Positions 1 through 64,000 of a stretch of 64,000 nt of DNA are shown here, piece after piece. The notes below the pieces were generated by a model. The model saw only the letters and a list, made by a program, of their open reading frames with translations. It searched no databases and was not told where the DNA came from. The position numbers and the translations under genes are program-made. How positions within the stretch are numbered: position 1 is the first letter of the stretch; the number at the start of each line of letters is the position of its first letter. The stretch is from Bacteroidales bacterium (lineage in GTDB: Bacteria; Bacteroidota; Bacteroidia; Bacteroidales; VadinHA17). The stretch is taken from positions 787 through 64,786 of the forward strand of contig PLML01000004.1 of the NCBI GenBank assembly GCA_003141525.1, in the 5' to 3' direction.

Positions 1-82
1 CCTCACGCCGCACACCACATACCATTCATATCAATCCAGAAGATTTCCCGACTTAAAAATTAGTCATAATAATCACTCCAGA

Positions 83-113
83 TTTGCATAATCCGAAATA
101 ACGAGTAAATTTG
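83..113 (+). promoter_or_regulatory. candidate Bacteroidota-type promoter (TTTG-N19-TAAATTTG)
   Basis: TTTG at 83-86 and TAAATTTG at 106-113 with a 19-nt spacer. The ATG at 140 lies 27 nt downstream. This matches the published Bacteroides -33/-7 consensus TTTG/TAnnTTTG. Confidence 0.4.
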
Positions 114-139
114 TTACTCATTAATCCAAACCAATCCTG

Positions 140-718
140 ATGATTAATGCCTTAATTACTTCTGAAACAAGGATAAAGCTCCTCAGGAAGTTTTTCCTTA
201 ATAGCAGCACCAAGGCTCACCTACGGGGCTTAGAGTCTGAATTTGGAGAGTCCTCAAATGCAATCCGGCTTGAATTGAACAGGTTTGAAGAAGCCGGGCT
301 TCTGCATTCCCTCCGTGACGGCAATAAAAAGGTTTACCAGGCTAATCGTGATCATCCCTTATTTGGCGACATTCATAGTATTATAATGAAAGAGGCCGGT
401 ATTGACCGTGTTATAGATAAGGTGATTCATCGTTTAGGTAATCTTGTTTGCATTTATCTCACCGGCGATTTTGCCCGTGGTAAAGACAGTCCTGTTATAG
501 ATCTTATACTTGTGGGAGAGAATATTGACCGTGAGTATCTCGCCAGGAAAGTTGTGCAAGCTGAAGACCTGGTTGGAAGGAAGGTTAGTTACGTTGTTCT
601 TCATCCCGATGAAGCTGAAAATCATCTTTTAAGAGTAAAACCTGCAGATCTGCTACCGCTTTGGAACAGCGAAGAAAGTAAATTGATAATCCATCATCCT
701 GTTTCTACAGGAATATGA
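140..718 (+). CDS. ArsR-like winged-helix regulator with C-terminal nucleotidyltransferase-like domain
   Basis: 192-aa ORF. The N-terminal AHLRGLESEFGESSNAIRLELNRFEEAGLL resembles a wHTH. The C-terminal YLTGDFARGKDSPVIDLILVG resembles a minimal NTase core. Confidence 0.5.
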   Translation: MINALITSETRIKLLRKFFLNSSTKAHLRGLESEFGESSNAIRLELNRFEEAGLLHSLRDGNKKVYQANRDHPLFGDIHSIIMKEAGIDRVIDKVIHRLGNLVCIYLTGDFARGKDSPVIDLILVGENIDREYLARKVVQAEDLVGRKVSYVVLHPDEAENHLLRVKPADLLPLWNSEESKLIIHHPVSTGI

Positions 719-832
719 TGTTGACGATATAAGCAGTGTGTTCAAAATATAGCTGAAGTCACTGCAACCATAGGTAAATAGAGCTTGTCAGGCACTTCTC
801 AGGATGTGACTGACGGGGCGGAAGTTTGCCAG

Positions 833-877
833 AAAGCAAAGACAAAAGACAAAAGGAAAAAGACAAAAGTAAAAGTG
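833..877. repeat. purine-rich low-complexity arm, family A (AAAGACAAAAG units), left/outer
   Basis: The sequence aaagcaaagacaaaagacaaaaggaaaaagacaaaagtaaaagtg is the reverse complement of the CTTTTGTCTT-type arms at 2740-2814. Confidence 0.7.
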
Positions 878-900
878 TTTCGCATTTTTCGTTTCACGTT

Positions 901-942
901 CAGAGAAGCGCAGAGCGCAGAGCACAGGGCTCAGAGAACAGA
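901..942. repeat. left arm B (heptamer NCAGRGC x5)
   Basis: The sequence cagagaagcgcagagcgcagagcacagggctcagagaacag is an imperfect inverted partner of 1336-1381. Confidence 0.75.
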
Positions 943-971
943 ATAAATGACTTAGAAATAAATAAGAGATA

Positions 972-1334
972 ATGATAATGGACGATTTCAGATTTGAGAA
1001 GCTTGATATCTGGAAAGAATCAATTGAGATTTCGGATGTACTATTCGATTATGCAGACAAGGCTGACGATAAAAGACATTATAAATTTGCTGAACAATTA
1101 AGATCTGCAGGGATGAGTATATCAAACAATATTGCAGAGGGATCGGGTTCTTTCTCAGATAAGGAATTTGCTAATTTTTTGAATATATCCCGTCGTTCAA
1201 TTTTTGAATGTGCAAATATTCTTTTTATTTTCGAACGAAGAGGAATTATTAATCAAATAGAGAGAACTTCTATATATCTTAAACTAATAATATTAAGTAA
1301 GAAAATTACCAATTTCCGCAAATCTTTAAAATAA
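972..1334 (+). CDS. four-helix-bundle protein (23S rRNA intervening-sequence protein family, PF05635/TIGR02436), NIAEG subtype
   Basis: 120 aa. Family hallmarks are LDIWKESIEI, SISNNIAEGSGSFSDKEFANFLNISRRSIFE. It is flanked by the B arms. Confidence 0.85.
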   Translation: MIMDDFRFEKLDIWKESIEISDVLFDYADKADDKRHYKFAEQLRSAGMSISNNIAEGSGSFSDKEFANFLNISRRSIFECANILFIFERRGIINQIERTSIYLKLIILSKKITNFRKSLK

Positions 1335-1335
1335 A

Positions 1336-1381
1336 CTGCACCCTGAGCTCTGCGCCCTGCGCCCTGAGCTTCTTGTTCCCC
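1336..1381. repeat. right arm B
   Basis: The sequence ctgcaccctgagctctgcgccctgcgccctgagcttcttgttcccc reverse-complements into heptamers that match 901-942. Confidence 0.75.
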
Positions 1382-1385
1382 AAAA

Positions 1386-1417
1386 TTTGTCAGATAGATA
1401 AAAAGTATATACCTTTG
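1386..1417 (+). promoter_or_regulatory. candidate Bacteroidota-type promoter for the RHH-MazF pair
   Basis: TTTG at 1386-1389 and TACCTTTG at 1410-1417 with a 20-nt spacer. The ATG at 1440 lies 23 nt downstream. Confidence 0.4.
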
Positions 1418-1439
1418 CGATATACTTAAATTATACACA

Positions 1440-1670
1440 ATGAAGACACTCTCTTTAAAGCTCGACGACAACATCTTCAATGAGACCGAAGTTGTATTAA
1501 CAAAAGTCAAAAAATCGAGAAATCGCTATATAAATGAAGCTGTTGACTATTATAACCGTATCAATAAGAGAACCCTGATTTCACGAAAGCTTATCAAAGA
1601 ATCAAAGCTTGTCAGGAAAGAATCGCTGACAGTTCTTTCCGAATTTGAAAATCTCAATGATGAAAATTAA
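1440..1670 (+). CDS. putative ribbon-helix-helix antitoxin
   Basis: 76 aa. MKTLSLKLDDNIF...SRNRYINEAVDYYNR fits an RHH/CopG-like pattern. It overlaps the downstream MazF-like gene. Confidence 0.55.
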   Translation: MKTLSLKLDDNIFNETEVVLTKVKKSRNRYINEAVDYYNRINKRTLISRKLIKESKLVRKESLTVLSEFENLNDEN

Positions 1671-2004
1671 ACAATTTGATATCTGGATTGCGGATCTCGT
1701 ACCACAACGAGGAACAGAAACCGGCAAAGTAAGACCTGTTTTAATTGTTCAAACCAACCTTTTAAATAACGTGCACCCATCTACTTTTATTTGTCCCATT
1801 ACAACCAATGTAGAGAAAGACAGCGATATATTAAGGGTTCATATAAGAAAGGGAATCGCAAATCTCAAGATTGAATCTGATATTATGATTGATCAAATCA
1901 GAGCTATTGATAACAGAAGATTGTTAAATAAAATTGGCGAACTGACAAAAGAGCTTCAATTAAAAGTTAAGGATAATATCAAAATAATTTTTGATCTGGA
2001 CTAG
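1645..2004 (+). CDS. mazF: PemK/MazF-family toxin (mRNA interferase)
   Basis: FDIWIADLVPQRGTETGKVRPVLIVQTN...ICPITT...IMIDQIRAIDNRRL are classic MazF/PemK motifs. The true start may be an internal Met a few codons in. Confidence 0.8.
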   Translation: MKISMMKIKQFDIWIADLVPQRGTETGKVRPVLIVQTNLLNNVHPSTFICPITTNVEKDSDILRVHIRKGIANLKIESDIMIDQIRAIDNRRLLNKIGELTKELQLKVKDNIKIIFDLD

Positions 2005-2015
2005 CTCAATTGTTA

Positions 2016-2051
2016 AGGAGAAAGTAAGTAAAAAGTAAAAAGTAAAAAGTG
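2016..2051. repeat. left arm C (AAGTAAAA units)
   Basis: The sequence aggagaaagtaagtaaaaagtaaaaagtaaaaagtg is the inverted partner of 2697-2739. Confidence 0.75.
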
Positions 2052-2205
2052 TTTATTTATTATGAAGGAGAATGATTTAAAGGAACGTTTATTCCGTTTT
2101 GCGGTTAATGTGTTAAAAATGCTCGGAACATTAAAAGGGGGAAAAGAGACAGATGTTATAAAATATCAATTATCAAAATCAGCTACTTCATCTGGCGCTA
2201 ATTAT

Positions 2206-2493
2206 TCACCCTGTCAAATTGCATCAAATTGTTAAAAGATTTTTATTGTACATATGTTTTAAGGAGTTTGACCGATTTCAAATTTTACGTTGGTTTTACA
2301 TCAGATTTGATGCAAAGATTTGAGGCGCATAACGCGGGTAAAGTACCTTCAACCAAAAATCGGAGACCTTTTGAAATTGTATACTTCGAAGGTTGTCGCT
2401 CAAAAGAAGATGCAATTAATCGAGAGAAATATCTGAAAACATTTTATGGGAAGATGTTTTTGAAAAACCGCCTCAAATCTTATTTGACTGGGT
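2206..2493 (+). mobile_element. 288-bp GIY-YIG micro-element with inverted termini CCCTGTCAAAT/ATTTGACTGGG
   Basis: The left end is tcaCCCTGTCAAAT (2209-2219) and the right end is ATTTGACTGGGt (2482-2492). It carries only the 88-codon GIY-YIG ORF and sits precisely inside a conserved host codon block. Confidence 0.75.
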
Positions 2494-2495
2494 AG
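2229..2495 (+). CDS. small GIY-YIG nuclease family protein
   Basis: YVLRSLTDFKFYVGFTSDLMQRFEAHNAG...REKYLKTFYGKMFLKNRL carries the GIY/YIG, R and E motifs of the UPF0213-like single-domain GIY-YIG proteins. The start is non-ATG (TTG) in the track. Confidence 0.85.
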   Translation: MLKDFYCTYVLRSLTDFKFYVGFTSDLMQRFEAHNAGKVPSTKNRRPFEIVYFEGCRSKEDAINREKYLKTFYGKMFLKNRLKSYLTG

Positions 2496-2696
2496 AGAAT
2501 CTCAATCTGGATCCTCAAAGGCAGATTTTGCGAATAAAGTGAGAATTTCATTGCGAGAAATGCGCGAATCAAATTATTGGTTACGAATTATAAAGGAACT
2601 TTTCCCAAAAACAGAAAATATTGTATATTTAGTTGGCGAAAGCGAAGAGCTAGGAAAAATTCTTGCTTCAATTCTAATAAAATCACGGAACTGACT

Positions 2697-2739
2697 CATT
2701 CTTTACTTTTACCTTTTTACTTTTTACTTTTTACTTTAT
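2697..2739. repeat. right arm C
   Basis: The sequence cattctttacttttacctttttactttttactttttactttatc is the reverse complement of the AAGTAAAA units. Confidence 0.75.
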
Positions 2740-2814
2740 CCCACTTTTGTCTTGTGACTTTTGTCTTTTATCTTTAACCCCACTTTTGTCTTGTGACTTT
2801 TGTCTTTTATCTTA
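2740..2814. repeat. right/outer arm A, present as a 38-bp tandem duplication
   Basis: cccacttttgtcttgtgacttttgtcttttatctt occurs twice (2740-2776 and 2778-2814). It pairs with 833-877. Confidence 0.8.
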
Positions 2815-2825
2815 AACATAATATA

Positions 2826-3608
2826 ATGAAGCACCTCACCCTCATACTATCTACTGCCTTACTTCTGGCCGCTTCCTGTACCAGCCAAAAGAAACTAGCG
2901 TATCTGAATAATCTCCCCGAGCCAAAAGGTGAAGAGTCGTTTAACATGTCTATCCCGGACTATAAAATCCAGCCGCGCGATATACTTTATATTTCAGTAA
3001 AAGCTATGGCCCCTGATGGTTCAATTAAAGATTTCTTATCATCTGGTAGTAATAACGGGATGTACTTAACACAGGGTGATGCAGGAGGGGCTTTTATGGG
3101 CTATAATGTCAGCCCGGATGGGTACATTACACTAGTGCCAATTGGACAGATAAAAGTAAGTGGTCTTACACTGGAGGAAACCAGAAAAAAACTGCAGGAA
3201 TTAACAGAAAAAGTCTTCCTAAACTCAACTGTAGAATGTAAATTGCTCAGTTTTAAATTTACGGTGATTGGAGAAGTCAAAAGTCCGGGAGCATATATCA
3301 ATTACAATAATTACCTGACTGTTATTGAAGCAATTGGACGCGCCGGAGGAGTAGGCGACTTAGGAAACAGGAACCGGATCCTGGTTGTTCGTCCGATTGA
3401 TAAGGGAACCAAAACCTATAGAATTAATCTGCAGGATAAAAATATTCTTACATCAGAAGCATATTTTCTTCTTCCAAATGACGTGGTAATAGTGGAACCG
3501 GTGAGACAGAAGATCTTTAACATGAATGTGCCGACTATTTCTTTTGTAATCTCAACCTTCACAGCAACAATTACGATGACACTTTTGCTCATTAATTATT
3601 TGAAATAA
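2826..3608 (+). CDS. wza: polysaccharide export outer-membrane lipoprotein (Wza/BexD family)
   Basis: Lipoprotein signal MKHLTLILSTALLLAASC. Poly_export/SLBB-like motifs are PDYKIQPRDILYISV, GYITLVPIGQIKVSGLTLEE and VIGEVKSPG. The track ORF start at 2793 translates the repeat arm, so I use the Met at 2826. Confidence 0.85.
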   Translation: MKHLTLILSTALLLAASCTSQKKLAYLNNLPEPKGEESFNMSIPDYKIQPRDILYISVKAMAPDGSIKDFLSSGSNNGMYLTQGDAGGAFMGYNVSPDGYITLVPIGQIKVSGLTLEETRKKLQELTEKVFLNSTVECKLLSFKFTVIGEVKSPGAYINYNNYLTVIEAIGRAGGVGDLGNRNRILVVRPIDKGTKTYRINLQDKNILTSEAYFLLPNDVVIVEPVRQKIFNMNVPTISFVISTFTATITMTLLLINYLK

Positions 3609-3612
3609 AAAA

Positions 3613-3668
3613 TTCTAAGTTCAAAGTTCAAAGTTCAAAGTTCAATGTTCCAAGTTCCATGTTTAAAG
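3613..3668. repeat. left arm D (CAAAGTT units)
   Basis: The sequence ttctaagttcaaagttcaaagttcaaagttcaatgttccaagttccatgtttaaag is the inverted partner of 4361-4400. Confidence 0.75.
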
Positions 3669-3837
3669 ACATATTTATATGAAGATAGAGAAGTTTGAAG
3701 ATCTGGAGATTTGGCAAGAAGCCAGGGAGTTATGCAAAAGAGTCTTTGAAATAACTTCCGTCAGTCCGTTTTGCAATGACTTTAAATTTAGGGATCAGAT
3801 CAGAGCTTCATCTGGATCAGTAATGGATAATATAGCC

Positions 3838-4127
3838 TGCCCTGTGAAATAGCAAGATGTATTATGTATATATACTTATAAGCGAAAAAGATAACATGTT
3901 TTATACAGGTTATACATCAGACCTTGAAAATCGAATAGAAGAGCATTTGAAAGGGAAAGTAAATTCTACTAGGCACAGATTGCCTTTAAAGCTTGTCTAC
4001 TATGAATGTTCTATTAATCAGGATGATGCGCTTCATAGAGAGAAATATCTTAAAAGTACGTATGGCAAACGATATATTAAGAACCGTTTAAAACATTTTC
4101 TAAATGAGTAAATATTTCACAGGGCAA
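3838..4127 (+). mobile_element. 290-bp GIY-YIG micro-element with perfect 13-bp inverted termini GCCCTGTGAAATA
   Basis: GCCCTGTGAAATA at 3839-3851 and TATTTCACAGGGC at 4113-4125. The only cargo is an 84-codon GIY-YIG ORF. Confidence 0.8.
3857..4111 (+). CDS. small GIY-YIG nuclease family protein
   Basis: [30 protein letters not shown]...[18 protein letters not shown] is a paralog of the 2229-2495 product. Confidence 0.85.
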
Positions 4128-4360
4128 GAAGGCTTCGAACGTGGTGGAAATAAAGAGTTTATCCAGTTTCTGAGTATTGCCAAGGGATCTTGTGGTGAAG
4201 TCCGTTCACAATCTTATCGATCATTTGACTATAAATATATTAACCAGGAAATTTTGGATGAACTTATTTCCAGAACAATGCAACTAAGCAAGAAAATCTC
4301 ATCACTTATAGGATATTTGAAAAATAGCGAATTTAAAGGCTCAAAATTCCATACCTCATA

Positions 4361-4400
4361 ACTTTGAACCTTGAACCTTGAACATTTAACCTTGAACCTG
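4361..4400. repeat. right arm D
   Basis: The sequence actttgaaccttgaaccttgaacatttaaccttgaacctg runs directly into the wzc start codon. Confidence 0.75.
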
Positions 4401-6838
4401 TGACCATGGATCCAAATTATCCCTCCCCCCCTCAGCCAAACCTCCCCGAGGACGACAACCTCGACATAAAAAGATATCTAACTCTGTTCATGAGCAACTG
4501 GTACTGGTTTGCAATCTCATTATTTATTGCACTGACAGTTGCCTATGGCATAAACAGGTACTCCAGTAAACTATATACTATTTCGTCAACACTCATGATA
4601 AGTGATGACCAGTATTCAGGGTCGAGCAGAATTGTAAGCAGCGCAATCCCCGGAGGAGATATTTTCAGGAGCAAGCCAAACATAACAAATGAAATATCAA
4701 TACTGAAATCTTTCAGCCTCAATAAAAGAGTAATAGACTCATTACCCGAATTCAGGGTGGCATATTATGGTGTCGGAAAAAGAAACATCGCTGAGACCCA
4801 GCTTTATAAAAACTGTCCTTTCAGGGTAACATCAGAATCTGTTGATGTTCAGCCTAAAAATGTAAGAGTAAATATCATTATAAGTTCTGCAACAACTTAT
4901 TCACTGGAAATTAATGGGAATAAGAATGTTGAAAAGGACCTTAAATTTGGCCGGCTCTTCAGTAAAGATGGTTTTAAATTCATTATTGAATTGAGAGATC
5001 CGAATAATTTTAAATTTAATCCTAAAGTATCAAATAAATACTATTTTTATTTTACATCTTCTGACGAACTGGCAAACAATTACAGGGCAAATCTGAGTGT
5101 GGCACCGATTGAAAAAGATGCCACTATTGTTAATTTATCTAAAGTAGGTCTGGATCCGCAGCAGGAAGCTGATTACCTGAATAAACTTATGGAAGTATAT
5201 AGAAATCAGGGTTTGGAATCTAAGAATCATATTGCTGACACTACAATTGCTTTTATAGATAAACAACTCGGCTTTGTTGCAGATTCTCTTAAAAAGGCCG
5301 ATAATAAACTTCAGAGATTAAGACTTGACAACAAATTGATTGACCTCGGTAAGGATGGCACTCTTTTACAAACTCGTTTAGAGAAGTTTGCGAATGAAAA
5401 AGTATCCCTTAAGCTTCAATATTATTATTTTCAATATCTGAAAGAATATCTTGACACCAAAAACGAATCGGGTGATATTGTTTCTCCGAATGTTATGGGA
5501 ATTACCGAACCGACGTTAGGAAAACTGGTTCAGGAACTTTCAGAACTCCAGAAAAAGAAGAAAGAGATGTCTATGAACCTTTCAGCGGAGGTGCCGCCGT
5601 TAAATCTATTAACTGAAAACATACACAAAATAAGAATGGCTCTTACCGAGAATATAAAGAGTAGTTTTGCCAGTATAGAACATTTAATTGACGATTCAGA
5701 AAAAAATATAGAAGAGGTGAACCAGGAGATAAATAAACTTCCGGGAACCGAAAGTAAGAGGATAGGTATTCAGAGAGACTTTGATATAAGCAATACTGTT
5801 TATACCTATCTTCTTGAGAAAAGAGCTGAAACCGGTATTGCAAAGGCTTCAAATGTCCCGGACAGCAAAATTGTTGATTATGCAAATATCATTAATACCG
5901 TCCAAATTAAACCAAAGCCAGGAGGGAACAATTTAAAGGCATTACTTTTTGGCATATTAATTCCCGCGGTCATTTTATTCTTATTATATTATTTAAATAA
6001 CAAAATTATCGACAACGGGGACATTATTAAAAAAACAAATGTACCGATAATGGGGTATGTCAGTCACAGCGAATTTAAAAAAGAGATCCCTGTTATTGAT
6101 AACCCGAAATCAGCTCTTTCAGAATCATTCCGTTCAATCAGAACATCTTTACGATATTTTACAAAACAATCCAGCCATTCTGTTATTGCCATTACATCCA
6201 CTATAAGCTCGGAGGGGAAAACTTTTATATCAATTAATCTTGCAGCAATAACGGCACTGCTTGGTAAAAAAGTATTATTAATCGGTCTCGATCTTCGGAG
6301 ACCAAGGATACACAAAATCCTGGGGATTGACAATAGCGAGGGTCTCAGCACCTATTTAATAGGTAATTGTGAATATAAAGAAGTTATAAAGGAAACATCA
6401 TTAAAGAATCTGTATTATGCTACTTCCGGACCAGTACCCCCAAATCCGGCTGAACTGCTAGAGGAGGAAAGGATGGATGCATTTATTGTGAAAGCGAAAA
6501 AGGAGTTTGATTATATATTTATAGATACCCCACCGATTGCGATAGTTTCAGATACTTTATTAATTGCCAGGTTTGTAGATGTTAATCTTTTTATTGTGAG
6601 GCAGAGGTATACCTCAAAAAATACATTGGAATTAATTGAGGAATTATACAAGGATGAAAAACTTAAACACATGGGGATTATTATTAATGATATAAGCCTT
6701 ACAGGTTATTATGGGTATGGGATAAGATACGGCTATTATAAGGGTTATGGATATTCATACGGTAAAAACTACTATGGGCAGTATTCTTACAGCCGGTACG
6801 GATATTCAGATAAAGAACATGGATATTATAATACTTAA
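4400..6838 (+). CDS. wzc: chain-length determinant / tyrosine autokinase (Wzc/GumC family)
   Basis: 812 aa with a Wzz-like periplasmic coiled-coil region and two TM segments. Walker A is SEGKTFISINLA, followed by DLRRP and IDTPP. The C-terminal tail is Tyr-rich (YYGYGIRYGYYKGYGYSYGKNYYGQYSYSRYGY). The start is GTG 4400 or ATG 4406. Confidence 0.9.
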   Translation: MTMDPNYPSPPQPNLPEDDNLDIKRYLTLFMSNWYWFAISLFIALTVAYGINRYSSKLYTISSTLMISDDQYSGSSRIVSSAIPGGDIFRSKPNITNEISILKSFSLNKRVIDSLPEFRVAYYGVGKRNIAETQLYKNCPFRVTSESVDVQPKNVRVNIIISSATTYSLEINGNKNVEKDLKFGRLFSKDGFKFIIELRDPNNFKFNPKVSNKYYFYFTSSDELANNYRANLSVAPIEKDATIVNLSKVGLDPQQEADYLNKLMEVYRNQGLESKNHIADTTIAFIDKQLGFVADSLKKADNKLQRLRLDNKLIDLGKDGTLLQTRLEKFANEKVSLKLQYYYFQYLKEYLDTKNESGDIVSPNVMGITEPTLGKLVQELSELQKKKKEMSMNLSAEVPPLNLLTENIHKIRMALTENIKSSFASIEHLIDDSEKNIEEVNQEINKLPGTESKRIGIQRDFDISNTVYTYLLEKRAETGIAKASNVPDSKIVDYANIINTVQIKPKPGGNNLKALLFGILIPAVILFLLYYLNNKIIDNGDIIKKTNVPIMGYVSHSEFKKEIPVIDNPKSALSESFRSIRTSLRYFTKQSSHSVIAITSTISSEGKTFISINLAAITALLGKKVLLIGLDLRRPRIHKILGIDNSEGLSTYLIGNCEYKEVIKETSLKNLYYATSGPVPPNPAELLEEERMDAFIVKAKKEFDYIFIDTPPIAIVSDTLLIARFVDVNLFIVRQRYTSKNTLELIEELYKDEKLKHMGIIINDISLTGYYGYGIRYGYYKGYGYSYGKNYYGQYSYSRYGYSDKEHGYYNT

Positions 6839-6883
6839 GGTTAAGGCCAAGTAAGGTTAAGGTTAAGGCTAAGGTTGAGAAGA
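6836..6883. repeat. left arm E (AAGGTTAAGG/GTTGAG units)
   Basis: The sequence taaggttaaggccaagtaaggttaaggttaaggctaaggttgagaag begins on the wzc stop codon. Confidence 0.8.
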
Positions 6884-6897
6884 AGAATAAATAAAAC

Positions 6898-7254
6898 ATG
6901 ATTTACATAAGTTTTACTGAAATGCCAGTTTGGCAGAAAGCACATAAGCTTGCAATTGAAGTATTTAATCTAACAATTAATCTTCCAAGGTCTGAAGATT
7001 ACGGATTGACATCCCAGATTCGTAAATCATCAAATGGAGTAGCTGCCTGTATCGCTGAAGGATTTGGAAGAAGTACTAAAAAAGACAAATCAAATTTTTA
7101 TATAATTGCACGGGGTTCCTCATTCGAAACCCAGAACCATTTATTATATAGCAACAAAGTTGGTTATTTTGAAACTCAAATTACTCAACGTCTTTTTGAT
7201 GAGTATAATGAGCTCATTTACGAGTTGAATAAACTTATTAAATCCCTGGAATAA
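6898..7254 (+). CDS. four-helix-bundle protein (23S rRNA IVS protein family), NIAEG-like subtype
   Basis: 118 aa with MPVWQKAHKLAIEVF, SSNGVAACIAEGFGRSTKKDKSNFYIIARGSSFETQ. Confidence 0.85.
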   Translation: MIYISFTEMPVWQKAHKLAIEVFNLTINLPRSEDYGLTSQIRKSSNGVAACIAEGFGRSTKKDKSNFYIIARGSSFETQNHLLYSNKVGYFETQITQRLFDEYNELIYELNKLIKSLE

Positions 7255-7278
7255 GACAGGAACTAAGGTTTATGGATT

Positions 7279-7368
7279 CTCAACCTCAACCTTAACCTCA
7301 ACCTTAGTAACCTCAGCCTCAACCTCAACCTCAACCTCAGTCTCAACCTCAACCTCAACCTTAGCCTC
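7279..7368. repeat. right arm E (CTCAACC/TTAACC units, about 90 bp)
   Basis: The sequence ctcaacctcaaccttaacctcaaccttagtaacctcagcctcaacctcaacctcaacctcagtctcaacctcaacctcaaccttagcctc is the reverse complement of arm E but longer. Confidence 0.8.
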
Positions 7369-7439
7369 ATTTTATGGTTATAACAATAAAAAGTCAACAT
7401 TTATCACTATTTTTGTGGTTATAATCTGGTAAATTAAAT

Positions 7440-8660
7440 ATGATGATCAGAAGAGATTTATATTTAAATCAGCTTTTCGGCTATATTGATAAGCCTTTTA
7501 TCAAGGTCATTACCGGCATCAGACGAAGTGGTAAGTCCGCCATTCTGATGTTACTTCGTGATGAATTGTTGAGAAAAGGGATTAATGGGATAAATGTTAT
7601 CTATATAAATTTTGAAAGTTTTGAATTTTCAGAAATAGATGACGCCGAAAAGCTTTACAAATTTGTCAAAACTAAAATTAAAACCAGGAAACGTTATTAT
7701 ATTCTACTCGACGAGATCCAGGAAGTAGGATCATGGGAAAAAGCTGTTAACTCTTTTTTAGTTGATTTCAACGCTGATATTTACATTACAGGATCCAACT
7801 CCCGGCTTTTGTCTTCGGAATTGGCCACTTATCTGGCTGGACGCTATGTTGAAATTCACCTTCATACACTGTCCTTTTCTGAATATCTTCTTTTCAAACA
7901 AATACGTCTTAATGAAGAGACTTCCGATCTGTATCGTGAATTTGGATTTTTTTTACGTCTTGGGGGATTTCCGGCTCTTAATACCGGGGAATACACTTAT
8001 GAATCTGCCTATAAGGTAGTATACGATATTTATTCATCCGCTATTCTTCGCGATACAGTACAACGATATAATATCAGGGATGTTGAACTTCTGGAACGTG
8101 TTGTCAGGTACGTGTTTGACAATATAGGTAATAAATTCTCGGCAAAAAATGTAGCAGACTATTTTAAAAGCCAGCAGCGCAAGATAGATCTTAACACTGT
8201 ATATAATTACCTCACTGCTCTTGAGGGAGCATTTATTGTGTACCGGATACCACGTTATGATGTTAAGGGTAAAGAGATACTTAAGACATTTGAAAAATTT
8301 TATACAGCTGATCAATCGTTACTGTATGCCGTTATGGGGTATAAGGAGAGGCATATTTCAGGTGTTCTTGAAAATATTGTAATGCTTGAGCTAAAACGAA
8401 GAGGGTACAATGTATTTGTTGGAAAATCGGATGACAAAGAGATTGACTTTATTGCTGAATTGAAAGGGAATAAAATTTACATTCAGGTCGCTTACAAAAT
8501 GTCGGAGCAAACTACAATTGACCGTGAGTTTGCTCCATTACATGAAATAAAAGACAACTATCCTAAATACGTGATAACAATGGATGAGACATGGCAGGAT
8601 AATATTGAAGGCGTTCAGCACATGCACATTGCTGATTTTTTACTTATGAAGGAATATTAG
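7440..8660 (+). CDS. AAA-family ATPase with DUF4143-type C-terminal domain
   Basis: 406 aa. Walker A is GIRRSGKS and Walker B-like is YILLDEIQ. The overall layout is typical of AAA_14+DUF4143 proteins. Confidence 0.7.
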   Translation: MMIRRDLYLNQLFGYIDKPFIKVITGIRRSGKSAILMLLRDELLRKGINGINVIYINFESFEFSEIDDAEKLYKFVKTKIKTRKRYYILLDEIQEVGSWEKAVNSFLVDFNADIYITGSNSRLLSSELATYLAGRYVEIHLHTLSFSEYLLFKQIRLNEETSDLYREFGFFLRLGGFPALNTGEYTYESAYKVVYDIYSSAILRDTVQRYNIRDVELLERVVRYVFDNIGNKFSAKNVADYFKSQQRKIDLNTVYNYLTALEGAFIVYRIPRYDVKGKEILKTFEKFYTADQSLLYAVMGYKERHISGVLENIVMLELKRRGYNVFVGKSDDKEIDFIAELKGNKIYIQVAYKMSEQTTIDREFAPLHEIKDNYPKYVITMDETWQDNIEGVQHMHIADFLLMKEY

Positions 8661-8688
8661 TTGCGGGTTCTGCATTCCGCATCAAAAT

Positions 8689-8874
8689 ATGAAGTGTTCG
8701 GAACTATTAAGATTACTTTTAAAAGACGGGTGGGTGGTTGTGTCAACAAAAGGGTCACATTTGAAGATGAAACACCCTGAAAAGCAAGGGATCATAATTT
8801 TCCCTGATCATGGAGCACGGGAAATGGGTAAGGGAATGGAGAAGAAAATCCGTAAAGATGCCGGTTTGAACTAG
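8689..8874 (+). CDS. hicA: HicA-family toxin
   Basis: 61 aa. LLKDGWVVVSTKGSHLKMKHPEKQGIIIFPDHG is the HicA core, including the GSH motif. Confidence 0.8.
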   Translation: MKCSELLRLLLKDGWVVVSTKGSHLKMKHPEKQGIIIFPDHGAREMGKGMEKKIRKDAGLN

Positions 8875-8886
8875 AGATAGTCAGGT

Positions 8887-9294
8887 ATGGTAACAAAAAA
8901 GAAAATAGTGGTTATAATTGAAAAGACAGATACCGGATTTTCTGCTTATTCAGAAGACTATCCGGTATTTACAACAGGAGCAACAGTGAATGAGTTGCTT
9001 GAAAATACCAATGAAGGTTTCACCCTTTACTTTGGGGATAAAAATCATGGTACGCAACAGATTTACTATGAAATAGATTTTAAGCAGTTCTTTCAATACT
9101 ATAAGGTGATAAACTCCAAAGCACTTGCTGAGAAGATCGGCATGAATCCTACTCTTTTATCTCAATATGTGAGAGGTCATAAAAGACCATCCGAGAAACA
9201 AAGCCGAAGGATTCTGTATGGTATTAACAAGATCGGACAGGAACTGGCTGAAATGAGTGTTATTTATGAAAAACAAGATAAAAGACAAAAGTAA
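8887..9294 (+). CDS. hicB: HicB-family antitoxin with C-terminal HTH
   Basis: It has a UPF0150-like N-terminus (VVIIEKTDTGFSAYSEDYPVFTTGATVNELLEN) and an XRE-like HTH (LAEKIGMNPTLLSQYVRG). It lies directly downstream of hicA. Confidence 0.75.
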   Translation: MVTKKKIVVIIEKTDTGFSAYSEDYPVFTTGATVNELLENTNEGFTLYFGDKNHGTQQIYYEIDFKQFFQYYKVINSKALAEKIGMNPTLLSQYVRGHKRPSEKQSRRILYGINKIGQELAEMSVIYEKQDKRQK

Positions 9295-9354
9295 AAAGAT
9301 AAAAGTAGGGCCGAGCGTTAAGAATTTGCCCGGTGGGCAAATTTAGCGACGGAG
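9271..9354. repeat. composite left arm (family A units plus unique segment G containing palindrome AATTTGCC-N5-GGCAAATT)
   Basis: gataaaagtagggccgagcgttaagaatttgcccggtgggcaaatttagcgacggag matches the reverse complement of 12477-12543 with only a few mismatches. Confidence 0.8.
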
Positions 9355-9367
9355 CCAGTTTGTAGCG

Positions 9368-9508
9368 ATGGAAAAGAAAAATGACCTTTGCGAAAGGCTT
9401 TTTGAATTTGCAGTAAGAGTCATTGAATTTTTGAAAACATTATCCTATTCACCTGAAAATAAAACTATTCGGACACAACTGTCAAAAAGCGCTGATTGGA
9501 TTAGTTGA
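9368..9508 (+). pseudogene. 5' fragment of a four-helix-bundle gene (GANY subtype)
   Basis: MEKKNDLCERLFEFAVRVIEFLKTLSYSPENKTIRTQLSKSA is nearly identical to the 13474 copy. It then diverges and stops (DWIS*). Confidence 0.75.
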
Positions 9509-9589
9509 AAGCGGGGTTGTGGAGAAAGTTGAAGGAAATTATTTCATATCTGATCCATTCTTTAAGAGGTTTCTTTTCCGTTACGCCTG
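9492..9589 (+). pseudogene. possible C-terminal remnant of a DUF234-type ATPase
   Basis: LIGLVESGVVEKVEGNYFISDPFFKRFLFRYA* resembles the wHTH tail (Y.I.DPF..FWF) of DUF234 ATPases. It has no N-terminal part. Confidence 0.3.
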
Positions 9590-9643
9590 ATGGCGTTACG
9601 CTTGTGGGCGTAAAAAACAACGCAATGTTAAAAAAACTTAAAA

Positions 9644-9853
9644 ATGACAAATAAAGAACAAATACAACGAGATATAGCAATTGCTTTTGATTTCGTTGAA
9701 CAAATAATAGATAACCCGGATATACTTGATAAGATACCTGATGGTACTACGATTACTTTTCTTGACTGTGAAAATGTAAAGCCGGAGAAACCTATTAGTC
9801 AAGATACTGCAAAAAAATACGTCAACGTTAAAAGGCACTTTGAAGTATTATAA
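9644..9853 (+). CDS. small hypothetical protein (69 aa)
   Basis: An ORF with a clean ATG. I do not recognise a domain with confidence. Confidence 0.35.
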   Translation: MTNKEQIQRDIAIAFDFVEQIIDNPDILDKIPDGTTITFLDCENVKPEKPISQDTAKKYVNVKRHFEVL

Positions 9854-9865
9854 AATCTATGGCAT

Positions 9866-9903
9866 AAGATTAAGGCTAAGGTTAAGGTTAAGGTTGAGAG
9901 GTT
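9866..9903. repeat. E-type left arm (second copy)
   Basis: The sequence aagattaaggctaaggttaaggttaaggttgagaggtt has its inverted partner at 11661-11697. Confidence 0.7.
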
Positions 9904-10053
9904 ACTCTACCTAAGTCATGAAAATATTTTATCTGCTAGACGCCTGACGCCAGACGCCGGACACCCCGAAGAGTTCATATGGTCGTTAAAAGATATTAAT
10001 CTTCAGGTACAAATTATTTCTTTTAGTACATTTGTTAACTAATAATTAAAAAG

Positions 10054-10221
10054 ATGGTAACAACAATAAAAAAAGGAACATCACGCGAAAAAATCCGGTT
10101 AGCCTTAAAAAAACGACAAGTAAAAATCAAAAGTCCTGATTTAAAAAAATATTGCGGTTCTATCACCCTCCTTGAGGACCCAATGAAACTACAAAAAGAA
10201 TGGCGCAATGAATGGGACTAA
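10054..10221 (+). CDS. putative antitoxin of the VapC module (55 aa, below track threshold)
   Basis: My own translation is MVTTIKKGTSREKIRLALKK...LEDPMKLQKEWRNEWD*. It overlaps the PIN gene start by 14 nt. A TACATTTG -7-like box lies at 10027-10034. Confidence 0.5.
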   Translation: MVTTIKKGTSREKIRLALKKRQVKIKSPDLKKYCGSITLLEDPMKLQKEWRNEWD

Positions 10222-10579
10222 TATCCTTCTTGATACCAATATTGTGCTTTATCTCCTTAACGGAGAAGAGACACTGATTCCTCTTTTAGATGAGAAAAAT
10301 CTTTTTCTATCATTTATAACCCAATTGGAGTTATTGGGTAACCGGCATTTAAAACCCAGCGACATCCTGAAAATTAAACAATTTATTTCTGAGTGTACAG
10401 TGATTGATATTACACCTGCTATAAAGGAATTAGTTATAAATATTCGTCAAAAATACAACATCAAGCTTCCTGACTGTATTATTATAGCAACTTCCCTTTG
10501 GCTAAATATGCCTTTAATTACAGCTGATCACGATTTTAAAAAGATTGACATAGCCGACCTGATATATTTTCAAATATAA
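10208..10579 (+). CDS. vapC: PIN-domain toxin (VapC-like)
   Basis: ILLDTNIVLYLL at the N-terminus gives the first acidic residue. It also has ITQLELL, LPDCIIIATSL and ITADHDF, the acidic quartet pattern of PIN domains. Confidence 0.8.
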   Translation: MNGTNILLDTNIVLYLLNGEETLIPLLDEKNLFLSFITQLELLGNRHLKPSDILKIKQFISECTVIDITPAIKELVINIRQKYNIKLPDCIIIATSLWLNMPLITADHDFKKIDIADLIYFQI

Positions 10580-10626
10580 CCAGGACAAAAAAGATAACTA
10601 AAAGGGCTTATTTTAGAATTCAGGCA

Positions 10627-10725
10627 CTTGAACTTTGAACCTTAAACTTTGAACTTTGAACTTTTATCTTTTTACTTTTGTCTTTTGTCTTATTCCATAC
10701 TTTTGCCTTTTTACTTTTGTCTTGA
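10627..10725. repeat. stacked orphan right arms (D-type then A-type)
   Basis: cttgaactttgaaccttaaactttgaactttgaac is followed by ttttatctttttacttttgtcttttgtcttattccatacttttgcctttttacttttgtcttga. No matching left arm lies nearby. Confidence 0.65.
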
Positions 10726-10851
10726 TAAACCCTCAACAAATGACCAATGTTGTCCAGATAACGCACCTCTCTAAGATTTACTGATTGGTGAAAATAACGA
10801 AAACAATAAAAGGGAGGGCATAATATTACCTGAAATCTTTGCGCAGTTTTA

Positions 10852-10883
10852 TTTGGCGAACAATCCCTTATACGTTAAATTTG
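10852..10883 (+). promoter_or_regulatory. candidate Bacteroidota-type promoter for the second PIN module
   Basis: TTTG at 10852-10855 and TAAATTTG at 10876-10883 with a 20-nt spacer. It lies inside the 5' extension of track ORF 10853, which argues for the Met at 10904 as the true start. Confidence 0.4.
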
Positions 10884-10903
10884 TATATAAAACTTATAAA
10901 ACG

Positions 10904-11140
10904 ATGAACACTACTTCATATAAAAGAACGTACAGTTTCCCTTTCACATTCGATGATGTATTAAAGCTGATTAAATCATTCTCAATAGAGGATAAAGTGA
11001 GATTGGAAAAGGAATTGGAAAAAGAGACACTCGTTTACCGGGCACAAAAATTGTCAGAAAAAATTAAGTCAAATGATCTCACTATTGAGGATGTAGTAGC
11101 TGAAGTTGTGGAATACAGAAAGAAACAGAATGCAAAATGA
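10904..11140 (+). CDS. putative antitoxin partner of PIN protein
   Basis: 78 aa from MNTTSYKR. It has a charged coiled C-terminus and overlaps the downstream PIN gene. Confidence 0.45.
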   Translation: MNTTSYKRTYSFPFTFDDVLKLIKSFSIEDKVRLEKELEKETLVYRAQKLSEKIKSNDLTIEDVVAEVVEYRKKQNAK

Positions 11141-11537
11141 AGTTTTCATTCTGGATAGTAACATCTGGATAAACTATGTGATCACAAAGCGACTGGACAA
11201 ATTAGTTACACGGATTTACCACCATCAATTGACGGTTCTGACAAGTCACCACCTTATTACAGAAATACAGGAGGTATTGACTCGATCAAAGTTTAAGAAA
11301 TATCTTAAACTTTCTGACATTAAAGAATTAATTGCAATACATTTAAAACTATGCCGGCTTGTGGATACTGATGAAACTACAGACCAACTTACGGACCCCA
11401 AAGATAATTTCTTGCTAAATTTATATAACACAGGAAAAGCCACCGTAATTGTGAGCGGTGATAAAGAATTTCTCCATGAGGCAAGCGAATTAAATTACCG
11501 TGTTATGACGCTTAAAGAGTTTGAGTTATCCCATTAG
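11130..11537 (+). CDS. PIN-family toxin (TIGR00305-like)
   Basis: VFILDSNIWINYV, LITEIQEVL and DPKDNFLLNLYNTGKATVIVSGDKEFL are the typical D..D..GD pattern of this PIN subfamily. The start is taken at MQNE, which overlaps the upstream stop. Confidence 0.75.
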   Translation: MQNEVFILDSNIWINYVITKRLDKLVTRIYHHQLTVLTSHHLITEIQEVLTRSKFKKYLKLSDIKELIAIHLKLCRLVDTDETTDQLTDPKDNFLLNLYNTGKATVIVSGDKEFLHEASELNYRVMTLKEFELSH

Positions 11538-11580
11538 CAGTGACCCCGAATGCTGAAAAACAGAAGCTCCCTCCTTAGAA

Positions 11581-11697
11581 TTCAAAACGAGAACCGACCC
11601 GCTTTTCACTTTCTCCTTGTTATCTTTACTTTTGTCTTGTGACTTTTGTCTTTTATCTTTATTTCAACCTCAACCTCAACCTAAACCTGAACCTCAA
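11581..11697. repeat. stacked arms: unique segment J, A-type right arm, E-type right arm
   Basis: tcaaaacgagaaccgacccgcttttcactttctc is the partner of 12225-12305. acttttgtcttgtgacttttgtcttttatctt is the A family. caacctcaacctcaacctaaacctgaacctcaag is the partner of 9866-9903. Confidence 0.65.
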
Positions 11698-11772
11698 GAA
11701 TAAGACAGGACAATTAAAGAAGTTGCCTAATAAATAAAAGTTCGTACTTTTACAAAAGAATATTTTACCATT

Positions 11773-11988
11773 ATGAAGAAAATCAAATACGTAATTTATA
11801 AAGAAGGAAAGTATTATGTTTCACAATGTTTAAATGTGGACATATCCAGTTTTGGTACCACCATTGATGAGGCAAGTGCCAACTTGAAAGAAGCTTTACA
11901 ATTATATTTTGAAGATGATAAAAGTCATTGGGATTATTTACCAATTTCAGAAGCTTTAATTGGGGAAACTCAGCTTAATTTGAGATGA
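11773..11988 (+). CDS. short HicB-like antitoxin
   Basis: 71 aa. YVIYKEGKYYVSQCLNVDISSFGTTIDEASANLKEALQLYFED matches the UPF0150/HicB N-domain pattern. Confidence 0.6.
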   Translation: MKKIKYVIYKEGKYYVSQCLNVDISSFGTTIDEASANLKEALQLYFEDDKSHWDYLPISEALIGETQLNLR

Positions 11989-12123
11989 CAAAACTGTAAT
12001 TGTTCCTTGCCCTGTGAAATAGCACAAAGCCCCCGCCCTGGCCATATTTCACAGGGCCGGCACCCCGGAAGGAAATCCCTATTGGTACTTTTCGTTCAAT
12101 AATAAGACAATCAGGATTAAACC
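11985..12123 (+). pseudogene. decayed HicA-like toxin gene
   Basis: It starts MTKL and then hits a stop. After the 49-bp insert is mentally removed, the same frame reads FVPSAPRKEIPIGTFRSIIRQSGL, a HicA C-terminal motif. The central dsRBD-like part is missing and the 3' end appears frameshifted. Confidence 0.45.
12010..12058. mobile_element. 49-bp miniature derivative of the 3838-4127 element
   Basis: GCCCTGTGAAATAGCA...ATATTTCACAGGGC has termini identical to the 290-bp element, with only about 20 nt between them. Confidence 0.7.
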
Positions 12124-12379
12124 AAAATGATTTTGTTTGAGAAAAAGATGGTTAGTTTATACAGGAATCTACATTTTATACCTCGAAAAACACGAAACGC
12201 CCAGGGAATTAGAAAAATGATAAAAAGTGAAAGAGAAAAAAAGTTTCTCGATTTTCATTTGACTTCGTCGAGCTCGTCCCGCTAAAGCGGGACTCGGTTC
12301 ACGTTTAAGAAAGCTCTTAGCCCTGTGCCACTAAACGATAATCTCAAAACACTTAATACGAAACGTGTTAAATTTTTTA

Positions 12380-12543
12380 ACTTTTGTCTTTTTCCTTTCT
12401 CCTTTTGCCTTTTGCCTTGATTCTACTTTTATCTTGTGACTTTTGTCTTTTGTCTTGATCCACCCCTGCATGCTGTCCCCTTCGCTAAATTTGCCTACCA
12501 GGCAAATTTTTAACGCTCGGTCCTGTCTTTTATCTTTATAGAG
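12380..12543. repeat. composite right arms (long A-type, then G', then short A')
   Basis: cttttgtctttttcctttctccttttgccttttgccttgattctacttttatcttgtgacttttgtcttttgtcttga is followed by ccttcgctaaatttgcctaccaggcaaatttttaacgctcggtcctgtcttttatcttt. It ends one nt before the wzm ATG. Confidence 0.8.
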
Positions 12544-13410
12544 ATGAATTCCAATTCTGAAAAATCACATACAATAATATATGAGCCCAACCAGCGATTG
12601 AAAATAGGTTGGGTAAAAACCTGGATAATACTTGTTCGAAACATTGTTCATAGCTGGGATTTGATTTATCAGCTATTTCGAAGAGATTTTTTAATGAGCT
12701 ATAAGAAATCATTTATTGGTGCGGGCTGGATTTTTATTTCTCCATTATTAGGGGTTGTCTCATGGGTATTTTATAATTCTACTGGTATCCTTAAGCCAGG
12801 TGATGTAGGAATCCCCTATCCTGCCTATGTTTTGTTAAGTACCTCAATTTATGGCTTGTTTGGTGGATTTTTTACCTCAGCCAGCGGGACCTTAACTGCC
12901 GGTTCTGGTTTTATAACCCAGGTAAATTATCCCCACGATGCCTTACTGATAAAGCAGGCTATGCTTCAGCTTGCGAATTTTGCAATTGTGTTTTTCATTA
13001 ATATTATCGTTTTGTTTTCCTTTAGGGTAGTTCCTAGTTTATATATATTCTTATTGCCATTATTGATTCTTCCCATCTTTTTCATTGGCTCGGCAATAGG
13101 TTTGTTTGCCTCTGTCATTGAAGTAGTTGCCTCTGATATAAACAAAGTAATTACTTTTATGATTGGCTTATTATTGTTTATTACACCAGTCATATATTCA
13201 TCAAAAGTGCAGAACCCCTTTCTGCAGAAAATGATCAAATGGAATCCATTAACCTATCTTATTGGAGGTGCAAGAGATATGATCATATACGGAAAGATGG
13301 AACACCTTGACACATATTTTATTTGCGCCGGAGTATCATTCCTGCTTTTTCTATTTTCCTGGCGCATTTTTTACATTACCGAACAACGGGTAATTGAAAA
13401 GATGATTTAA
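12544..13410 (+). CDS. wzm: ABC-2 type polysaccharide exporter permease (Wzm)
   Basis: 288 aa with six predicted TM stretches. The N-terminal LIYQLFRRDFLMSYKKSFIGAGW is typical of ABC-2/Wzm permeases. Confidence 0.85.
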   Translation: MNSNSEKSHTIIYEPNQRLKIGWVKTWIILVRNIVHSWDLIYQLFRRDFLMSYKKSFIGAGWIFISPLLGVVSWVFYNSTGILKPGDVGIPYPAYVLLSTSIYGLFGGFFTSASGTLTAGSGFITQVNYPHDALLIKQAMLQLANFAIVFFINIIVLFSFRVVPSLYIFLLPLLILPIFFIGSAIGLFASVIEVVASDINKVITFMIGLLLFITPVIYSSKVQNPFLQKMIKWNPLTYLIGGARDMIIYGKMEHLDTYFICAGVSFLLFLFSWRIFYITEQRVIEKMI

Positions 13411-13441
13411 ATGCTAAACAATAAACGCGAAAGGTAAGATC

Positions 13442-13478
13442 TAAAGATAAAAGACAAAAGTCACAAGATAAAAGTGGA
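13442..13478. repeat. left arm A (third copy)
   Basis: taaagataaaagacaaaagtcacaagataaaagtgg is the exact reverse-complement style of the 32-bp ACTTTTGTCTTGTGACTTTTGTCTTTT motif. Confidence 0.8.
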
Positions 13479-13951
13479 AGAAAAGAAAAATGATTTGTGC
13501 GAGAGACTCTTTGAGTTTGCAGTAAGAGTAATTGAATTTTTAAAAACACTACCTTATTCCCCAGAAAATAAAACTATTCGTACGCAATTATCAAAAAGTG
13601 CTTGTTCGTCAGGAGCTAATTACTCGCCCTGTCAAATTGCATCAAATTGTTAAAAGATTTTTATTTTATATATGTTTTAAGGAGTTTAACTGATTTCAAA
13701 TTCTATGTTGGTTTTACATCAGATTTGATGCAAAGATTTGACAGGGTGAAGAGTCTCAAAGCGGTTCATCCAAGGCAGACTTTTCTAACAAAGTCAGGAT
13801 TTCCCTTCGTGAAATGAGAGAATCAAATTATTGGCTCAGAATAATTATAAGAACTGTTAAAGAAGTTAATGGGCCAGAACTCGACTACCTTATAAAAGAA
13901 TCAGGAGAACTCAAAAACATCCTTGGCTCTATAGTCCAAAAAACCAGATAA
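13474..13951 (+). pseudogene. four-helix-bundle gene (GANY subtype) interrupted by a 124-bp miniature element
   Basis: The 5' half reads (V/M)EEKKNDLCERLFEFAVRVIEFLKTLPYSPENKTIRTQLSKSACSSGANY (to 13623). The 3' half reads EESQSGSSKADFSNKVRISLREMRESNYWLRII... (13748-13951). Removing 124 nt restores the frame. Confidence 0.85.
13624..13747. mobile_element. 124-bp non-autonomous (MITE-like) derivative of the 2206-2493 element
   Basis: The termini are CCCTGTCAAAT (13627-13637) and ATTTGACAGGG (13736-13746). The interior equals the first ~115 nt of the full element, including the 5' part of the GIY-YIG ORF, with 6 mismatches by my count. Confidence 0.8.
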
Positions 13952-13956
13952 TCAAC

Positions 13957-13999
13957 CTCTTTTTACTTTTGTCTTGTGACTTTTGTCTTTTGTCTTTGA
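13957..13999. repeat. right arm A
   Basis: The sequence ctctttttacttttgtcttgtgacttttgtcttttgtctttga. Confidence 0.8.
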
Positions 14000-14052
14000 T
14001 CATTAAACCCTCAACGCCTCAACAAATAAACACATCAACCATTACCCACTAC

Positions 14053-15282
14053 ATGAGCGACACAGTAATAAAAGTCGAAGGCCTTCACAAAAAATTCTGC
14101 CAATCCCTTAAACGGAGCATGTTTTATGGCACTATTGATGCTACAAAAAGCATATTTGGGTTGCCTATTGAAAATGTTGATCTGCGGAAAAAGGAATTTT
14201 GGGCATTACAGGATATTAACTTTGAATTAAAGCGTGGTGAAACTCTTGGTTTGATAGGTCAGAATGGTAGTGGCAAAACAACATTATTGCGTTTATTAAA
14301 CGGACTTTTTCCACCCGATAAAGGGAAAATTACAATTAGGGGACGTATTGGTGCATTAATTGCAGTTGGTGCAGGCTTTCATCCTCACATGACAGGTCGT
14401 GAAAATATTTTTCTGAATGGAACAATTCTTGGCATGACTAAACCCGAATTAAAACGAAAATTTGATGAAATAGTTGATTTTGCCGAAATTGGGGATTTTA
14501 TTGATTCACCTGTTGCAACATACTCCAGCGGTATGACAGTCAGGTTAGGTTTTGCTATTGCAATACATTGTGACCCAGACATTTTGCTTTTAGATGAAAT
14601 CTTAGCAGTTGGAGATGGCAGGTTTCAACAAAAATGTTTTTCGAAAATTGCGAAATTCCTCAAAAATGGTACTTCTGTAGTTTTTGTATCTCATTCAATG
14701 CCAATTGTTCAAATGATTTGTAAAGATGCTGCTTTTATGGATAAGGGCAAAATACTTGCTTATGGTAAGGTTGAAGATGTAGTTGGCTTTTACTATAATA
14801 AATGTGCTGTAAATGTCTTTGAAACGAATGAAATTGGGAAAAATAATTTTATTAGCACATACAATATTTCATACCAGTATTTGAAATTTTATAATGAAAA
14901 GGGTGAAGAGACCCGAACATTTCAATCGGGTGATGATATTATTGCAGAATGGAGATATGAAATGCAAAATGAAATTAAAAATGTTTCTGTTTATTTTGGA
15001 ATGGCAAATGATGGGTTTACTCATAGCGGTTATAGTACTGCGAAAACCTATGATAATTATAAAGTAGAAAAAATTAATTCTGACACTATTTGTCGTATCC
15101 GAATTAAAAAGCCATACCTGTCACCGGGTGACTATATCGTAAGCATTGGTCTCTGGGATGAAAATTTGCAGGATTGTTATTATAATGACTATGAAAGTAC
15201 AGGTAAAATAAAGATTTTTAGCTCAAATAAAATCCACACTCGTTTTCAATTTGATCACGAATGGAACGTAATTAACAAATAG
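14053..15282 (+). CDS. wzt: polysaccharide ABC exporter ATPase (Wzt/TagH type) with C-terminal extension
   Basis: Walker A is GQNGSGKTT, the signature is YSSGM, and Walker B is ILLLDE. About 170 extra C-terminal residues follow. The track start at 13969 translates the repeat arm, so I use the Met at 14053. Confidence 0.85.
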   Translation: MSDTVIKVEGLHKKFCQSLKRSMFYGTIDATKSIFGLPIENVDLRKKEFWALQDINFELKRGETLGLIGQNGSGKTTLLRLLNGLFPPDKGKITIRGRIGALIAVGAGFHPHMTGRENIFLNGTILGMTKPELKRKFDEIVDFAEIGDFIDSPVATYSSGMTVRLGFAIAIHCDPDILLLDEILAVGDGRFQQKCFSKIAKFLKNGTSVVFVSHSMPIVQMICKDAAFMDKGKILAYGKVEDVVGFYYNKCAVNVFETNEIGKNNFISTYNISYQYLKFYNEKGEETRTFQSGDDIIAEWRYEMQNEIKNVSVYFGMANDGFTHSGYSTAKTYDNYKVEKINSDTICRIRIKKPYLSPGDYIVSIGLWDENLQDCYYNDYESTGKIKIFSSNKIHTRFQFDHEWNVINK

Positions 15283-15284
15283 GT

Positions 15285-16388
15285 ATGAGCATCTCTTTTT
15301 TTTACACCCATATAAATCTGGTAGCTTTTAACAAAGTAAAAGATGTTTTAGATTCAACTTTCCTTAGCGAAGGCGATGTTGTAAAAGATTTTGAAGGTGA
15401 ATTGTATAATAAACTCGGGCTAATAAATCCTGTAGCTTTAAATAGCGGTACATCTGCACTTCATTTAGCTCTGATTCTTGCAGGGGTAAAAGAAGGTGAT
15501 GAAGTAATTTTACCTGCTCAAACGTTTATTGCCACAGGTCTTGTAATACTAATGCAAAAAGCGAAACCTGTTTTTGCTGATATTCAGTTTAATACCGGAA
15601 ATATTGATCCAAACTCGATTAAAGAGAAAATAACTTCAAAAACTAAAGCTATAATTGCTGTTCATTGGGGTGGCTATCCCTGCGATATGGATGAGATTAA
15701 TAAAATAGCCGGGGAAAACAATCTAAAAGTAATTGAAGATGCTGCTCATGCTATAGGTGCAGTTTATAAAAATAAACCTATTGGAAGTATATCCGATTTT
15801 ACTTGTTTTTCTTTCCAGGCTATAAAGCATTTAACAACAGCTGATGGTGGCGCTATCTGTTGTAAAAATGAAGAAGACTATCTACGGGCAAAGCGGTTAC
15901 GATGGTTCGGAATTGACAGGTTAAATAGCAAACCTTCAATTTTGGGAGAGCGCGAATACGATGTATCTGAAATCGGATATAAATATCACATGAATAATTT
16001 TTCTGCTGCCTTAGGTATTGCAAATTTGGCAGATATTAACAAGATTTTAGAGAGGAGACTTCAAATTTCTGATATTTATAGAAAAGAACTAAAATATATA
16101 AAAGGAATACAATTATTAAATTATCAAAATGACAGAAAATCAGCCTGGTGGTTATTTACGCTTCTGGTTGATAACAGGATAAATTTTATTACAAAATTGA
16201 AAGAAAAGAATATACCGGCATCTGTTGTTCATTTGAGAATTGATTCAAATACTGTTTTTGGAGGCATCAGAAAAGAATTATTAAATCAAAATAAATTTAA
16301 TGATTTACAAGTGTCTCTTCCTGTTCATTCTGGTCTGAAAGAAGAAGATATAAATTATGTAATTGAAACTATTAAACATGGTTGGTAA
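15285..16388 (+). CDS. DegT/DnrJ/EryC1/StrS-family sugar aminotransferase (perosamine-synthase-like context)
   Basis: DEVILPAQTFIAT, VIEDAAHAIG and FSFQAIKHLTTADGG give the PLP lysine context. It lies next to gmd. Confidence 0.8.
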   Translation: MSISFFYTHINLVAFNKVKDVLDSTFLSEGDVVKDFEGELYNKLGLINPVALNSGTSALHLALILAGVKEGDEVILPAQTFIATGLVILMQKAKPVFADIQFNTGNIDPNSIKEKITSKTKAIIAVHWGGYPCDMDEINKIAGENNLKVIEDAAHAIGAVYKNKPIGSISDFTCFSFQAIKHLTTADGGAICCKNEEDYLRAKRLRWFGIDRLNSKPSILGEREYDVSEIGYKYHMNNFSAALGIANLADINKILERRLQISDIYRKELKYIKGIQLLNYQNDRKSAWWLFTLLVDNRINFITKLKEKNIPASVVHLRIDSNTVFGGIRKELLNQNKFNDLQVSLPVHSGLKEEDINYVIETIKHGW

Positions 16389-17307
16389 AATCATTTTGTT
16401 TGGAGCCAATGGCTTTGTGGGTAAAAATGCTGCAGAGGTCCTTTCTGAAAATAAACTTTCATTTGTACCTGCATCCCGCACAACAGGAATTGACCTGAGA
16501 GATTCAGAGCAAACTTCTGCTTTTCTTTCGAAGCATAAACCTGCATTTATCATTAATTGTGCGGCACATGTTGGTAGTCTTAACTATGTAACTGAAAAAG
16601 CTGCAATTGTTATTTCTGATAATGCCCGTATGATACTGGGAATGTATGAAGCTGTGGCAAAAAGCTGTCCTGAGGCAATTATTATTAACCCTATTGCTAA
16701 TTGTGCCTATCCGGCAAAGGCTGACACATTCGTTGAAGATAACTGGTGGGATGGACACCTTCACCGTTCGGTATTATCATACGGTGCTACCAGGCGCCTG
16801 ATGTGGTCTGTAGGTGAAAGCTTTCAGATGCAATATGGCATAAAGAGTATTTATCTCATGGTCCCCAATATGTACGGTCCTTATGATTCAACCGATCCAA
16901 ATAAAGCCCATGCGTTAAATGCACTCATTTCAAAGTTTGTAAAAGCGCAACAAACAAATCAGCAAAAAATAGAAATCTGGGGAACAGGAGTAGCAATTCG
17001 TGAATGGCTTTATGCCAAAGATTTCGGACAAATTGTGCTTAAAGTGCTTAAAAATCCAAACACACTTGGTTTATCAGAACCAGTAAACATAGCTCAAAAT
17101 TTCGGGTTAAGTGTGAAAGAATTGGTAAACGTCATAAAATCCACTTTTAATTATAACGGTGAAATCATATGGGATACTTCCAAACCGGATGGTGCACCGA
17201 AAAAAGTAATGGACGATAGAAGGTTTAGAAAAATCTTCCCGGATTTCAAGTTTACTGAATTTAATGAGGGAATCAGAAACACAATTGATTATTACAAATC
17301 ATTATAG
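16363..17307 (+). CDS. GDP-L-fucose synthase-like SDR (Fcl/WcaG family)
   Basis: GANGFVG Rossmann motif. VPNMYGPYD, WGTGVAIREWLY and SKPDGAPKKVMD align with E. coli Fcl as I recall it. The active-site YxxxK reads YGATR here. Confidence 0.7.
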   Translation: MKLLNMVGKIILFGANGFVGKNAAEVLSENKLSFVPASRTTGIDLRDSEQTSAFLSKHKPAFIINCAAHVGSLNYVTEKAAIVISDNARMILGMYEAVAKSCPEAIIINPIANCAYPAKADTFVEDNWWDGHLHRSVLSYGATRRLMWSVGESFQMQYGIKSIYLMVPNMYGPYDSTDPNKAHALNALISKFVKAQQTNQQKIEIWGTGVAIREWLYAKDFGQIVLKVLKNPNTLGLSEPVNIAQNFGLSVKELVNVIKSTFNYNGEIIWDTSKPDGAPKKVMDDRRFRKIFPDFKFTEFNEGIRNTIDYYKSL

Positions 17308-17316
17308 AATATCTTA

Positions 17317-18288
17317 ATGACAAAGAAAAAGGCATTAATAACTGGGATTGCCGGACAAGATGGCTCTTACCTTGCTGAACTTCTTTTAGAAAAAGACTAC
17401 GAAGTAATTGGAATGATACCTCGTCGTTCGTCACCGGAAACACAAACAATTCGTATCGATCACATTGGTAAAAGACTAAACCTCGAATATGGCGATGTTA
17501 CTGACCTGGCAAGCATTTACAGGTTAATGCATCTTATTAAACCCGATGAGATATATCATTTAGCTGCACAAAGTCATGTTCAGGTTTCATTTATTGAACC
17601 GATAAATACCACCAATGTTGATGCACTCGGAACGTTAAATATGCTGGAAGCAACGGCCATGTTTGCTCCTAAGGCAAAGTTTTATAATGCCTCTTCATCT
17701 GAAATGTTCGGAAATACACCCGATTATCCTATCGATGAAAATTCAAAAATGCTGCCGGTTTCACCTTATGCTGTGGCCAAATTATATGCATATCATTTAA
17801 CCAGAACATACAGAGTCTCAAAAAAATTGTTTGCTGTAAATGGCATTCTTTTCAACCACGAATCGCCCAGACGTGGATTGAACTTTGTTACGGCAAAGGT
17901 AGTGAAGGGAGCCTTAGATATTAAACATGGTAACCTTGAAAACCTAAAGTTAGGTAATCTTGAAAGCACCAGAGATTGGGGACATGCAAAAGATTATGTG
18001 TATTCAATGTGGCTTATGTTACAACATAATGAACCCGATGATTATGTAGTTGCAACGGGTAAAGAACACAGTATAAGAGATTTATGTAAATATGTTTTTG
18101 AAAATGTTGGTTTAGGAGATTATCATAATTATGTAATTACCGATTCGAAGTATATCAGGCCCTATGAACTCAATCATTTACGAGGAAATCCTTCTAAAAT
18201 AAACAGAATCTTAAATTGGGCACCTGAATATTCTTTTGAACTTATTCTTGATGAAATGATAATTGAAATTGAGAAACGCTTTTATTAA
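17317..18288 (+). CDS. gmd: GDP-mannose 4,6-dehydratase
   Basis: KKALITGIAGQDGSYLAELLLEKDYEV, SSSEMFG, SPYAVAKLYAYHLTRTYR and GILFNHESPRRG are diagnostic Gmd motifs. Confidence 0.9.
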   Translation: MTKKKALITGIAGQDGSYLAELLLEKDYEVIGMIPRRSSPETQTIRIDHIGKRLNLEYGDVTDLASIYRLMHLIKPDEIYHLAAQSHVQVSFIEPINTTNVDALGTLNMLEATAMFAPKAKFYNASSSEMFGNTPDYPIDENSKMLPVSPYAVAKLYAYHLTRTYRVSKKLFAVNGILFNHESPRRGLNFVTAKVVKGALDIKHGNLENLKLGNLESTRDWGHAKDYVYSMWLMLQHNEPDDYVVATGKEHSIRDLCKYVFENVGLGDYHNYVITDSKYIRPYELNHLRGNPSKINRILNWAPEYSFELILDEMIIEIEKRFY

Positions 18289-18363
18289 AATTCAGGTGAT
18301 TATTGAGAAATTTAATTTTATTCTGATAATTTATTTCTCTATTAACATAATAATTGAATAGGT

Positions 18364-18924
18364 ATGGATAATTTGTTTTTCAAAAAGGAAAATTTAAAAT
18401 ATTGTGGTTCGAATGTCCTTTTAGGTAAAACAGTTCGCATAAGGAAACCTGAATTAGTAAGCATTGATGACAATTCAATTATTGATGATTTTACATATAT
18501 ATCTGGTGAAGTTGAAATTGGGAAATATGTTCATATTGCCGCTAATTGTACTCTTCAAGCAAGTCAATCAAAAATAATTATGAAAGATTTTTCTGCAATT
18601 GCCACTGGGGTTCGCGTTTTTGCTTCAACTGCTGATTATATAAATTGTTCATTTGATAGTGCTACAATTCCAAAAGAATTTGCATATGGTACTATTATTG
18701 CTGAGATATTTTTTGATTCTTTTGTTTGGATTGGATCAAATAGTGTGGTTATGCCAGGATGTAGATTTCCACAAGGATTTGCAGCAGGAGCTTTAACCAA
18801 ACTCACAAAAAATATACCTTTCAGAGCCTGGCACATACTTGTAAATGACAAAACAGGGGAGAGTGTGAGGCGAATAGGCGTAAAGAAAATTCTGGAGAAA
18901 GCAGCGCTACTTAAACATCTCTAA
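18364..18924 (+). CDS. left-handed beta-helix (hexapeptide) acyltransferase
   Basis: Hexapeptide-like repeats include VWIGSNSVVMPGCRF. Confidence 0.6.
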   Translation: MDNLFFKKENLKYCGSNVLLGKTVRIRKPELVSIDDNSIIDDFTYISGEVEIGKYVHIAANCTLQASQSKIIMKDFSAIATGVRVFASTADYINCSFDSATIPKEFAYGTIIAEIFFDSFVWIGSNSVVMPGCRFPQGFAAGALTKLTKNIPFRAWHILVNDKTGESVRRIGVKKILEKAALLKHL

Positions 18925-18935
18925 ATCATTTAGTA

Positions 18936-19763
18936 ATGCTTTCCGAATTATTCAAATTTGACAGATTTTTGCGTATAGAGAATAAGAAACTATTAGATTC
19001 AGTGCATTGTAATATGAACCTGATAACATTAATAGATGATTATTTAGATTCATATGCAAAAGAAAATAATTTAACTATTCCAACAATTATAAAAAAATAT
19101 CTAGATTTTATTTCACTTTACTCAAAACATATTGATTTGTTTGTTCGAACAAAAAAATATCCAGCAGAATTTAGCTATCAAATTGAAATTGAAAGAACAG
19201 AATATGATATTGCATTAATCTTGTCCGCAGTAACTTCAATCCATCGCCATATCTTATTAAACCAAATTGTAGAATTTTGTTCAACTATACATGATAATAT
19301 ATTGATAGTAGGAGTAGGTTCGGGAATTGAGTTGGAAATAATTAAAAATTATTCTCAGAGCCAAGAAGTATTTATAGATGCCTTTGATATTGATATTAAT
19401 CCTTGGTTAAAAAGAAAATTTCCTCTTGTAAATTTTTATCAAAAGGAGTTTGATTTTACTCATGATAAGAAATATAGTTTTATTTTTTTGATTGAAATTT
19501 TGGAACATCTAAAAACACCATTTAAATTATTGAGGGATTGTAAAAGAGCTCTAGAAAAAGATGGAAAACTAGTCACAACGACAGCCAGGAATATCCCACA
19601 ATTCGATCATTTATATAATTTTACACACGACTCGCGCTTCGAAAATGAACTGAATGAGATTGACTTAATAATTGAAAAAAAAGTCGAGATACCTCATCAT
19701 TTTCAATCACAAAACATAGAAGCAAAAAACACATACTATATTTTAAAATCTAATTTATTGTGA
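18936..19763 (+). CDS. class I SAM-dependent methyltransferase
   Basis: Motif I is ILIVGVGSGIELE, with downstream FDID and FIFLIEILEHL. Confidence 0.65.
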   Translation: MLSELFKFDRFLRIENKKLLDSVHCNMNLITLIDDYLDSYAKENNLTIPTIIKKYLDFISLYSKHIDLFVRTKKYPAEFSYQIEIERTEYDIALILSAVTSIHRHILLNQIVEFCSTIHDNILIVGVGSGIELEIIKNYSQSQEVFIDAFDIDINPWLKRKFPLVNFYQKEFDFTHDKKYSFIFLIEILEHLKTPFKLLRDCKRALEKDGKLVTTTARNIPQFDHLYNFTHDSRFENELNEIDLIIEKKVEIPHHFQSQNIEAKNTYYILKSNLL

Positions 19764-21499
19764 TTTCAATGAAATATAGTGAATTGATAACAACAAATAG
19801 ACAACTTGCAAAAAGAGTTAATACGCCACCTTATAACATTGCAATCCTCTCAAATATAGTTGTTCATCCAATAATAGACTTTGTTGAGTATGCTTGTAGA
19901 ATAATGAACATAAATGCAACTGCGATAGTAGGCGATTATGATAATATCATTCAAGACAGCCAGAAATATTGTGATTATGATGCTACTATAATTTTTTGGG
20001 AATTATGCAATTTGACAGAGAGGATACATTATAAAATTGAATTGTTTAATGATGAACAAATAAATATACTACTTGATAAGACAAAATCAGAAATTGATTA
20101 TGTTCTATCAAAGTTGAATAAAACTTCGCTTGTTATATTTAATAAATTTACATCATTTCCATTTTCACGGTTTAGTCCAAACATAAATAAATTAGAACAA
20201 TTCTCAAAAAAATTAAATCAACATTTACTTGAAAAAGCACCACCCAATGTAAAGATCATCGATTTAGAAGGAATATTTGCATCAATTGGCATATATAGAA
20301 GTATAGACTTCAGATTTTATTATTCATCTAAAGCCTTATATACCATTGATTTTTATAAATCATATGTTGACCATATAATACCATCCATTTTAGCAATTAA
20401 TGGTAAGGCAAAGAAAGTACTGGTTTTTGATTGTGATAATACTTTATGGAAGGGAATTATTGGTGAAGATGGATACCAAAATATTGAAATGTCTGAAAGA
20501 ACCAAATCAGGAGCAATCTTCGCAGAGATTCAAGGCATAGCATTATCCTTAAACAAATCAGGAGTTTTATTAGGATTGTGCACAAAAAATAATTATCAGG
20601 ATATAGAGGAGGTGATAAAGCATCATCCGGATATGAAACTAAGGATGGAACAGATTGCCATTATTAAATGCAATTGGGATGATAAGGTTAGTAATTTACT
20701 CCAGATTGCACTTGAACTAAATGTTGGTCTGGATAGCATTGTATTTATTGACGATTCTGCTTTTGAGATAAATTTAATAAAAGAGCATTTGCCTGAAGTT
20801 ACAGTTTTACAAGTGCCAGAAAGATTATATTATTACCCTGAATTATTACGAGAAAATTTAGGATTATTTTATAATCTTTCAAATACTAAAGAAGACTTGC
20901 AGCGAGCTGAAATGTATAAGCAACAGGAAAAGAGAGAAAGTTTATTAAAAAAATATACGAATGTAGAAGATTATCTGACCAGTTTGGGATTAGAAATTAC
21001 AGTTTATGAGGATGATCAGTCAATAGTTTCTAGATTATCTCAATTGACGCAAAAAACAAACCAATTTAATTTAACAACAAAAAGATATTCTGAAGTGGAC
21101 ATAATGAATTTCATTTCATCTTCCGACAGTAAAGTTCTCGCTTTCAATACTAATGATAAATTTGGAGATAGTGGAATTACCGGACTTTGCATTATTCGAT
21201 TTGATAAAATTCAAAGAACTGCATTAATTGATACGTTTCTAATGAGTTGCAGAATAATTGGACGTAATATTGAATATGCTTTTCTCGACTTTATAATAGA
21301 TATTTTAAAAAAAAATAAAACTTCATATCTTAAGGCGAATTACATTAGAACACCTAAAAACGAACAGGTTAATAATTTTTACGACAGCTGCTCATTTAGT
21401 TTGATCAAATCAGATAGCAATATAAAAGAATACAACCTTTGGATTAAAGATTATAAACCCAAAAGAATAGAATATATAACTATCAATTATGGAAAATAG
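19760..21499 (+). CDS. FkbH-like HAD-IIIC family protein
   Basis: VLVFDCDNTLWKGIIGEDG matches the FkbH/HAD-IIIC DxDNTLW.G.IGEDG signature. It is 579 aa with a C-terminal acyltransferase-like region and is translationally coupled to an ACP gene. Confidence 0.8.
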   Translation: MISMKYSELITTNRQLAKRVNTPPYNIAILSNIVVHPIIDFVEYACRIMNINATAIVGDYDNIIQDSQKYCDYDATIIFWELCNLTERIHYKIELFNDEQINILLDKTKSEIDYVLSKLNKTSLVIFNKFTSFPFSRFSPNINKLEQFSKKLNQHLLEKAPPNVKIIDLEGIFASIGIYRSIDFRFYYSSKALYTIDFYKSYVDHIIPSILAINGKAKKVLVFDCDNTLWKGIIGEDGYQNIEMSERTKSGAIFAEIQGIALSLNKSGVLLGLCTKNNYQDIEEVIKHHPDMKLRMEQIAIIKCNWDDKVSNLLQIALELNVGLDSIVFIDDSAFEINLIKEHLPEVTVLQVPERLYYYPELLRENLGLFYNLSNTKEDLQRAEMYKQQEKRESLLKKYTNVEDYLTSLGLEITVYEDDQSIVSRLSQLTQKTNQFNLTTKRYSEVDIMNFISSSDSKVLAFNTNDKFGDSGITGLCIIRFDKIQRTALIDTFLMSCRIIGRNIEYAFLDFIIDILKKNKTSYLKANYIRTPKNEQVNNFYDSCSFSLIKSDSNIKEYNLWIKDYKPKRIEYITINYGK

Positions 21500-21719
21500 A
21501 ATTAAAAATGTAATGTCTGCCGTATTTGATATTCCCTTTGAAAAAATCAACGATGAGTCTTCTCCAGATAATATTATGTCGTGGGACTCATTGAAACATA
21601 TGCAATTGGTAGTGGCTCTGGAAGAAGAGTTTAGAATAGTTTTCGAAGATGAAGAAATAATCGAAATGCTAAATTATAGTTCAATAAAGCAAAACATTGC
21701 AAAAAAGGTCAAACAATAA
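21489..21719 (+). CDS. acyl carrier protein
   Basis: 76 aa. IMSWDSLKHMQLVVALEEEF contains the DSL phosphopantetheine serine motif. Confidence 0.8.
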   Translation: MENRIKNVMSAVFDIPFEKINDESSPDNIMSWDSLKHMQLVVALEEEFRIVFEDEEIIEMLNYSSIKQNIAKKVKQ

Positions 21720-21871
21720 AATATCAATTTTAAGAGGTCATGTTTTTTAAGAAAGATCTACCAAGCTATTGAAACAAATAGGTGTAAAAGAATCTAACCT
21801 AAGATCATGGAAAATTGAATTTTGATATAAACAACAATTAAATTTTATAGATCAATTTTTCCATATTTAAT

Positions 21872-22827
21872 ATGAATAAAGAAATTACATTAAGCTACGT
21901 TCTTACAACTCGTAATAAGCTCCCTTATTTAAGAGAAGCAATAAAGCGGTTGCTTGAAAATGTTCAACCCGACGAAGAGATAGTTATTACTGATGGAGCA
22001 AGCACTGATGGAACCGTTAAATTTTTGACAGAACTTTATAAACAGGGAAAGATTCATCAGTTTATTTCTGAACCCGATTGTGGAGAAGCTCATGGGTTTA
22101 ATAAAGGATTATTGATGGCTAAGGGCGAATTAATAAAATTATTAAGTGATGATGATGTATTTTGTTATTCAGCAATTCAGGAATGTAGGCGTTTCATGCA
22201 AACAAACAGTTCATTCGATTATTTTACGGGGGGAATCGCTTCTTTAAGATTTGATAATTTTGAGCTAAGTCAGTTTATTATTGCATACGAGTATGAAAAA
22301 AGCTTTATGGAATGGATAAATGCGAAAACAAACACTTGCTATTTTGGAGGCTTAGCCTTAATGATTAGAAAATCAGACTTTCTAAATTCGGATTACTTGA
22401 TATATCATACACCCACAATGATCTTGAATATTGTACACGCTTAACTTTTTTAAAAGCAAAAATTGCGTATTATACAGCATTACATGTAGTTGCTATCCGC
22501 AATAACGAAAGTAAATCTGTTTCAGCCAAATCAGATTTGGTTTCAAATGAATGCAATAGAGTTGATTATTATTATAATAGCAAAATAGTTCCTGTCAATA
22601 GTTACTCAACAACGACATTATTGGAAACAATATTAAGTAAAATTAAAAATAAAGTAAAACAAAACTTTAAGAGTGGGAATAAAGCTAGTACTAAAAAAGA
22701 AACAGATCAATATTTCGGAAGTGAACTTTTAAAACCAAAATATAATACAATTGGTGAGTTGTTTTCAGATTGCGAAGTTCTTATGCATGATTTTAATAAT
22801 TCCCTGGAACACAGGTTTATTTTTTAA
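21872..22827 (+). pseudogene. frameshifted GT2 glycosyltransferase, paralog of 25809-26780
   Basis: The first ~95 residues are nearly identical to the 25809 product. The reading frame switches near 22388, after which the next frame (GLLDISYTHNDLEYCTRL...) continues the alignment (GLFDTSFKHIDFEYSVRV) and stays open to 22827. Confidence 0.7.
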
Positions 22828-23013
22828 ATAATGAGAATGAAGAGTTAAAAATAAGAAAAATAGATGCTGCTGCGATCCGGCCAAATATATGGACAATAAG
22901 TCCTTTAGTAGATCGCACCTTAGATGCTCTTTGAATATCAGTTTTATCGTGGCATTTAATAGAAATGAGATTTTTAAATTTCAAAAAGCACTTCGCTTAT
23001 AGTTAATAGAAAT

Positions 23014-24021
23014 TTGGAGATGAATATATACTTTGAAAGAGCCAAACATTCTTTAAAAGCATATGAATATTTTAACTTTGACAAATTGGATGCCTTTCAT
23101 AATCAAGATGTATTATCGGTTATCTTTGGTGATAATTGGTACTCTGTATTAATTACTGATGAGGAGAAAGCATTTTTCCATGTTTTCTCTAAAAACAAAA
23201 TCCCCAATTCTGATTATTTTGATATTGAACCTTTTTTAGGCTATGCAGGACCTGTTGTTAATAATGAAAATAGTGGATTTATTTGTACTGCCCTTCTAAA
23301 ATATTCTGAAATTTGTACAGAAGTTAAAATTATTGCAGAAATTATTAGATTTAATCCGCTTTTAAATAATCATGTCCTTTTCAACAACAGCATGATCAAA
23401 GTATTTCTTTCCAAAGAAATAGTCATTACATTTTGCAGAAAAGATAAGGAATTGCAATTAAGGGAATTTAGCAAATCAAGGAAGAGAGATATAAAAATTG
23501 CGGAAAAGAGTATGATTTTTAATCCTTCCGGGGACATTGAAGTTTTTAAAAAATTATATTTTAATTCAATTAACAAGCATAATGCTAAAAAAGAATGGTT
23601 TTTTAAGGAATCGCTTTTTGATAGAATAAAAATTTCTCCATACTTTAATATTCTTGAAGCAAAATCAGGTAAAGATGTGCTATCGTCTGCAATAATAATT
23701 GATCACCTTCTTGCCTCATACTACTTTTTAGCTGCAAACACTTATCCTCAGGTTACCGGAGCAAATGATTTCTTATTATTAAATGCTTGCCTTAGTTCTG
23801 CGAAGAAAGAAATTCCATATCTTATACTTGGTGGCGGAAACTCAGCTGCTGAGGATGATCCATTATTTATGTATAAGAAAAAATTTACCCAATTTTCAAC
23901 AGGTTTTTACATGGGAAAATTAATTCATGACGAGCTGGTGTACAAAAAAATGTGTTATCAGGCAATAAGTCATAACACTAAATTGGAAAGTATGAATTAC
24001 TTTTTAAAATATAGACTTTAA
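23014..24021 (+). CDS. FemAB-like/GNAT-fold acyltransferase (tentative)
   Basis: 335 aa. DIEPFLGYAGPVV and the overall length resemble FemAB-family/BioF2-like acetyltransferases found in EPS loci. Confidence 0.35.
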   Translation: MEMNIYFERAKHSLKAYEYFNFDKLDAFHNQDVLSVIFGDNWYSVLITDEEKAFFHVFSKNKIPNSDYFDIEPFLGYAGPVVNNENSGFICTALLKYSEICTEVKIIAEIIRFNPLLNNHVLFNNSMIKVFLSKEIVITFCRKDKELQLREFSKSRKRDIKIAEKSMIFNPSGDIEVFKKLYFNSINKHNAKKEWFFKESLFDRIKISPYFNILEAKSGKDVLSSAIIIDHLLASYYFLAANTYPQVTGANDFLLLNACLSSAKKEIPYLILGGGNSAAEDDPLFMYKKKFTQFSTGFYMGKLIHDELVYKKMCYQAISHNTKLESMNYFLKYRL

Positions 24022-24034
24022 TTGCAAATTTGAA

Positions 24035-24562
24035 ATGATTGAATCGCAAGAAGCAATAAAAATTTTATTTGATTGGCAAAACTTATCTTTCGAAGATCTA
24101 AAGAAGATTGTAATTGCAATGAATATTAAGAACATAAGGTGGTTAGCTATTCATCATCCTGATAATAGAACCAGAGAAAATCTTTATCGATTGAGTAATG
24201 TTAGTGTTGGCGCAAAAACTGTAATTAATATGGGATTATATATATATGATTCTTTTAAACCTTTAGTTACGATAGGCGCAAATTGTGCTTTAGCAGCAAA
24301 TATCTCTCTGATTCCTGAATCAGGACCAAACATGTCCGAATTATCTAATGTAAAGGAAATTGCTGAGCGTCTGATAGTAACAGCGCCAATTGTAATTGAA
24401 GATCATTCCTGGATTGGTTCAAATGTAATTGTCATGCCTGGTGTAACAATAGGTCATCATTCAATAATTGGTGCCGGGGCAATAATTACAAAAGACGTAA
24501 TACCATTTAGTATTATTAAAGGAAATATTAAGAATTTATCAAGAACAATAAGACTGGAATAA
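24035..24562 (+). CDS. hexapeptide-repeat O-acetyltransferase
   Basis: HSWIGSNVIVMPGVTIGHHSIIGAGAIITKDVIPFSI is a typical LbH acetyltransferase C-terminus. Confidence 0.75.
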   Translation: MIESQEAIKILFDWQNLSFEDLKKIVIAMNIKNIRWLAIHHPDNRTRENLYRLSNVSVGAKTVINMGLYIYDSFKPLVTIGANCALAANISLIPESGPNMSELSNVKEIAERLIVTAPIVIEDHSWIGSNVIVMPGVTIGHHSIIGAGAIITKDVIPFSIIKGNIKNLSRTIRLE

Positions 24563-25657
24563 ATGAATATAGGTGGTGAGCTGGAGCTAAACGCCAGGCA
24601 ATTAACATACACAGAATTTAATAAGTATAATTTTGATCAATTTCATACTTATTATTGTGGAAGGAGTTCGGTTAAGCATATCTTACAAACTATAAATAAG
24701 AAGAGTTTTTTATTGCCTGCCTTTTTGTGTGCCGCAGTGATACAGCCATTTAACGAATGTGGAGTTGATTGTTATTATTATGCCGTCAATGATGATCTGT
24801 CAATAAATATTCCTCATATAAAGCAAATTTTGGCAAAAGAAAAAATAGATGGCATATATATTATTAATTATTTTGGTTTTCCGCAGAAAGAAGATGTGCA
24901 ATTTTTTCTGAAGCAATTAAAGAGAAAGTATATTATCATAGAAGATTGCTCTCAAGGTTCTCTTATAGAAACAAAGCACCCACAAGTTGGAACTATAGGA
25001 CACTTTGTATTTACCAGCTTACGCAAGTATTTACCAGTACCGAGCGGGGCTTTGTTGAAAAATAACTCTACCTATACTTTAAGGCGTGATATTGCAGAGG
25101 ACAATAATTTTACAGAAAACCGCCTTCTGGCAAAACTATTAAGGAACTATTACGTAAAACAGTCTTCTCAGGAAAATACGGTTGAAACTGTTTATTTAGA
25201 TATCTTCAGGAATGAAGAATTGTCATTAGATAAGCATATTGAGATTGCAAAAATGGCTCTAATCTCAATGCAAATACTCAATAATCTTGATTTTTCAGAT
25301 ATAATTAATAGACGAAGAACTAATTTCAATCAATTGGCAACTTTTTTTAAGTTATATTTTGAGAATCATAATTGTGGGAGTATTATAATTGATTCATTAC
25401 CAGATAATATTTCACCACAATATTTTCTCATACGAATAAAGACAAATCGAAATTTGGTAAGAAAATCATTAGTTAGTGAAAATATATATTGCCCTATTCT
25501 TTGGCCCTATATCGTTGGAGATTCTAATTTGATTTATAAGGAAACCGTTGAACTCTCAAATGAAATATTGTGTATTCCAATCGATCAAAGGTACAGTCCT
25601 CAGGATATGGAATTTATAATTGGAAAAATTACAAATGTATTAAACCGTATATTATAA
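24563..25657 (+). CDS. DegT-like PLP-fold protein (divergent aminotransferase)
   Basis: LLPAFLCAAVIQPF, IIEDCSQGS and FTSLRKYLPVPSGA have the spacing of DegT-family motifs but are divergent. Confidence 0.4.
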   Translation: MNIGGELELNARQLTYTEFNKYNFDQFHTYYCGRSSVKHILQTINKKSFLLPAFLCAAVIQPFNECGVDCYYYAVNDDLSINIPHIKQILAKEKIDGIYIINYFGFPQKEDVQFFLKQLKRKYIIIEDCSQGSLIETKHPQVGTIGHFVFTSLRKYLPVPSGALLKNNSTYTLRRDIAEDNNFTENRLLAKLLRNYYVKQSSQENTVETVYLDIFRNEELSLDKHIEIAKMALISMQILNNLDFSDIINRRRTNFNQLATFFKLYFENHNCGSIIIDSLPDNISPQYFLIRIKTNRNLVRKSLVSENIYCPILWPYIVGDSNLIYKETVELSNEILCIPIDQRYSPQDMEFIIGKITNVLNRIL

Positions 25658-25808
25658 AAATAATCATTCCCGGAGGTCCTGGTTTTACTGGAAACATTCT
25701 AACCATTTGTTGAATCTGACAGTTGTAAAGTGAATTTGAATCAATAGAAAATGAGTTTTTTTAAGAACAACAATTGAATAATACCATTCAGTTTTCCCAT
25801 ATTAAATT

Positions 25809-26780
25809 ATGAATAGAGAAATTACATTGAGTTACGTTCTTACAACCCGTAATAAGCTTCCTTATTTAAAAGAAGTAATGAAGCGATTGCTTGAAAATGT
25901 TCAACCTGATGAAGAGATAGTTATTACTGATGGAGCAAGTACCGATGGAACCGTAGAGTATTTAACTGAACTTTATAAGCTAGGTAAAATACACCAGTTT
26001 ATTTCAGAACCAGATAAAGGAGAAGCTCATGGGTATAATAAAGGATTTTTGATGGCTAAGGGCGAATTAATAAAATTTTTAAGTGATGATGATGTTTATG
26101 ATTTTCAAGTAATAGCTAAATGTAAAGAATACATGATTTCGAATTTATCAATTGATTTAACATTTGCTAATATTTGTTGTTTGAACCATTCAATTGCAAG
26201 CAACAAATTATTATTGATTAAATCTTATGAAATTTGGTTTAAAGAATGGGTAGGTAAAAAAGTTGAAAATTGTTTCTTCTGCGGCTTGTCTATAATGATT
26301 AGAAAAAAATCATTACCCTTTTTAGGTCTTTTCGATACATCTTTTAAGCACATTGATTTTGAATACTCTGTCAGAGTTACATCAAAAAGGGCCAATATAG
26401 CGTTTTGCTCTCATATAATGGTATGCGCCATATTTAATGAAATGAGTATTTCAAAGAATTACGAATATATTCAAAAGAAAGAAATAGAAAGAGTTTCAGC
26501 TTATTATAATTACATTTATTTATTAGGGGGAAAACCAGTAATTACTGAAATTCAAAAGAATATTTTTTTTAGAATTTCAAAGAAATTAGGTCTTTTTCAT
26601 CCAATCCCCAGAATAGAATTTTATCCGAATTATAATTACGAATTATACGATAATATAATTTATACCGATTTAACCAGCTTATTTAATGAAATTCCCAAAT
26701 ATTTGTCTGATTATAATCGTTCCAATAAATTAGAATTCATTTCAAATATTAATATGAATAGTTTAAGTAAAATTCAATAA
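25809..26780 (+). CDS. GT2 family glycosyltransferase
   Basis: LSYVLTTRNKLPYL...VITDGASTDGT...LSDDDV is a GT-A fold with DxD. Confidence 0.75.
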   Translation: MNREITLSYVLTTRNKLPYLKEVMKRLLENVQPDEEIVITDGASTDGTVEYLTELYKLGKIHQFISEPDKGEAHGYNKGFLMAKGELIKFLSDDDVYDFQVIAKCKEYMISNLSIDLTFANICCLNHSIASNKLLLIKSYEIWFKEWVGKKVENCFFCGLSIMIRKKSLPFLGLFDTSFKHIDFEYSVRVTSKRANIAFCSHIMVCAIFNEMSISKNYEYIQKKEIERVSAYYNYIYLLGGKPVITEIQKNIFFRISKKLGLFHPIPRIEFYPNYNYELYDNIIYTDLTSLFNEIPKYLSDYNRSNKLEFISNINMNSLSKIQ

Positions 26781-26821
26781 CCATAGTAAAATGGTTTTAT
26801 ATATTTTCAACTGCAGATAAT

Positions 26822-27466
26822 ATGAACATCAGATTCTTCTTTCGAAAAGATAGAATAAAAAAAAAGTTTACAAATATTTTTTATAATAATTCTTTTAATG
26901 GAACGGCTTCTGTTTCAGGTTCGGGTTCTGACTTAACTCAAACACAGACAATCAGAATAGAAATACCCAAATTATTAAAAAAACATAATGTAAATACATT
27001 TATTGATGCTCCATGCGGCGATTTTTATTGGATGCAACATATTGAACTAGATGGAATAAAATATATCGGAATAGATATAGTCAAAAAAATTATTAAGAAT
27101 AATAATAAGAAATACAAAAACACTCAAAAGAAATTTCTTTGCAAAAATATCATTTCTGACAAGTTGCCAAAAGCGGAATTAATTCTAATTAGAGATTGTT
27201 GGGTGCATTTAAGTTATGCAGATATTTTTTCATGTATTGATAATTTAAAGAAAAATAAAATTCAATACTTGCTCACCACATCTTTTATAAATTTAAATCT
27301 GAATAAAGAACTTGATGGCATTTGGAGACCTTTGAATTTAGAAATAGAGCCTTTTAATTTCCCCCAACCCATTCAAATATTAAATGAAAACTGCACTGAG
27401 GACAACGGAAATTACTCCGACAAAAGTTTACTCATTTGGGAAATTAGTAATTTACCTAAGCTTTAG
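26822..27466 (+). CDS. SAM-dependent methyltransferase
   Basis: FIDAPCGDFYWM and LILIRDCWVHL resemble class I MTase motifs I and post-II. Confidence 0.55.
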   Translation: MNIRFFFRKDRIKKKFTNIFYNNSFNGTASVSGSGSDLTQTQTIRIEIPKLLKKHNVNTFIDAPCGDFYWMQHIELDGIKYIGIDIVKKIIKNNNKKYKNTQKKFLCKNIISDKLPKAELILIRDCWVHLSYADIFSCIDNLKKNKIQYLLTTSFINLNLNKELDGIWRPLNLEIEPFNFPQPIQILNENCTEDNGNYSDKSLLIWEISNLPKL

Positions 27467-27561
27467 ATTTGAGTTTGAGCAAACTGGTCTTGTTTAAGGA
27501 AATAAAAAACGGTTAAACCAACAATAAGAAAAAATTATTATCAGAAAATCAATGATATTAA

Positions 27562-28779
27562 ATGAATATTTTAAATATCAGTAGTTACGAGCTTTCAGGA
27601 AGCAGGTTTAATGGATTTATAAATCATTTGAATTTTATAAAGGAAGGATATAATTCAAAGTATCTGGTTTGGACTAAAGAAGGCAATGATACTAATACTG
27701 AGATTTTATTTAAAAATAAATATAGAACACAAATTCAAAGAAAAGTCCAGAAATTAGAATATAAATATTCCGTTCATTCAGTTTTTTATCCATTTGCGTT
27801 TGTTTTGCCATTTTTAAGAATTTTTAGAAATGCAAATGTTGTTCATTATCATCTAATCCATAATTACTTTTTTAGTTTGCTTGCCTTTCCTCTTCTGACA
27901 TGGTTAAAACCGACTCTGTGGACATTACATGATCCATGGGCATTAACAGGCCATTGTATTCATCCGGGAGATTGTAAAAAATGGACAAAAATATGTGAAA
28001 ATTGCCCAAAGTTGAATATTTTATTTCCTATGAAAAAGGATAATACAAAAAGGATTTGGAAATTTAAAAGAATAATCTATAAATTATCAAAATTCGAAAT
28101 AATTGTTGCTTCAAAATGGATGTTAGAAAATGTAAAGGCATCACCTTTATTTAAAAAAAAAATTATACATTATATCCCTTTTGGAATAGATTTTAATACA
28201 TTCTACCCTATCGAAGCAACTGTGGCAAAATTAAAATTAGGAATAAATGAAGATTTTACAATATTATTCAGAGCTACAAATAGTGAATTTAAAGGGTTTA
28301 GTTATGTACGAGAATTTTTAATTAGATATTCTAAAAATAATAAACATAAAATCAATATTCTGACAGTTGAACAAACAGGGTTGTTAGACGACTTAAAAGA
28401 ACATTTTAATATTAAAGAATTTGGTTGGGTTAATGACCAAAAAATGATGAATTTAATTTATAATGCAACCGACGTTTTCTTAATGCCTTCTATAGCAGAA
28501 GCATTTGGTCTGATGGCTGTGGAAGCAATGTCTTGCGCTAAAACAGTTGTAGTTTTTAAAGGTACTGCGTTGACTGAAACTATAGAAGCACCGGAGGGAG
28601 GAATAGCAATTGATATGTCAAGCGATGCTATTTATGAGAAAATGATTTTTTTGATGGAAAATGAATCATATAGAAACAATATTGGAAGAAAAGCATTTGA
28701 TATAGCTCAAAAAAACTATAACTATGATACTCATTATAAGAATATTAAAGATTTGTATAATAAAATTTCAATAAAATAA
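27562..28779 (+). CDS. GT4 (GT-B fold) glycosyltransferase
   Basis: FLMPSIAEAFGLMAVEAMSCAKTVVV is the EX7E region. Confidence 0.75.
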   Translation: MNILNISSYELSGSRFNGFINHLNFIKEGYNSKYLVWTKEGNDTNTEILFKNKYRTQIQRKVQKLEYKYSVHSVFYPFAFVLPFLRIFRNANVVHYHLIHNYFFSLLAFPLLTWLKPTLWTLHDPWALTGHCIHPGDCKKWTKICENCPKLNILFPMKKDNTKRIWKFKRIIYKLSKFEIIVASKWMLENVKASPLFKKKIIHYIPFGIDFNTFYPIEATVAKLKLGINEDFTILFRATNSEFKGFSYVREFLIRYSKNNKHKINILTVEQTGLLDDLKEHFNIKEFGWVNDQKMMNLIYNATDVFLMPSIAEAFGLMAVEAMSCAKTVVVFKGTALTETIEAPEGGIAIDMSSDAIYEKMIFLMENESYRNNIGRKAFDIAQKNYNYDTHYKNIKDLYNKISIK

Positions 28780-28826
28780 ATAACAGCGTTTATTTTTTTA
28801 ACTCATTCTTTTTGAAACGCAATAAA

Positions 28827-28955
28827 ATGTATTATAAAATATTAATTCTTGGAATCTCCGGAATGCTTGGTCATGTTTTATATGCAGAATTTTTAAAAAA
28901 TTCTATGGAGAAAATGCTACCATATATTCATACTCAAACCAGGCGGAATAAATGA
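28827..28955 (+). pseudogene. N-terminal remnant of an RmlD-like/SDR sugar reductase
   Basis: My own translation is MYYKILILGISGMLGHVLYAEFLKN...*, 42 codons. A Rossmann GxxGxxG start is followed by a stop that overlaps the next gene's ATG. Confidence 0.5.
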
Positions 28956-29893
28956 AAAACAAAAAAGTATTAGTTACAGGGGGGGCAGGATTTATTGGGT
29001 CAAATCTTGTTAAGCGTTTAATTGAGGACGGAAATTCAGTAACAGTCTTAGATAATTTTATATCAGGGTATCGTAGTAATCTTGAGCCATTTTCTTCTAT
29101 ACATATTATAGAAGGCGATATTAGAGATATAAGTTCAGTAGAGGAGGCTATGCATGGTGTAGAAGTCGTATTCCATCTGGCAGCTTCGGTTGGGAACAAA
29201 CGGTCTATTGATCATCCATTAATCGATGCTGAGATTAATGTGTTAGGTACTTTACAGATGTTGGAAGCGGCTCGAAAAGAAGGGGTACAGAAAATTGTAA
29301 CTTCATCTTCAGCAGGTATTTTTGGGGAGGTACTGACTATGCCAATAAAAGAAGACCACCCGTTTGAACCAGATTCCCCTTATGGTTGTACAAAATTGTG
29401 TCAGGAGAAACTATGTTTAGTTTATGCAAAACTGTATGCTATTGAAACGGTATGTCTTAGATATTTTAACGTATACGGGCCGAATCAGCGTTTTGATACT
29501 TATGGGAATGTTATTCCGATTTTTGTATTTCGTATGCTTCGTAATGAATCTCTCCAAATCTATGGTGATGGAGAACAAACGCGAGATTTTGTCCATGTAG
29601 ATGATGTAGTTCAAGCCAATATTAAAGCTGCAGATACAGTTGGTGTAAGTGGAGCCTTTAATATAGCCAGTGGCAAGAGTATTACCATTAACAATCTGGT
29701 TAAGATAATAACTAAAGGGAATAATACAGCCAGGACCGAATTTTGCCCAGAAAGACCTGGTGATGTCCGGCACAGTTTAGCAGATCTTTCATTAGCACAT
29801 CAAAAAATCGATTATACACCAACTGTTGAATTAGAACGAGGCATATATGAATATATAAAATGGGCCAAAGGTATAATGGTCGAAATCAAATAA
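28952..29893 (+). CDS. NAD-dependent UDP-sugar 4-epimerase (WbpP/TviC-like)
   Basis: VLVTGGAGFIGSNL, YGCTKLCQE (YxxxK), TRDFVHVDDVVQAN and PGDVRHSLADLS. Confidence 0.8.
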   Translation: MKNKKVLVTGGAGFIGSNLVKRLIEDGNSVTVLDNFISGYRSNLEPFSSIHIIEGDIRDISSVEEAMHGVEVVFHLAASVGNKRSIDHPLIDAEINVLGTLQMLEAARKEGVQKIVTSSSAGIFGEVLTMPIKEDHPFEPDSPYGCTKLCQEKLCLVYAKLYAIETVCLRYFNVYGPNQRFDTYGNVIPIFVFRMLRNESLQIYGDGEQTRDFVHVDDVVQANIKAADTVGVSGAFNIASGKSITINNLVKIITKGNNTARTEFCPERPGDVRHSLADLSLAHQKIDYTPTVELERGIYEYIKWAKGIMVEIK

Positions 29894-29968
29894 CTTGCTG
29901 GGAATTCTGAAGATGAATAGTATCATTTCGAGTATTTAAAAAAGTTGGATTAAGAAAACAAAATCAAA

Positions 29969-30847
29969 ATGGCATTTAATCCAAAAGTATCAATTATTAT
30001 ACCAGTATATAATGGTTCTGATTATTTAAAAGAAGCTATTGAGAGTGCCATAACTCAAACATATAAAAATATTGAGGTTCTGGTAATTAATGATGGCTCA
30101 ACTGATAATGGCGAAACCGAAAAAATTGCCATGACTTATGGAGATAAAATAAAATATTATAAAAAAACTAATGGCGGCGTTGCATCAGCTTTGAATTTTG
30201 GCATTGAAAAAATGCAAGGAGAATATTTTTCATGGCTGAGTCATGATGATATTTATTATCCTGAAAAAATTGAAACCCAAATTAATTTCTTAGATACAAG
30301 GAAAATAAAAGAGATATTTCTATTTAGTGATTTTGAGTTTATTGATAAAGATTCCAATCATTTAAGTTTCTATCAGGTAAAAGAAATTTATTCTAGGAAT
30401 TCAGGCTTAGCAATATTATTCAATCAAATCAATGGATGTACTACATTAATTCATAAAAACATTCTGCAAAAAATATCCAATTTTCCGGAAAGTTTTAAAA
30501 CGACTCAGGATTATCACGCATGGGTAGAGATTTTTAAAAATAGATTCTTAATGGTACATACTCCTAAAGTTCTCATAAAATCTAGATTACACGAGAATCA
30601 GGGGACCAAAAAGATGATTGGTATTTGTTTAGAAGAAATATTTTTTTTGGAGAAAACAATTATTGAAAATATACCTAAATTTTATCCATTTCATTTATGC
30701 TTAATTTTAGGTTATTATTTTAAAAGAAATATTGATCTTTATCAATTTCTATTGGATCATTTAACTAATAATGCAAACATTATATTTAAGGTATATATAG
30801 TATTTCTTTCAAGATTGATTCTACTCAAAAGTCCTAGAACGAAATGA
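29969..30847 (+). CDS. GT2 family glycosyltransferase
   Basis: VSIIIPVYNGSDYLKEAIESAITQTYKNIEVLVINDGSTD and SHDDIY. Confidence 0.8.
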   Translation: MAFNPKVSIIIPVYNGSDYLKEAIESAITQTYKNIEVLVINDGSTDNGETEKIAMTYGDKIKYYKKTNGGVASALNFGIEKMQGEYFSWLSHDDIYYPEKIETQINFLDTRKIKEIFLFSDFEFIDKDSNHLSFYQVKEIYSRNSGLAILFNQINGCTTLIHKNILQKISNFPESFKTTQDYHAWVEIFKNRFLMVHTPKVLIKSRLHENQGTKKMIGICLEEIFFLEKTIIENIPKFYPFHLCLILGYYFKRNIDLYQFLLDHLTNNANIIFKVYIVFLSRLILLKSPRTK

Positions 30848-32052
30848 AAAGAATTCTATATATCCCATCATGGTATCCTACGCCGGAAAATAAAATGAAA
30901 GGAAGTTTTTTCAGGGAGCAGGCACTTTTATTTAAGAATCATTTTGATTTTTTTACCCTAACAATTGCCCCTTTGAAGGTGGGAGTTTTTAAATTTTTAT
31001 ATTACTATTTTAGAAGGGAATTTAAATATTTTGACATTCAAGTTCCACCAGATGGTTTAGGTGTTTTTTATTTGCAAATAAAATACCCTAGTTTTTTATC
31101 AATAATAGAACCGGTTTCAAAATTTATAGAAAAAATAAATTATAAAATAATGTGTAAATATTCTTATCTTTCTTTAACGAAAGAAATTGATAAGTTAAAT
31201 TGGAAACCAAACTTAATACATGCGCAATCTGTTGAAGATGGCGGAATATTAGCAAACTATTTATCTCATAAATTTGAAGTTCCCTATATTATTACTGAGC
31301 ATCAGGTATTCCTTTTACAAAAATTTTCAGATTTTAAGATCAAATTAATTTTTAGTTCGTTTGTTAATGCAAAAAAGGTCCTAGCTGTAAGCGAGCATCA
31401 AAAACGACAAATATTAATGAATGGGATAAATTGTACCCCTCTTGTAGTTGGAAATTGTATTGATGAGAGTGTATTTTTTATAAATAAAGGGGAAAAAGAT
31501 GTCTTTAATATCTTGGTAGTGACTTATCCTTCATACATTAAAGACAACGAAACTCTCTTTAACGCGATTAAGGTGTTAAAATTACAAGGAATAACTGATT
31601 TTAAAGTACTTATCATAGGAGGGGATTTTGATAATTTGTATTTGACAGACAAAAATAATCCTTTATTTAAACAGGCAGAAAGTTTTGGAATTTTAGAATA
31701 TTTAGAATTTTTAAATTACGTGAACAGGGAAGAAATGCCAGGATATTATAATAAAAGCGATGTATTTGTTTCAACAAGTATTGCTGAAACTTTTGGAGTA
31801 GCTCAGTGTGAAGCAATGATGTGTGGAGTTCCTGTAATAGCTACTGCAAATGGTGGTATAGATGATATGATAAGCGAAAAAAACGGTATTAAAATACCAA
31901 TACAGGATTATAAAGCACTGGCTAAAGCTATTTTACAGATTAAGAATAAAGAAGTTCAATTTAAACCTGACGAAATCAGAAATTCTGTTATTGGTAAATT
32001 TGGCAAAGACGCTTTTAAAAATAAATTATTAGAGGTTTATAGCAAGTTTTAA
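30844..32052 (+). CDS. GT4 glycosyltransferase
   Basis: FVSTSIAETFGVAQCEAMMCGVPVIATANGG. Confidence 0.75.
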   Translation: MKRILYIPSWYPTPENKMKGSFFREQALLFKNHFDFFTLTIAPLKVGVFKFLYYYFRREFKYFDIQVPPDGLGVFYLQIKYPSFLSIIEPVSKFIEKINYKIMCKYSYLSLTKEIDKLNWKPNLIHAQSVEDGGILANYLSHKFEVPYIITEHQVFLLQKFSDFKIKLIFSSFVNAKKVLAVSEHQKRQILMNGINCTPLVVGNCIDESVFFINKGEKDVFNILVVTYPSYIKDNETLFNAIKVLKLQGITDFKVLIIGGDFDNLYLTDKNNPLFKQAESFGILEYLEFLNYVNREEMPGYYNKSDVFVSTSIAETFGVAQCEAMMCGVPVIATANGGIDDMISEKNGIKIPIQDYKALAKAILQIKNKEVQFKPDEIRNSVIGKFGKDAFKNKLLEVYSKF

Positions 32053-33158
32053 TGGGAAATAAAATTTTCGTAACACAGCCATTTCTTCCTCCATTAGAAG
32101 AATTTAACGAATATCTTAAAAAAATATGGAAAAGTAAATGGCTGACTAATAACGGACCGTTTCACATGGAATTGGAACAAATGCTTTGTGAGTACATGGG
32201 GGTGAAACATATTTCACTTTTCTCCAATGGAACACTGGCATTAATAACCGCAATTCAGGCAATGAAAATTTCTGGTGAAGTTATTACAACACCTTACAGC
32301 TTTGTAGCAACAACCCACGCTCTTTGGTGGAACAATATAAAGCCGGTGTTCGCAGATATTGACCCTGTAACTTTTAACCTCGATCCGGATAAAGTTGAAG
32401 CTGCAATAACTCCAAAAACCACTGCTATTCTTCCTGTACATGTTTATGGAAATCCCTGTAATGTGATTAAACTTCAGAAAATAGCAGACCGTTACGGACT
32501 AAAACTGATTTATGATGCTGCTCATTCCTTTGGCGTGAAGATAAAAGGAACATCATTGGCTACTTATGGTGATCTGGCGATACTTAGTTTTCATGCGACC
32601 AAGGTTTTTAACACATTTGAAGGAGGAGCGATAATTTGCCATGATGAAATAACCAAACAACATATTGATCAGTTAAAAAATTTTGGCATCATAAATGAAA
32701 CCACTGTTCTTACTCCTGGGATAAATGCAAAAATGAATGAATTTCAGTCTGCCCTGGGAATACTGCAATTGAAATATTTAGATGAGGCAATTGGGAAAAG
32801 AAAGTTCATAACAGAAAGATACAGGGAATTATTAGAAGAGATACCTGGATTAACAATCATGAAGGACGTTCCTGGTGTTGAATATAATTTTGCCTATTTC
32901 CCTATTTTGATAGATTATGTTAAATTCGAAAGGACAAGAGATGAGGTTTATAATAAATTAAAAAGTCATAATATTTTTAGTCGAAGATATTTCTATCCGT
33001 TAATTAGCCAGTTTCCTACATATAAAGGGTTGCCATCTGCTGATCCGGCAAATTTGCCAATTGCTGAAAAAATAACTCAACAAATTCTTTGTCTGCCAAT
33101 TTATCCCGATTTAGAAATTAACAATGTTGAAAGAGTTTGCGATCTGGTTATTGGATAA
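32052..33158 (+). CDS. DegT/DnrJ/EryC1/StrS-family sugar aminotransferase
   Basis: EVITTPYSFVATTHAL, IYDAAHSFG and LSFHATKVFNTFEGG. Confidence 0.85.
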   Translation: MGNKIFVTQPFLPPLEEFNEYLKKIWKSKWLTNNGPFHMELEQMLCEYMGVKHISLFSNGTLALITAIQAMKISGEVITTPYSFVATTHALWWNNIKPVFADIDPVTFNLDPDKVEAAITPKTTAILPVHVYGNPCNVIKLQKIADRYGLKLIYDAAHSFGVKIKGTSLATYGDLAILSFHATKVFNTFEGGAIICHDEITKQHIDQLKNFGIINETTVLTPGINAKMNEFQSALGILQLKYLDEAIGKRKFITERYRELLEEIPGLTIMKDVPGVEYNFAYFPILIDYVKFERTRDEVYNKLKSHNIFSRRYFYPLISQFPTYKGLPSADPANLPIAEKITQQILCLPIYPDLEINNVERVCDLVIG

Positions 33159-33243
33159 AGTATTGAATGTAAAATATCCTTCTTTATATCTATAAATTAC
33201 GATTTTCATAGAGCAATATCCTTGAACTTTATTATAACTCCTT

Positions 33244-34242
33244 ATGGGCTGCAAAATATCTTACATTGAATCTCACTTGCCAGAAAATATTCTGGATAAT
33301 GAACAACTATCTAAAGAATTTCCTGAATGGGATGCTGCAAAAATAAGTGAAAAAATAGGTATTAAACAAAGGCGGATAGCAAGTTTTAGTGAGACTGCAA
33401 TGGATCTAGGCATAAAAGCTGCTGAAAAAGTTTTTACGCAATTTGATAAAAATCTAGTTGACTTTGTACTCTTTTGCACACAAAGCCCTGATTATTTACT
33501 CCCGACAAGTGCTTGTATTATTCAGGATAAACTAGGTTTACGGCAAAATATAGGAGCTCTTGATTATAATTTAGGATGTTCCGGTTTTATTTATGGCCTC
33601 CTATTATCAAAAGGGCTTATTAAAATTGGGGCAGCACAGCATGTACTTCTTATAACTTCCGAAACCTACTCTAAGCATTTAAATGTTAGAGATAAAGCTA
33701 ATCGTAGCATCTTTGGTGACGGTGCCGCAGCTACAATAATTTCTAAAAGCGATCAAGACTATATTTTGGAGTTTGAGGTAGGCACAGATGGATCAGGAAT
33801 GAATAACCTTATAGTTTCAAACGGAGCATTCAGAAATAAATATGAGGAGCCAGAAACAGATATATTTGAGAATGGTGCTTTTGTAAGAAACAATAATAAT
33901 CTTTATATGAATGGCCCGGAAATTTTCAATTTTACTCTTGGAAAAATACCTCCTTTAGTTAAAAATGTTCTCCAAAAAAATGAGAGTACAATAGAATCCA
34001 TAGATTATTTTGTTTTTCACCAGGCCAATAAATACATGCTCGATTATTTGAGGAAAAAAATTAAAATTCCTGAAAACAAGTTTTATCAAAATATGGAATA
34101 TACGGGGAATACTGTATCTGCAACTATTCCAATTGCACTTGCAGACTGCTTAACAAAAAAAATAATTAAACCAGGAGATAAAGTATTATTGGCAGGTTTT
34201 GGTGTTGGTTACTCCTGGGGAGCTACCATTTTAAAATTTTAA
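33244..34242 (+). CDS. KAS III (FabH-like) 3-oxoacyl-ACP synthase
   Basis: The Cys-His-Asn triad context is GCSGFIYGL, FHQANKYM and GNTVSATIP. Confidence 0.85.
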   Translation: MGCKISYIESHLPENILDNEQLSKEFPEWDAAKISEKIGIKQRRIASFSETAMDLGIKAAEKVFTQFDKNLVDFVLFCTQSPDYLLPTSACIIQDKLGLRQNIGALDYNLGCSGFIYGLLLSKGLIKIGAAQHVLLITSETYSKHLNVRDKANRSIFGDGAAATIISKSDQDYILEFEVGTDGSGMNNLIVSNGAFRNKYEEPETDIFENGAFVRNNNNLYMNGPEIFNFTLGKIPPLVKNVLQKNESTIESIDYFVFHQANKYMLDYLRKKIKIPENKFYQNMEYTGNTVSATIPIALADCLTKKIIKPGDKVLLAGFGVGYSWGATILKF

Positions 34243-34260
34243 CTATAATTACAGCTGAAA

Positions 34261-34479
34261 ATGGAAAAGACTAAATTCTTCAATGAATTGAAAGAGACAC
34301 TAGAACTGGATGGCAAAATAAATGAAAAAACTTCAATAAACCTTTCATCTCTGGCTGTTTTGAGTCTCATTGTATTTATTGATGAAAATTTTAACAAACA
34401 GATTAGTGCAGCTGAACTAAAAAAAGTTGTTACAGTCAATGACTTAATTGTGTTAATTGGTACTGAAAACTTAATATAA
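34261..34479 (+). CDS. acyl carrier protein-like
   Basis: 72 aa between FabH and FabG homologs. INLSSLAVLSLIVFIDENF is an ACP-like helix II with a serine. Confidence 0.6.
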   Translation: MEKTKFFNELKETLELDGKINEKTSINLSSLAVLSLIVFIDENFNKQISAAELKKVVTVNDLIVLIGTENLI

Positions 34480-34497
34480 TTTTGCAATTTCTAATAA

Positions 34498-35259
34498 ATG
34501 AATCCATTTACTCTGGAAGGTAAAAAAATATTAATCACCGGAGCCTCATCAGGCATTGGGAAGCAATGTGCCATTAGCTGCAGCCAAATGGGGGCAATTG
34601 TAATACTTATTGGCCGGAACGAAGAAAAACTTATAAAAACAATGGCGCTTCTTTCTAAAGGAGATCACCAATACTATGTTTTTGATGTTACTAATTATCC
34701 TGAAATAGAAAGTATTGTAAAAGAAGCTGTTGACAAAACAGGTAAAATCTCAGGATTTATTTATAGTGCCGGTATTGAAATTCCCATGCCTCTGAATGTT
34801 ACCCAACCTGAACATTACGAAGCTCTTTTTGCAACTAATGTAATAGCAGGTTTTGAATTTGCAAAAATTCTATCCAAAAAAAAATACTCGGATGAATCAG
34901 GAAGTAGTTTTGTATTTATTGCTTCTATAATGAGTACTGTAGGTGATTCCTCTCTATCAGGATACTCTGCATCAAAAGGAGCAATTGTTGCAGGCATAAG
35001 ATCTATTGCTCTGGAATTGGCAAATAAAAAAATCAGGGTTAATGCAATTTCCCCGGCTCAAATATCCGATACAAAAATGACTTCCAACAAGTTTTCCCTC
35101 TTGAATAAGGAAGATATTGATAAAATATATGATAGGCATCCATTGGGTTTGGGAAGTGCTGAAGATGTTGCAAATGGATGTGTATACTTATTGTCGGATG
35201 CTTCAAAGTGGATAACCGGTACAAACCTGATTATCGATGGAGGATATAGTGCAAAGTAA
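34498..35259 (+). CDS. SDR 3-oxoacyl-ACP reductase (FabG-like)
   Basis: ITGASSGIG, YSASKGA (YxxxK) and NAISPA. Confidence 0.85.
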   Translation: MNPFTLEGKKILITGASSGIGKQCAISCSQMGAIVILIGRNEEKLIKTMALLSKGDHQYYVFDVTNYPEIESIVKEAVDKTGKISGFIYSAGIEIPMPLNVTQPEHYEALFATNVIAGFEFAKILSKKKYSDESGSSFVFIASIMSTVGDSSLSGYSASKGAIVAGIRSIALELANKKIRVNAISPAQISDTKMTSNKFSLLNKEDIDKIYDRHPLGLGSAEDVANGCVYLLSDASKWITGTNLIIDGGYSAK

Positions 35260-35890
35260 ACGGAATTTGTATATCATTGGAGCATCTCATTTTGGCAGGG
35301 AAATGGAGGGCTGGCTTGATCTTGTTCCGGAAAATGAAAGAGATTGGGAATTTAAAGGATTCTTACATACATATCAGGGTATTACACCTCTTGAAAAATA
35401 TCCATCTGATTATTCAATATTAGGGAACTGGGAAGACTATCCTTTATCAAAAGATGATTATTGTATTATTTCAGTTACAAACTGTGACTGGAAAGAAAAA
35501 ATATATAGTCATTTAAAAGACAAGACAACATTTTTTACTTATACAGCACCAAGTGCAATAGTTGGCAAGTATAATATTATAGAAGAGGGATGTATTATTT
35601 GTCCTAATTGTGTGGTTACCACCAATGTCTATTTAGGTAAGTGTACAACGTTAAATATTGGAACCCAAATTGGCCACGATTCCACAATAGGCAATTTTTC
35701 GTCTTTAATGCCAGGTGTTGATTTAGGAGGACATGTAATAATTGGGAAGAAAGTATTTATTGGTACCAAGGCAACAATAATTCCTAAAATCGAAATTGAA
35801 GATAATTCAATAGTTGGAGCTGGTAGTGTTGTAATAAGAAAAGTAAAAAGCAAAACGACGGTATTTGGAAATCCCGCAAAAGTCATATAA
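35237..35890 (+). CDS. NeuD/PglB-family sugar N-acyltransferase
   Basis: The N-terminus is a Rossmann-like LYIIGASHFGRE. The C-terminus has hexapeptide repeats (IGHDSTIGNFSSLMPGVDLGGHVIIGKKVFIGTKATI). Confidence 0.75.
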   Translation: MEDIVQSKRNLYIIGASHFGREMEGWLDLVPENERDWEFKGFLHTYQGITPLEKYPSDYSILGNWEDYPLSKDDYCIISVTNCDWKEKIYSHLKDKTTFFTYTAPSAIVGKYNIIEEGCIICPNCVVTTNVYLGKCTTLNIGTQIGHDSTIGNFSSLMPGVDLGGHVIIGKKVFIGTKATIIPKIEIEDNSIVGAGSVVIRKVKSKTTVFGNPAKVI

Positions 35891-36883
35891 ATGACAATAG
35901 AAGAAACTAAAAGGGATAAAGTGATGGTGAGTGTTTGTATGATTACTTATAATCATGAGAATTTCATTCATGAGGCTATAGAAGGTGTACTAACCCAAAA
36001 ATGTAATTTCCCAATTGAATTAATGATTGGTGAAGATTGTAGCAATGATAAAACTAGGCAGATATGTCTGGAATATGCATCAAAGTATTCTGAAATTAGC
36101 TTATTGCCATCTGAATCCAATTTAGGTATGATGGCTAACTTTATTCGAACTTTACAAGTAAGTACAGGTAAATACATTGCTTTATGCGAAGGCGACGACT
36201 ACTGGACCGACCCATATAAGCTGCAAAAACAAGTGGATTTTTTGGAGGCTAATGAGGATTATGTTTTATGTACACATAGTGTAGATGAACTAGACGAAAA
36301 CAATAAATTTATTCGTATTCTAAAACCAGATTTCATTAAGAATGAATATACATATAGAGACTTAAATATAAATTTAACAATATGGACTTGTTCAGTTGTA
36401 TTTAGAAATTGTATTAAGGAAATGCCCAAATGGTTAAATTCACTCCCGGCTGGAGATTTTCCATTATGGCTTCTTTTATCAAAATACGGAGGCATAAAAT
36501 ATCTTGATGAAACAATGAGCGTTTATCGAAATAACAATTCTGGGGTACACTCCTCTTTATCAAGAACAAAAAAAATAATAAACGGGTTGGTTTTGGTAAA
36601 AAAGGTGAAAATATATTTCCCCTTAGAATATCAAGATTTTTTTAAAGAGCACAATAAATTATATCTAAATTTTCTTTCGAATGAAATTAATGAGTTGAGT
36701 AGTCAGGAGAAATACAGTGAAGCTCGTAAATCCATATTTTTAATGCTAAAATATGACATTACGCTTAAAAGTCTTCAATTCCCAAAATTTAAAGTAATGG
36801 TTAATATTATTATTGGAAATAAATTATGGCTGTTTTTGATGGGATTAAAAGGGAAGCGTAAACTAAAAAAAATCATTAATTAA
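35891..36883 (+). CDS. GT2 family glycosyltransferase
   Basis: VSVCMITYNHENFIHEAIEGVLTQ, GEDCSNDKT and CEGDDYW. Confidence 0.8.
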   Translation: MTIEETKRDKVMVSVCMITYNHENFIHEAIEGVLTQKCNFPIELMIGEDCSNDKTRQICLEYASKYSEISLLPSESNLGMMANFIRTLQVSTGKYIALCEGDDYWTDPYKLQKQVDFLEANEDYVLCTHSVDELDENNKFIRILKPDFIKNEYTYRDLNINLTIWTCSVVFRNCIKEMPKWLNSLPAGDFPLWLLLSKYGGIKYLDETMSVYRNNNSGVHSSLSRTKKIINGLVLVKKVKIYFPLEYQDFFKEHNKLYLNFLSNEINELSSQEKYSEARKSIFLMLKYDITLKSLQFPKFKVMVNIIIGNKLWLFLMGLKGKRKLKKIIN

Positions 36884-37043
36884 ATATTGTCACTTTTCTT
36901 TGGATGAAACAGTTGGGAATCACAAACTAGAAAAATAAATTAAATAAAAATTGCTATATAGTATCATTTTATTAGGTACTTCGATAATTTTAAATTAGAC
37001 AATACTCACAGGTTCTTCACTGCTGAACTCGCAAAAATGAATT

Positions 37044-38198
37044 ATGCGAAAAGCAACATCCATGAATAATATTATTCTGGTTTCTCATGCATCAAATCTG
37101 AATGGTGCCGAACGTTGTTTTATTGAAACGATTCAAGCTTTACAAATTGCTTTTCCTGAAATAAAAATATTTTGTGTCTTTCCCAAAGATGGAGCTTTAA
37201 TAGGACTTTGCAAACCTTTTATTGATGGTTTTAAAATTATTGATTTACCCTGGTGGATAACCGGGAAGAATAAACTTACTCTTGGAGAAAAATTCAGGAA
37301 TCTAAGGAGAATATTCTACTCAGTAAACGAGCTTATAAAATACTTCAGACAGGTCAAAACTGATCTTGTAATTTCAAATACCATGGTGATAGTAACTCCT
37401 TCAATAGCAGCTAGGGTATTAGGTGTTACTCATGTTTGGTATGTACATGAGCTTGGAAAGGAGGATCATGGATATAGCTTCTTTTTTGGGGAATACATCA
37501 CTAAAAAAATAATTGGTTTGTTTTCCAGATTAATTTTAGTCAACTCCTGGTTTGTTTATTCCAGATATAAAAATGTAATAAACAATAGAAAGTTAAAAAC
37601 GATATATCAGCCTGTTGAAATACATAATAATAGAGTACAGCATATTAAAAAAACAAGCGATTTAGTTCTCATCATGGTCGGAAGATTTGCTCCGGGTAAA
37701 GGCCAATATGAAGCCATCGATGCTCTAAAGGAACTTATTAACCAGGGCGAAGAAATGAGCCTTTTACTGGTGGGAGCCATTAAAGATGAGTATGATCAAA
37801 GAATTAAAGAGTACATTAAAGAGAATGATTTGGATTCAAAAATCAGTATTATTGACTTTACTTCAAATCCCGAAGTTTATTATGAAAGGGCCGACATTGC
37901 TCTGATCTGTTCAAAAAATGAAGCCTTTGGGCGAATTACTATAGAAGCAATGAAATATGGACTACCTATAATTGCTTCAAATGCCGGTGCTAATACTGAA
38001 TTAATAAATGATGGATTCAATGGGCTTTATTATGAGCCTGGAAGCAGCCATGATTTAGCAGAAAAGATCTTGGTTTTGAAAGATATTCGATTAAGAAAAA
38101 AAATTGGAAAGAATGCTCTTAAATGGGCAAATGAAAAATTCAATTTAGAACAATATGCTGAAGATTTAGGAAATTCAATATTAGCGATTCTTCAATAA
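37044..38198 (+). CDS. GT4 glycosyltransferase
   Basis: ALICSKNEAFGRITIEAMKYGLPIIASNAGANTELI. Confidence 0.8.
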   Translation: MRKATSMNNIILVSHASNLNGAERCFIETIQALQIAFPEIKIFCVFPKDGALIGLCKPFIDGFKIIDLPWWITGKNKLTLGEKFRNLRRIFYSVNELIKYFRQVKTDLVISNTMVIVTPSIAARVLGVTHVWYVHELGKEDHGYSFFFGEYITKKIIGLFSRLILVNSWFVYSRYKNVINNRKLKTIYQPVEIHNNRVQHIKKTSDLVLIMVGRFAPGKGQYEAIDALKELINQGEEMSLLLVGAIKDEYDQRIKEYIKENDLDSKISIIDFTSNPEVYYERADIALICSKNEAFGRITIEAMKYGLPIIASNAGANTELINDGFNGLYYEPGSSHDLAEKILVLKDIRLRKKIGKNALKWANEKFNLEQYAEDLGNSILAILQ

Positions 38199-39226
38199 TG
38201 AATCTCGTTTTCACTATCTGTTCAAATAACTATCTTGCACAAGCAATCTCACTTGGAGCTTCTCTACTTAAGCACAATCCCGGTTATATTTTTAAAATAT
38301 GTCTTGTTGACAGAAAAAATGAGTTGATTCAATATGATCAAATACCTTATGAGTTGGTTGAAGTTGAAAAAATTGGAATTTCTTCTTTTGACGACATGTT
38401 TAGACGGTATAACATAACTGAGTTCAACACAGCAGTAAAACCTTTTTATTTTCAGTATTTTTTTAATAAACTATTAACAATTACAAATATTATTTATCTC
38501 GATCCTGATATTTTAGTTTATAGTCCTTTTACCGAACTGGATAAGGTTCTGGAAGAAAATGAGATAGTGATAACACCTCATTTTACGACACCAATAAATG
38601 ACGATAAATTTCAGGCAGAGAACGATTTTCTTAATTCAGGTCTTTATAACCTTGGTTTCCTGGCATTGAAGCGTAGCATTGAATCTGACAGTTTTTTGGA
38701 ATGGTGGGCAGCCAGGCTAACCAAAAAAGCCTATATCAACTTTGCCAAAGGAATGTTTACTGATCAGCTTTGGATAAATTTTGCTCCATTGTTTTTCGAA
38801 AAAGTTCATATATTTCGCCATCCGGGTTATAACATGGCCTATTGGAATCTGCATGAAAGGGTTCTTAATAATTCAGATTCCACTTATATTGTTAATAAGA
38901 AATTTCCATTAGTATTTTTCCATTTTAGCGGCTACGATCCTTTAATTCCTCAGATATTGTCTAAATATCAAAATAGGTTTTCTTTGAATCAAAGAACAGA
39001 TATTCAATCACTTTTCGAAAATTATTCTTATGTTTTAATTAGAAATAACTTTAAAAGTTTCTCAAGAATTCAATGCTACTTTGAGAAGACTAAACAAGAA
39101 GATGATAAACAAACCTTAAAAAATAATATAAGAAAAATACCATTATTAAAAAGAGCAATTCGGAAAATAATTCTTAAAATAATATCCATATTAAATATTG
39201 AAATGGATTATTCTAAAATGGCATAA
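38198..39226 (+). CDS. GT-A fold, GT8-like nucleotide-diphospho-sugar transferase (tentative)
   Basis: LVFTICSNNYLAQAISLGASL and IIYLDPDILVY (DxD) resemble GT8-like enzymes. Confidence 0.4.
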   Translation: MNLVFTICSNNYLAQAISLGASLLKHNPGYIFKICLVDRKNELIQYDQIPYELVEVEKIGISSFDDMFRRYNITEFNTAVKPFYFQYFFNKLLTITNIIYLDPDILVYSPFTELDKVLEENEIVITPHFTTPINDDKFQAENDFLNSGLYNLGFLALKRSIESDSFLEWWAARLTKKAYINFAKGMFTDQLWINFAPLFFEKVHIFRHPGYNMAYWNLHERVLNNSDSTYIVNKKFPLVFFHFSGYDPLIPQILSKYQNRFSLNQRTDIQSLFENYSYVLIRNNFKSFSRIQCYFEKTKQEDDKQTLKNNIRKIPLLKRAIRKIILKIISILNIEMDYSKMA

Positions 39227-39372
39227 TTTATATAAAGCTGTTTATGTTTAGATATTATACAGCAAAATTAACGATTAAATACAACCAGTTGTAAAATAAA
39301 AGAATCATGAAAATTTCGGTCTTTAAGATATTAATAGGAGAGACTTTAATAATAATCTAAATTTTATGTTCA

Positions 39373-41436
39373 ATGATTGGGCTTTTTCTTATTATTATTA
39401 ATTCTGCTCTCCTTTACAATTTAATACTTCAAAATTTAAGTGGTAGCTGGCATTATAAGATCCGGGAATCTATTCTGATTTATCTACTAATAAATACTGC
39501 ATTAGTATTTATAACTACAGAAGTATTATCAATATTTAATTTAATAAAAAGTAATGCATTTCTGCTTGAACAATTTTTTCTCCTTATCATTTTCATTATT
39601 TTCTCAATAAAGAAATTTAATTATCAATCAGTTAAACTATCCAAAGAAATTAGATTCATTTTCTTATCAACTATAATTACTATCGTAATTCCAGTCTTTA
39701 TTACATCCTTTTTTTATGCTCCCAATAATTGGGATTCATACACCTGCTGGTTAGCCAGAGTTGAGAATTGGATACAAAATGGTAGTATTAATTATTACCC
39801 TACAAATTTTGACCTGCAAAATTCACATCAACCATTATCATCTTTCATTTTTTTATTTGTAAGAATACTTACAAATAATGATTATTATCTAAATATTATT
39901 CAATTTTTCTTTTTGCTTGGCATTTCATCCGGAGTGTCCTTAATAGTATCAGTATACAATGGAAATAAATGGGCTCAAATCATTTCATTTATATTGTGTT
40001 TAACACTTTCATCGGCAATCTTACAAGCAAATGTCGTGAAGAACGATATTATTGTTTCATTCTACTTTATTGTTTTTTTATATTATTTAATTAAAATAGC
40101 ATACGTTAAATATAGCTTTTATAGTTTAGTCTTTTTAGCATTAGGAATTTCCTTTTCATTACTAACAAAGCTGACAGTATTACCATTTATAATAGTCTTT
40201 GTATTCTATTTCTTATTCAAAATATTCAGAGAATATAAAATTCAAAAAATCCTATTCTTCATTTTAATTATTGGTTCAATATTTTTAATTACTAATGGGC
40301 CTTATTATTATAGAAATTATTCTTATTTCAATAATATTTTAGGTAACACTGTTTATAAAGAAGATAGAAGTATAGTAGATGAAATGAGAGGTAAGAGCCA
40401 AATAAATATTTTTATTAGAGCCGCGTCTGTAATTTCAAAATATATAGGATGGCAATTTTCTACTTCATTTAAATTGATAAACAGAAATAATGAAATTCTT
40501 ATAGAAAAATTTCATTCAAAAATATTAAAAATAGATATAAATGAAACAAATCACGGAAGTTATAAACTTCTCGTACGCAATTATCAGGAAGATGTTGCGA
40601 ATAATTTGGCATATAGTATTTTATTTTGTTTTAGTTTATTTCTATTTTATAAGAAAAGGGCATTACATAAAGGCATATTAGAAATCTTGTTTTTATGTAT
40701 TATCTCGTTTATTCTATTTGTTTTTCTTTTCCCGGTATGGGACCCAGGCAGAAGCAGGTATTTATTGCCACTTTTTTTTGCCACAATTATTTTTTCCTCG
40801 ATATTGATCAGCGGTTTAAAATCTGTATATGTGAAAGCCACAATTTATCTTTTTCTTTTGGCCGGATTTATTAATGTTTCATTATGCACATATAGGCCAT
40901 TATTTAATTTTTATTATTTCAATAATCATATAAAATTAATTTTAGAAACAATTCCAAATAGATTTTCAGACACTGCACTAATTGATTCTTTAGTTGCAAC
41001 TGACTATAATTGCCCTATTACTAAAGGCTATATTAAAGAAAATAATAAATGGGTAATTAAAAACAATAATAATACAACGGATAAAAAATGTATTTTTCAA
41101 TACTTAAAATCTCAAGGTATAATATCAACACTCAAATACTTTGATAGAGAAAAAAGTTACTTAGCTAATGACCCACAATTTTATGCAATGATCGATACTA
41201 TTAAGAGATATAATTTTAAAAAAATAGCACTTTTCACTTCTCCTGATTTTCTCGAATACTCTTTATGGGTTAAACTCAACGCCTTCAAACTTAAATATAA
41301 AATACGAAGTCTGACAGATAAATCTTTTTCTGATTATGATTGTATTATTGTGTTCGAAAAAGATGCCAGCAATCTTGATTGGTATAATTCAAAAAGATTA
41401 AAGTTTGGCAAACTTACATTGTTAAAAAGCATATAA
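39373..41436 (+). CDS. large polytopic membrane protein, GT-C-like (ArnT/PMT-type) glycosyltransferase candidate
   Basis: 687 aa with about 12 or more hydrophobic segments followed by a soluble C-terminal domain. It is adjacent to a polyprenol-phosphate-sugar-synthase-like GT2. Confidence 0.45.
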   Translation: MIGLFLIIINSALLYNLILQNLSGSWHYKIRESILIYLLINTALVFITTEVLSIFNLIKSNAFLLEQFFLLIIFIIFSIKKFNYQSVKLSKEIRFIFLSTIITIVIPVFITSFFYAPNNWDSYTCWLARVENWIQNGSINYYPTNFDLQNSHQPLSSFIFLFVRILTNNDYYLNIIQFFFLLGISSGVSLIVSVYNGNKWAQIISFILCLTLSSAILQANVVKNDIIVSFYFIVFLYYLIKIAYVKYSFYSLVFLALGISFSLLTKLTVLPFIIVFVFYFLFKIFREYKIQKILFFILIIGSIFLITNGPYYYRNYSYFNNILGNTVYKEDRSIVDEMRGKSQINIFIRAASVISKYIGWQFSTSFKLINRNNEILIEKFHSKILKIDINETNHGSYKLLVRNYQEDVANNLAYSILFCFSLFLFYKKRALHKGILEILFLCIISFILFVFLFPVWDPGRSRYLLPLFFATIIFSSILISGLKSVYVKATIYLFLLAGFINVSLCTYRPLFNFYYFNNHIKLILETIPNRFSDTALIDSLVATDYNCPITKGYIKENNKWVIKNNNNTTDKKCIFQYLKSQGIISTLKYFDREKSYLANDPQFYAMIDTIKRYNFKKIALFTSPDFLEYSLWVKLNAFKLKYKIRSLTDKSFSDYDCIIVFEKDASNLDWYNSKRLKFGKLTLLKSI

Positions 41437-41437
41437 T

Positions 41438-42592
41438 ATGGAGTTAACGATTTTGATGCCATGCTTAAATGAAGAAAAGACAATAGCGACTTGTATTCGG
41501 AAAGCTATTAATTTCTTATCTGCTAATGAAATTGAAGGAGAAGTTTTAATAGCGGATAATGGAAGTAAAGATAGATCAGTAGAAATATCCAAAAAGTTAG
41601 GAGCCAGGGTAATTGAAATTAGTGAAAAAGGATACGGAAATGCATTATATAAAGGTATTCAGGCTGCCAAAGGGAAATATGTTATTATGGGTGATTCTGA
41701 TGATAGTTATGATTTTTCTAAGCTGATTCCATTTTTAGAGAAACTTCGTGAAGGCACAGATTTTGTAATAGGTAATAGGTTCAAAGGAGGAATAGAAAAG
41801 GGCGCTATGCCATTCTTAAACAGATATATTGGCAACCCCGTTTTGTCATTTATTGGCCGTTTGTTTTTTAAGATAGAAGTTGGTGATTTTCATTGTGGGC
41901 TCCGAGGCTTTTATCGTGATAAAATGCTTTCAATAGGATTAAATACGACAGGGATGGAGTTTGCCTCTGAAATGGTTGTGAAATCAGCAATTTTTAATTT
42001 GACTATAAGTGAAGTCCCTACAACTCTATCAAAAGATGGCCGGGATAGAAAACCTCATCTAAATCCCTGGCGAGATGGCTGGAGACATTTACGCTTCTTA
42101 TTAATATTTAGTCCCAAATGGCTATTCTTATATCCAGGTTTATTAGTATTGTTATTTGGTTTGCTTTTGTCAATTACACTTGCAATAGCTCCATTTAAAC
42201 TTGGGCACATTATTCTTGACATTCATTCACTATTATTTAGTTCTTCATTGGTAATAATAGGATTTCAATTAGTTACATTCTTTGCGTTTACAAAAATATA
42301 TGCAGTAACTCATGGATTGCTTCCGTCCAGTAAAAGATTTAACACAATATTTAAATATTTAAATCTTGAAAGAGGTTTAATTATTGGAATTTGCATAATC
42401 TTTATGGGAATATTTTTAACAATTAAATCTTTTCTTATATGGTATAATGCAGATTTTAAAGAATTAATACCACAAATAGTATTACGTTCCGCTATTCCCG
42501 CTGTTACATTTCTTATTCTGGGTTTTCAGATTATTATTTATAGTTTCTTTTTTAGTATTTTAGGATTAGAGAGTAAAAACCAGAAGACTTGA
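41438..42592 (+). CDS. GT2 with C-terminal TM helices (GtrB/ArnC/DPM1-like polyprenol-phosphate glycosyltransferase)
   Basis: LTILMPCLNEEKTI, ADNGSKDRS and GDSDDSY, followed by four hydrophobic helices. Confidence 0.7.
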   Translation: MELTILMPCLNEEKTIATCIRKAINFLSANEIEGEVLIADNGSKDRSVEISKKLGARVIEISEKGYGNALYKGIQAAKGKYVIMGDSDDSYDFSKLIPFLEKLREGTDFVIGNRFKGGIEKGAMPFLNRYIGNPVLSFIGRLFFKIEVGDFHCGLRGFYRDKMLSIGLNTTGMEFASEMVVKSAIFNLTISEVPTTLSKDGRDRKPHLNPWRDGWRHLRFLLIFSPKWLFLYPGLLVLLFGLLLSITLAIAPFKLGHIILDIHSLLFSSSLVIIGFQLVTFFAFTKIYAVTHGLLPSSKRFNTIFKYLNLERGLIIGICIIFMGIFLTIKSFLIWYNADFKELIPQIVLRSAIPAVTFLILGFQIIIYSFFFSILGLESKNQKT

Positions 42593-43161
42593 AATATTTT
42601 GATAGACTATTACGAGTTTGGCGGTTTAAAAAAGCTGACAAACATGTACCGTATCAATCAACAATACTTGATATAGGTGCATTTGATGGTTATTTTTTCA
42701 GAAAAATCGAATATAAATTAAAGTATGGTATAGGTATCGAACCCTTATTAAATACTGATGTAGTTAGATCAAATAATTATGTTATTTATAAAGATACATT
42801 TCCAGACACAGAAGTTGATTTAACGTCATATCACTTTAATGTGATAACAATGCTTGCTGTTCTCGAACATATCCTCCCGGAAAAGCAGAAGATCTTATCA
42901 AAAAAATGCCACGATTTGTTAACAAATGATGGCATAATAATAATTACTGTGCCATCTAAAATTGTCGATAGAATTATAGATGTCCTTAAATTTTTTAAAG
43001 TTATACACGGGATGTCAGATGAACAACATTACGGTTTTAATCCAAACGAAGTATTCAAGATATTTTGTGAACCCAATTTTACGTTGATTCATACAATCAA
43101 ATTTCAATTAGGCCTTAATAATCTATTTATTTTTAAAAGAAATAATTCAACAACATTATAG
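42589..43161 (+). CDS. class I SAM-dependent methyltransferase
   Basis: ILDIGAFDGYF and ITMLAVLEHI. Confidence 0.55.
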   Translation: MKYFDRLLRVWRFKKADKHVPYQSTILDIGAFDGYFFRKIEYKLKYGIGIEPLLNTDVVRSNNYVIYKDTFPDTEVDLTSYHFNVITMLAVLEHILPEKQKILSKKCHDLLTNDGIIIITVPSKIVDRIIDVLKFFKVIHGMSDEQHYGFNPNEVFKIFCEPNFTLIHTIKFQLGLNNLFIFKRNNSTTL

Positions 43162-43263
43162 TGAGATATTTTCAGTTTCTCCAAATAGTGTATGCCAAAA
43201 TCAAAACGTAGTTCTGGTAAAAAATCGAATTGTAAAGGATCAAATATTACGGTATAGAAATAT

Positions 43264-44004
43264 ATGAAACAAATAATAAAAAAAGCATGCTTAAACTTGA
43301 TACCTTATAAATTCCTTAAAATAATTTCACAATATAGTATTGAAAAGATCTATATTGAGTCAAATAAATTTAAAATAAGTTTTTCTCAACAAGGAGAGGA
43401 TATAATAATTCAGAACTTCTTTGAGAATAAAAATGATGGATTTTATATAGATATTGGTGCATACCACCCCATTAAATACTCAAATACACATGCCTTATAT
43501 CTAAAAGGTTGGAAAGGTATTAATATTGAACCCAATCCAGAATATTTTAATCTTTTCCAATCTATACGTAAGCGGGATTTAAATTTAAATCTTGGTGTTT
43601 CCGATAGAAATGATATGCTAACATTTTATAAATTCAATAATCCTGCAGTTAGTACATTTATGTCTGACCATGCAACAACATGGTCAAAAAAGGAGAATTT
43701 CTTTATAGAACAAACATTACAAATAGAAGTAAGACCTTTGGATGAAATTATTTCAGTTTATAAACCCAATAGCTTAATTATTGATTTAATGAGCATCGAT
43801 TGTGAAGGGATGGATTTCCTGGTATTAAGATCAAACAATTGGGAACTTTACCGACCTAAAATGCTCCTTGTCGAAATGCCTAGTTATGATAATAAGAATT
43901 TTTGCGATAACGAAATATATTTATTCTTAATAGCTAATAATTATACATTGTTTGCAATTTGTGGAATTACTGCAATTTTTATTGATAGTAGAAATGCCGG
44001 ATAG
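43264..44004 (+). CDS. FkbM-family methyltransferase
   Basis: SQQGEDIII...FYIDIGAYHPIKYSNT...GWKGINIEPNP. Confidence 0.7.
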   Translation: MKQIIKKACLNLIPYKFLKIISQYSIEKIYIESNKFKISFSQQGEDIIIQNFFENKNDGFYIDIGAYHPIKYSNTHALYLKGWKGINIEPNPEYFNLFQSIRKRDLNLNLGVSDRNDMLTFYKFNNPAVSTFMSDHATTWSKKENFFIEQTLQIEVRPLDEIISVYKPNSLIIDLMSIDCEGMDFLVLRSNNWELYRPKMLLVEMPSYDNKNFCDNEIYLFLIANNYTLFAICGITAIFIDSRNAG

Positions 44005-45034
44005 AAAAGATATTTTATTAGCAAAATACACAATTAAAAGAAATCTACCTGTCAATTATATTAATGGGGATTTGAATTACTGCCTAAGTGAATTTTCTTA
44101 TGAGACATATAATGTTGATTTCAGAAGTTTATATTTTTGTTTTGTTACATATGAAGGGATCATTTATAATTCATTTCTTCACTTGGTAAAATCTTCACTG
44201 GTAGGACCAAAGCTCAGGTCACAATATTCCTTAAAAAGAACATTAAATGAAATAAGAAAGCTAAAGATAAAATCTCTTGATAATAATAGAAAATATCTGA
44301 TAGCATTTGATGCCTGGAGTGGTAATCATTATCATTGGATTACAGAAGTATTATCGCGATTATTCCTTCTTAAAAAAGAACTAAATCAGTATATCTTGAT
44401 TCTGCCTGAAAATGTCTATATAAAGAATACAGGAAGGGCGTTACTCAATCTCTTAGACTTAATTCCGAGGGATATTATATATGTAAAACCGACTGAATTA
44501 ATTTATTCAAACAAGCTTCATTTCATTAACCATGTAGCTCTTACAGGATATATAAATGATAAGGTCCTGAAGGAAATAAAGAAAAAATTAGACTCTAAAA
44601 TTCAACATCATAAAGCGCAGATTTATAGGAAACTATATATTACTAGGGGACAAGCAAGTTACAGGAAAGTATTAAATGAGACTGATGTAGTATCATTGCT
44701 AATTTCGGAGGGGTACGAGATTTTTGATTTTGGCATTCTTTCATTAGAGGATCAAATTAGCATTTGCAGTCAGGCTAATATCATGATATCTATGCATGGT
44801 GCGGGGTTAACCAATATGATTTTTATGATTCCGGGAAGTAAGATTCTTGAATTCAGAAGAAATAAGATCTATCATAATCAATGTTATTGGCACTTGGCTG
44901 ATGCTCTTAAACATAAGTACTTTTATCTTTTTGGAGATCCTGACTCTGATCTTCAGTTAGAAGGTAATGGATGTAATTTAACTATTCCTTTACTAAAACT
45001 TCGACAATTATTAGATGAAATGGCATCTTCATAG
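43994..45034 (+). CDS. GT61/DUF563 glycosyltransferase
   Basis: GNHYHWITEVLSRL and ISMHGAGLTNMIFMIPGSKILE are characteristic DUF563 motifs. The start is taken at MPDRKD. Confidence 0.7.
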   Translation: MPDRKDILLAKYTIKRNLPVNYINGDLNYCLSEFSYETYNVDFRSLYFCFVTYEGIIYNSFLHLVKSSLVGPKLRSQYSLKRTLNEIRKLKIKSLDNNRKYLIAFDAWSGNHYHWITEVLSRLFLLKKELNQYILILPENVYIKNTGRALLNLLDLIPRDIIYVKPTELIYSNKLHFINHVALTGYINDKVLKEIKKKLDSKIQHHKAQIYRKLYITRGQASYRKVLNETDVVSLLISEGYEIFDFGILSLEDQISICSQANIMISMHGAGLTNMIFMIPGSKILEFRRNKIYHNQCYWHLADALKHKYFYLFGDPDSDLQLEGNGCNLTIPLLKLRQLLDEMASS

Positions 45035-45080
45035 TAATGTCAATGATAAAATAATTCCACCTAACTTTTCTACTTTCTAG

Positions 45081-46232
45081 ATGAGGATTCTATACGATTA
45101 CCAGGTATTTCAGAACCAAAAATATGGTGGTATATCAAAATATTTTATAGAGCTTATGACACATTTCAGTCCGGATGTAGTTTTTGAAATTGGATTGAAA
45201 TACACCAATAATATTCATATACTTGAAATGATGGATTTACCTTTTGATCCTCTTGAGGATTTTCAGATAGGGTTCTTAAAAGACAGTAATTTCATCGGTA
45301 AGGGGAGGATTACTAATTTATATTCAAAGCTTTTTCCACAAAAAGTTAAGGATTGCTATAAAGAAAATTTACTAAGTTCTCTATCTCTGGTTGAAAAGGA
45401 AGATTATGATGTTTTTCATCCAACCTACTATAATCCATATTTTCTTGATCACATAAAGAAGCCTTTTGTCATTACGATTCATGATTTAATATATGAATTA
45501 TTCCCAGAGTTTTTTCCACCTTCAGACATTACAGGTCAGCAAAAAAGGAAGCTTATTAATAATGCGAGTCACATAATTGCTGTTTCAAATAACACTAAAT
45601 CAGATCTTTTAAAATATTATGGCATTGATGAATCAAGGATAACTGTTATTCATCATGGGATAACAAGATTCAATTCTAAAGAAGAACTAAATATTAAATT
45701 ACCTGACAGGTATTTGCTTTATGTTGGCGATCGAAGAGGCTATAAGAATTTTTACTTTTTGCTTAATTCTATTGCTGACATTTTGGAGAAAAATGATCTT
45801 TCTATCGTTTGTGCGGGACTTCCATTGACTTCAGATGAAAAGTCAATGATAGATACCTTGAATATTAGCAATAGAATCTTTCAGCATTTCGCGAGTGAGA
45901 ATGAAATGACAATATTATATCGGAATGCTGTTGCTTTCATTTTTCCAAGCCTTTATGAGGGATTTGGAATGCCTATACTTGAAGCATTTGCCTCTAACTG
46001 TCCGGTTCTTTTGTCTGATTCAAGTTGCTTTAATGAAATAGCAGGGGATGCTGCTTTATATTTTGATCCTAAAAGCAAGCAGGATATTTGTAAGCTTGTC
46101 GAAAGAATTGCTCTTGACCAAAATGTTAGAGAATCCTTAATAATTAAAGGTTGCGAGAGGATGAAGCTTTTTTCCTGGACAGATACTGCCAATAAAACAC
46201 ATGATGTGTATTCAAAAGTATTATCTAGATAA
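45081..46232 (+). CDS. GT4 glycosyltransferase
   Basis: FIFPSLYEGFGMPILEAFASNCPVLLSD. Confidence 0.8.
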   Translation: MRILYDYQVFQNQKYGGISKYFIELMTHFSPDVVFEIGLKYTNNIHILEMMDLPFDPLEDFQIGFLKDSNFIGKGRITNLYSKLFPQKVKDCYKENLLSSLSLVEKEDYDVFHPTYYNPYFLDHIKKPFVITIHDLIYELFPEFFPPSDITGQQKRKLINNASHIIAVSNNTKSDLLKYYGIDESRITVIHHGITRFNSKEELNIKLPDRYLLYVGDRRGYKNFYFLLNSIADILEKNDLSIVCAGLPLTSDEKSMIDTLNISNRIFQHFASENEMTILYRNAVAFIFPSLYEGFGMPILEAFASNCPVLLSDSSCFNEIAGDAALYFDPKSKQDICKLVERIALDQNVRESLIIKGCERMKLFSWTDTANKTHDVYSKVLSR

Positions 46233-46238
46233 TTGAAT

Positions 46239-47084
46239 ATGCTTAAACTTTCTATTATCACGGTAAATCTTAATAATGCAAATGGGTTGGAGAAGACAAT
46301 TATTAGTGTTCTTAATCAAACAAACAAAGATTTTGAATATATAATAATTGATGGTGGATCATCTGATAATAGCTTGCAAGTCATTAATTCCTTTTCAAAT
46401 CAACTTACTTATTGGGTTAGTGAAAAGGACAATGGAATATATAATGCAATGAACAAGGGAATAAACAGAGCCTGCGGAGAATATTGTCTTTTCTTAAATA
46501 GTGGCGATTATTTGATTAATCAGGAGATCCTTAAATATATATTTTCATTTAATATCACCGAAGATATCGTTACGGGAGCTGTTATAGCATTTTCCGAACT
46601 GAATAAAAAAACACACTTACTTTCTAAAATTACATCCTCAGATATAACATTAAGTGATCTATTTGTGGCATCACTAAATCATCAGGCAACATTTATTAAA
46701 AGATCACTTTTTACCAGGTATGGTCTATATGAAGAAAAATTCAAAATTATTTCAGACTGGATCTTTACACTAAAAACTATAGTACTAAATAATGTCACAT
46801 TCAGGTATTTGGATGTAGCTGTAACATTATATAATATTGATGGTCGTTCAGGCTCTGTTTCTGAATATTATACAAGGGAAAACCTATCAGGATTGAAAGA
46901 GCTCATCCCACCTCGCATTCTTGCAGATTATCAAACCGGTTATATTCATGCTGTAAAGCGGATGAAAAAGTACTTGCTCTTCTGGACAATTTTTAGGATA
47001 TTGAACTTATGCACAATTAATTACGATTCAATTTCCAAAAGAATTTTGTCCCAGAGGCACATTAAAAGATTATTCCGTGAATAG
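46239..47084 (+). CDS. GT2 family glycosyltransferase
   Basis: LSIITVNLNNANGLEKTIISVLNQ, IIIDGGSSDNS and NSGDY. It is a paralog of 48233-49042. Confidence 0.8.
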   Translation: MLKLSIITVNLNNANGLEKTIISVLNQTNKDFEYIIIDGGSSDNSLQVINSFSNQLTYWVSEKDNGIYNAMNKGINRACGEYCLFLNSGDYLINQEILKYIFSFNITEDIVTGAVIAFSELNKKTHLLSKITSSDITLSDLFVASLNHQATFIKRSLFTRYGLYEEKFKIISDWIFTLKTIVLNNVTFRYLDVAVTLYNIDGRSGSVSEYYTRENLSGLKELIPPRILADYQTGYIHAVKRMKKYLLFWTIFRILNLCTINYDSISKRILSQRHIKRLFRE

Positions 47085-48195
47085 AAAGGTTTTGCGCCAG
47101 GCAATATTTGATTCTGATTTCTTTGGACATGGGGGAGAAAAACGCACTGCGCAGATCTCAAATTTATTGACCGCTAATAATATTGAATATATTCTTGTTC
47201 CCGGCTTAGTTAAACAAAAGATTTCTTTAGCATTTTTAAAGAATTTAGTATTATCAGTTCTAATTAATATTAAAATCGGATTAAGATTAAGATCAATCAG
47301 CTCCATTCTAAATATGGTCAAGAGAATCTACCATTCTGCCCTGATAATCAATAGCATTGAGAAAATCTCAAGATTTGACACCTCAATTTTCCTATGGGAA
47401 GGAACTAAACCAGAAAACTATATATATCCTATTTACTTTAAAAGACTAAAATACAAGGTAATTGGCTTACCCCATAATTTAGAATCATTAGTCCCTTCAC
47501 AGTTTTCCAAAATTACAAATAAAAAATCCCCTTCATGGTTGTGGGAAGAAATGGCAATGCTCAAGGTTTGTGATGTTGTATTTACTATATCACGAGAAGA
47601 AAATCTCTTACTGAAACAATTTGGTATCGATGCACAATATTTGCCTTATTTCCCTGCTGGTGATGTTTATCATCGTCTTTTGGATATAAGATCCCATCGT
47701 ACCAGGAAGAAAGAAATAAAAGCTATTAAGAAATTGCTTATGCTTGGGTCAATAATTAATATACCTACCCGACTAGGAATGATTGACAGAATTGACTGGT
47801 TTGTTAATTCAAAACCTGACAATTATAAATTAGGAATTGCCGGATATTCAACGGAAGAACTAAAAAGCATAATTATTGATTCAGAAAATATTGTCCTTTA
47901 CGGATCCCTGTCAAATGATCAATTATACGATATGCTTTCGGAGGTAGATGCTGTTCTTATACATCAGGTTGCCAGTTCAGGAGCTCTCACAAAAATTCCG
48001 GAGATGCTTATTGCCGGAATTCCTATCTTAATTAATTGTGAAAGTGCAAGAAGCTACTATAATATCGATGGTTTAAATATTTACGAAAATGATGCAGAAC
48101 TTAATGAATATCTTTTAAATGAGAAGGTATTCCGTGTTCCTCCTTTACCACAAATACCCTACTCTTATTTTAAAAGTTTTTTAAATAGAATCTGA
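47077..48195 (+). CDS. hypothetical protein with GT-B-like C-terminal half
   Basis: 372 aa. The C-terminal LGIAGYSTEE...AVLIHQVASSGALTKIPEMLIAGIPIL is reminiscent of GT1/GT4 donor-binding domains. I saw no clear EX7E. Confidence 0.3.
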   Translation: MNRKVLRQAIFDSDFFGHGGEKRTAQISNLLTANNIEYILVPGLVKQKISLAFLKNLVLSVLINIKIGLRLRSISSILNMVKRIYHSALIINSIEKISRFDTSIFLWEGTKPENYIYPIYFKRLKYKVIGLPHNLESLVPSQFSKITNKKSPSWLWEEMAMLKVCDVVFTISREENLLLKQFGIDAQYLPYFPAGDVYHRLLDIRSHRTRKKEIKAIKKLLMLGSIINIPTRLGMIDRIDWFVNSKPDNYKLGIAGYSTEELKSIIIDSENIVLYGSLSNDQLYDMLSEVDAVLIHQVASSGALTKIPEMLIAGIPILINCESARSYYNIDGLNIYENDAELNEYLLNEKVFRVPPLPQIPYSYFKSFLNRI

Positions 48196-48232
48196 TGAGG
48201 ATTAGAATGATCTGCTAAAATAACTTCTCACA

Positions 48233-49042
48233 TTGAAATTAAGTATAATAACAATTAATTTAAATAATTATTCAGGTCTGGAAAAGACCATAACAAGTGT
48301 TATTAATCAGGATTATCAACAATATGAGTACATTGTTATCGATGGAGGTTCCACGGATGGTTCAAAAGAATTATTGGAAAAGTATTGCAAAAAAATAAAT
48401 TATTGTGTTAGTGAGACTGATCACGGTATCTATAGTGCAATGAATAAAGGCATCAAAAAAGCAACTGGTGAATATTGTCTTTTTGTTAATTCCGGGGACG
48501 TACTCTATAATAGTAATGTGCTAACTGATATCGTGAATCAGAACCTTAAAGCTGATATCATTACAGGCAACGCTTTTGTTAACAGAAATAACAAAAAACC
48601 TCAACTCGTGAAAGCTCCTGAAAATATCTCGTTTTACACATTTTTTCAGCACACCATTTTGCATCAGGCAACACTTATTCGAATTTCTCTTTTTAAAAAG
48701 GTTGGATATTATAATGAAAATCTCAGGATTGTTGCCGATTGGGAATTTTTCATTAAAGCACTTTTTTTAAATCACTTAAGTTATAAGGCAATAAACGTAA
48801 CTATATCTGTATTTGATAACTCTGGAATAAGTTCACAGACAGAAAATTTCCATATCAGTCTTAGAGAGCGGGATGAAGTGCTTCAAAAGTACTTTCCGTA
48901 CTTTATTAATGATTATCAGTTACTCCAACCTCACTCAACATTTATTTTCCTTCAGCATAATCAAAAAAGCCCGGTTTTACGTAATATTTTCACTTTCTCA
49001 ACCAGAATTGTAAATAAGGTTTTTAAAATATTTTCCAGGTGA
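48233..49042 (+). CDS. GT2 family glycosyltransferase
   Basis: LSIITINLNNYSGLEKTITSVINQ, IVIDGGSTDGS and NSGDV. The start is TTG in the track. Confidence 0.8.
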   Translation: MKLSIITINLNNYSGLEKTITSVINQDYQQYEYIVIDGGSTDGSKELLEKYCKKINYCVSETDHGIYSAMNKGIKKATGEYCLFVNSGDVLYNSNVLTDIVNQNLKADIITGNAFVNRNNKKPQLVKAPENISFYTFFQHTILHQATLIRISLFKKVGYYNENLRIVADWEFFIKALFLNHLSYKAINVTISVFDNSGISSQTENFHISLRERDEVLQKYFPYFINDYQLLQPHSTFIFLQHNQKSPVLRNIFTFSTRIVNKVFKIFSR

Positions 49043-50187
49043 AACGTGTAGCTATATATCTTATTTCTGATGGGATGGGAGGTGCAGAACAGGTGGTCTG
49101 GCAAACCATTAAAGGATTAAGTAAATATGATTCAATCTATCTTATAGTCAACAACGAAATTGCTTCCTATTATGCTAGTATAATTCCCGATAGTAGAGTT
49201 CTTAATATTGGAGACATTTTTATTCATTCGAAGAAGAAATATCGAGTTGTCCGATTTCTCCTTAATAACAGGGTTTATAGTTTAATTCCATTTATAATTC
49301 GTTTTAAATCTGCAAAAATTGCTGATTATCTTAGAAATAATAATATTGAAATACTCCATTCCCACCTGGATTATGCCCTTTACTCTTCATTATATATTAA
49401 AAAGATAAAAACAAATATTAAGATATTCCATACTGTGCATGGTGCATTTGGACTAATTGAAGATAAACTGTTAAAACCTTTAGTACCGCTATCAAAAATT
49501 GATTTCAGTAATGTAGATAAACTGATTTTTGTTTCACGATATAATTACAATTTATATAAGTCCAAAAACATATCCATTAATGATTTTAAAATAATCTACA
49601 ATGGCATTGACTATGATAATAATGATCCGTATTTCAGACCTGCAAAAAGAACTAATGAATTTGAAGTTTTATATGTTGGTGGTTCAAAATATGTTAAGGG
49701 ATATGATATACTTGTTGAAACTGTAGATCTGATGAATAAATCAATTTTTAAAAACAGTTTTCATGTGGTTGTTCTTGGGCATCTGTCCGATCAATGTGAT
49801 TTTGTTACAATGATCAGGCAATATAGACTTGAGCATTTTTTTAAATTGGTTGGATTTGTCACTCCACCTTTGCATTTGAATTACTTCAAATCTGCTGATA
49901 TGCTTTTTATGCCTTCCCGGTCTGAAGCCTTGCCCATAGCAGCAATTGAAGCTCTTTCTCTTGATTTACCTGTAATTGCTAGCAATGTTGGGGGTTTACC
50001 CGAAATAATTAAACATGGAGAGAACGGATTGTTGGGCAATAATAATCCTCATGAATATAGTAACTTTATAATTGATTTGATTGCAAACTATAATGAATTT
50101 CTTGAAAGGGCCAGAAATTACAACATGATAGTAAAACCACGGTTTGAAGCAAAAAAAATGTGTCAAAAATTGCTAGATGTATATTGA
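49039..50187 (+). CDS. GT4 glycosyltransferase
   Basis: MLFMPSRSEALPIAAIEALSLDLPVIASNVGGLPEII. Confidence 0.8.
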   Translation: MKRVAIYLISDGMGGAEQVVWQTIKGLSKYDSIYLIVNNEIASYYASIIPDSRVLNIGDIFIHSKKKYRVVRFLLNNRVYSLIPFIIRFKSAKIADYLRNNNIEILHSHLDYALYSSLYIKKIKTNIKIFHTVHGAFGLIEDKLLKPLVPLSKIDFSNVDKLIFVSRYNYNLYKSKNISINDFKIIYNGIDYDNNDPYFRPAKRTNEFEVLYVGGSKYVKGYDILVETVDLMNKSIFKNSFHVVVLGHLSDQCDFVTMIRQYRLEHFFKLVGFVTPPLHLNYFKSADMLFMPSRSEALPIAAIEALSLDLPVIASNVGGLPEIIKHGENGLLGNNNPHEYSNFIIDLIANYNEFLERARNYNMIVKPRFEAKKMCQKLLDVY

Positions 50188-50353
50188 TTATTTTGCAAAT
50201 ATTATTGATTTAAGAAAAGAACTTTAAACTAACTTTTATATCTGATTATTGAGTTTAAAATTAATGAATAATCAAATTTACATTAATCAGACTGCCAGAC
50301 TTCGGTAGGTATATTAGCGAGCCATTAGAGACAGGCAATTCTGAATAAAATTA

Positions 50354-51133
50354 TTGTTCTTGAAAAAATTGAAATCTAGAATAATAAGGAAAATTCTATT
50401 ATTAATTACTCCGAATAATTCTTACCGGAAAATTTATTTCGGAGTTTTGAAAGGAATCAAATGGGTGTATCGTTCAGGTTATTCGCAATATTGGATGGGT
50501 ACCTATGAAAAAGAGGTTGCCGAATTGTTTGCCGAATACGCTAAAAAGAGTAATGTAGTCTATGATCTTGGAGCAAATATTGGCTACTATTCTCTAATTG
50601 CAGTTAAGTCAGTTGGTATTAAAGGAATTGTTTATGCATTTGAACCTTTTCCTCAAAATACTAAAATTCTTAAACAGCATAAAACCCTAAATAATGCTGA
50701 AAATCTGATTATCTTTGAATCAGCGGTATCAGATAAGACAGGGAAAGTTTCATTTTCAAATTCAGTAAATAATGTCGCGAATACAATATGTCCTGAATCT
50801 CCGATTTTTCTAGAAGGGAAAACAATCGAAGTGGAAGCAGTTACTTTAGATAATTTATTAATCTTGAAAGAAATAGAGCCACCGCAGCTTATAAAAATCG
50901 ATGTTGAAGGTGCTGAATATAAAGTTTTGTTAGGCGCAAATTCTTTAATAATGGATCATAGGCCTGTTATTTTCTTATCTACCCATAATTGTCAGGTCCC
51001 AGGCATTCATAAAAAATGTGTTGATTTACTTTCAAATTTAGGTTATAAAATAACTTACGTGAATTATAGAGAAAGAATAACAGAATATGATGATCCATGG
51101 TATGAAATTCTGGCAGAATTCAGAACTATTTGA
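50354..51133 (+). CDS. FkbM-family methyltransferase
   Basis: VYDLGANIGYYSL, AFEPFP and IKIDVEGAEYKVL. Confidence 0.75.
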   Translation: MFLKKLKSRIIRKILLLITPNNSYRKIYFGVLKGIKWVYRSGYSQYWMGTYEKEVAELFAEYAKKSNVVYDLGANIGYYSLIAVKSVGIKGIVYAFEPFPQNTKILKQHKTLNNAENLIIFESAVSDKTGKVSFSNSVNNVANTICPESPIFLEGKTIEVEAVTLDNLLILKEIEPPQLIKIDVEGAEYKVLLGANSLIMDHRPVIFLSTHNCQVPGIHKKCVDLLSNLGYKITYVNYRERITEYDDPWYEILAEFRTI

Positions 51134-51220
51134 TCTTAGGTAAATAGGGGAATTAAAAAAAGCAAATAGTGTATATCTGTATCTTTTAAATTTTGAAAAT
51201 AGTATCAAGTTTTAGTTGAA

Positions 51221-52576
51221 ATGCAAAGAGAAGCCATTTACTGGTATATTGTTTTATTGACCTTTTTATACATCATTTTTAAAAATAAAAATAATACGAT
51301 AAAAATTTTAATTATTCTTTGTTTTTACTCCGGTCTTGCATCATTTTATGGTAAAGGAATTGAAAATCCTTATAAAATAATAGTTGTTCTCCTTTCATTG
51401 TACATTTTGCAAAAGAATAACGGACTATCCGGATTGAATAAGAGAGAAAGCTTTTTATTATTTGTTTTTGTAATTTTCTCTGTTTCTTTTCTTTATTCAG
51501 CTATTATTAATGGAGACTATTTCAAATTGGTTTTTAGTCAATATGGTAAATATATAACACCAATCTGCCTTTTCTTTGTATTTAAACGTATTCTGATCAA
51601 AAGCCCGGGTACATTTATTAATTTTAGGAAGCTGTTTTTTTCATTACTCACAATTCAGGTTTTTTTAACTGCCGTGAAAATTCTAACTGTTGGCTTAAAG
51701 GAAAGCCCTGTTGGTTCAATGGCATATATAGGCGGGGGTGCGGCTACAATGGTACCGGTTTTGGGTTTTATACTGATGTGGTTGTATAAGCAGGGTGATT
51801 TTAAAAGAAAAGATTGGTATTATATTTTTCTGCTAATATTTGTTGGGTTTGCCAGTTTAAAACGAGCTATATGGTTTATCTTGCCCACAATTGTTATTCT
51901 GTTTCTGTATTATATACCAAAAAGATTAAAAATTAGTAATCTGATAAATTATATCCCATTAATTCCACTTATTTTTTATGCAGGTGTCAGACTAAATCCT
52001 ACGCTAAACAAAGAAGGCAAACTAGGCGGTAGCTTTGATCTTCAATATGTATTAGATTATGTCAAAATCTATAGTTTTGGGGAAGCCACAGGAACATCCA
52101 ACATTCAATTAGGAACGGGCAGAGGGGGCGCTACGTTATTGCTCGTTGGTAAACTATTTAATAAACAGCCTCTTTCCTTTAGCGATTATTGGGGCTCTGG
52201 TTTACAGGAAGTCTATACAACCGATTATGAACAGTTTAATGATGAGAAATATGGAGTAAACAGTAAGGGGGCAGTTACAGGTGTTTTTCAATCGTATATA
52301 TCTTCAGGTTTTGTTGGTGTGTTAATAACCATTTTACTTATTATTTCAATATTGGGGTTGATTAAAGAGACTCGGATTCGCACTACAATAGCACTCTTAA
52401 TGTTTTGGGATTATTTTTTTTACAGTGGTTTGATTTTGAGAACTCAATCTCTTTTTGTTTTGTTTTTTTTCATTATAATTTATTCAAACCTTCAGTATGA
52501 ACAGAAATTGTATAGAAAATACATAAGTCTAAAACCGGATGATAAGAACAGGAATTTACAACCTCAGGCAGTTTAA
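51221..52576 (+). CDS. O-antigen polymerase/ligase-like (Wzy-type) membrane protein
   Basis: 451 aa with about 10-12 hydrophobic segments and one larger loop. FASLKRAIWFILP resembles the Wzy_C region. Confidence 0.5.
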   Translation: MQREAIYWYIVLLTFLYIIFKNKNNTIKILIILCFYSGLASFYGKGIENPYKIIVVLLSLYILQKNNGLSGLNKRESFLLFVFVIFSVSFLYSAIINGDYFKLVFSQYGKYITPICLFFVFKRILIKSPGTFINFRKLFFSLLTIQVFLTAVKILTVGLKESPVGSMAYIGGGAATMVPVLGFILMWLYKQGDFKRKDWYYIFLLIFVGFASLKRAIWFILPTIVILFLYYIPKRLKISNLINYIPLIPLIFYAGVRLNPTLNKEGKLGGSFDLQYVLDYVKIYSFGEATGTSNIQLGTGRGGATLLLVGKLFNKQPLSFSDYWGSGLQEVYTTDYEQFNDEKYGVNSKGAVTGVFQSYISSGFVGVLITILLIISILGLIKETRIRTTIALLMFWDYFFYSGLILRTQSLFVLFFFIIIYSNLQYEQKLYRKYISLKPDDKNRNLQPQAV

Positions 52577-53474
52577 TCCGGCAGCCCTGAAAGATGTTTT
52601 TGGGAAAGAAAAAAACATTTCAATTGAAGTTTACTCTCAATTAAATCAAGTATATGATTCTCAATTAAAAGAGGGATATGCTGAAATAGTTTTAAATCGT
52701 TTTAATTCAAGCAACAATGTAATTAAGCGAACCTACCGCAACAGATTCAATTCTTTTGATGATATGGTTATAGAAATAATTCAAAATTTAGAAATATCTT
52801 CTCCAAGAATACATGATATGGCAATTTCTGATGGACGGGCATCATATTACTTTCTTGAAAAGATTCAAAACCATTTTCACGATGTTGAATATCATGCCTC
52901 AGATTTAATTATATCTTATACTATTCATAAAAAAAAATCTGAGTCAAGCTCTTATATAGTCACAGATGATAACTTAAATATTATTGAAATAACAGTCCCT
53001 CCATTCGTATGGAACTATGCCAGAAAAGAAGGGAAATTGTATTTTCTCAACAATTTACTAAAAGCCTATTTTAAAAGGAAATTCTATAAACTGATAATCG
53101 GGAAGCAATTAAAATTTAGAAAAACATTGCCTGTTGTTGATTATGGCTTTAAATCACTTTTGGATAAAAGCGACAAAAATAAGCTGCTGAACTATAATAT
53201 TTTTGAAAAGTCTCATTACCAATATAATGTAATCAGGGCGATGAATATATTGCATTTTGGTTACTTTAATCCTGAGCAATTAAATGCTGTCCTGGATAAC
53301 GTCTACGAATCTCTTTTGCCTGATGGGATTTTAATTGAAGGTTCCAACGAAGATGTTGGTTCGCCAGTTGAAGGAGCAGTATATCGTAAAACTTGCACAG
53401 GATTTGAATTGATTATTTCATCTGATAAACCTTCCCGGATTTCAGATATTGTTTTAAATTATAATAAATCTTAG
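52539..53474 (+). CDS. hypothetical protein, possible methyltransferase fold
   Basis: IHDMAISDGRASYYF and NILHFGYFNPEQLNAVLDNVYESLLPDGILIEG are weakly MTase-like. The true start is probably downstream of 52539. Confidence 0.3.
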   Translation: MIRTGIYNLRQFNPAALKDVFGKEKNISIEVYSQLNQVYDSQLKEGYAEIVLNRFNSSNNVIKRTYRNRFNSFDDMVIEIIQNLEISSPRIHDMAISDGRASYYFLEKIQNHFHDVEYHASDLIISYTIHKKKSESSSYIVTDDNLNIIEITVPPFVWNYARKEGKLYFLNNLLKAYFKRKFYKLIIGKQLKFRKTLPVVDYGFKSLLDKSDKNKLLNYNIFEKSHYQYNVIRAMNILHFGYFNPEQLNAVLDNVYESLLPDGILIEGSNEDVGSPVEGAVYRKTCTGFELIISSDKPSRISDIVLNYNKS

Positions 53475-53573
53475 CTTTTATTGAATCTTTTAGTATGGAT
53501 ATCAAATGAGGTTATTAATAACCAAAATTTGAAATAGAACTTTTTTCAAACCGGGAAATGTAACGTCAAATAA

Positions 53574-54641
53574 ATGAGTTTAAAATCGTTGAGCATGTCA
53601 GAGATGCAATTTCAATCTGCATGTGATATAAGCAATGTAATGTTGAAAGAGTTTTATTATGAAGTATATCCTAATAGACATAAGGCCCTTATTAATAATT
53701 TCAAATGGTTAAACCGCTCGTATTTCTTCAATAACAAAATCCCGATAGTTATTGTTGCAAGTGACAAGGTTATTGCGCATGCCGGAATGATTCCCCTTAA
53801 AGTATTACTTGATGATGAATCCTTTACAGCTGCATGGTATATTGATTTTGCTGTATTACCGTCTTTTCATCGTCAAGGACTAGGTACCCTGATTACAAAT
53901 AAATATTCAGAATTCTCAGACATACAATTAGCTTTGTCCTGTAATGATATGTCAATAACCGTATTCAGAAAACTGGGATGGATAGAATCAGCAAATACTT
54001 TTCTTCATATTAACTTTATGGCGCCATTTAGTTATCCAGGAGTTACTAAAAGATTACCACCCCTTTTATGCAAAATATTGAATTATATTTCTCAGCCTTT
54101 TCTTTATTGTATTTATAAGATAAATTTGTCTTCTAATGTCAATTATAAGATTGAGCTCCTGCATGAAAATATTCTGAATGATTTTATTAAATTATACAAC
54201 AAATCTAAAACTGCAACTTGTTCTATAAATGCTGTCAAACCTGTAAGAGATAAAGATTTTATAAATTGGAGAGTCTTAAATTCGCCGGATAAGGCCAAAT
54301 ATCACATTTTTAGTACAAAGGACTTTATGGCTTTGATTCTATTCAACCATAACCATGGCTCATATATTGACATATTATGGGTCACTGATATTTTAAATTA
54401 TTCTGCAATTAAGACTATGATATGCTATTTAGCATTATACGGAATGAAGAGTGAATATTCATATATTCGTTTCTATACTACACAAAAAAATCTATCAAAC
54501 TACCTTAGAAAAAGACTAAAGTCCCTTGTAAGATTTCCGCGGTTTGCAATATTTTCCAAAAATCCTGAATTATTAAACAGGTTAAGAAATGTTGAATGGA
54601 ATTGGGAACTGATAGACAATGATTTTGAAAGAATCTATTGA
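53574..54641 (+). CDS. GNAT-family acetyltransferase
   Basis: IDFAVLPSFHRQGLGTLI contains GNAT motif A (Q/R-x-x-G-x-G). Confidence 0.6.
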   Translation: MSLKSLSMSEMQFQSACDISNVMLKEFYYEVYPNRHKALINNFKWLNRSYFFNNKIPIVIVASDKVIAHAGMIPLKVLLDDESFTAAWYIDFAVLPSFHRQGLGTLITNKYSEFSDIQLALSCNDMSITVFRKLGWIESANTFLHINFMAPFSYPGVTKRLPPLLCKILNYISQPFLYCIYKINLSSNVNYKIELLHENILNDFIKLYNKSKTATCSINAVKPVRDKDFINWRVLNSPDKAKYHIFSTKDFMALILFNHNHGSYIDILWVTDILNYSAIKTMICYLALYGMKSEYSYIRFYTTQKNLSNYLRKRLKSLVRFPRFAIFSKNPELLNRLRNVEWNWELIDNDFERIY

Positions 54642-54690
54642 TATTTTGAGTATTAGATTTCAACATGTATAACTATTTTATAATACACTT

Positions 54691-55629
54691 ATGAATAAAA
54701 GCTTAATCCTAACTTTTCATAATGTATTAAATAGAAGCTGGTTTGAAAAGGTAATCACCTATTTAAAGTCGAATTATAGATTAGTAGATTCAGAATGCCT
54801 GGAGATGGCCTTTCCCAACAAAGTTGTAATGAAAAATCTATGCCATATTACATTTGACGATGGGGAAAAGTCATTCTATAATATAGCTTTTCCAATATTA
54901 AAAAAGTATCATGTTCCGGCTACAATATTTGTATCACCATCTATAATTACTTCCGGTGACAATTTCTGGTTTCAGGAAGTTAGCGATTACAATGAGAAAA
55001 TAATTAAACGGATTTTGTCAGAAGAGCTGAATATTCAAATAGAAATTATTAGAAACATAAACCATTTAAACGTTTTCAAGTGCTTGCCTATATCAGAAAT
55101 ACATAGAATCATATCTATTTATCGTGCAGAAACAAAATCTCAAAAAAGATTTTCTCAAAACATGTCTTTAACCGAAACAATTGAGGTTCAAGAATCAGGA
55201 TTAGTTACTATCGGAGCTCATACATTAAACCATCCGATTTTAAGTAATGAAACCGATGATATAAGTTATCATGAAATAACCAATTCCATAAAAATGCTTC
55301 AGGAACTTTTAGGTATTAATATCAAGCATTTCGCATATCCAAATGGTATTCCAGATCTGGATTTTAGCAAAAGAGAAATAATTTATCTTCAAAAAAATTA
55401 TATTTCTATGGCATTTTCTTCTGAATCTAAATTTATGACTACCTCTGATGACATATATAGTTTACCACGAATAGGGCTAACATATGGTAATATGACATTT
55501 ATCAAACTAAAATTATTAATGGGTGATAAGTGGGAATCAATAAAGTCAATTAAAAATTCAACTGAAGTAAAAAACAGAAAATTGATTCTATTACAATTAA
55601 GTGAAAAGAAACTAACTTCTGCAAACTGA
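54691..55629 (+). CDS. polysaccharide deacetylase (NodB homology)
   Basis: HITFDDGEKSFYNIAFPILKKYHVPATIFV and GAHTLNHPIL. Confidence 0.8.
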   Translation: MNKSLILTFHNVLNRSWFEKVITYLKSNYRLVDSECLEMAFPNKVVMKNLCHITFDDGEKSFYNIAFPILKKYHVPATIFVSPSIITSGDNFWFQEVSDYNEKIIKRILSEELNIQIEIIRNINHLNVFKCLPISEIHRIISIYRAETKSQKRFSQNMSLTETIEVQESGLVTIGAHTLNHPILSNETDDISYHEITNSIKMLQELLGINIKHFAYPNGIPDLDFSKREIIYLQKNYISMAFSSESKFMTTSDDIYSLPRIGLTYGNMTFIKLKLLMGDKWESIKSIKNSTEVKNRKLILLQLSEKKLTSAN

Positions 55630-55674
55630 AAATCAAGCATTAAGTAGTCCTTTACTGATATAGGGATTAAGATA

Positions 55675-56745
55675 ATGAATAGCAAAAAAAAAATTCTGTT
55701 TGTGAATGGCAATCAGTTCGGCTACTCCAGCGGGCACTATTATTATTGTAAATATTTAAAGGACAAATTTGAAATTGAATACATTTGTTATGATCGTGGT
55801 TTTAAGAAAATGATTATGGAAGGGGTCAGGGTTTTGTATGTTCCTTTCCTTAAAAATAAGTCAAGAAGGGTAATAAACTTTATTCGCATTTCAGTCTCAC
55901 GGTCTAAAGAATTACAGCCAGATGCATTGTTTGTTGTATACTTTAATTTTAGTTTCATACTTGCCTTATTTTGTTCAGCGAAGCTAAAACTGTTAGATAT
56001 TCGTACAGGCTCATTAGCACATTTTAGTATTTATCGGATCCTTGAAAATACATTTCTTTATGTTCAGAATATGTTTTATCCGAAGGTATTAATTTTATCT
56101 GAAAGTTTAAGAAAACGGTTGCATATCAGAAGAGAGAAAACGATTATAATGCCACTAGGTTCAGAGATTTATTATTCTGGGATTCACGACTTTAGTTCAG
56201 TGAGCTTATTATATGTTGGCGGTCTCGCAAGAAAAATAAATCAAACAATAGAAGGTATTGAGATTTTTCTTAGAAATTATCCTGAGTATAAACCATATTT
56301 GACTTATACAATTGTAGGCTACGGCAGCCCTTTGGATGAAAAAGAAATAACAGATACCATTTTAAAATGTAATTTAAAGTCATTTATTTCTTATGACGGA
56401 ATTAAAAATTATGAAGAATTGGCACCATATTTTCAAACACACAATTTTGGTGTTGCATATGTGCCCATAACAAAGTATTTTGATATTCAACCAACAACTA
56501 AGATATTTGAATATGCATTATCAGGATTATTCACTATTGCCACTGATACTTATGAAAACAGGAGAATAATAAATAAGACTAACGGAATTCTTTGTGAAGA
56601 TAATCCTCATTCATTTGCAGAAGCGTTGAAGACTTGCTTTGAGTTAAGACCTACTTTTAATTCCGAAACTATCAGAAATTCTCTTAAAGATAACGAGTGG
56701 AGAATATTAGTCCAATCCCAATTGTATCCGTTTATTTACAAATAG
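55675..56745 (+). CDS. GT4-like glycosyltransferase
   Basis: It has GT-B layout. The C-terminal FGVAYVPITKYFDIQPTTKIFEYALSGLFTIATD is EX7E-like. Confidence 0.6.
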   Translation: MNSKKKILFVNGNQFGYSSGHYYYCKYLKDKFEIEYICYDRGFKKMIMEGVRVLYVPFLKNKSRRVINFIRISVSRSKELQPDALFVVYFNFSFILALFCSAKLKLLDIRTGSLAHFSIYRILENTFLYVQNMFYPKVLILSESLRKRLHIRREKTIIMPLGSEIYYSGIHDFSSVSLLYVGGLARKINQTIEGIEIFLRNYPEYKPYLTYTIVGYGSPLDEKEITDTILKCNLKSFISYDGIKNYEELAPYFQTHNFGVAYVPITKYFDIQPTTKIFEYALSGLFTIATDTYENRRIINKTNGILCEDNPHSFAEALKTCFELRPTFNSETIRNSLKDNEWRILVQSQLYPFIYK

Positions 56746-57705
56746 TTGAAAATATTGATTGTCAGCAGCGGTAATGCCGGACAAGTTTCTCCTTTTGTTC
56801 AGGAGCAGGTTGAATCTGTCAAAAAATTAGGAATAGAATTTGAATATTATAATGTGCTGGGCAGGGGGTTTTCAGGATACCTTAAGAATGTAAAAACGTT
56901 AAAAAGCAAAATAAGATCTTATCAACCTGATATAATCCATGCACATTATGGATTGTCCGGATTACTTTCACTTCTGACAAAAGGGAGAAAGCCACTGATA
57001 ACAACTTTTCACGGGAATGATATTAATACTTTGCATCCGTTAAATAATTCAAAACCGAACTGGAATAAAATTCTTTCAGGAATAGTACACATTGGAGATA
57101 ATCATTCGATTTTTGTTACCAGTGATATAGCAAACCAGATCAAAGCTAAACCGATTAAATCTGATGTCATACCATGCCAGGTAAACCTGGATATTTTTTA
57201 TCCGATGGATAAAGCTGTTGCCCGAAAACAATTGATCCTTTCTCCTTCAAAACGATATGTTCTTTTTTCCTCTTCTTTCTTAACCCCAATAAAGAATTAC
57301 CCTTTGGCTAAGAAGGCCTGTCTTCATTTTGACAACCTTGAGCTAATTGAGTTAAGCGGATTTACACGGGAAGAAGTCAACCTGTTATTGAATGCCTGCG
57401 ATTTGGCACTAATTACATCATATAATGAGGGCTCATGCCAGTTTTTGAAAGAAGCGATGGCCTGTAATCGTCCGATCGTCAGTACAAAAGTAGGAGATTC
57501 TGAATGGATATTCGGAAAGACAGAAGGATGCTATCTTACGGGGTCTGTCCCGGAAGATGTTATAATCAATATAAAGAAAGCCCTGGATTTTAGCGAGACG
57601 AAAGGTCAAACTAATGGCCGGGATCGAATAATCGAATTAGGATTAGATTCGGAAACAATAGCCAGGAGGGTTTTTGAAGTGTATAAGAAAGTAATGTCAA
57701 TCTAA
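56746..57705 (+). CDS. GT4-like glycosyltransferase
   Basis: MKILIVSSGN and LALITSYNEGSCQFLKEAMACNRPIVSTKVGD. The start is TTG. Confidence 0.65.
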   Translation: MKILIVSSGNAGQVSPFVQEQVESVKKLGIEFEYYNVLGRGFSGYLKNVKTLKSKIRSYQPDIIHAHYGLSGLLSLLTKGRKPLITTFHGNDINTLHPLNNSKPNWNKILSGIVHIGDNHSIFVTSDIANQIKAKPIKSDVIPCQVNLDIFYPMDKAVARKQLILSPSKRYVLFSSSFLTPIKNYPLAKKACLHFDNLELIELSGFTREEVNLLLNACDLALITSYNEGSCQFLKEAMACNRPIVSTKVGDSEWIFGKTEGCYLTGSVPEDVIINIKKALDFSETKGQTNGRDRIIELGLDSETIARRVFEVYKKVMSI

Positions 57706-59529
57706 ATGTGCGGAATCTGCGGAATCATTAACCTGAACAAACAACCTGTAGATGAGTCAAAGCTTCATCTTATGATGAGGACTATGAAGCATCGCGGCCC
57801 TGATGATGAAGGTGTGTTTGCTAAAGATTACATAGGACTTGGTTTCGTAAGGTTAAGCATTCTTGATCTGTCCTCTGCCGGTCATCAACCGATGGTTTCA
57901 AAAGATGGGCGATATGTTATTGTATTGAATGGAGAGATATTCAACTATATTGAACTCAGAGAGGAGCTGAAAGATTTTTATCTATTCACCAGCAACTCCG
58001 ATACTGAAGTGTTGCTGGCTTCTTATATGAAATGGAGGGAACACTGTTTAGACAGACTAAATGGCATGTTCGCTTTTGCCATTTTAGATACTACCACAAA
58101 CGAATTCTTTGCAGCAAGAGACCGTTTCGGAATCAAACCCTTTTACTATTATCAGGATCAAAATCAGTTTATATTTGCTTCTGACATTCCTCCGATACTC
58201 AAGATCGTAGAGCATAAAAGGGAACCTGAAAATTCAGTTATCTTTGATTACCTTGTTTTTAACCGCACCAATCACAGCGGGAAAACATTTTTCAGAAGCA
58301 TACAAAAACTTCAGCATGGGCATACTCTGAAAGTTAAATCGGGATTAGTCAATATAAGTCGCTGGTATAATTTACCTGATCAGATTTCTCAATATAAATC
58401 CTTTCGGTTTAATGAAAAGGATTTCCTCGAAGAATTTAAGAATTCCATAAATCTTCAGTTAAGAAGCGATGTGCCGGTAGGTACATGCCTGAGTGGCGGA
58501 TTGGATTCTTCAGCAATAACCTCACTTGTGCTGAATAATAAGCAGGATGTTGATTTACACTCATTTTCGGCTGTCTACCAGAAGGGCCAGAAAGGTGATG
58601 AATCGGAATACATTGCTGAATTCAAAGAGAAAAATCTTAAGATCCATTATACCTTTCCATCCGATAATACATTGCTGGAAGATTTAAATAATTTCATTAT
58701 GTCCTTGTCAGAACCTGTTCCAACGACCTCAATTTATGCGGAATATAAGGTGATGGAGCTGGCGAAAAATCATTGTACTGTACTTTTAAATGGTCAGGGA
58801 GCCGATGAATTATTGGCTGGCTATCATTATTTTTACGGATACTATTTCAGAGATCTTGTCAATAGTAATTCCTGGGGAAAGTTTTTGAATGAATTATTTC
58901 AATACATAAGAACACAAAGATCGGTTTATGGTCTTAAAACATTAGTCTTTTCGATTAATCCACGCTCTTTAAGACACTTTAAAAAGCATGATTTCCTGGA
59001 TCAGGCATTTTATAATAATTTTTACAATAAAAGTAATTCCCTGCTTGATGATTTTTATAAATCAAAAAGCCTGAAAGAATTTTTAATAAATCATTTTGAA
59101 TATAAGTTTGAGCATAATTTGTTATGGGCAGATAAAACAGGAATGCAGTTTTCTTTAGAAACCCGATTCCCGTTTCTGGACCATAATCTGGTAGAAAAAA
59201 CATTATCCATCCCAACAGAAAATTATATCAAAAATGGATACACTAAGGTGATAATGAGAAATGCACTAAAAGGAATATTACCGGAAAAGATCAGGATGAG
59301 AAAAGATAAAGTAGGTTTTTCCACACCTGAATCAGATTGGTTTAAAAATAGGAAACTTCAGGCTATTCTCGAAGATGTCATTGAATCTGACTCATTTAAA
59401 GGAAGGGGTTATTTTGATGTTAAACAATGTAAAAAAGAATTTAAATCGTTTCAGAATTATCATAAATACAATCCGGAATTTTGGAAATGGATAAATCTGG
59501 AACTATGGTTCAGAACTTTTATTGATTAG
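57706..59529 (+). CDS. asnB: asparagine synthase (glutamine-hydrolysing) family amidotransferase
   Basis: MCGICGI is the Ntn nucleophile and LSGGLDSS is the PP-loop. Length 607 aa. Confidence 0.9.
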   Translation: MCGICGIINLNKQPVDESKLHLMMRTMKHRGPDDEGVFAKDYIGLGFVRLSILDLSSAGHQPMVSKDGRYVIVLNGEIFNYIELREELKDFYLFTSNSDTEVLLASYMKWREHCLDRLNGMFAFAILDTTTNEFFAARDRFGIKPFYYYQDQNQFIFASDIPPILKIVEHKREPENSVIFDYLVFNRTNHSGKTFFRSIQKLQHGHTLKVKSGLVNISRWYNLPDQISQYKSFRFNEKDFLEEFKNSINLQLRSDVPVGTCLSGGLDSSAITSLVLNNKQDVDLHSFSAVYQKGQKGDESEYIAEFKEKNLKIHYTFPSDNTLLEDLNNFIMSLSEPVPTTSIYAEYKVMELAKNHCTVLLNGQGADELLAGYHYFYGYYFRDLVNSNSWGKFLNELFQYIRTQRSVYGLKTLVFSINPRSLRHFKKHDFLDQAFYNNFYNKSNSLLDDFYKSKSLKEFLINHFEYKFEHNLLWADKTGMQFSLETRFPFLDHNLVEKTLSIPTENYIKNGYTKVIMRNALKGILPEKIRMRKDKVGFSTPESDWFKNRKLQAILEDVIESDSFKGRGYFDVKQCKKEFKSFQNYHKYNPEFWKWINLELWFRTFID

Positions 59530-59540
59530 GGAAGAAGTTA

Positions 59541-59604
59541 ATAAAGTACTTAAAGTACTTAAAGTGAGCTAAAGTAAATAGTGCTTAGAGTGAGTTAAAG
59601 TTAA
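59541..59604. repeat. left arm H (AAAGTACTT/AAAGTGAG units)
   Basis: The sequence ataaagtacttaaagtacttaaagtgagctaaagtaaatagtgcttagagtgagttaaagttaa. Confidence 0.75.
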
Positions 59605-59625
59605 TTATATTTAAAGTTTAGAGAA

Positions 59626-59985
59626 ATGGATAATAAAGAGTTTGGCAGGCAGCTAGAAAACAGAACAAAAAAGTTTGCAATTTGTGTTATAAGATTATCC
59701 GCGGCTTTACCAAATACTACGGAAGGGAAAGTCATTAGGAATCAATTTACAAAATCCGGAACAAGCATAGGAGCAAACTATAGAGAAGCTAACAGAGCCA
59801 GAAGCAAAGCAGATTTCTTTAGTAAAATAAAAATATGTGAAAGTGAGTCAAGTGAGACAGCGTACTGGTTAGAGATAATCCATGAGTTAAACTGGGTTGA
59901 AAACAACAAAACTGAAGAACTTCTTGCCGAAGCAAATGAACTGCTTGCAATTTTTACCTCAGCAGGTAAAACTTTAAAACTTTAA
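59626..59985 (+). CDS. four-helix-bundle protein (23S rRNA IVS protein family), GANYRE subtype, intact
   Basis: FAICVIRLSAALP and SGTSIGANYREANRARSKADFFSKIKICESESSETAYWLEII. This shows the uninterrupted target motif. Confidence 0.85.
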   Translation: MDNKEFGRQLENRTKKFAICVIRLSAALPNTTEGKVIRNQFTKSGTSIGANYREANRARSKADFFSKIKICESESSETAYWLEIIHELNWVENNKTEELLAEANELLAIFTSAGKTLKL

Positions 59986-60010
59986 GTACTTTAGTCACTC
60001 TAGTCACTTC
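59971..60010. repeat. right arm H
   Basis: The sequence actttaaaactttaagtactttagtcactctagtcacttc overlaps the last codons of the gene. Confidence 0.75.
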
Positions 60011-60015
60011 CTTTT

Positions 60016-60627
60016 ATGATCACTATTATTGATTACGGAATGGGCAACCTGAAGTCTGTTAAGAGAAAGATGGACAGAATAGGAGTAAAATCAATAATTT
60101 CATCGGATCCGGAAGAGATAAAAAAAAGTGATAGAATAATTTTACCCGGAGTTGGTCACTTTGCCAGAGCTGTTTCAGAAATTAAAAAGAGAGGATTATG
60201 GGATCTGCTTACGGAGCAGGTTTTAATGGAAAAGAAGTTAGTTCTAGGTATTTGTCTTGGCATGCAATTAATGGCAAAACACAGTGAAGAAGGCGATGCA
60301 GAGGGATTTGGATGGATCGATGCAAATGTCATAAGATTTAAAGTCTCTGATATAACAAAATACAAAGTCCCGCATATGGGTTGGAATACGATAATGCCGG
60401 TTAGAGATTCTTCATTATTTGAAAAGATAACTTTGGATTCAGAATTCTATTTCGTTCATAGCTATCATGTAAAATGCAATAATCCGGATGATATTTTAGC
60501 CGAAACTAACTATGACTTTTCTTTTACTTCTGTGTTTCAAACAGAAAACATTTTTGGCGTACAATTCCATCCTGAAAAAAGCCATGATGCCGGGGAAATG
60601 CTATTGAGAAATTTTGTTAATTTGTGA
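60016..60627 (+). CDS. HisH-like glutamine amidotransferase (LPS-locus paralog, WbuY-type)
   Basis: IIDYGMGNL, GICLGMQL (catalytic Cys) and FGVQFHPEKS. Confidence 0.85.
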   Translation: MITIIDYGMGNLKSVKRKMDRIGVKSIISSDPEEIKKSDRIILPGVGHFARAVSEIKKRGLWDLLTEQVLMEKKLVLGICLGMQLMAKHSEEGDAEGFGWIDANVIRFKVSDITKYKVPHMGWNTIMPVRDSSLFEKITLDSEFYFVHSYHVKCNNPDDILAETNYDFSFTSVFQTENIFGVQFHPEKSHDAGEMLLRNFVNL

Positions 60628-60659
60628 ATGGTGATTTGTAACTAGTAATTGGTAACTGG
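60628..60659. repeat. arm I-left (GGTGATT/AATTGGTAA units)
   Basis: The sequence atggtgatttgtaactagtaattggtaactgg starts on the base after the hisH-like stop. Confidence 0.75.
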
Positions 60660-60720
60660 TTTCCCTTAATAATATTCACTCTTTCATTAAAAATTTCTCT
60701 TTTAAAAAATAAAGGTTTTG

Positions 60721-60786
60721 TCGCCAATCACTAATTACCAATTACTATTCACCAATTACTATTCACTAATCACAAATCACTAAAGT
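60721..60786. repeat. arm I-right, copy 1
   Basis: tcgccaatcactaattaccaattactattcaccaattactattcactaatcacaaatcactaaag is the reverse-complement match to 60628-60659, with an internal 14-nt duplication. Confidence 0.75.
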
Positions 60787-60787
60787 T

Positions 60788-61141
60788 ATGAAAACCCATA
60801 AAGATTTAGACGTTTGGAATTATTCAATTGATCTTGTTACGGAATTATATCAAATTACTGCTAAATTCCCAAAAGAAGAAACCTATGGTTTATCTTCGCA
60901 GATGAGAAGAGCTGCAGTTTCAATACCTTCAAATATTGCAGAAGGGGCAGCACGAAATCACAAAAATGAATTTCGCCAGTTTCTTTATATTTCCCTTTCA
61001 AGCGCCGCTGAACTTGAAACTCAACTTATTATTTCAGAAAGACTTTCATATATCTCAAAAAACCAAAATGAAAATCTTATTGATAAACTTAACACTATAT
61101 CCCGAATGCTCCAGGGTCTAATCAAATCAATAAATCACTAA
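60788..61141 (+). CDS. four-helix-bundle protein (23S rRNA IVS protein family), NIAEG subtype, intact
   Basis: DLDVWNYSIDLV, RRAAVSIPSNIAEGAARNHKNEFRQFLYISLSSAAELETQL. Confidence 0.9.
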   Translation: MKTHKDLDVWNYSIDLVTELYQITAKFPKEETYGLSSQMRRAAVSIPSNIAEGAARNHKNEFRQFLYISLSSAAELETQLIISERLSYISKNQNENLIDKLNTISRMLQGLIKSINH

Positions 61142-61167
61142 TCACCAATCACCAATCACCAATCACC
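61133..61167. repeat. arm I-right, copy 2
   Basis: The sequence aatcactaatcaccaatcaccaatcaccaatcacc ends 3 nt before the hisF-like ATG. Confidence 0.75.
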
Positions 61168-61170
61168 GTA

Positions 61171-61941
61171 ATGTATCGTCCCCGCATTATCCCGGTTTTA
61201 TTATTACAAAAAAAAGGGTTAGTTAAGTCGGTTAATTTTAAAAACCACCGCTATATTGGAGATCCTATTAATGCTGTAAGGATTTTTAATGATTTAAAGG
61301 CTGATGAGTTGGTTTTTATTGATATACTTGCAACAAAAGAAAATCGAACAATTTCAGTTGATTTTGTTAAAAATGTTGGGGAAGAGGCTAATATGCCGTT
61401 TTCGGCGGGAGGCGGTATCAGGTCTCTTGAAGATATCAGAAAAATAATTGAAGCCGGAGCAGAAAAAGTGATATTAAACTCCATCGCCGGAGAAAATCCG
61501 GGTTTTGTTAAAGAAGCAGCTGATGCATTTGGATCATCCACCATTACAGTTTGTATCGATGTTAAAAAAGATTTTTTGGGGAAAGAGAAAGTTTGGATTA
61601 AGGCTGGCTCAAAATCTTTAGCTTCAAATCCTGTCCAATATGCAAGGTACATGGAGGATAGAGGCGCTGGAGAGCTGATTATTCAATCCATTGAGCGCGA
61701 TGGCACAATGGACGGTTATGACATCAATTTAATAAAGAAAGTTGCTGAATCAGTCACTATCCCGGTTGTTTCCCTTGGAGGAGCCGGTAAATGGGAACAT
61801 ATTATTGAACTTAATTCTTTAGTTTCATTAAACGGACTTGCTGCGGGCAGCCTGTTTATTTATCATGGAGAACGCAACGCGATTTTAGTTAACTACCCGG
61901 AAAAAGAATCAATACTACAGCTATTTAAAAAAAGCTCCTGA
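61171..61941 (+). CDS. HisF-like cyclase subunit (LPS-locus paralog, WbuZ-type)
   Basis: RIIPVLLL, ADELVFIDI and FSAGGGIRS are TIM-barrel HisF motifs. Confidence 0.85.
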   Translation: MYRPRIIPVLLLQKKGLVKSVNFKNHRYIGDPINAVRIFNDLKADELVFIDILATKENRTISVDFVKNVGEEANMPFSAGGGIRSLEDIRKIIEAGAEKVILNSIAGENPGFVKEAADAFGSSTITVCIDVKKDFLGKEKVWIKAGSKSLASNPVQYARYMEDRGAGELIIQSIERDGTMDGYDINLIKKVAESVTIPVVSLGGAGKWEHIIELNSLVSLNGLAAGSLFIYHGERNAILVNYPEKESILQLFKKSS

Positions 61942-63086
61942 TGAAACAGAGATGTGTTATAGGTTTATGGGACGAAACTGTTCCCGGGATAAAGTTTGAT
62001 GAAAAAGGAGTATCAAACTATGCAAAGATGTTTCTGAAATTTATAGAACTCTATCCCCGTGGAGAAAAAGGTTTAGCAGAGTGGGAAGAATGGTTAAAAA
62101 GGATAAAAAGGGATGGAAAGAATAAGAAATATGATTGCATTGTTGGTGTTAGCGGAGGAACTGATAGCTGCTATTTGTTGTATTTAGCAAAAAAGTATGG
62201 ACTCAGACCATTGGCAGTTAATTTAGACAATGGTTTCAGCAGCAAGACTGCAGTAGAAAATATAAAAAAAGTTACAAATGCTTTAAAAATTGACCTTGAA
62301 ACTTTTGTAATAGACTATGAGGAAGTAAAAGCGGTTCTCAGAGCATATATAAAAGCTTCTTTACCCTGGATTGACGGACCGACTGATCTCGCAATTAAAG
62401 CGGCTTTATATCAGGTAGCCGACAGAGAAAGAGTAAAATATATTTTTAACGGGAGCGATTTCAGAACTGAAGGTAAACAGCCGACAGAATGGACCTATTC
62501 TGATGCCAGGCAATTATTGTATCTCCTTAAAAAATTTGAAAAAATAAAACTTAATTCTTTCCCTTACTATACGATCATCCAGTTTATAAGATTTGGATAT
62601 TTGAAAAAAATTAAGATGTTGCGTCCTTACTACTATTTAGATTATGAAAAAAGAAAGGCCCAGGAATTCCTTAAAAATGAATATGGGTGGGAGTATTATG
62701 GCGGCCACCATCATGAGAACATATTTACCAGGTTTGCAATATCATATTGGTTACCTCAAAAGTTTGGTATTGATAAGAGAGTAATAACCCTTTCAGCGCT
62801 GGTGATGAATGACGAAATATCAAGAGACCAGGCTTTGGATGAATTGAAACAAGATCCATACAATGCAGGTGAAATGCAATATGATAAAGAGTATGTATTG
62901 AAAAAACTGGAAATGACAAATGAGGAATTTGAGGAGTGTTTTTCAAAACCTAATAAATATTATTATGATTATCCTTCTTATATGAAATTGTTAAAAACAT
63001 TCAATAAATTATCAATATCAGGTATTAAGAAAATACTGCCCTTCACACCATCCATTTTTATTGAAAGTCAAAACAGAGTGGATTAA
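61941..63086 (+). CDS. N-acetyl sugar amidotransferase (PP-loop ATPase, WbuX/TIGR03573-like)
   Basis: The N-terminal C-rich start is followed by IVGVSGGTDSCYLLYL (PP-loop SGGxDS). It is coupled to the HisH/HisF paralogs. Confidence 0.8.
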   Translation: MKQRCVIGLWDETVPGIKFDEKGVSNYAKMFLKFIELYPRGEKGLAEWEEWLKRIKRDGKNKKYDCIVGVSGGTDSCYLLYLAKKYGLRPLAVNLDNGFSSKTAVENIKKVTNALKIDLETFVIDYEEVKAVLRAYIKASLPWIDGPTDLAIKAALYQVADRERVKYIFNGSDFRTEGKQPTEWTYSDARQLLYLLKKFEKIKLNSFPYYTIIQFIRFGYLKKIKMLRPYYYLDYEKRKAQEFLKNEYGWEYYGGHHHENIFTRFAISYWLPQKFGIDKRVITLSALVMNDEISRDQALDELKQDPYNAGEMQYDKEYVLKKLEMTNEEFEECFSKPNKYYYDYPSYMKLLKTFNKLSISGIKKILPFTPSIFIESQNRVD

Positions 63087-63090
63087 TCAA

Positions 63091-64000
63091 ATGAGGATTT
63101 TTATAGATATCGGACATCCGGCTCACGTGCATTATTTTAAAAATTTCTTGAGAATAATGGAATCTAAAGGTCATACCTTTTTCGTTTCTGCCCGCGAAAG
63201 ATCAATAATATTTGATTTGCTCAACAAGTATAAAATTTCTTATTTCAGCAGAGGAAAAGGCAGTGATGGCATTATCGGGAAATTATTTTACATGTTTGCT
63301 GCAGATTTCAAATTATTTTCCAAAGCTCTTAAGTTCAACCCCAATATCTTCATCAGCTTCGCATCTCCTTATGCGGCTCAAACCTCATGGTTATTAAGAA
63401 CCCCTCATATTGTTCTTGATGATACAGAGCATGCCCGGTTCGGGCACTTTTTTTATAAGCCATTCTCAAAAGTTTTTTTAAATCCTTCTTGTTTTCAAAA
63501 AGATTTTGGCAAAAAACAGATTCGATTCAACAGCTATTCAGAACTCTTTTACCTTCATCCAAATTACATTGTCAGCTATCCTGATATTTTAACCCTTTTA
63601 GGGATATCTGAAAATGAAAAGTTTGCATTGCTACGTTTTGTATCGTGGAAGGCCAGCCATGATGTCGGCCACTCAGGATTAGATTTAGCGACAAAAAAAC
63701 AATTGGTAAACATGTTAGTTGAAAAAGATTACAAAGTATTTATCTCAACAGAAGCAGAAAATAAAGATCCGTTTTTTGATAAATATATGATTAATATTTC
63801 TCCGGAACTGATTCATTACGTAATGGCGCATGCTCACCTGCTGGTTACCGAAGGAGCGACAATGGCTTCAGAATGCGCCATGCTGGGGACTCCTGCCATT
63901 TATGTAAATTCATTGGATACAGGAACGCTTCGCGAACAGGAAGATAAATATCAACTTCTTCATGGCTTTCGTTCTTCAAAGGGAGTAATAGAGAAAGTTG
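63091..64000 (+). CDS. DUF354-family protein (partial, runs off the window)
   Basis: This is not in the ORF track because there is no stop before the window end. I checked frame 1 codon by codon from ATG 63091 to 64000 and found no stop. MRIFIDIGHPAHVHYFKNFLRIMESKGHTFFVSARE matches the DUF354 N-terminus. Confidence 0.75.
   Translation, partial: MRIFIDIGHPAHVHYFKNFLRIMESKGHTFFVSARERSIIFDLLNKYKISYFSRGKGSDGIIGKLFYMFAADFKLFSKALKFNPNIFISFASPYAAQTSWLLRTPHIVLDDTEHARFGHFFYKPFSKVFLNPSCFQKDFGKKQIRFNSYSELFYLHPNYIVSYPDILTLLGISENEKFALLRFVSWKASHDVGHSGLDLATKKQLVNMLVEKDYKVFISTEAENKDPFFDKYMINISPELIHYVMAHAHLLVTEGATMASECAMLGTPAIYVNSLDTGTLREQEDKYQLLHGFRSSKGVIEKV

Follow-up and report, generated by a model that had tools for sequence, protein, structure and literature searches.

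The four-helix-bundle (4HB) gene at 6898-7254 of the window, the term used here for the whole 64,000-nt stretch of Bacteroidales DNA that was analysed, was found to be enclosed by two complementary tandem-repeat arrays, and this arm-4HB-arm unit is very probably a mobile cassette, inherited as a unit, that is homologous to the intervening sequences (IVSs) with an ORF in 23S rRNA. This reading was reached because the anatomy of the unit, its generality, the co-inheritance of arms and gene, insertion polymorphism, strand features, a link to the IVSs and the constraint on the protein all point to it. The unit, termed cassette D (6835-7369; all window features with coordinates in this text are on the + strand), is composed of: (i) a left arm at 6835-6883, a (TAAGGT/TGAGGT)n hexamer array that begins on the TAA stop codon of a Wzc-like gene (4406-6838); (ii) the 4HB gene, encoding a protein of 118 aa; and (iii) a right arm at 7279-7369, a (CTCAAC/CTTAAC)n array that is the complement of the left arm. 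The protein belongs to PF05635 (E-value 2.9e-31; 108.3 bits, compared with a curated cut-off of 33.8) and is similar to the solved member PDB 2GSC (E-value 4e-11). The original prediction of reverse-complement arms around this gene (6836-7368) was borne out, with a repeat finder detecting complementarity of 30 nt at 90% and 38 nt at 79%. The RNA duplex of the arms was calculated at -51.5 kcal/mol, compared with -25.3 ± 3.6 for 300 dinucleotide shuffles (z = -7.2), none of which was as stable as the real duplex. When positions 6826-7380 were folded, the arm stem was found to close both the MFE and the centroid structures (z = -3.5). The 4HB gene of cassette D is kept by strong purifying selection (dN/dS about 0.05), and the range measured for the protein was 0.05-0.10.

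The layout of cassette D had been described in the original prediction as surrounding every 4HB gene in the window. Six further cassettes were found to share it, while at two places the description held only in part: (i) cassette G has an extra R-array and a weak outer pair; and (ii) an eighth cassette (9275-9508) is disrupted, with an AAAGACA array at 9275-9307 followed by the truncated N-terminus of an E-type 4HB protein at 9368-9508. Apart from the outer pair of cassette G, the own-pair arm z-scores of the six ranged from -3.2 to -9.4, with cassettes B, C, and F reaching only -3.2 to -3.9, and in a cross-matrix of arm pairings the own partner was the best or near-best. Cassette A (900-1368; arm pair z = -5.3) is formed by a GCGCAGA-type array (900-936), the 4HB gene (972-1334) and a CCCTGAG/CTGCGCC array (1336-1368), and its unit was also detected in the relatives L006 (2661-3017) and L021 (2101). 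Three of the seven window 4HB genes (2062-2694, 3679-4361, and 13474-13951) are each interrupted by a small GIY-YIG element. In cassette B (2016-2740; AAGTAAA array 2016-2051, TTTACTT array 2697-2737) the N-half (2062-2235) and C-half (2539-2694) are separated by a GIY-YIG ORF at 2229-2495. Cassette C (3609-4407; AAAGTTC array 3609-3668, GAACCTT array 4360-4407) sits between Wza and Wzc, with the right array extending to the Wzc start codon; its 4HB halves (3679-3852 and 4104-4361) are split by a GIY-YIG element at 3857-4111 that is flanked by CCCTGTGAAATA and TATTTCACAGGG, and its unit recurs in the relative L014 (6538-6924). In cassette E, located between an ABC permease and an ABC ATPase (13443-13997; AAAGACA array 13443-13474, TCTTTTG array 13958-13997; z = -9.4), a degenerate GIY-YIG element (13647-13817) lies between the N-half (13474-13653) and the C-half (13814-13951). 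Cassette F (59534-60010), at an asnB-like | hisH-like junction, carries AAAGTACTT/AAAGTGAGC arrays at 59534-59617, the 4HB gene at 59626-59985 and the complementary arm at 59967-60010. Cassette G (60606-61167), at the hisH-like | hisF-like junction, has the order of GGTGATT-type L-arm (60606-60660), spacer, AATCACT R-array (60726-60787), 4HB gene (60788-61141) and AATCACC R-array (61133-61167), an order that is repeated in L171; its outer pair scored z = -1.9 and its gene-less L/R1 hairpin z = -6.0.

The generality of this arrangement was examined in a census that covered the window and 160 related loci (L numbers) and comprised 153 full-length 4HB genes, with a local alignment score of at least 24 as the criterion for inverted arms. 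This score was adopted because a comparison of raw duplex energy between 4HB and other genes is confounded by GC content. Inverted arms were detected at 59% of the 153 4HB genes compared with 3.9% of 788 neighbouring ORFs, a 15-fold excess. The arms were G-rich on the 5′ side and C-rich on the 3′ side in 106 cases and the reverse in 3; the gene downstream of the cassette was co-oriented in 64 of 72; and median distances of 3 nt and 12 nt separated the arrays from the host stop codon and the host ATG, respectively. The best-array period per flank was 6 in 74, 7 in 35, 8 in 15, and 9 in 1. The layout was present in Bacteroidota, Chloroflexota, Cyanobacteriota, and Pseudomonadota, including finished genomes and plasmids of cultured strains of Nostoc, Anabaena, Riemerella, Azospirillum, and Chryseobacterium; the 4HB genes of Nostoc and Anabaena have heptamer flanks with the units GGGAGTA, ACAGGTG, and CAGGAGT. 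In the Gemmatimonadota locus L166 arrays also flank a 4HB gene but read as direct rather than inverted. When the window and 44 related loci were searched against Rfam, none of the cassettes contained a known RNA family; the only matches, outside the cassettes, were to the tRNAs on either side of L099, the LSU rRNA that surrounds L167, a single group II intron, and a single CRISPR repeat. No match was obtained when viral contigs were searched with the clade of the 972 gene or phages with the clade of the 60788 gene.

The arms were found to be inherited with the gene. The original prediction had regarded the arm sequences as private to each cassette, with structure as the conserved property; neither part was upheld. 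Units recur within the window, and the arm unit was correlated with the 4HB clade (Mantel rho 0.43; matched by 0 of 300 permutations), with like units accompanying like 4HB clades in other genomes. Moreover, in the clade of the 6898 gene (D clade) the hexamer RAGGYT is retained between phyla and among proteins as little as 45% identical, far past synonymous saturation (dS > 1.7), which is not what a purely structural role predicts. Orthologous junctions were found in four states: empty, the state for which the original prediction had proposed a search; occupied; occupied by a different clade with its own arms; or holding gene-less hairpins only. The asnB-like | hisH-like junction (the cassette F site) is empty in L169, decayed in L172 and L173, and full in L174, while the hisH | hisF junction (the cassette G site) is empty in L169 and L172 and occupied by a different clade in L173. 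At the latter junction an E-type gene comes with AAAGACA arms and a G-type gene with GGTGATT arms. The spacers of empty junctions measure 3 nt and 10 nt and have no array, and the gene-less hairpin of L172 retains 33 nt of the start of the cassette ORF. Comparison of filled with empty junctions revealed no visible target-site duplication. Overall, the arms are part of the insert and not of the host spacer, and they move and diverge together with the gene; the insert occupies the stop-to-start gap of the host in the sense orientation, with the G-rich arm upstream and the C-rich arm downstream; and cassettes decay to gene-less array hairpins.

Further arrays of the same families are dispersed in the window. 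An outer AAAGACA array (838-874) is complementary to an outer CTTTTGTCTTGTGA array (2729-2817; z = -3.7), which stops just short of the Wza start codon, and this outer pair encloses cassette A, a MazEF module, and cassette B. A TAAGGT array without a 4HB gene (9865-9895) has its inverted partner in the TCAACC part of right-type arrays at 11620-11697 (TTTACTTTTGTCT followed by TCAACC), and an array matching it directly precedes a D-type 4HB gene in the relative L002. Orphan right-type arrays (TTGAACT followed by CTTTTGT; 10628-10691) lie 3′ of a PIN toxin-antitoxin module, and a right-type CTTTTGT array (12381-12456), located 5′ of the ABC permease, is complementary to 13443-13490. By unit, AAAGACA arrays recur at 838, 2729, 9275, 10660, 11620, and 12381 (all but 838 and 9275 as the reverse complement), TAAGGT/TCAACC arrays at 9865 and, as the reverse complement, at 11664, and AAAGTTC at 10628 (reverse complement). 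The core biosynthetic genes, which span 45 kb of the window (14-59.5 kb), were devoid of such arrays. The order of modules differs between the window and the close relative L002, with break points that fall exactly at arrays; recombination between like arrays reshuffles the modules.

The cassettes were compared with known systems and have the anatomy of the ORF-bearing 23S rRNA IVSs. Intervening sequences of rRNA have been known since about 1990 and are located in helix 9, 25, or 45 of the 23S rRNA gene. The ORF-bearing 23S IVSs, such as those of Leptospira and of Coxiella burnetii (helix 45), carry an S23p/PF05635 ORF. As in these, a PF05635 gene of the window lies in the loop of a long closing stem formed by terminal complementary sequences. 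The IVS-type anatomy proposed by the original prediction was reinforced by L167, a plasmid of Azospirillum lipoferum, in which a PF05635-like ORF within 23S/LSU rRNA has purine-rich tandem arrays on one side and pyrimidine-rich ones on the other, the two together making up the closing stem. Likewise, the cut site of RNase III in the Coxiella IVS lies at three GACAGAT heptamers in tandem; RNase III cuts this IVS in vitro, and the in vivo ends were mapped to the first tandem heptamer (PMC4990558). The upstream purine-rich repeat arms of Coxiella and L167, strain-variable repeat copy number, and a sporadic distribution with signs of horizontal spread are further likenesses. Unlike the IVSs, the window cassettes lie outside 23S rRNA genes, between protein-coding cistrons and with no Rfam match, while cassettes of relatives occur between two tRNA genes (L099) or inside a cas operon (L165), and many copies of different clades are present per locus. 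The cassette protein is under strong purifying selection, whereas the Coxiella authors regard S23p as expendable. Where 23S IVSs come from and what their ORF does are questions that have yet to be settled (PMC4990558).

Other systems resemble the cassettes in part. As in REP/REPIN-RAYT systems, a single gene lies between inverted copies of its own dispersed short repeat, the repeat type is specific to the gene clade, and gene-less hairpin doublets occur elsewhere; however, the 4HB protein is of PF05635 and lacks the HUH/Y1 (IS200/IS605-like) transposase fold, the arms consist of 6-9-nt units in tandem and not of a unique palindrome, and insertion is strictly polar, between stop and start codon. 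Integron attC cassettes are similarly promoter-less, co-oriented, small, and arrayed, and are bounded by imperfect inverted repeats with structure conserved more than sequence, but an attC site folds as a local 3′ hairpin whereas the 4HB arms enclose the gene, the 4HB cargo is nearly always one gene family, and neither an IntI integrase nor an attI site was detected in the window. The absence of duplication at filled versus empty junctions, the lack of a transposase and the clade-variable arms set the cassettes apart from IS elements and MITEs. Regarding the DGR accessory protein Avd, whose gene adjoins that of a DGR reverse transcriptase with its template/variable repeat pair, the bAvd profile scored 37.2, below its cut-off of 40, with no reverse transcriptase in the scanned window ORFs and no phage match. 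In agreement with the original prediction, no recombinase was found in the window, nor was a transposase or reverse transcriptase, when ATG-started ORFs of at least 90 aa were scanned. Stems of rRNA processing stalks and translational coupling also pair distant transcript sequences around a gene-sized loop, and serve as RNase III substrates or couple upstream termination to downstream initiation; these are fixed host structures rather than mobile insertions, and the analogy is functional only. Intergenic tandem heptanucleotide repeats of the STRR type were found at the cassettes, and STRR/heptamer arrays (Nostoc GGGGAYT, Xanthomonas GGGAATC inverted pairs, and TAACTGA) occur in the same phyla; such heptamers are often arranged as inverted pairs that converge and could fold into stem-loops (PMC4692102). 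The reports of these arrays describe stand-alone repeats of unknown function and make no link to 4HB genes or IVSs. In the literature searched, we found no paper linking 4HB genes outside rRNA to tandem-array arms and no prior description of this cassette class.

How the arms act was considered at two levels. Pairing of the arms in the operon transcript was judged to have an even chance of being the mechanism. A cassette lodged in a spacer of the polysaccharide operon would lack a promoter and be transcribed with the operon, and its two arrays would zip into a 30-50-bp stem that loops out the 4HB ORF and sets the upstream stop codon beside the downstream start codon. By analogy to rRNA IVSs, RNase III probably cleaves this stem. 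Stem formation would make the insertion harmless; it may mask a C-rich, G-poor arm that otherwise resembles a Rho loading site, and may maintain coupling of the flanking cistrons. The expected lack of a cassette promoter was corroborated in that no TAnnTTTG -7 box was detected between arm and ATG for any window 4HB gene; a scan for sigma-70 promoters and terminators was set aside as uninformative for Bacteroidota. Two other roles for the arrays were considered and dropped. Mimicry of SD/anti-SD sequences (GAGGT and GGTGAT versus ACCTC and ATCACC) accounts for no more than two unit families and was dropped as a general account because AAAGACA, AAGTAAA, AAAGTTC, GCGCAGA, and others misfit, while a function as all-frame stop codons, true of some heptamers (TAGTGAT), was dropped because hexamers and stop-less units misfit.

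Alternatively, the arrays may act in DNA, as hairpins, cruciforms, or portable homology that drive insertion, excision, and exchange, with the 4HB protein recognising its own arms and RNA pairing a by-product; we consider this possible, though on balance improbable. Its closest analogue is a RAYT gene flanked by its own REPs with gene-less REPIN copies dispersed, and it is consistent with the rearrangements at arrays between the window and L002, the scattered orphan arms and gene-less hairpins, the occupation of one junction by independent clades, and the mobility role that Ralph & McClelland 1993, as cited in PMC4990558, proposed for the IVS ORF. The long-conserved D-clade unit also favours it and was counted against the RNA stem, as were the direct rather than inverted arrays at L011, L016, L018, L019, and L021. 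G.U asymmetry, wobble counts, and duplex energies in two clades did not point to selection acting on the sense RNA, the sense strand having no G.U bias. Sense and antisense duplexes were alike (-39.9 versus -40.4, P = 0.84; -46.8 versus -47.4, P = 0.82), and for the nearest relatives of the window cassette stability was higher in the antisense duplex; RNA pairing is thus neither supported nor excluded by this symmetry, which was seen in both clades. In about 20 Chryseobacterium/Cloacibacterium species the left array lies 5′ of a conserved promoter-like TATTTTTG box in a divergent intergenic region, and therefore may be outside the 4HB mRNA. This position and the missing G.U bias were weighed in favour of a DNA-level element and against the RNA stem. 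On the other hand, a symmetric DNA substrate would not predict the fixed polarity (106:3) relative to gene and transcription or the near-constant co-orientation with the operon, yet common descent and selection on expression could yield both. Target-site duplications were not seen between filled and empty sites, PF05635 has no known nuclease or recombinase motif and none is encoded nearby, and in the G clade relatives that are 50-60% identical have widely differing arms.

It is quite unlikely that the arrays are independent simple-sequence repeats that control host translation or transcription, as proposed for cyanobacterial heptamers and TAACTGA, with 4HB genes landing nearby. Reports of start-codon heptamer arrays, which cover Nostoc, Beggiatoaceae, Bacteroidetes, and Xanthomonas, do not mention 4HB genes, and of the 494 arrays in the loci examined, 219 are >200 nt away from any 4HB ORF; nonetheless, the empty orthologous junctions have no array, arrays arrive with the gene and their unit tracks its clade, the L172 hairpin holds part of the cassette ORF, and the 45 kb of core genes are array-free. 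Chance complementarity of A/G-rich and C/T-rich repeats, or an error of metagenome assembly, has next to no probability as the source of the inverted repeats. Shuffled arms do still pair fairly well, and the scores of cassettes B, C, and F are modest, but the preference for the own partner, the 15-fold excess over neighbouring genes and the same architecture in finished genomes and plasmids of cultured strains refute this reading.

The preferred reading, that of an inherited mobile cassette homologous to the 23S IVSs, can be extended to a speculative and rather improbable proposal: PF05635 cassettes would be autonomous, phylum-spanning mobile elements whose 4HB protein recognises its own tandem-array arms and drives precise insertion of the clamped unit between stop and start codons in transcribed operons and also into rRNA helix loops, and whose decay is the source of the heptamer/hexamer hairpins of Bacteroidota, Cyanobacteriota (STRR-like), and Xanthomonas, with the rRNA IVS as the special case noticed first. 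If the cassette reading is true, the rRNA IVS would be one niche of a much larger family of gene-in-hairpin cassettes, with members in the operon spacers, tRNA clusters, and cas operons of several phyla. Intergenic heptamer/hexamer array hairpins, the function of which has been debated for decades, would gain a testable origin, and the many natural filled, empty, and decayed sites in hosts that are cultivable and genetically tractable (Chryseobacterium, Riemerella, and Nostoc) would allow tests of mobility, of RNase III, and of the 4HB protein. Annotators would also be warned that the co-occurrence of PF05635 with CRISPR systems ('CRISPR-associated') or polysaccharide loci ('polysaccharide-locus') may only mark where cassettes are tolerated.

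The window has a G+C content of 32% and is a polysaccharide locus encoded entirely on a single strand, including genes for Wza (Poly_export/SLBB; 2826-3608), a Wzc-like protein (4406-6838), an ABC-2 permease with Wzt (12544-15282), asnB-, hisH-, and hisF-like products (57706-61941), aminotransferases, epimerases, and numerous glycosyltransferases. Cassette D follows the Wzc-like gene and comprises: (i) a left arm (6835-6883), a (TAAGGT/TGAGGT) array whose first unit lies on the Wzc stop codon; (ii) a four-helix-bundle (4HB) gene (6898-7254) encoding a 118-aa PF05635 protein (E-value 2.9e-31; closest solved structure, 2GSC); and (iii) a right arm (7279-7369), a (CTCAAC/CTTAAC) array. The complementarity proposed for these arms in the original prediction was borne out, with 30 nt matching at 90% by repeat finder. 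The folding and shuffled-arm comparison suggested with it gave an RNA duplex of -51.5 kcal/mol versus -25.3 +/- 3.6 for dinucleotide shuffles (z -7.2), and the arms formed the closing stem of the whole unit in the MFE and centroid structures alike. The other six predicted cassettes were also present and passed the same shuffle test. The arm units were not private to each cassette as had been claimed, since AAAGACA-, TAAGGT-, and AAAGTTC-type arrays recur in the window (838, 2729, 9275, 9865, 10628-10691, 11620-11697, and 12381-12456), some as outer brackets around several modules and others as orphans. An eighth, truncated 4HB gene was detected at 9368-9508.

Relatives of the cassette D protein were taken from 80 genomes, with hosts including peat Bacteroidales MAGs, Prolixibacteraceae, Lentimicrobium, more than 20 Chryseobacterium species, Chitinophagaceae, Sphingobacteriales, and Chloroflexota. 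In nearly all, even at protein identities as low as 45%, the gene was preceded by (RAGGYT)n and followed by (ARCCTY)n, with the stop codon often serving as the array start. Relatives of the G-type protein (gene at 60788), on 80 metagenome contigs of 28-63% G+C, were likewise flanked by inverted arrays, mostly heptamers of very diverse unit; in the GCGCAGA, AAAGTTC, and AAAGACA clades the unit was constant between genomes. The same layout was found in Riemerella (R. anatipestifer, L168) and, with (GGGAGTA)n/(TACTCCC)n arms, in the cultured cyanobacterium Nostoc edaphicum. An inverted local score of at least 24 between the 100-nt flanks was detected for 59% of 153 full-length 4HB ORFs versus 3.9% of 788 other ORFs at the same loci, an enrichment that is relative to neighboring genes rather than whole genomes as the loci were selected by 4HB homology. 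Of 494 arrays, 275 had a 4HB ORF no more than 200 nt away, many of the loci being MAG or metagenome contigs in which repeat copy numbers may be collapsed. Protein identity correlated with the 6-mer content of the arms (rho 0.43; 0/300 permutations), and the 4HB protein was under strong purifying selection (dN/dS 0.05-0.10).

The cassettes were also constrained in strand and position. On the coding strand, the flanks were G-rich upstream and C-rich downstream for 106 of the 153 ORFs, with the reverse found for only 3. The downstream neighbor was co-oriented with the 4HB gene in 64 of 72 cases and the upstream neighbor in 53 of 75; 21 of the 22 upstream exceptions represent one orthologous Chryseobacterium/Cloacibacterium site. 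This genus-wide occupation of a single divergent intergenic site in Chryseobacterium points to vertical inheritance. The arrays abutted the codons of the host genes: the left one began a median of 3 nt after the upstream stop codon, and the right one ended a median of 12 nt before the downstream ATG, where the start of a neighboring gene was set at the first ATG in its ORF. Consistent with the prediction that the cassette genes have no recognizable promoter, a consensus scan found no Bacteroidota-type -7 box between arm and ATG for any 4HB gene of the window, where the motif is no commoner than chance. TAnnTTTG boxes occurring at this chance frequency were located just upstream of MazE-like (1410-1417), AAA_14/DUF4143 ATPase (7408-7415), and PIN-module antitoxin (10027-10034) genes; judged by sequence, these accessory modules, unlike the 4HB genes, may have their own promoters. 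In Chryseobacterium (L034, L038-L048, L051-L057, and L075), a strongly conserved ATATTTTAAGTATTTTTGA box resembling this -7 motif follows the left array and precedes the ATG of the 4HB gene by about 25-45 nt.

Junctions were compared among loci with hisH-like orthologues of 78-86% identity, and the empty sites sought at the same junctions were found. The asnB-hisH junction was: (i) empty (10 nt) in L169; (ii) filled by a complete F-type cassette (59626 gene) in the window and L174; (iii) reduced to both arms in L172 (126 nt, including 33 nt from the start of the ORF that are 91% identical) and L173 (198 nt); and (iv) degenerate in L171. The hisH-hisF junction was empty (TAA-ACT-GTG) in L169 and L172, held a 64-nt gene-less hairpin in L174, was occupied by a G-type cassette with GGTGATT/AATCACC arms in the window and L171, and carried an intact E-type 4HB gene (as at 13474) with AAAGACA/TGTCTTT arms in L173. 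No target-site duplication was visible at either junction. These states indicate that the arms belong to the insert and accompany the clade of its gene, that one junction can be colonized repeatedly, and that internal deletion yields gene-less array hairpins. In the window, the G-type cassette (60606-61167) is ordered as left arm, gene-less right array, gene, and second right array; two mutually exclusive stems are open to the left arm, a short hairpin without the gene when it pairs with the upstream right array (z -6.0) and a stem enclosing the gene when it pairs with the downstream one (z -1.9), and this layout is conserved in L171 (1793-2440).

No arrays of this kind were found over 45 kb of core biosynthetic genes in the window; thus, the arrays mark zones of accessory-gene insertion, which hold 4HB genes, MazEF, HicAB, PIN modules, and an AAA_14/DUF4143 ATPase. 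The close relative L002 has the same modules in a different order with break points at arrays, including the equivalent of 9482-9899 (98% identical) fused directly to that of 6852-8678 (95% identical), and thus recombination between like arrays reshuffles cargo. At 9865-11697, two PIN toxin-antitoxin modules, and no 4HB gene, occupy the interval between a TAAGGT array (9865) and the TCAACC array that partners it (11664); in L002, the counterpart of the left array is followed by a D-type 4HB gene. Cargo between like arms appears exchangeable. A unique, non-tandem inverted pair (GGCCGAGCGTTAAGAATTTGCCCGGTGGGCAAATTTAGCG and its complement; 9308-9350 and 12475-12520, about 3.1 kb apart), each arm with its own small palindrome, brackets a toxin-antitoxin-rich segment.

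Three of the seven 4HB genes in the window were themselves interrupted at a conserved ...NIA|EG... / ...ANY|EE... motif. The insert (2236-2538, 3836-4125, and 13654-13813) is approximately 290 bp long, carries an 84-88-aa GIY-YIG ORF, and has its own CCCTGT[CG]AAAT termini, which are inverted relative to each other. Related elements were found in L021 (2299-2556) and L029 (835-1095), the latter with these termini flanking a GIY-YIG ORF that adjoins an upstream coding stretch. The insert is too short for a group I intron core and, from its sequence, looks like a homing-type parasite of small selfish 4HB genes. A gene-less palindrome at 12010-12058 (CCCTGTGAAATAGCA...ATATTTCACAGGGC) has the same termini and could be a solo-termini derivative or excision footprint. 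A second GIY-YIG family of about 105 aa, in Chryseobacterium and Cloacibacterium (L030 5699-6010, L040 5679-6002, and L062 5702-6013), lies between copies of another perfect inverted repeat, about 25 bp in length (TTGTCATGCTGAAAGCATCTAAACA and its complement).

A plasmid search connected the cassettes to rRNA. Its hit on Azospirillum lipoferum plasmid AZO_p2 (L167) was a PF05635-like ORF located within a 23S rRNA gene (Rfam LSU match over 277-3324), and by our reading of the flanking sequence the insertion point would be the helix-45 region. The arms of this ORF (TCAGAGGACGGATGACAGAGGACGG... and ...CCGTCCTCTGTCTTCTGTCATCCGTCTTCTGA) form a closing stem (z -8.2) and are of the same kind and polarity as those of the operon-spacer cassettes. 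The Coxiella intervening sequence (IVS) is reported to have a 28-bp terminal stem that is cleaved in vitro by RNase III, with ends mapped in the stem (PMC4990558). S23p is preceded there by GACAGAT heptamers in tandem, two or three depending on the strain, and the 5′ cut falls at the first of them; the authors describe the origin and function of IVSs as still unclear. A 4HB cassette with (CGTCGTT/CGTGGTT)n arms was also observed between two tRNA genes (L099 187-791), so that stable-RNA operons of another type than rRNA also host such units.

Overall, the predicted identity of these elements as IVS-type modules in protein-coding operons is well supported, the object being an IVS-homologous, hairpin-clamped 4HB cassette of mRNA operon spacers. 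Such a cassette would be co-transcribed with its operon. Pairing between its arms would generate a long stem with the ORF in its loop and would bring the stop and start codons of the host genes side by side, and this stem would be cleaved by RNase III. A C-rich, G-poor untranslated arm would resemble a Rho loading site if made first, and if made second would be sequestered immediately by the G-rich arm already present; avoidance of such exposure is one suggested reason for the fixed polarity. Where two cassettes or hairpins share a unit family, the host genes separating them (L082 2237-3346, L107 1597-2316, L129 1559-2413, and L004 3112-3957) have complementary arrays on both sides with the polarity reversed, C-rich before the gene and G-rich after it, such that distant arrays on a single operon transcript could pair in more than one way. 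A model in which the arrays act at the DNA level or in recognition, by analogy with RAYT/REPIN, is a serious rival, as three results argue against a role confined to RNA: the sense strand has no G.U bias, a conserved TATTTTTG box in Chryseobacterium is located downstream of the left array, and the D-clade hexamer is conserved despite saturated synonymous sites.

The ORF-bearing IVS and its heptamers were already published (PMC4990558), as were intergenic heptamer arrays and inverted pairs as stand-alone repeats (PMC4692102, PMC4679880, and bioRxiv 2022.06.06.494920). In the literature searched, mostly outside subscription journals, we found no description of PF05635 genes outside rRNA as array-clamped cassettes, nor of their clade-specific arms, fixed polarity, stop-to-start placement, or decay into gene-less hairpins. 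The cultured cyanobacterium Anabaena 90 has a cassette with (ACAGGTG)n/(CACCTGT)n arms in a type I-D locus, where it separates cas6 from cas4 (plasmid pANA02, L165; 1495-1863). In a figure legend of the FLSHclust survey, "23S rRNA IVP" is among the CRISPR-linked domains (PMC10910872), and cassette insertions of this type may account for that listing.

What the first reader, a model, noticed from the sequence alone, without database searches (positions are those of the whole stretch)
9271..12543. About 70-bp inverted repeat bounding a 3.3-kb patchwork of toxin-antitoxin modules and gene wreckage
The bounding repeat:
- The left end is gataaaagtagggccgagcgttaagaatttgcccggtgggcaaatttagcgacggag (9285-9354).
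- The reverse complement of 12477-12543 (gataaaagacaggaccgagcgttaaaaatttgcctggtaggcaaatttagcgaagggg) matches it with only a handful of mismatches.
- Both copies include the internal palindrome AATTTGCC-N5-GGCAAATT.

Contents of the interval:
- A truncated four-helix gene.
- A possible DUF234 tail.
- A small ORF.
- Two PIN-toxin modules.
- A HicB gene with a decayed HicA.
- Further internally paired arms (E-type 9866/11661; J 11581/12225) and unpaired orphan right arms (10627-10725, 12380-12459).

Interpretation: the right end stops one nucleotide before the wzm ATG. It looks like one original cassette, a paralog of the one at 13442-13999, that became a landing pad for later insertions.
Basis: seen in the sequence. 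Interest (0 to 1): 0.7.

Follow-up and report, generated by a model that had tools for sequence, protein, structure and literature searches.

The report
Dispersed hairpin repeat, not cassette ends
The 70-bp inverted repeat is real, but its arms are two separately placed copies of a small hairpin element scattered through many uncultured Bacteroidales genomes, sitting at the ends of a decayed gene cassette that has collected toxin-antitoxin genes just upstream of a polysaccharide-export gene.

Summary
The inverted repeat exists. Arms 9307-9372 and 12459-12524 are 66 nt long and 82% complementary, about 80 nt with the adjoining AAAGATAAAAG.

The arms are not private ends of a 3.3-kb unit. They belong to a ~65-nt hairpin element that I call G. 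G occurs at over 110 sites in 43 species-level Bacteroidales MAGs and has no Rfam match. Each window copy has a closer relative in another genome (100% and 95%) than in the window (81.5%).

G lies with fixed polarity on the purine-rich strand of the tandem-heptamer "arms" that flank small cassettes. A copy in a left arm and a copy in a right arm are therefore inverted automatically.

A near relative (L120) has the same hicAB, then the left arm, an intact four-helix gene, and a right arm with G'. It lacks the left G and the patchwork. So "one decayed cassette that accreted TA modules" is largely right, but the left G is a later 63-nt insertion.

Other relatives lack 7370-12543 entirely, so G is not a wzm regulator. 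No inverted or excised variant was seen.

The G stem shows compensatory changes and its flanks are conserved. It resembles REP elements. Its function is unproven.

The parts
9275..9306 (+). A-type left arm. It is a 32-nt unit, AAGAYAAAAGACAAAAGTMAMAAGAYAAAAGT, built from tandem heptamers. It also supplies the last codons of hicB (8887-9294).
   Evidence: (D6, I3-I6). The window holds 10 copies of this unit, 3 in left orientation and 7 in right orientation. Homology of hicAB with L112 stops at 9273/9274.
9307..9369 (+). G element, left copy. It is a 63-nt insertion relative to the empty orthologous site in L120. It splits the GT|G start codon of the four-helix gene, and its last two bases (AT) plus the following G recreate an ATG at 9368.
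   Evidence: Covariance-model hit at 9305-9374, 87.4 bits. Alignment with L120, window 13425, L112, L106 and L090. 100% identical to L106 and 98.5% to L082.
9368..9496 (+). Truncated four-helix-bundle (23S rRNA IVS protein family) gene, about codons 1-43.
   Evidence: Hit to an HMM built from the window's paralogues at 9371-9496, E 1e-10, profile positions 5-45 of 118. 85% nucleotide identity to 13480-13602 (D3). No 3' part of the gene lies anywhere in 9497-13476.
9579..9962 (+). Small ORF of 69 aa (9644-9853), lying between the GGCGTTA-type (9579-9611) and AGACGCC-type (9938-9962) heptamer arrays. The E-type left arm (TAAGGT)n at 9865-9895 lies inside this stretch.
   Evidence: Pfam gives only a weak DUF5647 hit, E 0.003.
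10054..10579 (+). VapB-like small ORF (10054-10221) followed by a PIN-domain toxin gene (10208-10579).
   Evidence: PF01850 PIN, E 7.6e-17. The 55-aa upstream ORF has no Pfam hit.
10628..10723 (+). Right-arm arrays: TTGAACT type (10628-10664) followed by A type (10660-10723). The arm at 10660-10694 is the best complement of the left arm 9272-9306.
   Evidence: I4: 35 nt, 94%.
10853..11537 (+). 95-aa ORF followed by a PIN_3 toxin gene, a second TA-like module.
   Evidence: PF13470 PIN_3, E 1.5e-15.
11628..11697 (+). A-type right arm (11628-11661) followed by the E-type right arm (TCAACC)n at 11664-11697.
   Evidence: I3, I5; (E arms 83% identical as an inverted repeat).
11773..12125 (+). HicB-like ORF (11773-11988) and a decayed hicA. 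The hicA remnant is interrupted by a 50-bp ORF-less hairpin (12008-12058) that carries the terminal repeats of the GIY-YIG element, CCCTGTGAAATA...TATTTCACAGGG.
   Evidence: Pfam HicB_lk and UPF0150 are weak, E 0.08-0.1. CCCTGTGAAATA occurs 4 times in the window: at the two ends of the GIY-YIG insert at 3840/4124 and at 12010/12056. The hicA reading comes from my own translation of the sequence.
12380..12457 (+). A-type right-arm arrays.
   Evidence: I2, I6: 35 nt, 91% complementary to 9274-9308.
12459..12524 (-). G element, right copy (G'). It is embedded in the A-type right arm and so inverted relative to the left copy.
   Evidence: Covariance-model hit at 12457-12526 (-), 82.3 bits. 95.4% identical to L053 (between mutS2 and an asparaginase gene in MAG fen_957) and 81.5% to the left copy. 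91% identical over 93 nt to the second G' of L120.
12524..12539 (+). Short remainder of the A-type right arm on the outer side of G'. It ends 4 nt before the wzm ATG at 12544.
   Evidence: (D7).
13442..13999 (+). Paralogous A-type cassette: left arm, four-helix gene interrupted by a GIY-YIG remnant, right arm. It has no G, and its site is empty (AAAAGT^GGAAGAAAAG).
   Evidence: I7: 33 nt, 94%.

Best explanation
The repeat consists of two separately placed copies of G.

What G is:
- G is a ~65-nt, strand-asymmetric hairpin element dispersed through the chromosomes of a lineage of uncultured Bacteroidales.
- It has a 9-bp stem whose sequence drifts with compensatory changes, extended by a 5-bp helix that includes a conserved U.G pair.
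- The stem is framed by conserved flanks: GGGCCGAGCGUUAA on the 5' side and UUUAGCGA(A)GGAGCCAG..UGCAGGGG on the 3' side.

Why the two copies are inverted:
- G sits with one fixed polarity on the purine-rich strand of tandem-heptamer arrays.
- In these genomes such arrays come as inverted pairs, an A-rich left arm and a T-rich right arm. They close a long stem around small selfish genes: four-helix S23p-type genes, DUF559 nucleases and TA modules.
- A G in a left arm and a G in a right arm are therefore necessarily inverted.

What is shown:
- Here a four-helix cassette next to hicAB lost its 3' 60%.
- The interval filled with arm-delimited TA modules and fragments, in a slot of the polysaccharide operon that differs between close relatives.
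- The left arm acquired a 63-nt G.

What is inferred:
- Cassettes are exchanged by recombination or slippage between the repeated arms.
- The arms act like the terminal stem of a 23S rRNA intervening sequence in the operon transcript.
- G behaves like a REP-type non-autonomous element. Its hairpin plus flanks would be recognised on one strand, as ssDNA or RNA, by an unidentified trans-acting protein.
- The 80-bp complementarity between the two copies has no function of its own.
For: Dispersal:
- The strict hairpin pattern hits 98 stretches in one-genome-per-species GTDB contigs. 97 of them are in 43 Bacteroidales/Bacteroidia assemblies, with up to 10 copies per genome.
- The covariance model confirms 112 full or near-full matches.
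- There are no matches in IMG/VR, PLSDB or INPHARED and none in Rfam.

The two copies are not sisters:
- They are 81.5% identical to each other, against 100% and 95.4% to copies in other MAGs.

Polarity:
- In G orientation, the 40-nt flanks are at least 70% purine in 27 (left flank) and 29 (right flank) of 101 copies.
- They are pyrimidine-rich in 0 and 2 copies. The background rate is 3% for each.

Insertion:
- The orthologous site in L120 is empty. The paralogues at 13442 and in L112 are also empty. L090 carries G at a different position within the arm.

Structure:
- 96.2% of cells are paired. 7 pairs show changes on both sides, in 28 cells. 0 of 500 shuffles reach this.
- Examples of compensated stems: AAATGATCC/GGATCATTT and AATTAGTCC/GGACTAATT.
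- The opposite strand scores only about 19 bits against the model.

G is not cassette-specific:
- 98 of 105 copies have no four-helix gene in their 8-kb locus.
- G also sits on the left side only, in sense orientation, of DUF559 cassettes.

The slot is variable:
- L114 and L116 lack 7370-12543 altogether.
- L109 and L112 have hicAB downstream of wzm, flanked by E-type arms.
- L120 has a different array.

The arms close the stem:
- In the predicted folds of intact cassettes the arms pair with each other (z -6.25 and -3.47).
- This parallels the Coxiella S23p intervening sequence: a terminal stem cut by RNase III, with heptamers upstream of the ORF (PMC4990558).
Against: - L120 shows that the two ends can belong to one cassette, so the copies are not in unrelated places.
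- No target-site duplication, no transposase and no recurrent neighbouring gene was found, so mobility rests on presence/absence patterns only.
- The family was ascertained with a strict pattern that fixes most of the stem. Only about 10 unconstrained copies carry the covariation.
- Copy number per genome is low for a REP-like family.
- Gene context is only mildly biased: 35 sense against 19 antisense between co-directional genes (with crude ORF calls). This does not separate an RNA role from a DNA role.
- RNase III processing of the arms is by analogy only.
Confidence: 0.75

Rival explanations
1. One reading: the G segments are the terminal inverted repeats of one 3.3-kb composite element, which moves, or once moved, as a unit.
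For: The IR is long (66-80 nt) and far beyond chance. The two ends can form a duplex of about 85 bp (-111 kcal/mol). L120 shows both end types around a single cassette.
Against: - The left G is absent from the orthologous site in L120.
- Intact cassettes have G on one side only.
- Each copy has closer relatives in other genomes.
- The interval contains no transposase or recombinase gene.
- The same hicAB module and right-arm/G' unit occur in other arrangements.
Confidence: 0.06
2. G is mainly a functional RNA motif: a cis-acting hairpin in cassette or operon transcripts, for example a 5' stabiliser or a processing or protein-binding site. On this view it spreads passively with the arms rather than as a mobile DNA element, and the inverted pair is incidental.
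For: - The structure is strand-specific, with conserved U.G pairs (99 of 107 at one position).
- The sense strand folds better than the antisense strand (-20.9 against -17.3 kcal/mol).
- G lies 5' of the ORF and in sense orientation in 4 of 4 four-helix cassettes and in the DUF559 cassettes.
- There is a sense bias of 35 to 19 between co-directional genes.
Against: - A quarter of the informative copies, including the window's right copy and both L120 copies, are antisense to all neighbouring genes.
- Tandem arrays with a 74-nt period exist (L047).
- G inserts at different positions in otherwise orthologous arms.
- There is no conserved promoter and no Rfam relative.
Confidence: 0.2
3. The inverted repeats mark an invertible DNA switch upstream of wzm, like the invertible promoter regions of Bacteroides capsule loci.
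For: The IR lies immediately upstream of a polysaccharide ABC-transporter gene in a Bacteroidales capsule-type locus. The antisense strand of G' carries TAAATTTG, 51 nt upstream of the wzm ATG; that this resembles the Bacteroidetes -7 promoter box is from memory.
Against: - Four contigs from four samples span the whole interval in one orientation. Seven more cover one junction, and none shows a flipped junction.
- The arms are 82% identical, and the longest identical run is 14 nt.
- No recombinase gene was found among the ORFs scanned in 1-15 kb or the genes called in 2.6-23 kb.
- Inverting between symmetric arms would not change what abuts wzm.
- The context of 76 copies does not fit a promoter role: only 30 of 76 have a divergent gene on the promoter side.
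Confidence: 0.03
4. G is a conserved regulatory leader of wzm.
For: G' ends about 20 nt before the wzm start codon.
Against: Relatives whose wzm is 87-89% identical at the protein level (L114, L116) have a different 30-nt leader and no G. G copies lie next to unrelated genes in 43 genomes.
Confidence: 0.01

Closest known systems
REP / BIME / REPIN elements of Proteobacteria (mobilised by RAYT transposases)
   Same: Both are short, imperfectly palindromic, extragenic, multi-copy elements found in both orientations. Both are combined in mosaics with other short motifs. In both, the hairpin is kept by compensatory change while flanking bases stay conserved, and some copies form tandem clusters.
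   Different: - G has no conserved GTAG or CGTC tag.
- Copy number is far lower: 1-10 strict-pattern copies per genome.
- Most copies are singletons, not inverted doublets.
- G has long, conserved, asymmetric flanks.
- G is targeted to purine-rich heptamer arrays.
- No RAYT gene was seen in any 8-kb locus.
- The host lineage is Bacteroidales.
23S rRNA intervening sequences that encode an S23p / four-helix-bundle protein (Leptospira, Coxiella; PMC4990558)
   Same: Both have a PF05635 ORF enclosed by terminal inverted repeats that form a long closing stem, with tandem heptamers just upstream of the ORF. The protein family is the same.
   Different: - These cassettes sit between protein-coding genes of a polysaccharide operon, not in rRNA helix 45 or 25.
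- Arm sequences differ from cassette to cassette.
- The arms also delimit TA modules and DUF559 genes and can be empty.
- RNase III excision has not been tested here.
Integron cassette arrays with attC sites
   Same: Both are co-oriented arrays of small, mostly promoterless cassettes rich in TA modules. Content is strain-specific. Boundaries are imperfect palindromes whose structure is better conserved than their sequence.
   Different: - No IntI-type integrase was found.
- There are no R''/R' core sites.
- Boundaries are tandem 6-7-mers placed on both sides of a cassette.
- G is not present at every boundary.
Intergenic tandem heptamer repeats of Beggiatoaceae, Cyanobacteria and some Bacteroidetes (TAACTGA repeats, PMC4679880; cyanobacterial STRR and small dispersed repeats, from memory)
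   Same: Both are arrays of heptamers directly upstream of start codons in intergenic regions, with array length varying between strains. From memory, small elements nested inside such arrays are also known from cyanobacteria.
   Different: Here the arrays occur as complementary left and right pairs around cassettes. The heptamer sequence differs for each cassette type. A conserved 65-nt hairpin rides inside the arrays.
Invertible promoter regions of Bacteroides capsular polysaccharide loci
   Same: Both are inverted repeats upstream of polysaccharide genes in Bacteroidales.
   Different: The spacer here is 3.2 kb and full of genes. The arms are 82% identical. No recombinase is nearby, and no flipped variant was found.

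Membership tests
REP/REPIN-RAYT system | Short imperfect palindrome, extragenic, in many copies per genome | tested here: inconclusive
   G is palindromic and mostly extragenic: 8 of 105 copies lie inside crude ORFs. However, only 1-10 strict-pattern copies per genome were found. A whole-genome census was not possible.
REP/REPIN-RAYT system | Conserved GTAG or CGTC tetranucleotide at the foot of the hairpin | tested here: not met
   The alignment of 84 copies shows GGGCCGAGCG on the 5' side and AGCGA(A)GGAGCC on the 3' side. No conserved GTAG or CGTC is present.
REP/REPIN-RAYT system | Cognate RAYT (Y1 transposase) gene flanked by the repeats | tested here: inconclusive
   Among 264 ORFs within 1.2 kb of G copies, the only recurrent neighbour is DUF559. 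Whole genomes could not be searched.
REP/REPIN-RAYT system | The mobile unit is an inverted doublet (REPIN) with a short spacer | tested here: not met
   Almost all copies are singletons. The multi-copy loci are direct tandems (L047, L074, L078). The only inverted pairs are kilobases apart (the window and L027).
MITE | Terminal inverted repeats and a target-site duplication | tested here: not met
   The filled and empty sites (window against L120) show a clean 63-nt insertion between T and GG with no duplication. The ends AGGGCC and GCGAT are not inverted repeats of each other.
S23p-type intervening sequence (IVS) | ORF of the 23S_rRNA_IVP / four-helix-bundle family | tested here: met
   PF05635 hits: 972-1334 (E 5e-24), 6898-7254 (E 3e-31), 59626-59985 and 60788-61141. 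The fragment at 9371-9496 is detected by an HMM built from the paralogues.
S23p-type intervening sequence (IVS) | Terminal inverted repeats that form the closing stem | tested here: met
   The arms pair in the minimum-free-energy folds: a 34-bp stem in L112 (z -6.25) and a stem in the window's 895-1385 cassette (z -3.47). IR pairs are listed.
S23p-type intervening sequence (IVS) | Located inside the 23S rRNA gene | tested here: not met
   No rRNA is found in the window (Rfam). The cassettes lie between wza, wzc, wzm and wzt.
S23p-type intervening sequence (IVS) | Excised from the transcript by RNase III | not testable with these tools
   This needs RNA end mapping.
Integron | IntI tyrosine recombinase with attI next to the array | tested here: inconclusive
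   No integrase domain was found among the ORFs scanned in 1-15 kb or the called genes in 2.6-23 kb. The rest of the window and the rest of the genome were not scanned.
Integron | attC sites with R''/L''/L'/R' organisation and a GTTRRRY core | tested here: not met
   The boundaries are tandem 6-7-mers. G has GTTAAGA or GTTAAAA at the corresponding place, which does not fit GTTRRRY, and it has no RYYYAAC partner.
Bacteroides-type invertible region | Both orientations present in the population | tested here: not met
   Every contig that spans the interval or one of its junctions is colinear with the window. This is a weak test, because short-read assemblies hide minority forms.
Any Rfam family | Match to a curated covariance model | tested here: not met
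   No match at the gathering score in the 64-kb window. No match overlapping G at E up to 10 in 9200-12650.

The most novel reading that the evidence does not exclude
The heptamer-arm hairpins together with G form a cassette-exchange system, a Bacteroidales counterpart of integron arrays that runs on a different and still unknown enzyme. On this reading the arms are structure-recognised recombination sites. They let TA modules, four-helix genes and small nucleases hop between operon junctions. G is the cis-acting single-strand hairpin that the enzyme binds.
Probability: 0.12. Interest if true: 0.85.

Novelty: new variant of a known kind. Interest (0 to 1): 0.55.

Why it matters
The result turns a local curiosity into a family-level observation, with three parts.

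1. A conserved hairpin element. It has covariation support and fits no Rfam model. It is spread over at least 43 species of environmental Bacteroidales, and its placement rule (fixed polarity inside A-rich heptamer arrays) is clear enough to test.
2. Cassettes outside rRNA. Genes of the S23p "intervening sequence" type, DUF559 nucleases and TA modules share one architecture of complementary heptamer arms here. They occupy fast-turning slots between the genes of a capsule operon.
3. Empty and filled alleles. The matched alleles found here (window against L120, L112, L114 and L090) give concrete material for asking how such cassettes and hairpins move, and whether they cut or insulate operon transcripts.

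If the arms prove to be processing or recombination sites, that would bear on an old question: what S23p intervening sequences are.

Tried and rejected
1. G as a promoter. The antisense strand of every copy carries TAAATTTG, and G' points it at wzm. But only 30 of 76 copies have a gene on that side in the right orientation, and no -33 element lies at the proper spacing. I dropped this.
2. Covariation in the outer helix P1. The variants GGGCC/GGAGCC, GGGCT/AGAGCC and GGACC/GGGGCC correlate, but not in one consistent register, and they may only mark subfamilies. I make no claim from them.
3. Window 12219-12330 as the original 3' flank of hicB, which would make 9275-12218 a single insertion. This rests on one 17-nt exact match to L112 (score 34 against a shuffle mean of 21.8 and maximum of 34). 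That match contains the GCCCTGT end motif of the GIY-YIG element. It is too weak to use.
4. A recurrent neighbouring gene that could mobilise G. Clustering 264 nearby ORFs gave only DUF559 and housekeeping genes.
5. A replication-strand rule. The ten copies on chromosome OY764960.1 alternate strands over short distances.
6. A phage or plasmid vector. No hits in IMG/VR, INPHARED or PLSDB.
7. The DUF234 tail. Pfam gives nothing for the 27-aa fragment.
8. The sigma-70 promoter and terminator scan was not used, because its consensus does not apply to Bacteroidetes.

Full report
SETTING

The window is one long plus-strand polysaccharide locus: wza 2793-3608, wzc 4400-6838, wzm 12544-13410, wzt 13969-15282, then sugar-modifying enzymes. 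It comes from an uncultured Bacteroidales population in peat and fen metagenomes.

The first 14 kb, and 59.5-61.2 kb, are unusual. Small genes of the 23S-rRNA-IVS / four-helix-bundle family (PF05635) sit between the operon genes. Each is bracketed by complementary arrays of tandem 6-7-mers. The left array is purine-rich and the right array is pyrimidine-rich on the coding strand:
- AGCGCAG/CTGCGCC around 972-1334
- AAGTAAA/TTTACTT around 2062-2695
- AAAGTTC/AACCTTG around 3680-4360
- TTAAGG/CTCAAC around 6898-7254
- a 32-nt "A-type" unit, AAGAYAAAAGACAAAAGTMAMAAGAYAAAAGT, around 13474-13951

The A-type unit occurs ten times in the window, three as left arms and seven as right arms. Its core ACTTTTGTCTT occurs 29 times against 3.2 expected. 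In predicted folds of intact cassettes the arms form the closing stem: 34 bp in L112:583-1040 (z -6.25), and window 895-1385 (z -3.47).

THE OBSERVATION

The inverted repeat is real. Arms 9307-9372 and 12459-12524 are 66 nt long and 82% complementary. Including AAAGATAAAAG on the outer side gives about 80 nt. The internal palindrome occurs twice in 64 kb against 0.06 expected.

Most of the listed contents check out:
- The four-helix fragment is confirmed.
- The PIN and PIN_3 genes are confirmed.
- The E arms are confirmed.
- The orphan A-type right arms are confirmed.
- HicB and the J arms are weak.
- The DUF234 tail is unconfirmed.

WHAT THE ARMS ARE

A scan of one genome per GTDB species with AATTTGCC-N5-GGCAAATTTAGCG returned 98 stretches. 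All but one, a chance match in Desulfamplus, are in 43 Bacteroidales/Bacteroidia MAGs, with up to ten copies in one genome. The parts of the element not specified by the pattern are also conserved. The consensus is AG.GGGCCGAGCGTTAA.AATTTGCCCGGTGGGCAAATTTAGCGA.GGAGCCAG.CTGCAGGG..GG. I call this element G.

A covariance model built from 84 copies finds 112 full or near-full matches in the fetched loci. In the window it finds exactly two, one on each strand. The opposite strand of each copy scores only about 19 bits, so the element is clearly oriented.

Copies that escape the search pattern show that the stem is under structural selection, not sequence selection. Examples are AAATAGCCC/GGGCTATTT, AATTAGTCC/GGACTAATT, AAAATGTCC/GGACATTTT and AAATGATCC/GGATCATTT, all with the flanks unchanged. 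Over 107 distinct copies, 96.2% of cells pair. Seven pairs show changes on both sides, in 28 cells. No shuffle of 500 reaches this.

One U.G pair is conserved in 99 of 107 copies. It would be a C-A mismatch on the other strand.

Rfam has no match, even at E up to 10. IMG/VR, PLSDB and INPHARED hold no copy.

THE PLACEMENT RULE, AND WHY THE TWO COPIES ARE INVERTED

Read in G orientation, the 40-nt flanks are at least 70% purine in 27 (left flank) and 29 (right flank) of 101 copies. They are pyrimidine-rich in 0 and 2 copies. The background is 3% each way. Many copies sit visibly inside arrays such as GGCGAAA, GACGAAA or AAGGAAA.

The left and right arms of a cassette are reverse complements of each other. 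A G in a left arm and a G in a right arm therefore must be inverted relative to each other. That is the situation in the window:
- The left copy lies between the A-type left arm and the start of the four-helix gene.
- The right copy lies within an A-type right arm: ...CTTTTGTCTTGAT[G']GTCTTTTATCTTTAT.

THE TWO COPIES ARE NOT SISTERS

The two copies are 81.5% identical to each other. The left copy is 100% identical to L106 and 98.5% to L082, both from MAG fen_976. The right copy is 95.4% identical to L053 from MAG fen_957, where it sits between mutS2 and an asparaginase gene with no cassette nearby. Among 83 copies, the other window copy ranks 52nd and 25th.

G is not cassette-specific. 98 of 105 copies have no four-helix gene within their 8-kb locus. 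In OY764960.1, G lies in intergenic mosaics of several heptamer types.

Where G does adjoin a small selfish gene, it lies 5' of it and in sense orientation. This holds in four of four four-helix cases. It also holds in a second cassette type with nested inverted repeats around a DUF559 gene (PF04480, E 7e-33), where G is again on the left side only.

RELATIVES THAT DECIDE THE INTERPRETATION

L120 carries an identical HicA and is about 88% identical in DNA. It reads: hicA, hicB, A-type left arm, intact 118-aa four-helix gene, A-type right arrays, G' (minus strand), a further TA module, a second G', then more TA genes.

Aligned to the window, the L120 left arm runs straight into the gene: AAAAGT^GGAAGAAAAG. 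The window has 63 extra bases there (9307-9369), and those bases are G. The paralogue at 13442 and the L112 cassette are also empty at this site. L090 carries G a few bases further upstream in the arm.

The insertion splits the GTG start codon. The last two bases of G plus the next G recreate an ATG at 9368.

So the window's ends do correspond to the ends of one L120-like cassette or array. The four-helix gene was truncated at about codon 43, and about 2.9 kb of other arm-delimited material lies between the ends. It does not support the idea that the G repeat bounds the unit.

The left arm's best complement is the right arm at 10660-10694 (94%), not the last one (91%). The interior therefore looks like a series of modules, each followed by an A-type right arm, just as in L120.

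THE SLOT IS HYPERVARIABLE

- In L114 and L116 (wzm 87-89% identical at the protein level), wzm follows the TTAAGG-arm cassette after 30 nt. All of window 7370-12543 is missing and there is no G. This rules out G as a wzm leader.
- In L109 and L112 (wzm 94% identical), the same hicAB module lies downstream of wzm between E-type arms. It sits next to an intact G-less A-type cassette and several empty arm hairpins.
- At the PaaX-wza junction, L090 has one simple A-type cassette with G. The window instead has A-type arms (838-876 and 2743-2806) enclosing two other four-helix cassettes and a MazEF-like module.

NO SIGN OF INVERSION OR EXCISION

Four contigs from four samples span the whole interval, colinear with the window at 99.8-100% identity. 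Seven more cover one junction. None shows an alternative junction. This is a weak test for short-read assemblies.

The two ends could pair over about 85 bp (-111 kcal/mol, against -36 kcal/mol for the separate folds). The longest identical run is only 14 nt. From general knowledge, that is below what RecA-type recombination needs.

MECHANISM

Shown:
- G is a dispersed, oriented element with a structurally constrained hairpin.
- It shows presence/absence polymorphism at an orthologous site.
- It follows a strict polarity rule within heptamer arrays.
- The arms close cassettes.
- Cassette content turns over between close relatives, with breakpoints at arms. For example, hicAB homology with L112 ends at 9273/9274, exactly where the arm starts.

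Inferred:
- The arms act as in S23p intervening sequences of 23S rRNA. In Coxiella, a terminal stem is cut by RNase III and heptamers precede the ORF (PMC4990558).
- The arms also serve as substrates for recombination or slippage that shuffles cassettes.
- G is a REP-like non-autonomous element recognised on one strand by an unknown protein.

Whether that strand is RNA or single-stranded DNA is open. The U.G pairs, the position 5' of ORFs, and a 35:19 sense bias favour RNA. The antisense copies, the tandem arrays and the insertion polymorphism favour DNA.

COMPARISON WITH KNOWN SYSTEMS

G works most like REP/BIME elements. It fails their defining tests: no GTAG or CGTC tag, no doublets, and no RAYT seen. 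It should not be filed as one.

The cassettes match S23p intervening sequences in ORF family and closing stem, but they are not in rRNA.

The arrays resemble integron cassette arrays in content and in having structured boundaries. They lack an integrase and attC cores.

Intergenic heptamer arrays upstream of start codons are known in Beggiatoaceae, Cyanobacteria and a few Bacteroidetes (PMC4679880). In my literature searches I found no description of paired arms around cassettes or of a hairpin element riding in them.

VERDICT

- The inverted repeat itself is a by-product of two independently placed copies of an undescribed REP-like hairpin family. It is not a functional boundary.
- I rate this a new variant of known kinds, of moderate interest.

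Noticed in passing
window 2214-2497, 3838-4128, 13620-13750: Small GIY-YIG genes (PF01541, E about 1e-16) with 13-15-bp terminal inverted repeats (TCACCCTGTCAAAT or TTGCCCTGTGAAATA) interrupt four-helix genes at the same conserved motif (GANY^ / DNIA^). The copy at 13620-13750 is a remnant. L112, L120 and L090 carry uninterrupted alleles. This looks like a homing-type element specific to this gene family.
   Followed up: partly
window 12008-12058; L090 around 4678-4747: A 50-bp ORF-less miniature of the GIY-YIG element (CCCTGTGAAATA...TATTTCACAGGG) sits inside the decayed hicA. A similar miniature replaces the CCTGCAGGG tail of a G copy in L090. The G tail palindrome CCTGCAGG equals the outermost bases of those terminal repeats joined together.
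   Followed up: partly
window 9367-9370 (also L106, L082): The G insertion falls between the GT and the G of the four-helix gene's GTG start codon. The last two bases of G (AT) plus the next G make a new ATG, so a start codon survives the insertion.
   Followed up: yes
L059 5760-6700, L012, L064, L079, L013, L077: A second cassette type occurs in other Bacteroidales. A DUF559 nuclease gene is enclosed by nested inverted repeats (ATAGCCGTCAAC; CCCCTCCTTTTGAAGGGGG; GGGGTGGTTGATT), with G on the left side only. Several copies have lost the gene but kept the repeats.
   Followed up: partly
window 838-876 and 2743-2806: A-type arms enclose two other four-helix cassettes and a MazEF-like module between the PaaX-like gene and wza. 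The syntenic site in L090 holds a single A-type cassette with G. This is a second example of nesting in the same locus.
   Followed up: partly
window 7370-12543 versus L114, L116, L109, L112, L120: The junctions around wzm carry different cassettes in relatives that share 84-94% identity in the flanking genes. In some the slot is empty. In others the same hicAB module is on the other side of wzm. In one there is a different TA array (MNT, DUF6922-AbiEii).
   Followed up: yes
window 60629-61167: The four-helix gene at 60788-61141 is flanked by direct, not inverted, AATCAC[T/C] arrays. The complementary GGTGATT/GTAACTG array lies at 60629-60660 and forms an empty hairpin upstream. So not every cassette follows the simple left-arm/right-arm rule.
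   Followed up: no
window 6835-6876/7279-7369, 3609-3668/4360-4399, 9865-9895/11664-11697: In the E-type and AAAGTTC-type arm pairs, the regular mismatch is A opposite C on the plus (mRNA) strand. On the minus strand the same positions would be G.U (G.T) pairs. The A-type pair at 13442/13965 shows the reverse, with U.G on the plus strand.
   Followed up: no
window 12486-12493: The antisense strand of every G carries TAAATTTG, which from memory resembles the Bacteroidetes -7 promoter box. In G' it points at wzm, 51 nt upstream of the ATG. The contexts of other copies do not support a promoter role.
   Followed up: partly
L047 6265-6630 and 7620-7763; L078 2340-2430: Direct tandem arrays of G with a 74-nt period occur here. 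They include units whose stems have diverged with compensation (AAATAGCCC/GGGCTATTT).
   Followed up: no
window 4360-4403; window 15256-15336: Contigs of the same population differ by about two heptamers in the right arm of the third cassette (L001, L002). One contig (L003) lacks 81 bp at the wzt/aminotransferase junction.
   Followed up: no
L115 1-1750: The sequence upstream of a wzm relative is GC-rich and unlike the rest, joined at a CTCAACC-type arm. It is possibly a chimeric assembly at the repeat.
   Followed up: no

Follow-up and report, generated by a model that had tools for sequence, protein, structure and literature searches.

Single-domain GIY-YIG nucleases are among the commonest small genes annotated as 'hypothetical' in Bacteroidota, Patescibacteria and many other phyla. 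GIY-YIG and HNH homing nucleases occur as free-standing genes in phages, e.g., Seg and Mob of T4 and mobE, which splits nrdA in phage Aeh1 ('genes in pieces'), and homing nuclease genes are usually carried by self-splicing hosts. To our knowledge, GIY-YIG enzymes hydrolyse DNA and strand joining is not known in the superfamily; we also know of no miniature derivatives of the phage free-standing homing genes. The Ssn enzymes are hairpin-guided, site-specific endonucleases of single-stranded DNA (ssDNA), which cut only ssDNA beside a hairpin (PMC11893778), and the NTS-ssnA-NTS architecture of their genes was called 'identical to' that of an insertion sequence by the authors (Chenal et al. 2025, PMC11893778). 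GIY-YIG ORFs have also been reported within rRNA insertions of CPR bacteria (PMC11270868).

We studied a 64,000-nt stretch of Bacteroidales DNA (the window), in which a 288-bp element coding for a GIY-YIG nuclease and a 124-bp mini-element interrupt two paralogous genes, named here A and B. All coordinates refer to the window, all its features are given on the + strand, and L numbers denote related loci in other sequences. A search of the full-text literature did not find this family, or its targeting of PF05635 genes, described.

The interrupted genes and their inserts

Gene B consists of an N-terminal half (13474-13623), ending in GANY, and a C-terminal half (13748-13951), starting with EESQSGSSKADF, with the mini-element between them (13624-13747). 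In gene A the N-terminal half (2062-2205) is followed by the full-length element (2206-2493). Both inserts lay directly after the Y codon of GANY (TAT at 2203-2205 in A and TAC at 13621-13623 in B), i.e., at the same codon boundary, as had been claimed from a first reading of the sequence. Excision of 13624-13747 in silico gave GANY-EESQSGSSKADF, as in 114 of 120 uninterrupted homologues. The joined products matched the PF05635 profile with E values of 8e-14 (B), 1.6e-12 (A) and 1.6e-34 (C, a third paralog considered below), and the host protein scored 74.6 bits with TIGR02436 (cut-off 24). Genes A and B are PF05635 four-helix-bundle paralogs, members of a group with many diverged copies per genome. 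The insertion point GANY|E, homologous to NIA|EG (the bar marks the point), is a codon boundary in the most conserved PF05635 motif; with the insertion, the host reading frame ends after nine codons.

Occupied and empty alleles were both found for A-type and for B-type genes. Empty B-type genes amounted to more than 100 proteins at 85-96% identity to gene B (DNA in L104-107), and empty A-type genes to about 55 proteins at 72-88% (DNA in L109 and L111). The empty target reads GGNGCNAAYTAY|GARGAGTCTCA, as exemplified by L104 and by window positions 59770-59795; the latter belong to an uninterrupted paralog of the GANY subfamily (59626-59985), with its empty site TAT|AGAGAA between 59781 and 59782. 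The limits of the mini-element were set by comparison with the empty allele L104 (TAC|GAG), and no target-site duplication was seen between this allele and the occupied mini locus. The element boundaries, TC[AG]CCCTG...C[AT]GGGT, were unambiguous.

The full-length element is almost nothing beyond a single-domain GIY-YIG nuclease gene. Its sole ORF (2229-2495, 88 aa, TTG start) matched PF01541 with an E value of 2.4e-16 and ends in a TAG stop codon whose last two bases are supplied by the host; neither an HUH Y1 transposase nor TnpB nor a DDE transposase is encoded. The nuclease domain spans residues 6-75 of the 88, a Pfam profile search found no further domain, and the nucleases have one domain in 84-88 aa. 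The family-invariant residues Y9, Y20, G22, R30, H34 and E66 were all present in copy A. In the PDB it matched the UPF0213 proteins 1zg2 (E 4e-10) and 1ywl (E 2e-7), and TIGR01453 scored 22 bits, below its cut-off of 56. Selection on the nuclease gene was purifying, with dN/dS values of 0.04-0.20 among full-length copies.

The predicted fold of the full-length element has three helices, P1 to P3, that converge at one point. P1 pairs the left terminus (2209-2219) with the right terminus (2482-2492), which encodes Y-L-T-G of the nuclease; P2 pairs 2220-2229 with 2305-2314 (nuclease codons 26-29); and P3 pairs 2315-2327 with 2469-2481, i.e., nuclease codons 29-33 with 81-85. The 5' strand of P3 holds a first ATTTGA (2318-2323), and a second one (2482-2487) follows its 3' strand at once.

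In a global alignment of 13624-13747 with 2206-2493, 116 of 124 bases were identical, with eight mismatches and one 164-bp gap. The left 118 nt aligned gap-free with seven differences, six of them inside 2209-2323, the number that had been counted there by eye. The two ATTTGA repeats form the edges of the gap, and the segment absent from the mini-element is 2318-2481 (equivalently 2324-2487). By alignment and predicted fold, the loss is exactly the P3 hairpin between its two flanking direct repeats, P1 and P2 being kept. The original prediction of an internal deletion at a shared ATTTGA thus held, with the addition that the removed segment is a complete hairpin. The left terminus and the start of the nuclease ORF were retained, as had also been proposed: the remnant (13647-13741; translation LLKDFYFIYVLRSLTDFKFYVGFTSDLMQRF) keeps the first 31 codons, with two non-synonymous and four synonymous differences from copy A, and runs out of frame past the deletion. 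The near-perfect hairpin of 21-24 bp expected from the first reading was found as well. The 12-bp inverted termini of the mini-element, whose ORF is truncated, extend into a 21-bp hairpin with a 3-nt bulge, formed by 13627-13647 (5' strands of P1 and P2) and 13723-13746 (3' strand of P2, the P3-derived bulge AAG, and 3' strand of P1). Its fold energy was -35.7 kcal/mol vs -19.5 +/- 3.1 in shuffled sequences (z = -5.3; 0 of 200 shuffles were as stable).

The window has one copy of the 124-bp mini-element, and its 21-nt terminus occurred only at 2209 and 13627 (chance expectation 0). The mini-element is not an assembly artefact, because an independent metagenome contig (L091) carries an identical copy and four other lineages share the same junction.

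Divergence of inserts and hosts, and a B-type tract in gene A

Inserts and hosts were not similarly diverged. Over the whole host gene, A and B were identical at 198 of 333 nt (59.5%), and 44 of the 74 codons for the same residue differed. The 69 nt downstream of the insert had 19 differences, with 2 of 23 residues changed, close to the earlier count of about 20 differences and the same two residues. The excess over the element was significant both for this downstream segment (8/124 vs 19/69, Fisher test, p=1.3e-4) and for the whole host gene (8/124 vs 135/333, p=3e-14). The proportion of synonymous differences was 0.24 in the retained nuclease ORF vs 0.77-0.85, i.e., saturated, in the host. 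The element's four synonymous differences all lie outside the helices; therefore, structural constraint is not the cause of this contrast. These comparisons showed the element to be much younger than the separation of its host genes and upheld the claim that the hosts diverged long before the inserts.

Gene A was a mosaic of the two host types. Diagnostic sites upstream of the element were A-type at 31 of 32 positions (31 A : 1 B), whereas the first 66 nt downstream had 1 A : 5 B (Fisher test, p=7e-5). The downstream sites at +17, +19, +20, +38, +62 and +75 were B-type and that at +58 was A-type. This B-type tract (2494-2568) abuts the 3' end of the element and ends between nt 75 and about 102 past it; the remainder of the gene (2569-2694) is A-type again from residue 35 of the C-terminal half. 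Within the tract the protein of gene A reads RESQSGSSKADFANKVRISLREM vs EESQAAVSKADF.NKVGISLKEM in intact A-type genes. B-type loci aligned to 2194-2606 of the window, with homology over 12 nt on the 5' side of the element vs about 105 nt on the 3' side. The element itself was 94-95% identical to elements in B-type genes and 89% identical to that of the A-type orthologue L103.

In five of nine occupied B-type lineages the element is immediately followed by an AGA codon, which none of 116 intact genes has at this place (p=5e-7). The comparison of L001 with the empty B allele L104 for co-conversion (7/2 against 2/7) was not significant (p=0.057). An apparent A-like character of the first 57 nt after the L001 element was rejected, since it was seen only against gene B of the window, an outlier there, and was weak against L104.

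Because gene A is A-type upstream of its element and B-type just downstream, the sequence comparison shows that the element reached it from a B-type donor, accompanied by about 75-100 nt of flanking sequence on the 3' side. The tract supports recombination-dependent homing, of which it has the signature, with putative cleavage by the encoded nuclease. With empty sites in both host types and the mosaic gene A, the original prediction that the same site was hit at least twice also stands.

Distribution of the family and covariation of its helices

Five further B-type lineages (L001, with two copies, L094/95, L096/97, L098/99 and L100; L101/102 are cut-off copies of L098, not separate lineages) and one A-type lineage (L103) had full-length elements at the same site. 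In the lineage of the A and B elements, all copies found (14 distinct loci) lay at the single codon boundary. Minis with an identical junction were present in five lineages. In mini-mini pairs the element was more alike than the host flank in 10 of 10 (p<0.01 in six), the apparent similarity being slightly inflated because the minis were located by a 20-nt exact pattern. A neighbour-joining tree of the 124 nt gave 2% bootstrap for mini monophyly and supported no alternative grouping; the same-junction mini may have arisen more than once, or may have spread as a mini. Junction-pattern matches in L085, L089 and L092 lay in unrelated repeats and were discarded as chance.

A divergent family member, copy C (3838-4127), is without P2 and P3; its terminal inverted repeat is 14 bp long and perfect. 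Its ORF (3857-4111) is 50% identical in amino acid sequence to that of copy A and matched PF01541 with an E value of 9.6e-17. It is inserted in the third paralog (3679-4361) at the homologous codon boundary, DNIA|EG, and the C-terminal host half has an ATG at 4104 that overlaps the stop codon of the nuclease ORF. The termini of copy C recur (17 nt identical at the left and 14 nt at the right) in an ORF-less hairpin of about 51 bp (12008-12058), which is intergenic and outside the four-helix-bundle genes. Such ORF-less derivatives, 33-96 bp long and with the same termini as full-length elements nearby, were found at non-homologous sites: four in L013, three in L076, and one each in L071, L080 and the window (12008-12058). 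Because these derivatives occupy unrelated sites, they suggest that the family is also able to move without flanking homology. At some loci a right end is directly abutted by a left end. In L005 a duplicated 5' gene segment lies upstream of an intact gene and spares the host from damage.

The element family is widespread. Its observed targets were four-helix-bundle genes, the N-terminus of a short-chain dehydrogenase/reductase (SDR) gene and another GIY-YIG gene. Ribosomal RNA genes were considered as hosts of the Patescibacteria copies and rejected, no rRNA being present in 20 loci scanned (18 of them Patescibacteria). A tblastn search against plasmids gave four weak matches, of which the Azospirillum one served as the Ssn control (see below).

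The predicted fold was then compared across 75 elements. Paired cells made up 95.9% in helix 1 (P1), 88% in helix 2 (P2) and 77.5% in helix 3 (P3), with compensatory changes in 6 of 11, 8 of 10 and 8 of 13 base pairs, respectively (22 of 34 overall). For all helices, 86.5% of the cells were paired, whereas shuffling left 73.8% and sliding of the partners 29-47%, and 304 cells had changed on both sides vs 90.6 +/- 7.8 in the shuffles; none of 500 shuffles matched the observed values. The three helices were thus shown to covary across phyla. No wobble signal of a sense RNA was seen, with 31 G-T vs 58 A-C mismatches and most of the excess coming from one clade. At the gathering threshold no Rfam family matched the window or 20 related loci, and a scan of 1900-4500 at E<1 gave only a weak match (E 0.38) to an unrelated family, IS009.

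Routes of movement and known systems

We read the mini-element as a non-autonomous deletion copy of the 288-bp selfish nuclease element, and consider it probable that the latter is spread by homing. The nuclease of a full-length copy (e.g., 2229-2495) would break empty sites, with the cut probably on the 3' side of the insertion point, and repair of the break off an occupied paralog or allele would copy the element and its adjacent flank. The mini-element may have been born by slipped mispairing across the P3 hairpin, and could still be copied passively, with its occupied site as repair template and the nuclease acting in trans. The Ssn enzymes suggest, by analogy, folded single-stranded DNA as a possible substrate, and the element may move either by double-strand-break homing or in a single-strand, structure-specific way. 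Against homing, the 88-aa nuclease is without the DNA-binding domain of classic GIY-YIG homing enzymes, the ORF-less derivatives share their termini at unrelated, non-homologous sites in many loci, and the co-conversion comparison of L001 was not significant. Homing also does not explain the conservation of the three helices, including that of P1, which joins the exact termini. Translational bypass of the insert was rejected, there being no matching take-off and landing codons and a gap of 124-288 nt.

A rather unlikely alternative is that the Ssn-like nuclease moves the folded element via a single-stranded intermediate in the style of IS200/IS605, recognising the folded P1-P3 or a target hairpin, with no need of flanking homology. 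The 124-bp copy would then be a genuine MITE, moved in trans, and the mosaic of gene A would reflect ordinary paralog recombination. The almost purely Watson-Crick covariation, with no sense-strand G-U excess in the mismatch counts given above, speaks for such movement, as do the absence of a target-site duplication, the ORF-less derivatives at sites without homology and the loci in which a left end directly follows a right end. The nuclease is, moreover, related to Ssn, which cuts only ssDNA beside a hairpin and has its genes in insertion-sequence-like units (PMC11893778). Against it, the one-sided B-type tract in gene A and the linked AGA codon fit recombination-dependent copying, all 14 A/B-lineage loci share one codon boundary, and the Ssn hairpin motif (SRM) had no match in the window. 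Strand joining is, moreover, an activity not known in GIY-YIG enzymes, which hydrolyse DNA.

We find it very improbable that the P1-P3 fold acts in the transcript like an intron, the element leaving the host mRNA by self-cleavage and ligation, or through host enzymes at the base of P1, so that the protein is still made. P1 does close the element precisely at its boundaries, the fold is conserved and covaries, exact removal gives back the consensus protein, and self-splicing hosts are the usual carriers of homing nuclease genes. However, the helix junction has no unpaired nucleotides for a catalytic core, the element is almost wholly coding and has no space for a group I or group II ribozyme, and Rfam gave no match at the gathering threshold in the window or the 20 related loci. 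Moreover, G-U was not in excess over A-C mismatches, the divergent copy at 3838-4127 is without P2 and P3, and the duplicated 5' segment in L005 would be needless for a spliced element. Hardly credible, finally, is the alternative named in the first reading, a single insertion before the A/B duplication; selection, or gene conversion limited to the insert, would then have kept the element alike. The copies do share their codon boundary, and some extra conservation is expected, as about 40 of the 118 shared nt are helical and the others coding. However, empty sites are frequent in A-type and B-type hosts alike, the divergence at synonymous positions outside the helices is about three times smaller in the element than in the host, and copy A is closer to the elements of B-type genes than to that of L103. 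The B-type flank adjoining the element, moreover, makes gene A a mosaic that one ancestral insertion with later gene duplication cannot yield.

Together with spread by homing as the preferred reading, we tentatively put forward the possibility, which we hold with less confidence, that the units of about 290 bp form a so far undescribed kind of minimal mobile element, with the nuclease gene doubling as the structured DNA on which the enzyme acts. If so, an Ssn-like nuclease would act on folded ssDNA, the closing helix of a three-helix junction forming the element termini, and the element would insert site-specifically and without target-site duplication in conserved motifs of multi-copy genes, shedding MITE-like hairpins. 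Ssn-type nucleases would then have a concrete role outside Neisseria, as mobility enzymes, and a 288-bp autonomous element would rank among the smallest known. The four-helix-bundle target genes are themselves stem-bracketed cassettes, which makes the element a parasite on a parasite, and its insertion explains many annotations of these genes as 'split' or 'pseudogene'. The locus supplies a defined target site and a covarying fold, ready for cleavage and mobility assays, and is a clean natural case of how the little-studied mini-nuclease elements move. As a tool, too, a site-specific mini-nuclease of known natural target would have clear value.

Several known systems share part of this organization. 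In ORF-less group I introns, deletion of the nuclease gene likewise leaves a structured remnant at the homing site, which stops re-cleavage and can be co-converted in trans; the mini-element differs in having no ribozyme match or sign of splicing. Like MITEs, it is short, with an incomplete ORF, both terminal inverted repeats, a stable hairpin and an autonomous copy in the same genome, but it has neither target-site duplication nor transposase and always lies at one codon boundary. IS200/IS605 elements, which PMC11893778 also discusses, likewise lack a target-site duplication, work through folded single strands, insert site-specifically and have small, abundant hairpin derivatives (REP/BIME); the B-type site happens to follow TTAC, the sequence that precedes IS608 insertions. 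They differ in their separate subterminal hairpins and HUH Y1 transposase, whereas the element described here pairs its own termini.

The free-standing homing genes of phages are similar in that a nuclease without intron or intein reaches a defined site and flanking markers are co-converted. As with mobE, the target gene is split, and the overlap of ATG and stop codon at 4104 recalls the genes in pieces. In contrast, the phage enzymes have a DNA-binding domain and 200-250 aa, vs 84-88 aa here, and their genes have no terminal inverted repeats or conserved fold and lie mostly between genes. Site polymorphism and co-conversion, both traits of classic I-TevI and Seg systems, were found here; the modular DNA-binding domain was not.

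The closest characterised relatives of the nuclease appear to be the Ssn ssDNA nucleases (cd10448). Profile comparison (hhalign) with Azospirillum WP_014249537 gave a probability of 98%, an E value of 4.5e-14 and 35% identity over 71 of 88 aa, although Ssn and UPF0213 matches were of similar strength. The Azospirillum gene is a bona fide Ssn-type gene, flanked by CGTCATCCCCGCGAAGGCGGGGATCCAG hairpins. In both systems a GIY-YIG protein with one domain and about 90 aa has inverted DNA capable of forming hairpins on either side of its gene, and short ORF-less hairpin derivatives occur nearby. They differ in the C-terminal ~20 aa, ...GKMFLKNRLKSYLTG here vs ...WNRDWKIRLIEEHNPDW in Ssn, and in the SRM/NTS motif (HGTCWY...RNCYNB), with no matches in the 64-kb window vs four around the Azospirillum control gene. 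The pairing described here spans long distances, runs into the coding sequence and makes a junction of three helices, whereas that of Ssn consists of local 28-nt hairpins outside the gene. Insertion here is site-specific and inside genes, with empty sites and co-conversion, while Ssn units resemble insertion sequences in architecture. Because it combines occupied and empty sites, co-conversion of the flank, purifying selection and non-autonomous deletion copies, the locus offers direct comparative evidence that a sister group of Ssn is actively mobile.

Four-helix-bundle genes and their inserts

Gene B (13474-13951), which encodes a four-helix-bundle protein of PF05635 / TIGR02436 (the family of 23S rRNA intervening-sequence proteins), is split behind the Y codon of GANY by a 124-bp insert, the mini (13624-13747), and its paralog gene A (2062-2694) carries a 288-bp full-length element (2206-2493) at the same codon boundary, as the original prediction had it. 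The gene A insert contains an 88-aa GIY-YIG ORF (2229-2495; PF01541, E 2.4e-16). A third insert (3838-4127) interrupts gene C (3679-4361) at the same column boundary of the protein alignment (DNIA/EG vs GANY/EE, the slash marking the insertion point), and its GIY-YIG ORF is 50% identical to that of gene A. The ATG at 4104, overlapping the nuclease stop codon of this third insert (ATGAGTAA), opens the C-terminal host half, so that gene C could be expressed as two pieces.

The family is present in the window as eight genes or gene fragments, the others being intact genes at 972-1334, 6898-7254, 59626-59985 and 60788-61141 and a truncated near-copy of gene B (9368-9508; 41/43 N-terminal residues in common) whose reading ends at SKSA/DWIS and a stop, short of the GANY site. 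Behind the same 135-aa neighbour, syntenic locus L104 has an intact gene in place of the truncated one. Each four-helix-bundle gene of the window is bracketed by a 24-38-nt inverted repeat of short tandem units, the unit varying by cassette (AAGTAAAA, AAGACAAAAGT, GTTCAAA, AAGGTT, GCGCAGA, AAGTACTT...). The genes therefore lie in stem-closed cassettes between polysaccharide-synthesis genes (908-1362, 2026-2737, 3608-4387, 6849-7372, 13442-14005, 59534-60010 and 60620-61163), like rRNA intervening sequences, and may themselves be mobile. Proteins 87-88% identical to the B-type protein of the window were found in MAGs labelled Desulfatiglandales and Epulopiscium (P0162, P0188), reflecting either cassette transfer across phyla or binning errors.

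Uninterrupted proteins of B-type (resembling gene B) number more than 100 in public data, at 85-96% identity, and those of A-type about 55, at 72-88%. Empty-site DNA of the B-type locus L104 (...AATTAC/GAGGAGTCTCAA...) and of L109 (...AACTAT/GAAGAATCTCAA...) fixes the element boundaries as TC[AG]CCCTG...C[AT]GGGT, and comparison with these empty alleles revealed no target-site duplication; the insert is a presence/absence polymorphism with exact boundaries. Five further B-type lineages have a full-length element at the same position (L001, with two tandem genes; L094/95; L096/97; L098/99, with L101/102 as cut-off copies of L098; and L100), as does one further A-type gene (L103). The last element base and two host purines together make up the nuclease stop codon (T/AG, T/GA or T/AA; 2493-2495, 13747-13749 and also the L096 junction), and termination therefore depends on a purine-purine start of the target codon.

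Origin of the element in gene A

The intact A-type sequence is GANY-EESQAAVSKADF.NKVGISLKEM, whereas gene A of the window reads GANY-RESQSGSSKADFANKVRISLREM, is B-type at 5/5 diagnostic residues and returns to A-type from residue 35 onward. Counted over diagnostic nucleotides, A-type and B-type states stand at 31 : 1 upstream of the element and at 1 : 5 within the 66 nt that follow it (p=7e-5), and +75 is a further B-type site. In blastn, homology of gene A with B-type loci extends from 12 nt 5' to ~105 nt 3' of the element. The element itself shares 94-95% identity with those in B-type genes, vs only 89% with that of the A-type orthologue L103. The element of gene A therefore came from a B-type donor and brought ~75-100 nt of 3' flank with it, a co-conversion tract on one side only, which is what break-induced homing predicts; a test of this kind on L001 did not reach significance. 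The AGA codon right after the element is a second flank marker travelling with it, being found in 5/9 occupied B-type lineages vs 0/116 intact ones (p=5e-7). The uninterrupted paralog at 59626-59985 has TAT/AGAGAA natively (59779-59787); gene A and five occupied B-type lineages likewise have AGAGAA directly after the element, whereas no intact B-type gene has it there, and the flank marker may have been donated earlier by the subfamily to which this paralog belongs.

The mobility of the element is well supported, and so is its independent gain by A and B, with B-to-A transfer plus flank, in line with the prediction that the same site was hit at least twice. Break-and-repair homing, a biochemical mechanism that we infer, is the probable driver of spread among four-helix-bundle genes. 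The main rival, a single-strand, structure-specific route like that of the Ssn nucleases, is possible and considerably less probable.

Fold of the element and formation of the mini

The full-length element is predicted to fold into three helices meeting without unpaired bases: P1 joins the termini (2209-2219 with 2482-2492), P2 pairs 2220-2229 with codons 26-29 (2305-2314), and P3 pairs 2315-2327 with 2469-2481. Inverted covarying termini bracket 80/84 ORFs examined. The structure is strongly supported by a 75-element alignment, with 86.5% of cells paired (vs 73.8% in shuffled controls and 29-47% with slid partners), two-sided changes in 304 cells (vs 90.6 +/- 7.8) and compensatory changes in 22/34 pairs. 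The gene C element lacks P2 and P3; its terminal inverted repeat, perfect over 14 bp (TGCCCTGTGAAATA / TATTTCACAGGGCA), lies outside the ORF. Mismatches gave no sense-strand G-U signal (31 G-T vs 58 A-C) and no Rfam family matched, so nothing points to an RNA-level role; splicing of the inserts is very unlikely.

Global alignment of the mini with the 288-bp element showed 116/124 identical bases and one 164-bp gap, bounded by ATTTGA at 2318-2323 and 2482-2487, the shared hexamer at which a jump had been proposed. That the mini is an internal deletion, as predicted, is well supported, exactly one hairpin being lost: P3, flanked by both ATTTGA repeats, which makes slipped mispairing across the hairpin between these direct repeats its likely origin; such a deletion could happen repeatedly. 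The mini hairpin described earlier was reproduced (21 bp with a bulge of 3 nt; z = -5.3). An assembly artefact was ruled out, the mini being present without change in the independent JGI contig L091, which matches the window at 99.3% identity over 3.6 kb.

Host genes A and B are identical at 198/333 bases of the codon alignment, and 44/74 of their same-residue codons differ; in the 69 nt downstream we found 19 differences (about 20 were predicted) and 2/23 changed residues. The synonymous difference proportion was 0.24 in the retained nuclease ORF, all four differences lying outside P1-P3, vs a saturated 0.77-0.85 in the hosts (element-vs-host Fisher tests, p=1.3e-4 and p=3e-14). The hosts thus diverged before the inserts, as first proposed, and a single ancestral insertion is very unlikely.

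Searching metagenomes for the deletion junction turned up 124-bp minis that share it in five lineages (gene B of the window, matching L091; L082/84/86; L083/88/90; L087; L093), all at the GANY site of B-type genes. Mini-mini identity, somewhat inflated because 20 nt of each mini were preset by the search pattern, was 86-97.6% vs 76-88% for the flanking host (p<0.01 in 6/10 pairs). The minis did not group together in a tree that was itself without resolution; either the deletion recurs, or minis swap sequence with full-length copies, or the mini spreads as such.

Other insertion sites and relationship to Ssn nucleases

The family is a large one with a wide distribution: scanning one genome per species yielded at least 581 relatives, in Bacteroidota, Ignavibacteriota, Patescibacteria, Verrucomicrobiota, Desulfobacterota, Planctomycetota, Bdellovibrionota, Gammaproteobacteria, Acidobacteriota and others. 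Our literature search found no earlier description of the family, its fold or PF05635 targeting, which is not proof of novelty. Four-helix-bundle genes host ~11/80 family loci, at two different positions. In a Flavobacteriia group the element is preceded by the opening 12 codons (MKRILVTGGAGF) of an SDR gene, and ~17 loci of Flavobacteriia and relatives have a common upstream VTGGAGF context. In Robertkochia marina (L005, 2445-2850) the opening 36 nt of a 319-aa SDR gene precede the element, and a complete copy of the gene with the same opening 36 nt begins 36 nt past it; this short 5' duplication keeps the host gene intact. The L014 element (2320-2445) lies inside a different GIY-YIG gene (...HKTKKYKNAFTARY/), at a conserved F-T-x-R-Y motif. 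A Saprospiraceae chromosome (L028, 2460-3800) has a tandem array of at least three full-length elements plus fragments; the same GGTGGTGCAGGGTTC (GGAGF) fragment precedes each element and is present five times within 1.3 kb.

Elements of 33-96 bp that lack the ORF but have family termini are found at non-homologous sites, often several to a locus. This speaks for an ability of the family to insert independently of flanking homology as well, for which homing alone does not account. Several of 58-96 bp flank a full-length copy at L013 (2250-2815), L076 (1726-2749), L059, L079 and L023. An intergenic ORF-less hairpin of ~51 bp in the window (12008-12058), outside any four-helix-bundle gene, shares 17 nt on the left and 14 nt on the right with the termini of 3838-4127, its interior being unrelated, and looks like a micro-derivative with copy C termini.

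The gene A nuclease is a bare catalytic domain; among solved structures it is nearest to UPF0213 proteins (1zg2, E 4e-10), and dN/dS values of 0.04-0.20 show purifying selection on the nuclease genes of full-length copies. Ssn is the closest characterised family found: a bona fide member, Azospirillum WP_014249537, which has the published hairpin on both sides of its gene, matched our family profile with 98% probability (E 4.5e-14, 35% identity over 71 aa). The C-terminus of Ssn differs from that of the present family, and the 64-kb window has no match to the published hairpin motif. Ssn proteins are 94-aa single-domain GIY-YIG enzymes that bind the hairpin repeat NTS/SRM and cleave only ssDNA adjoining it, and NTS-ssnA-NTS units have, according to their authors, an architecture identical to that of insertion sequences (PMC11893778). 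Among our ORF-less elements, a right end is in places directly followed by a left end (…GGGG-TTCA/TGAA-CCCC…), forming a local hairpin that recalls the Ssn NTS repeat.
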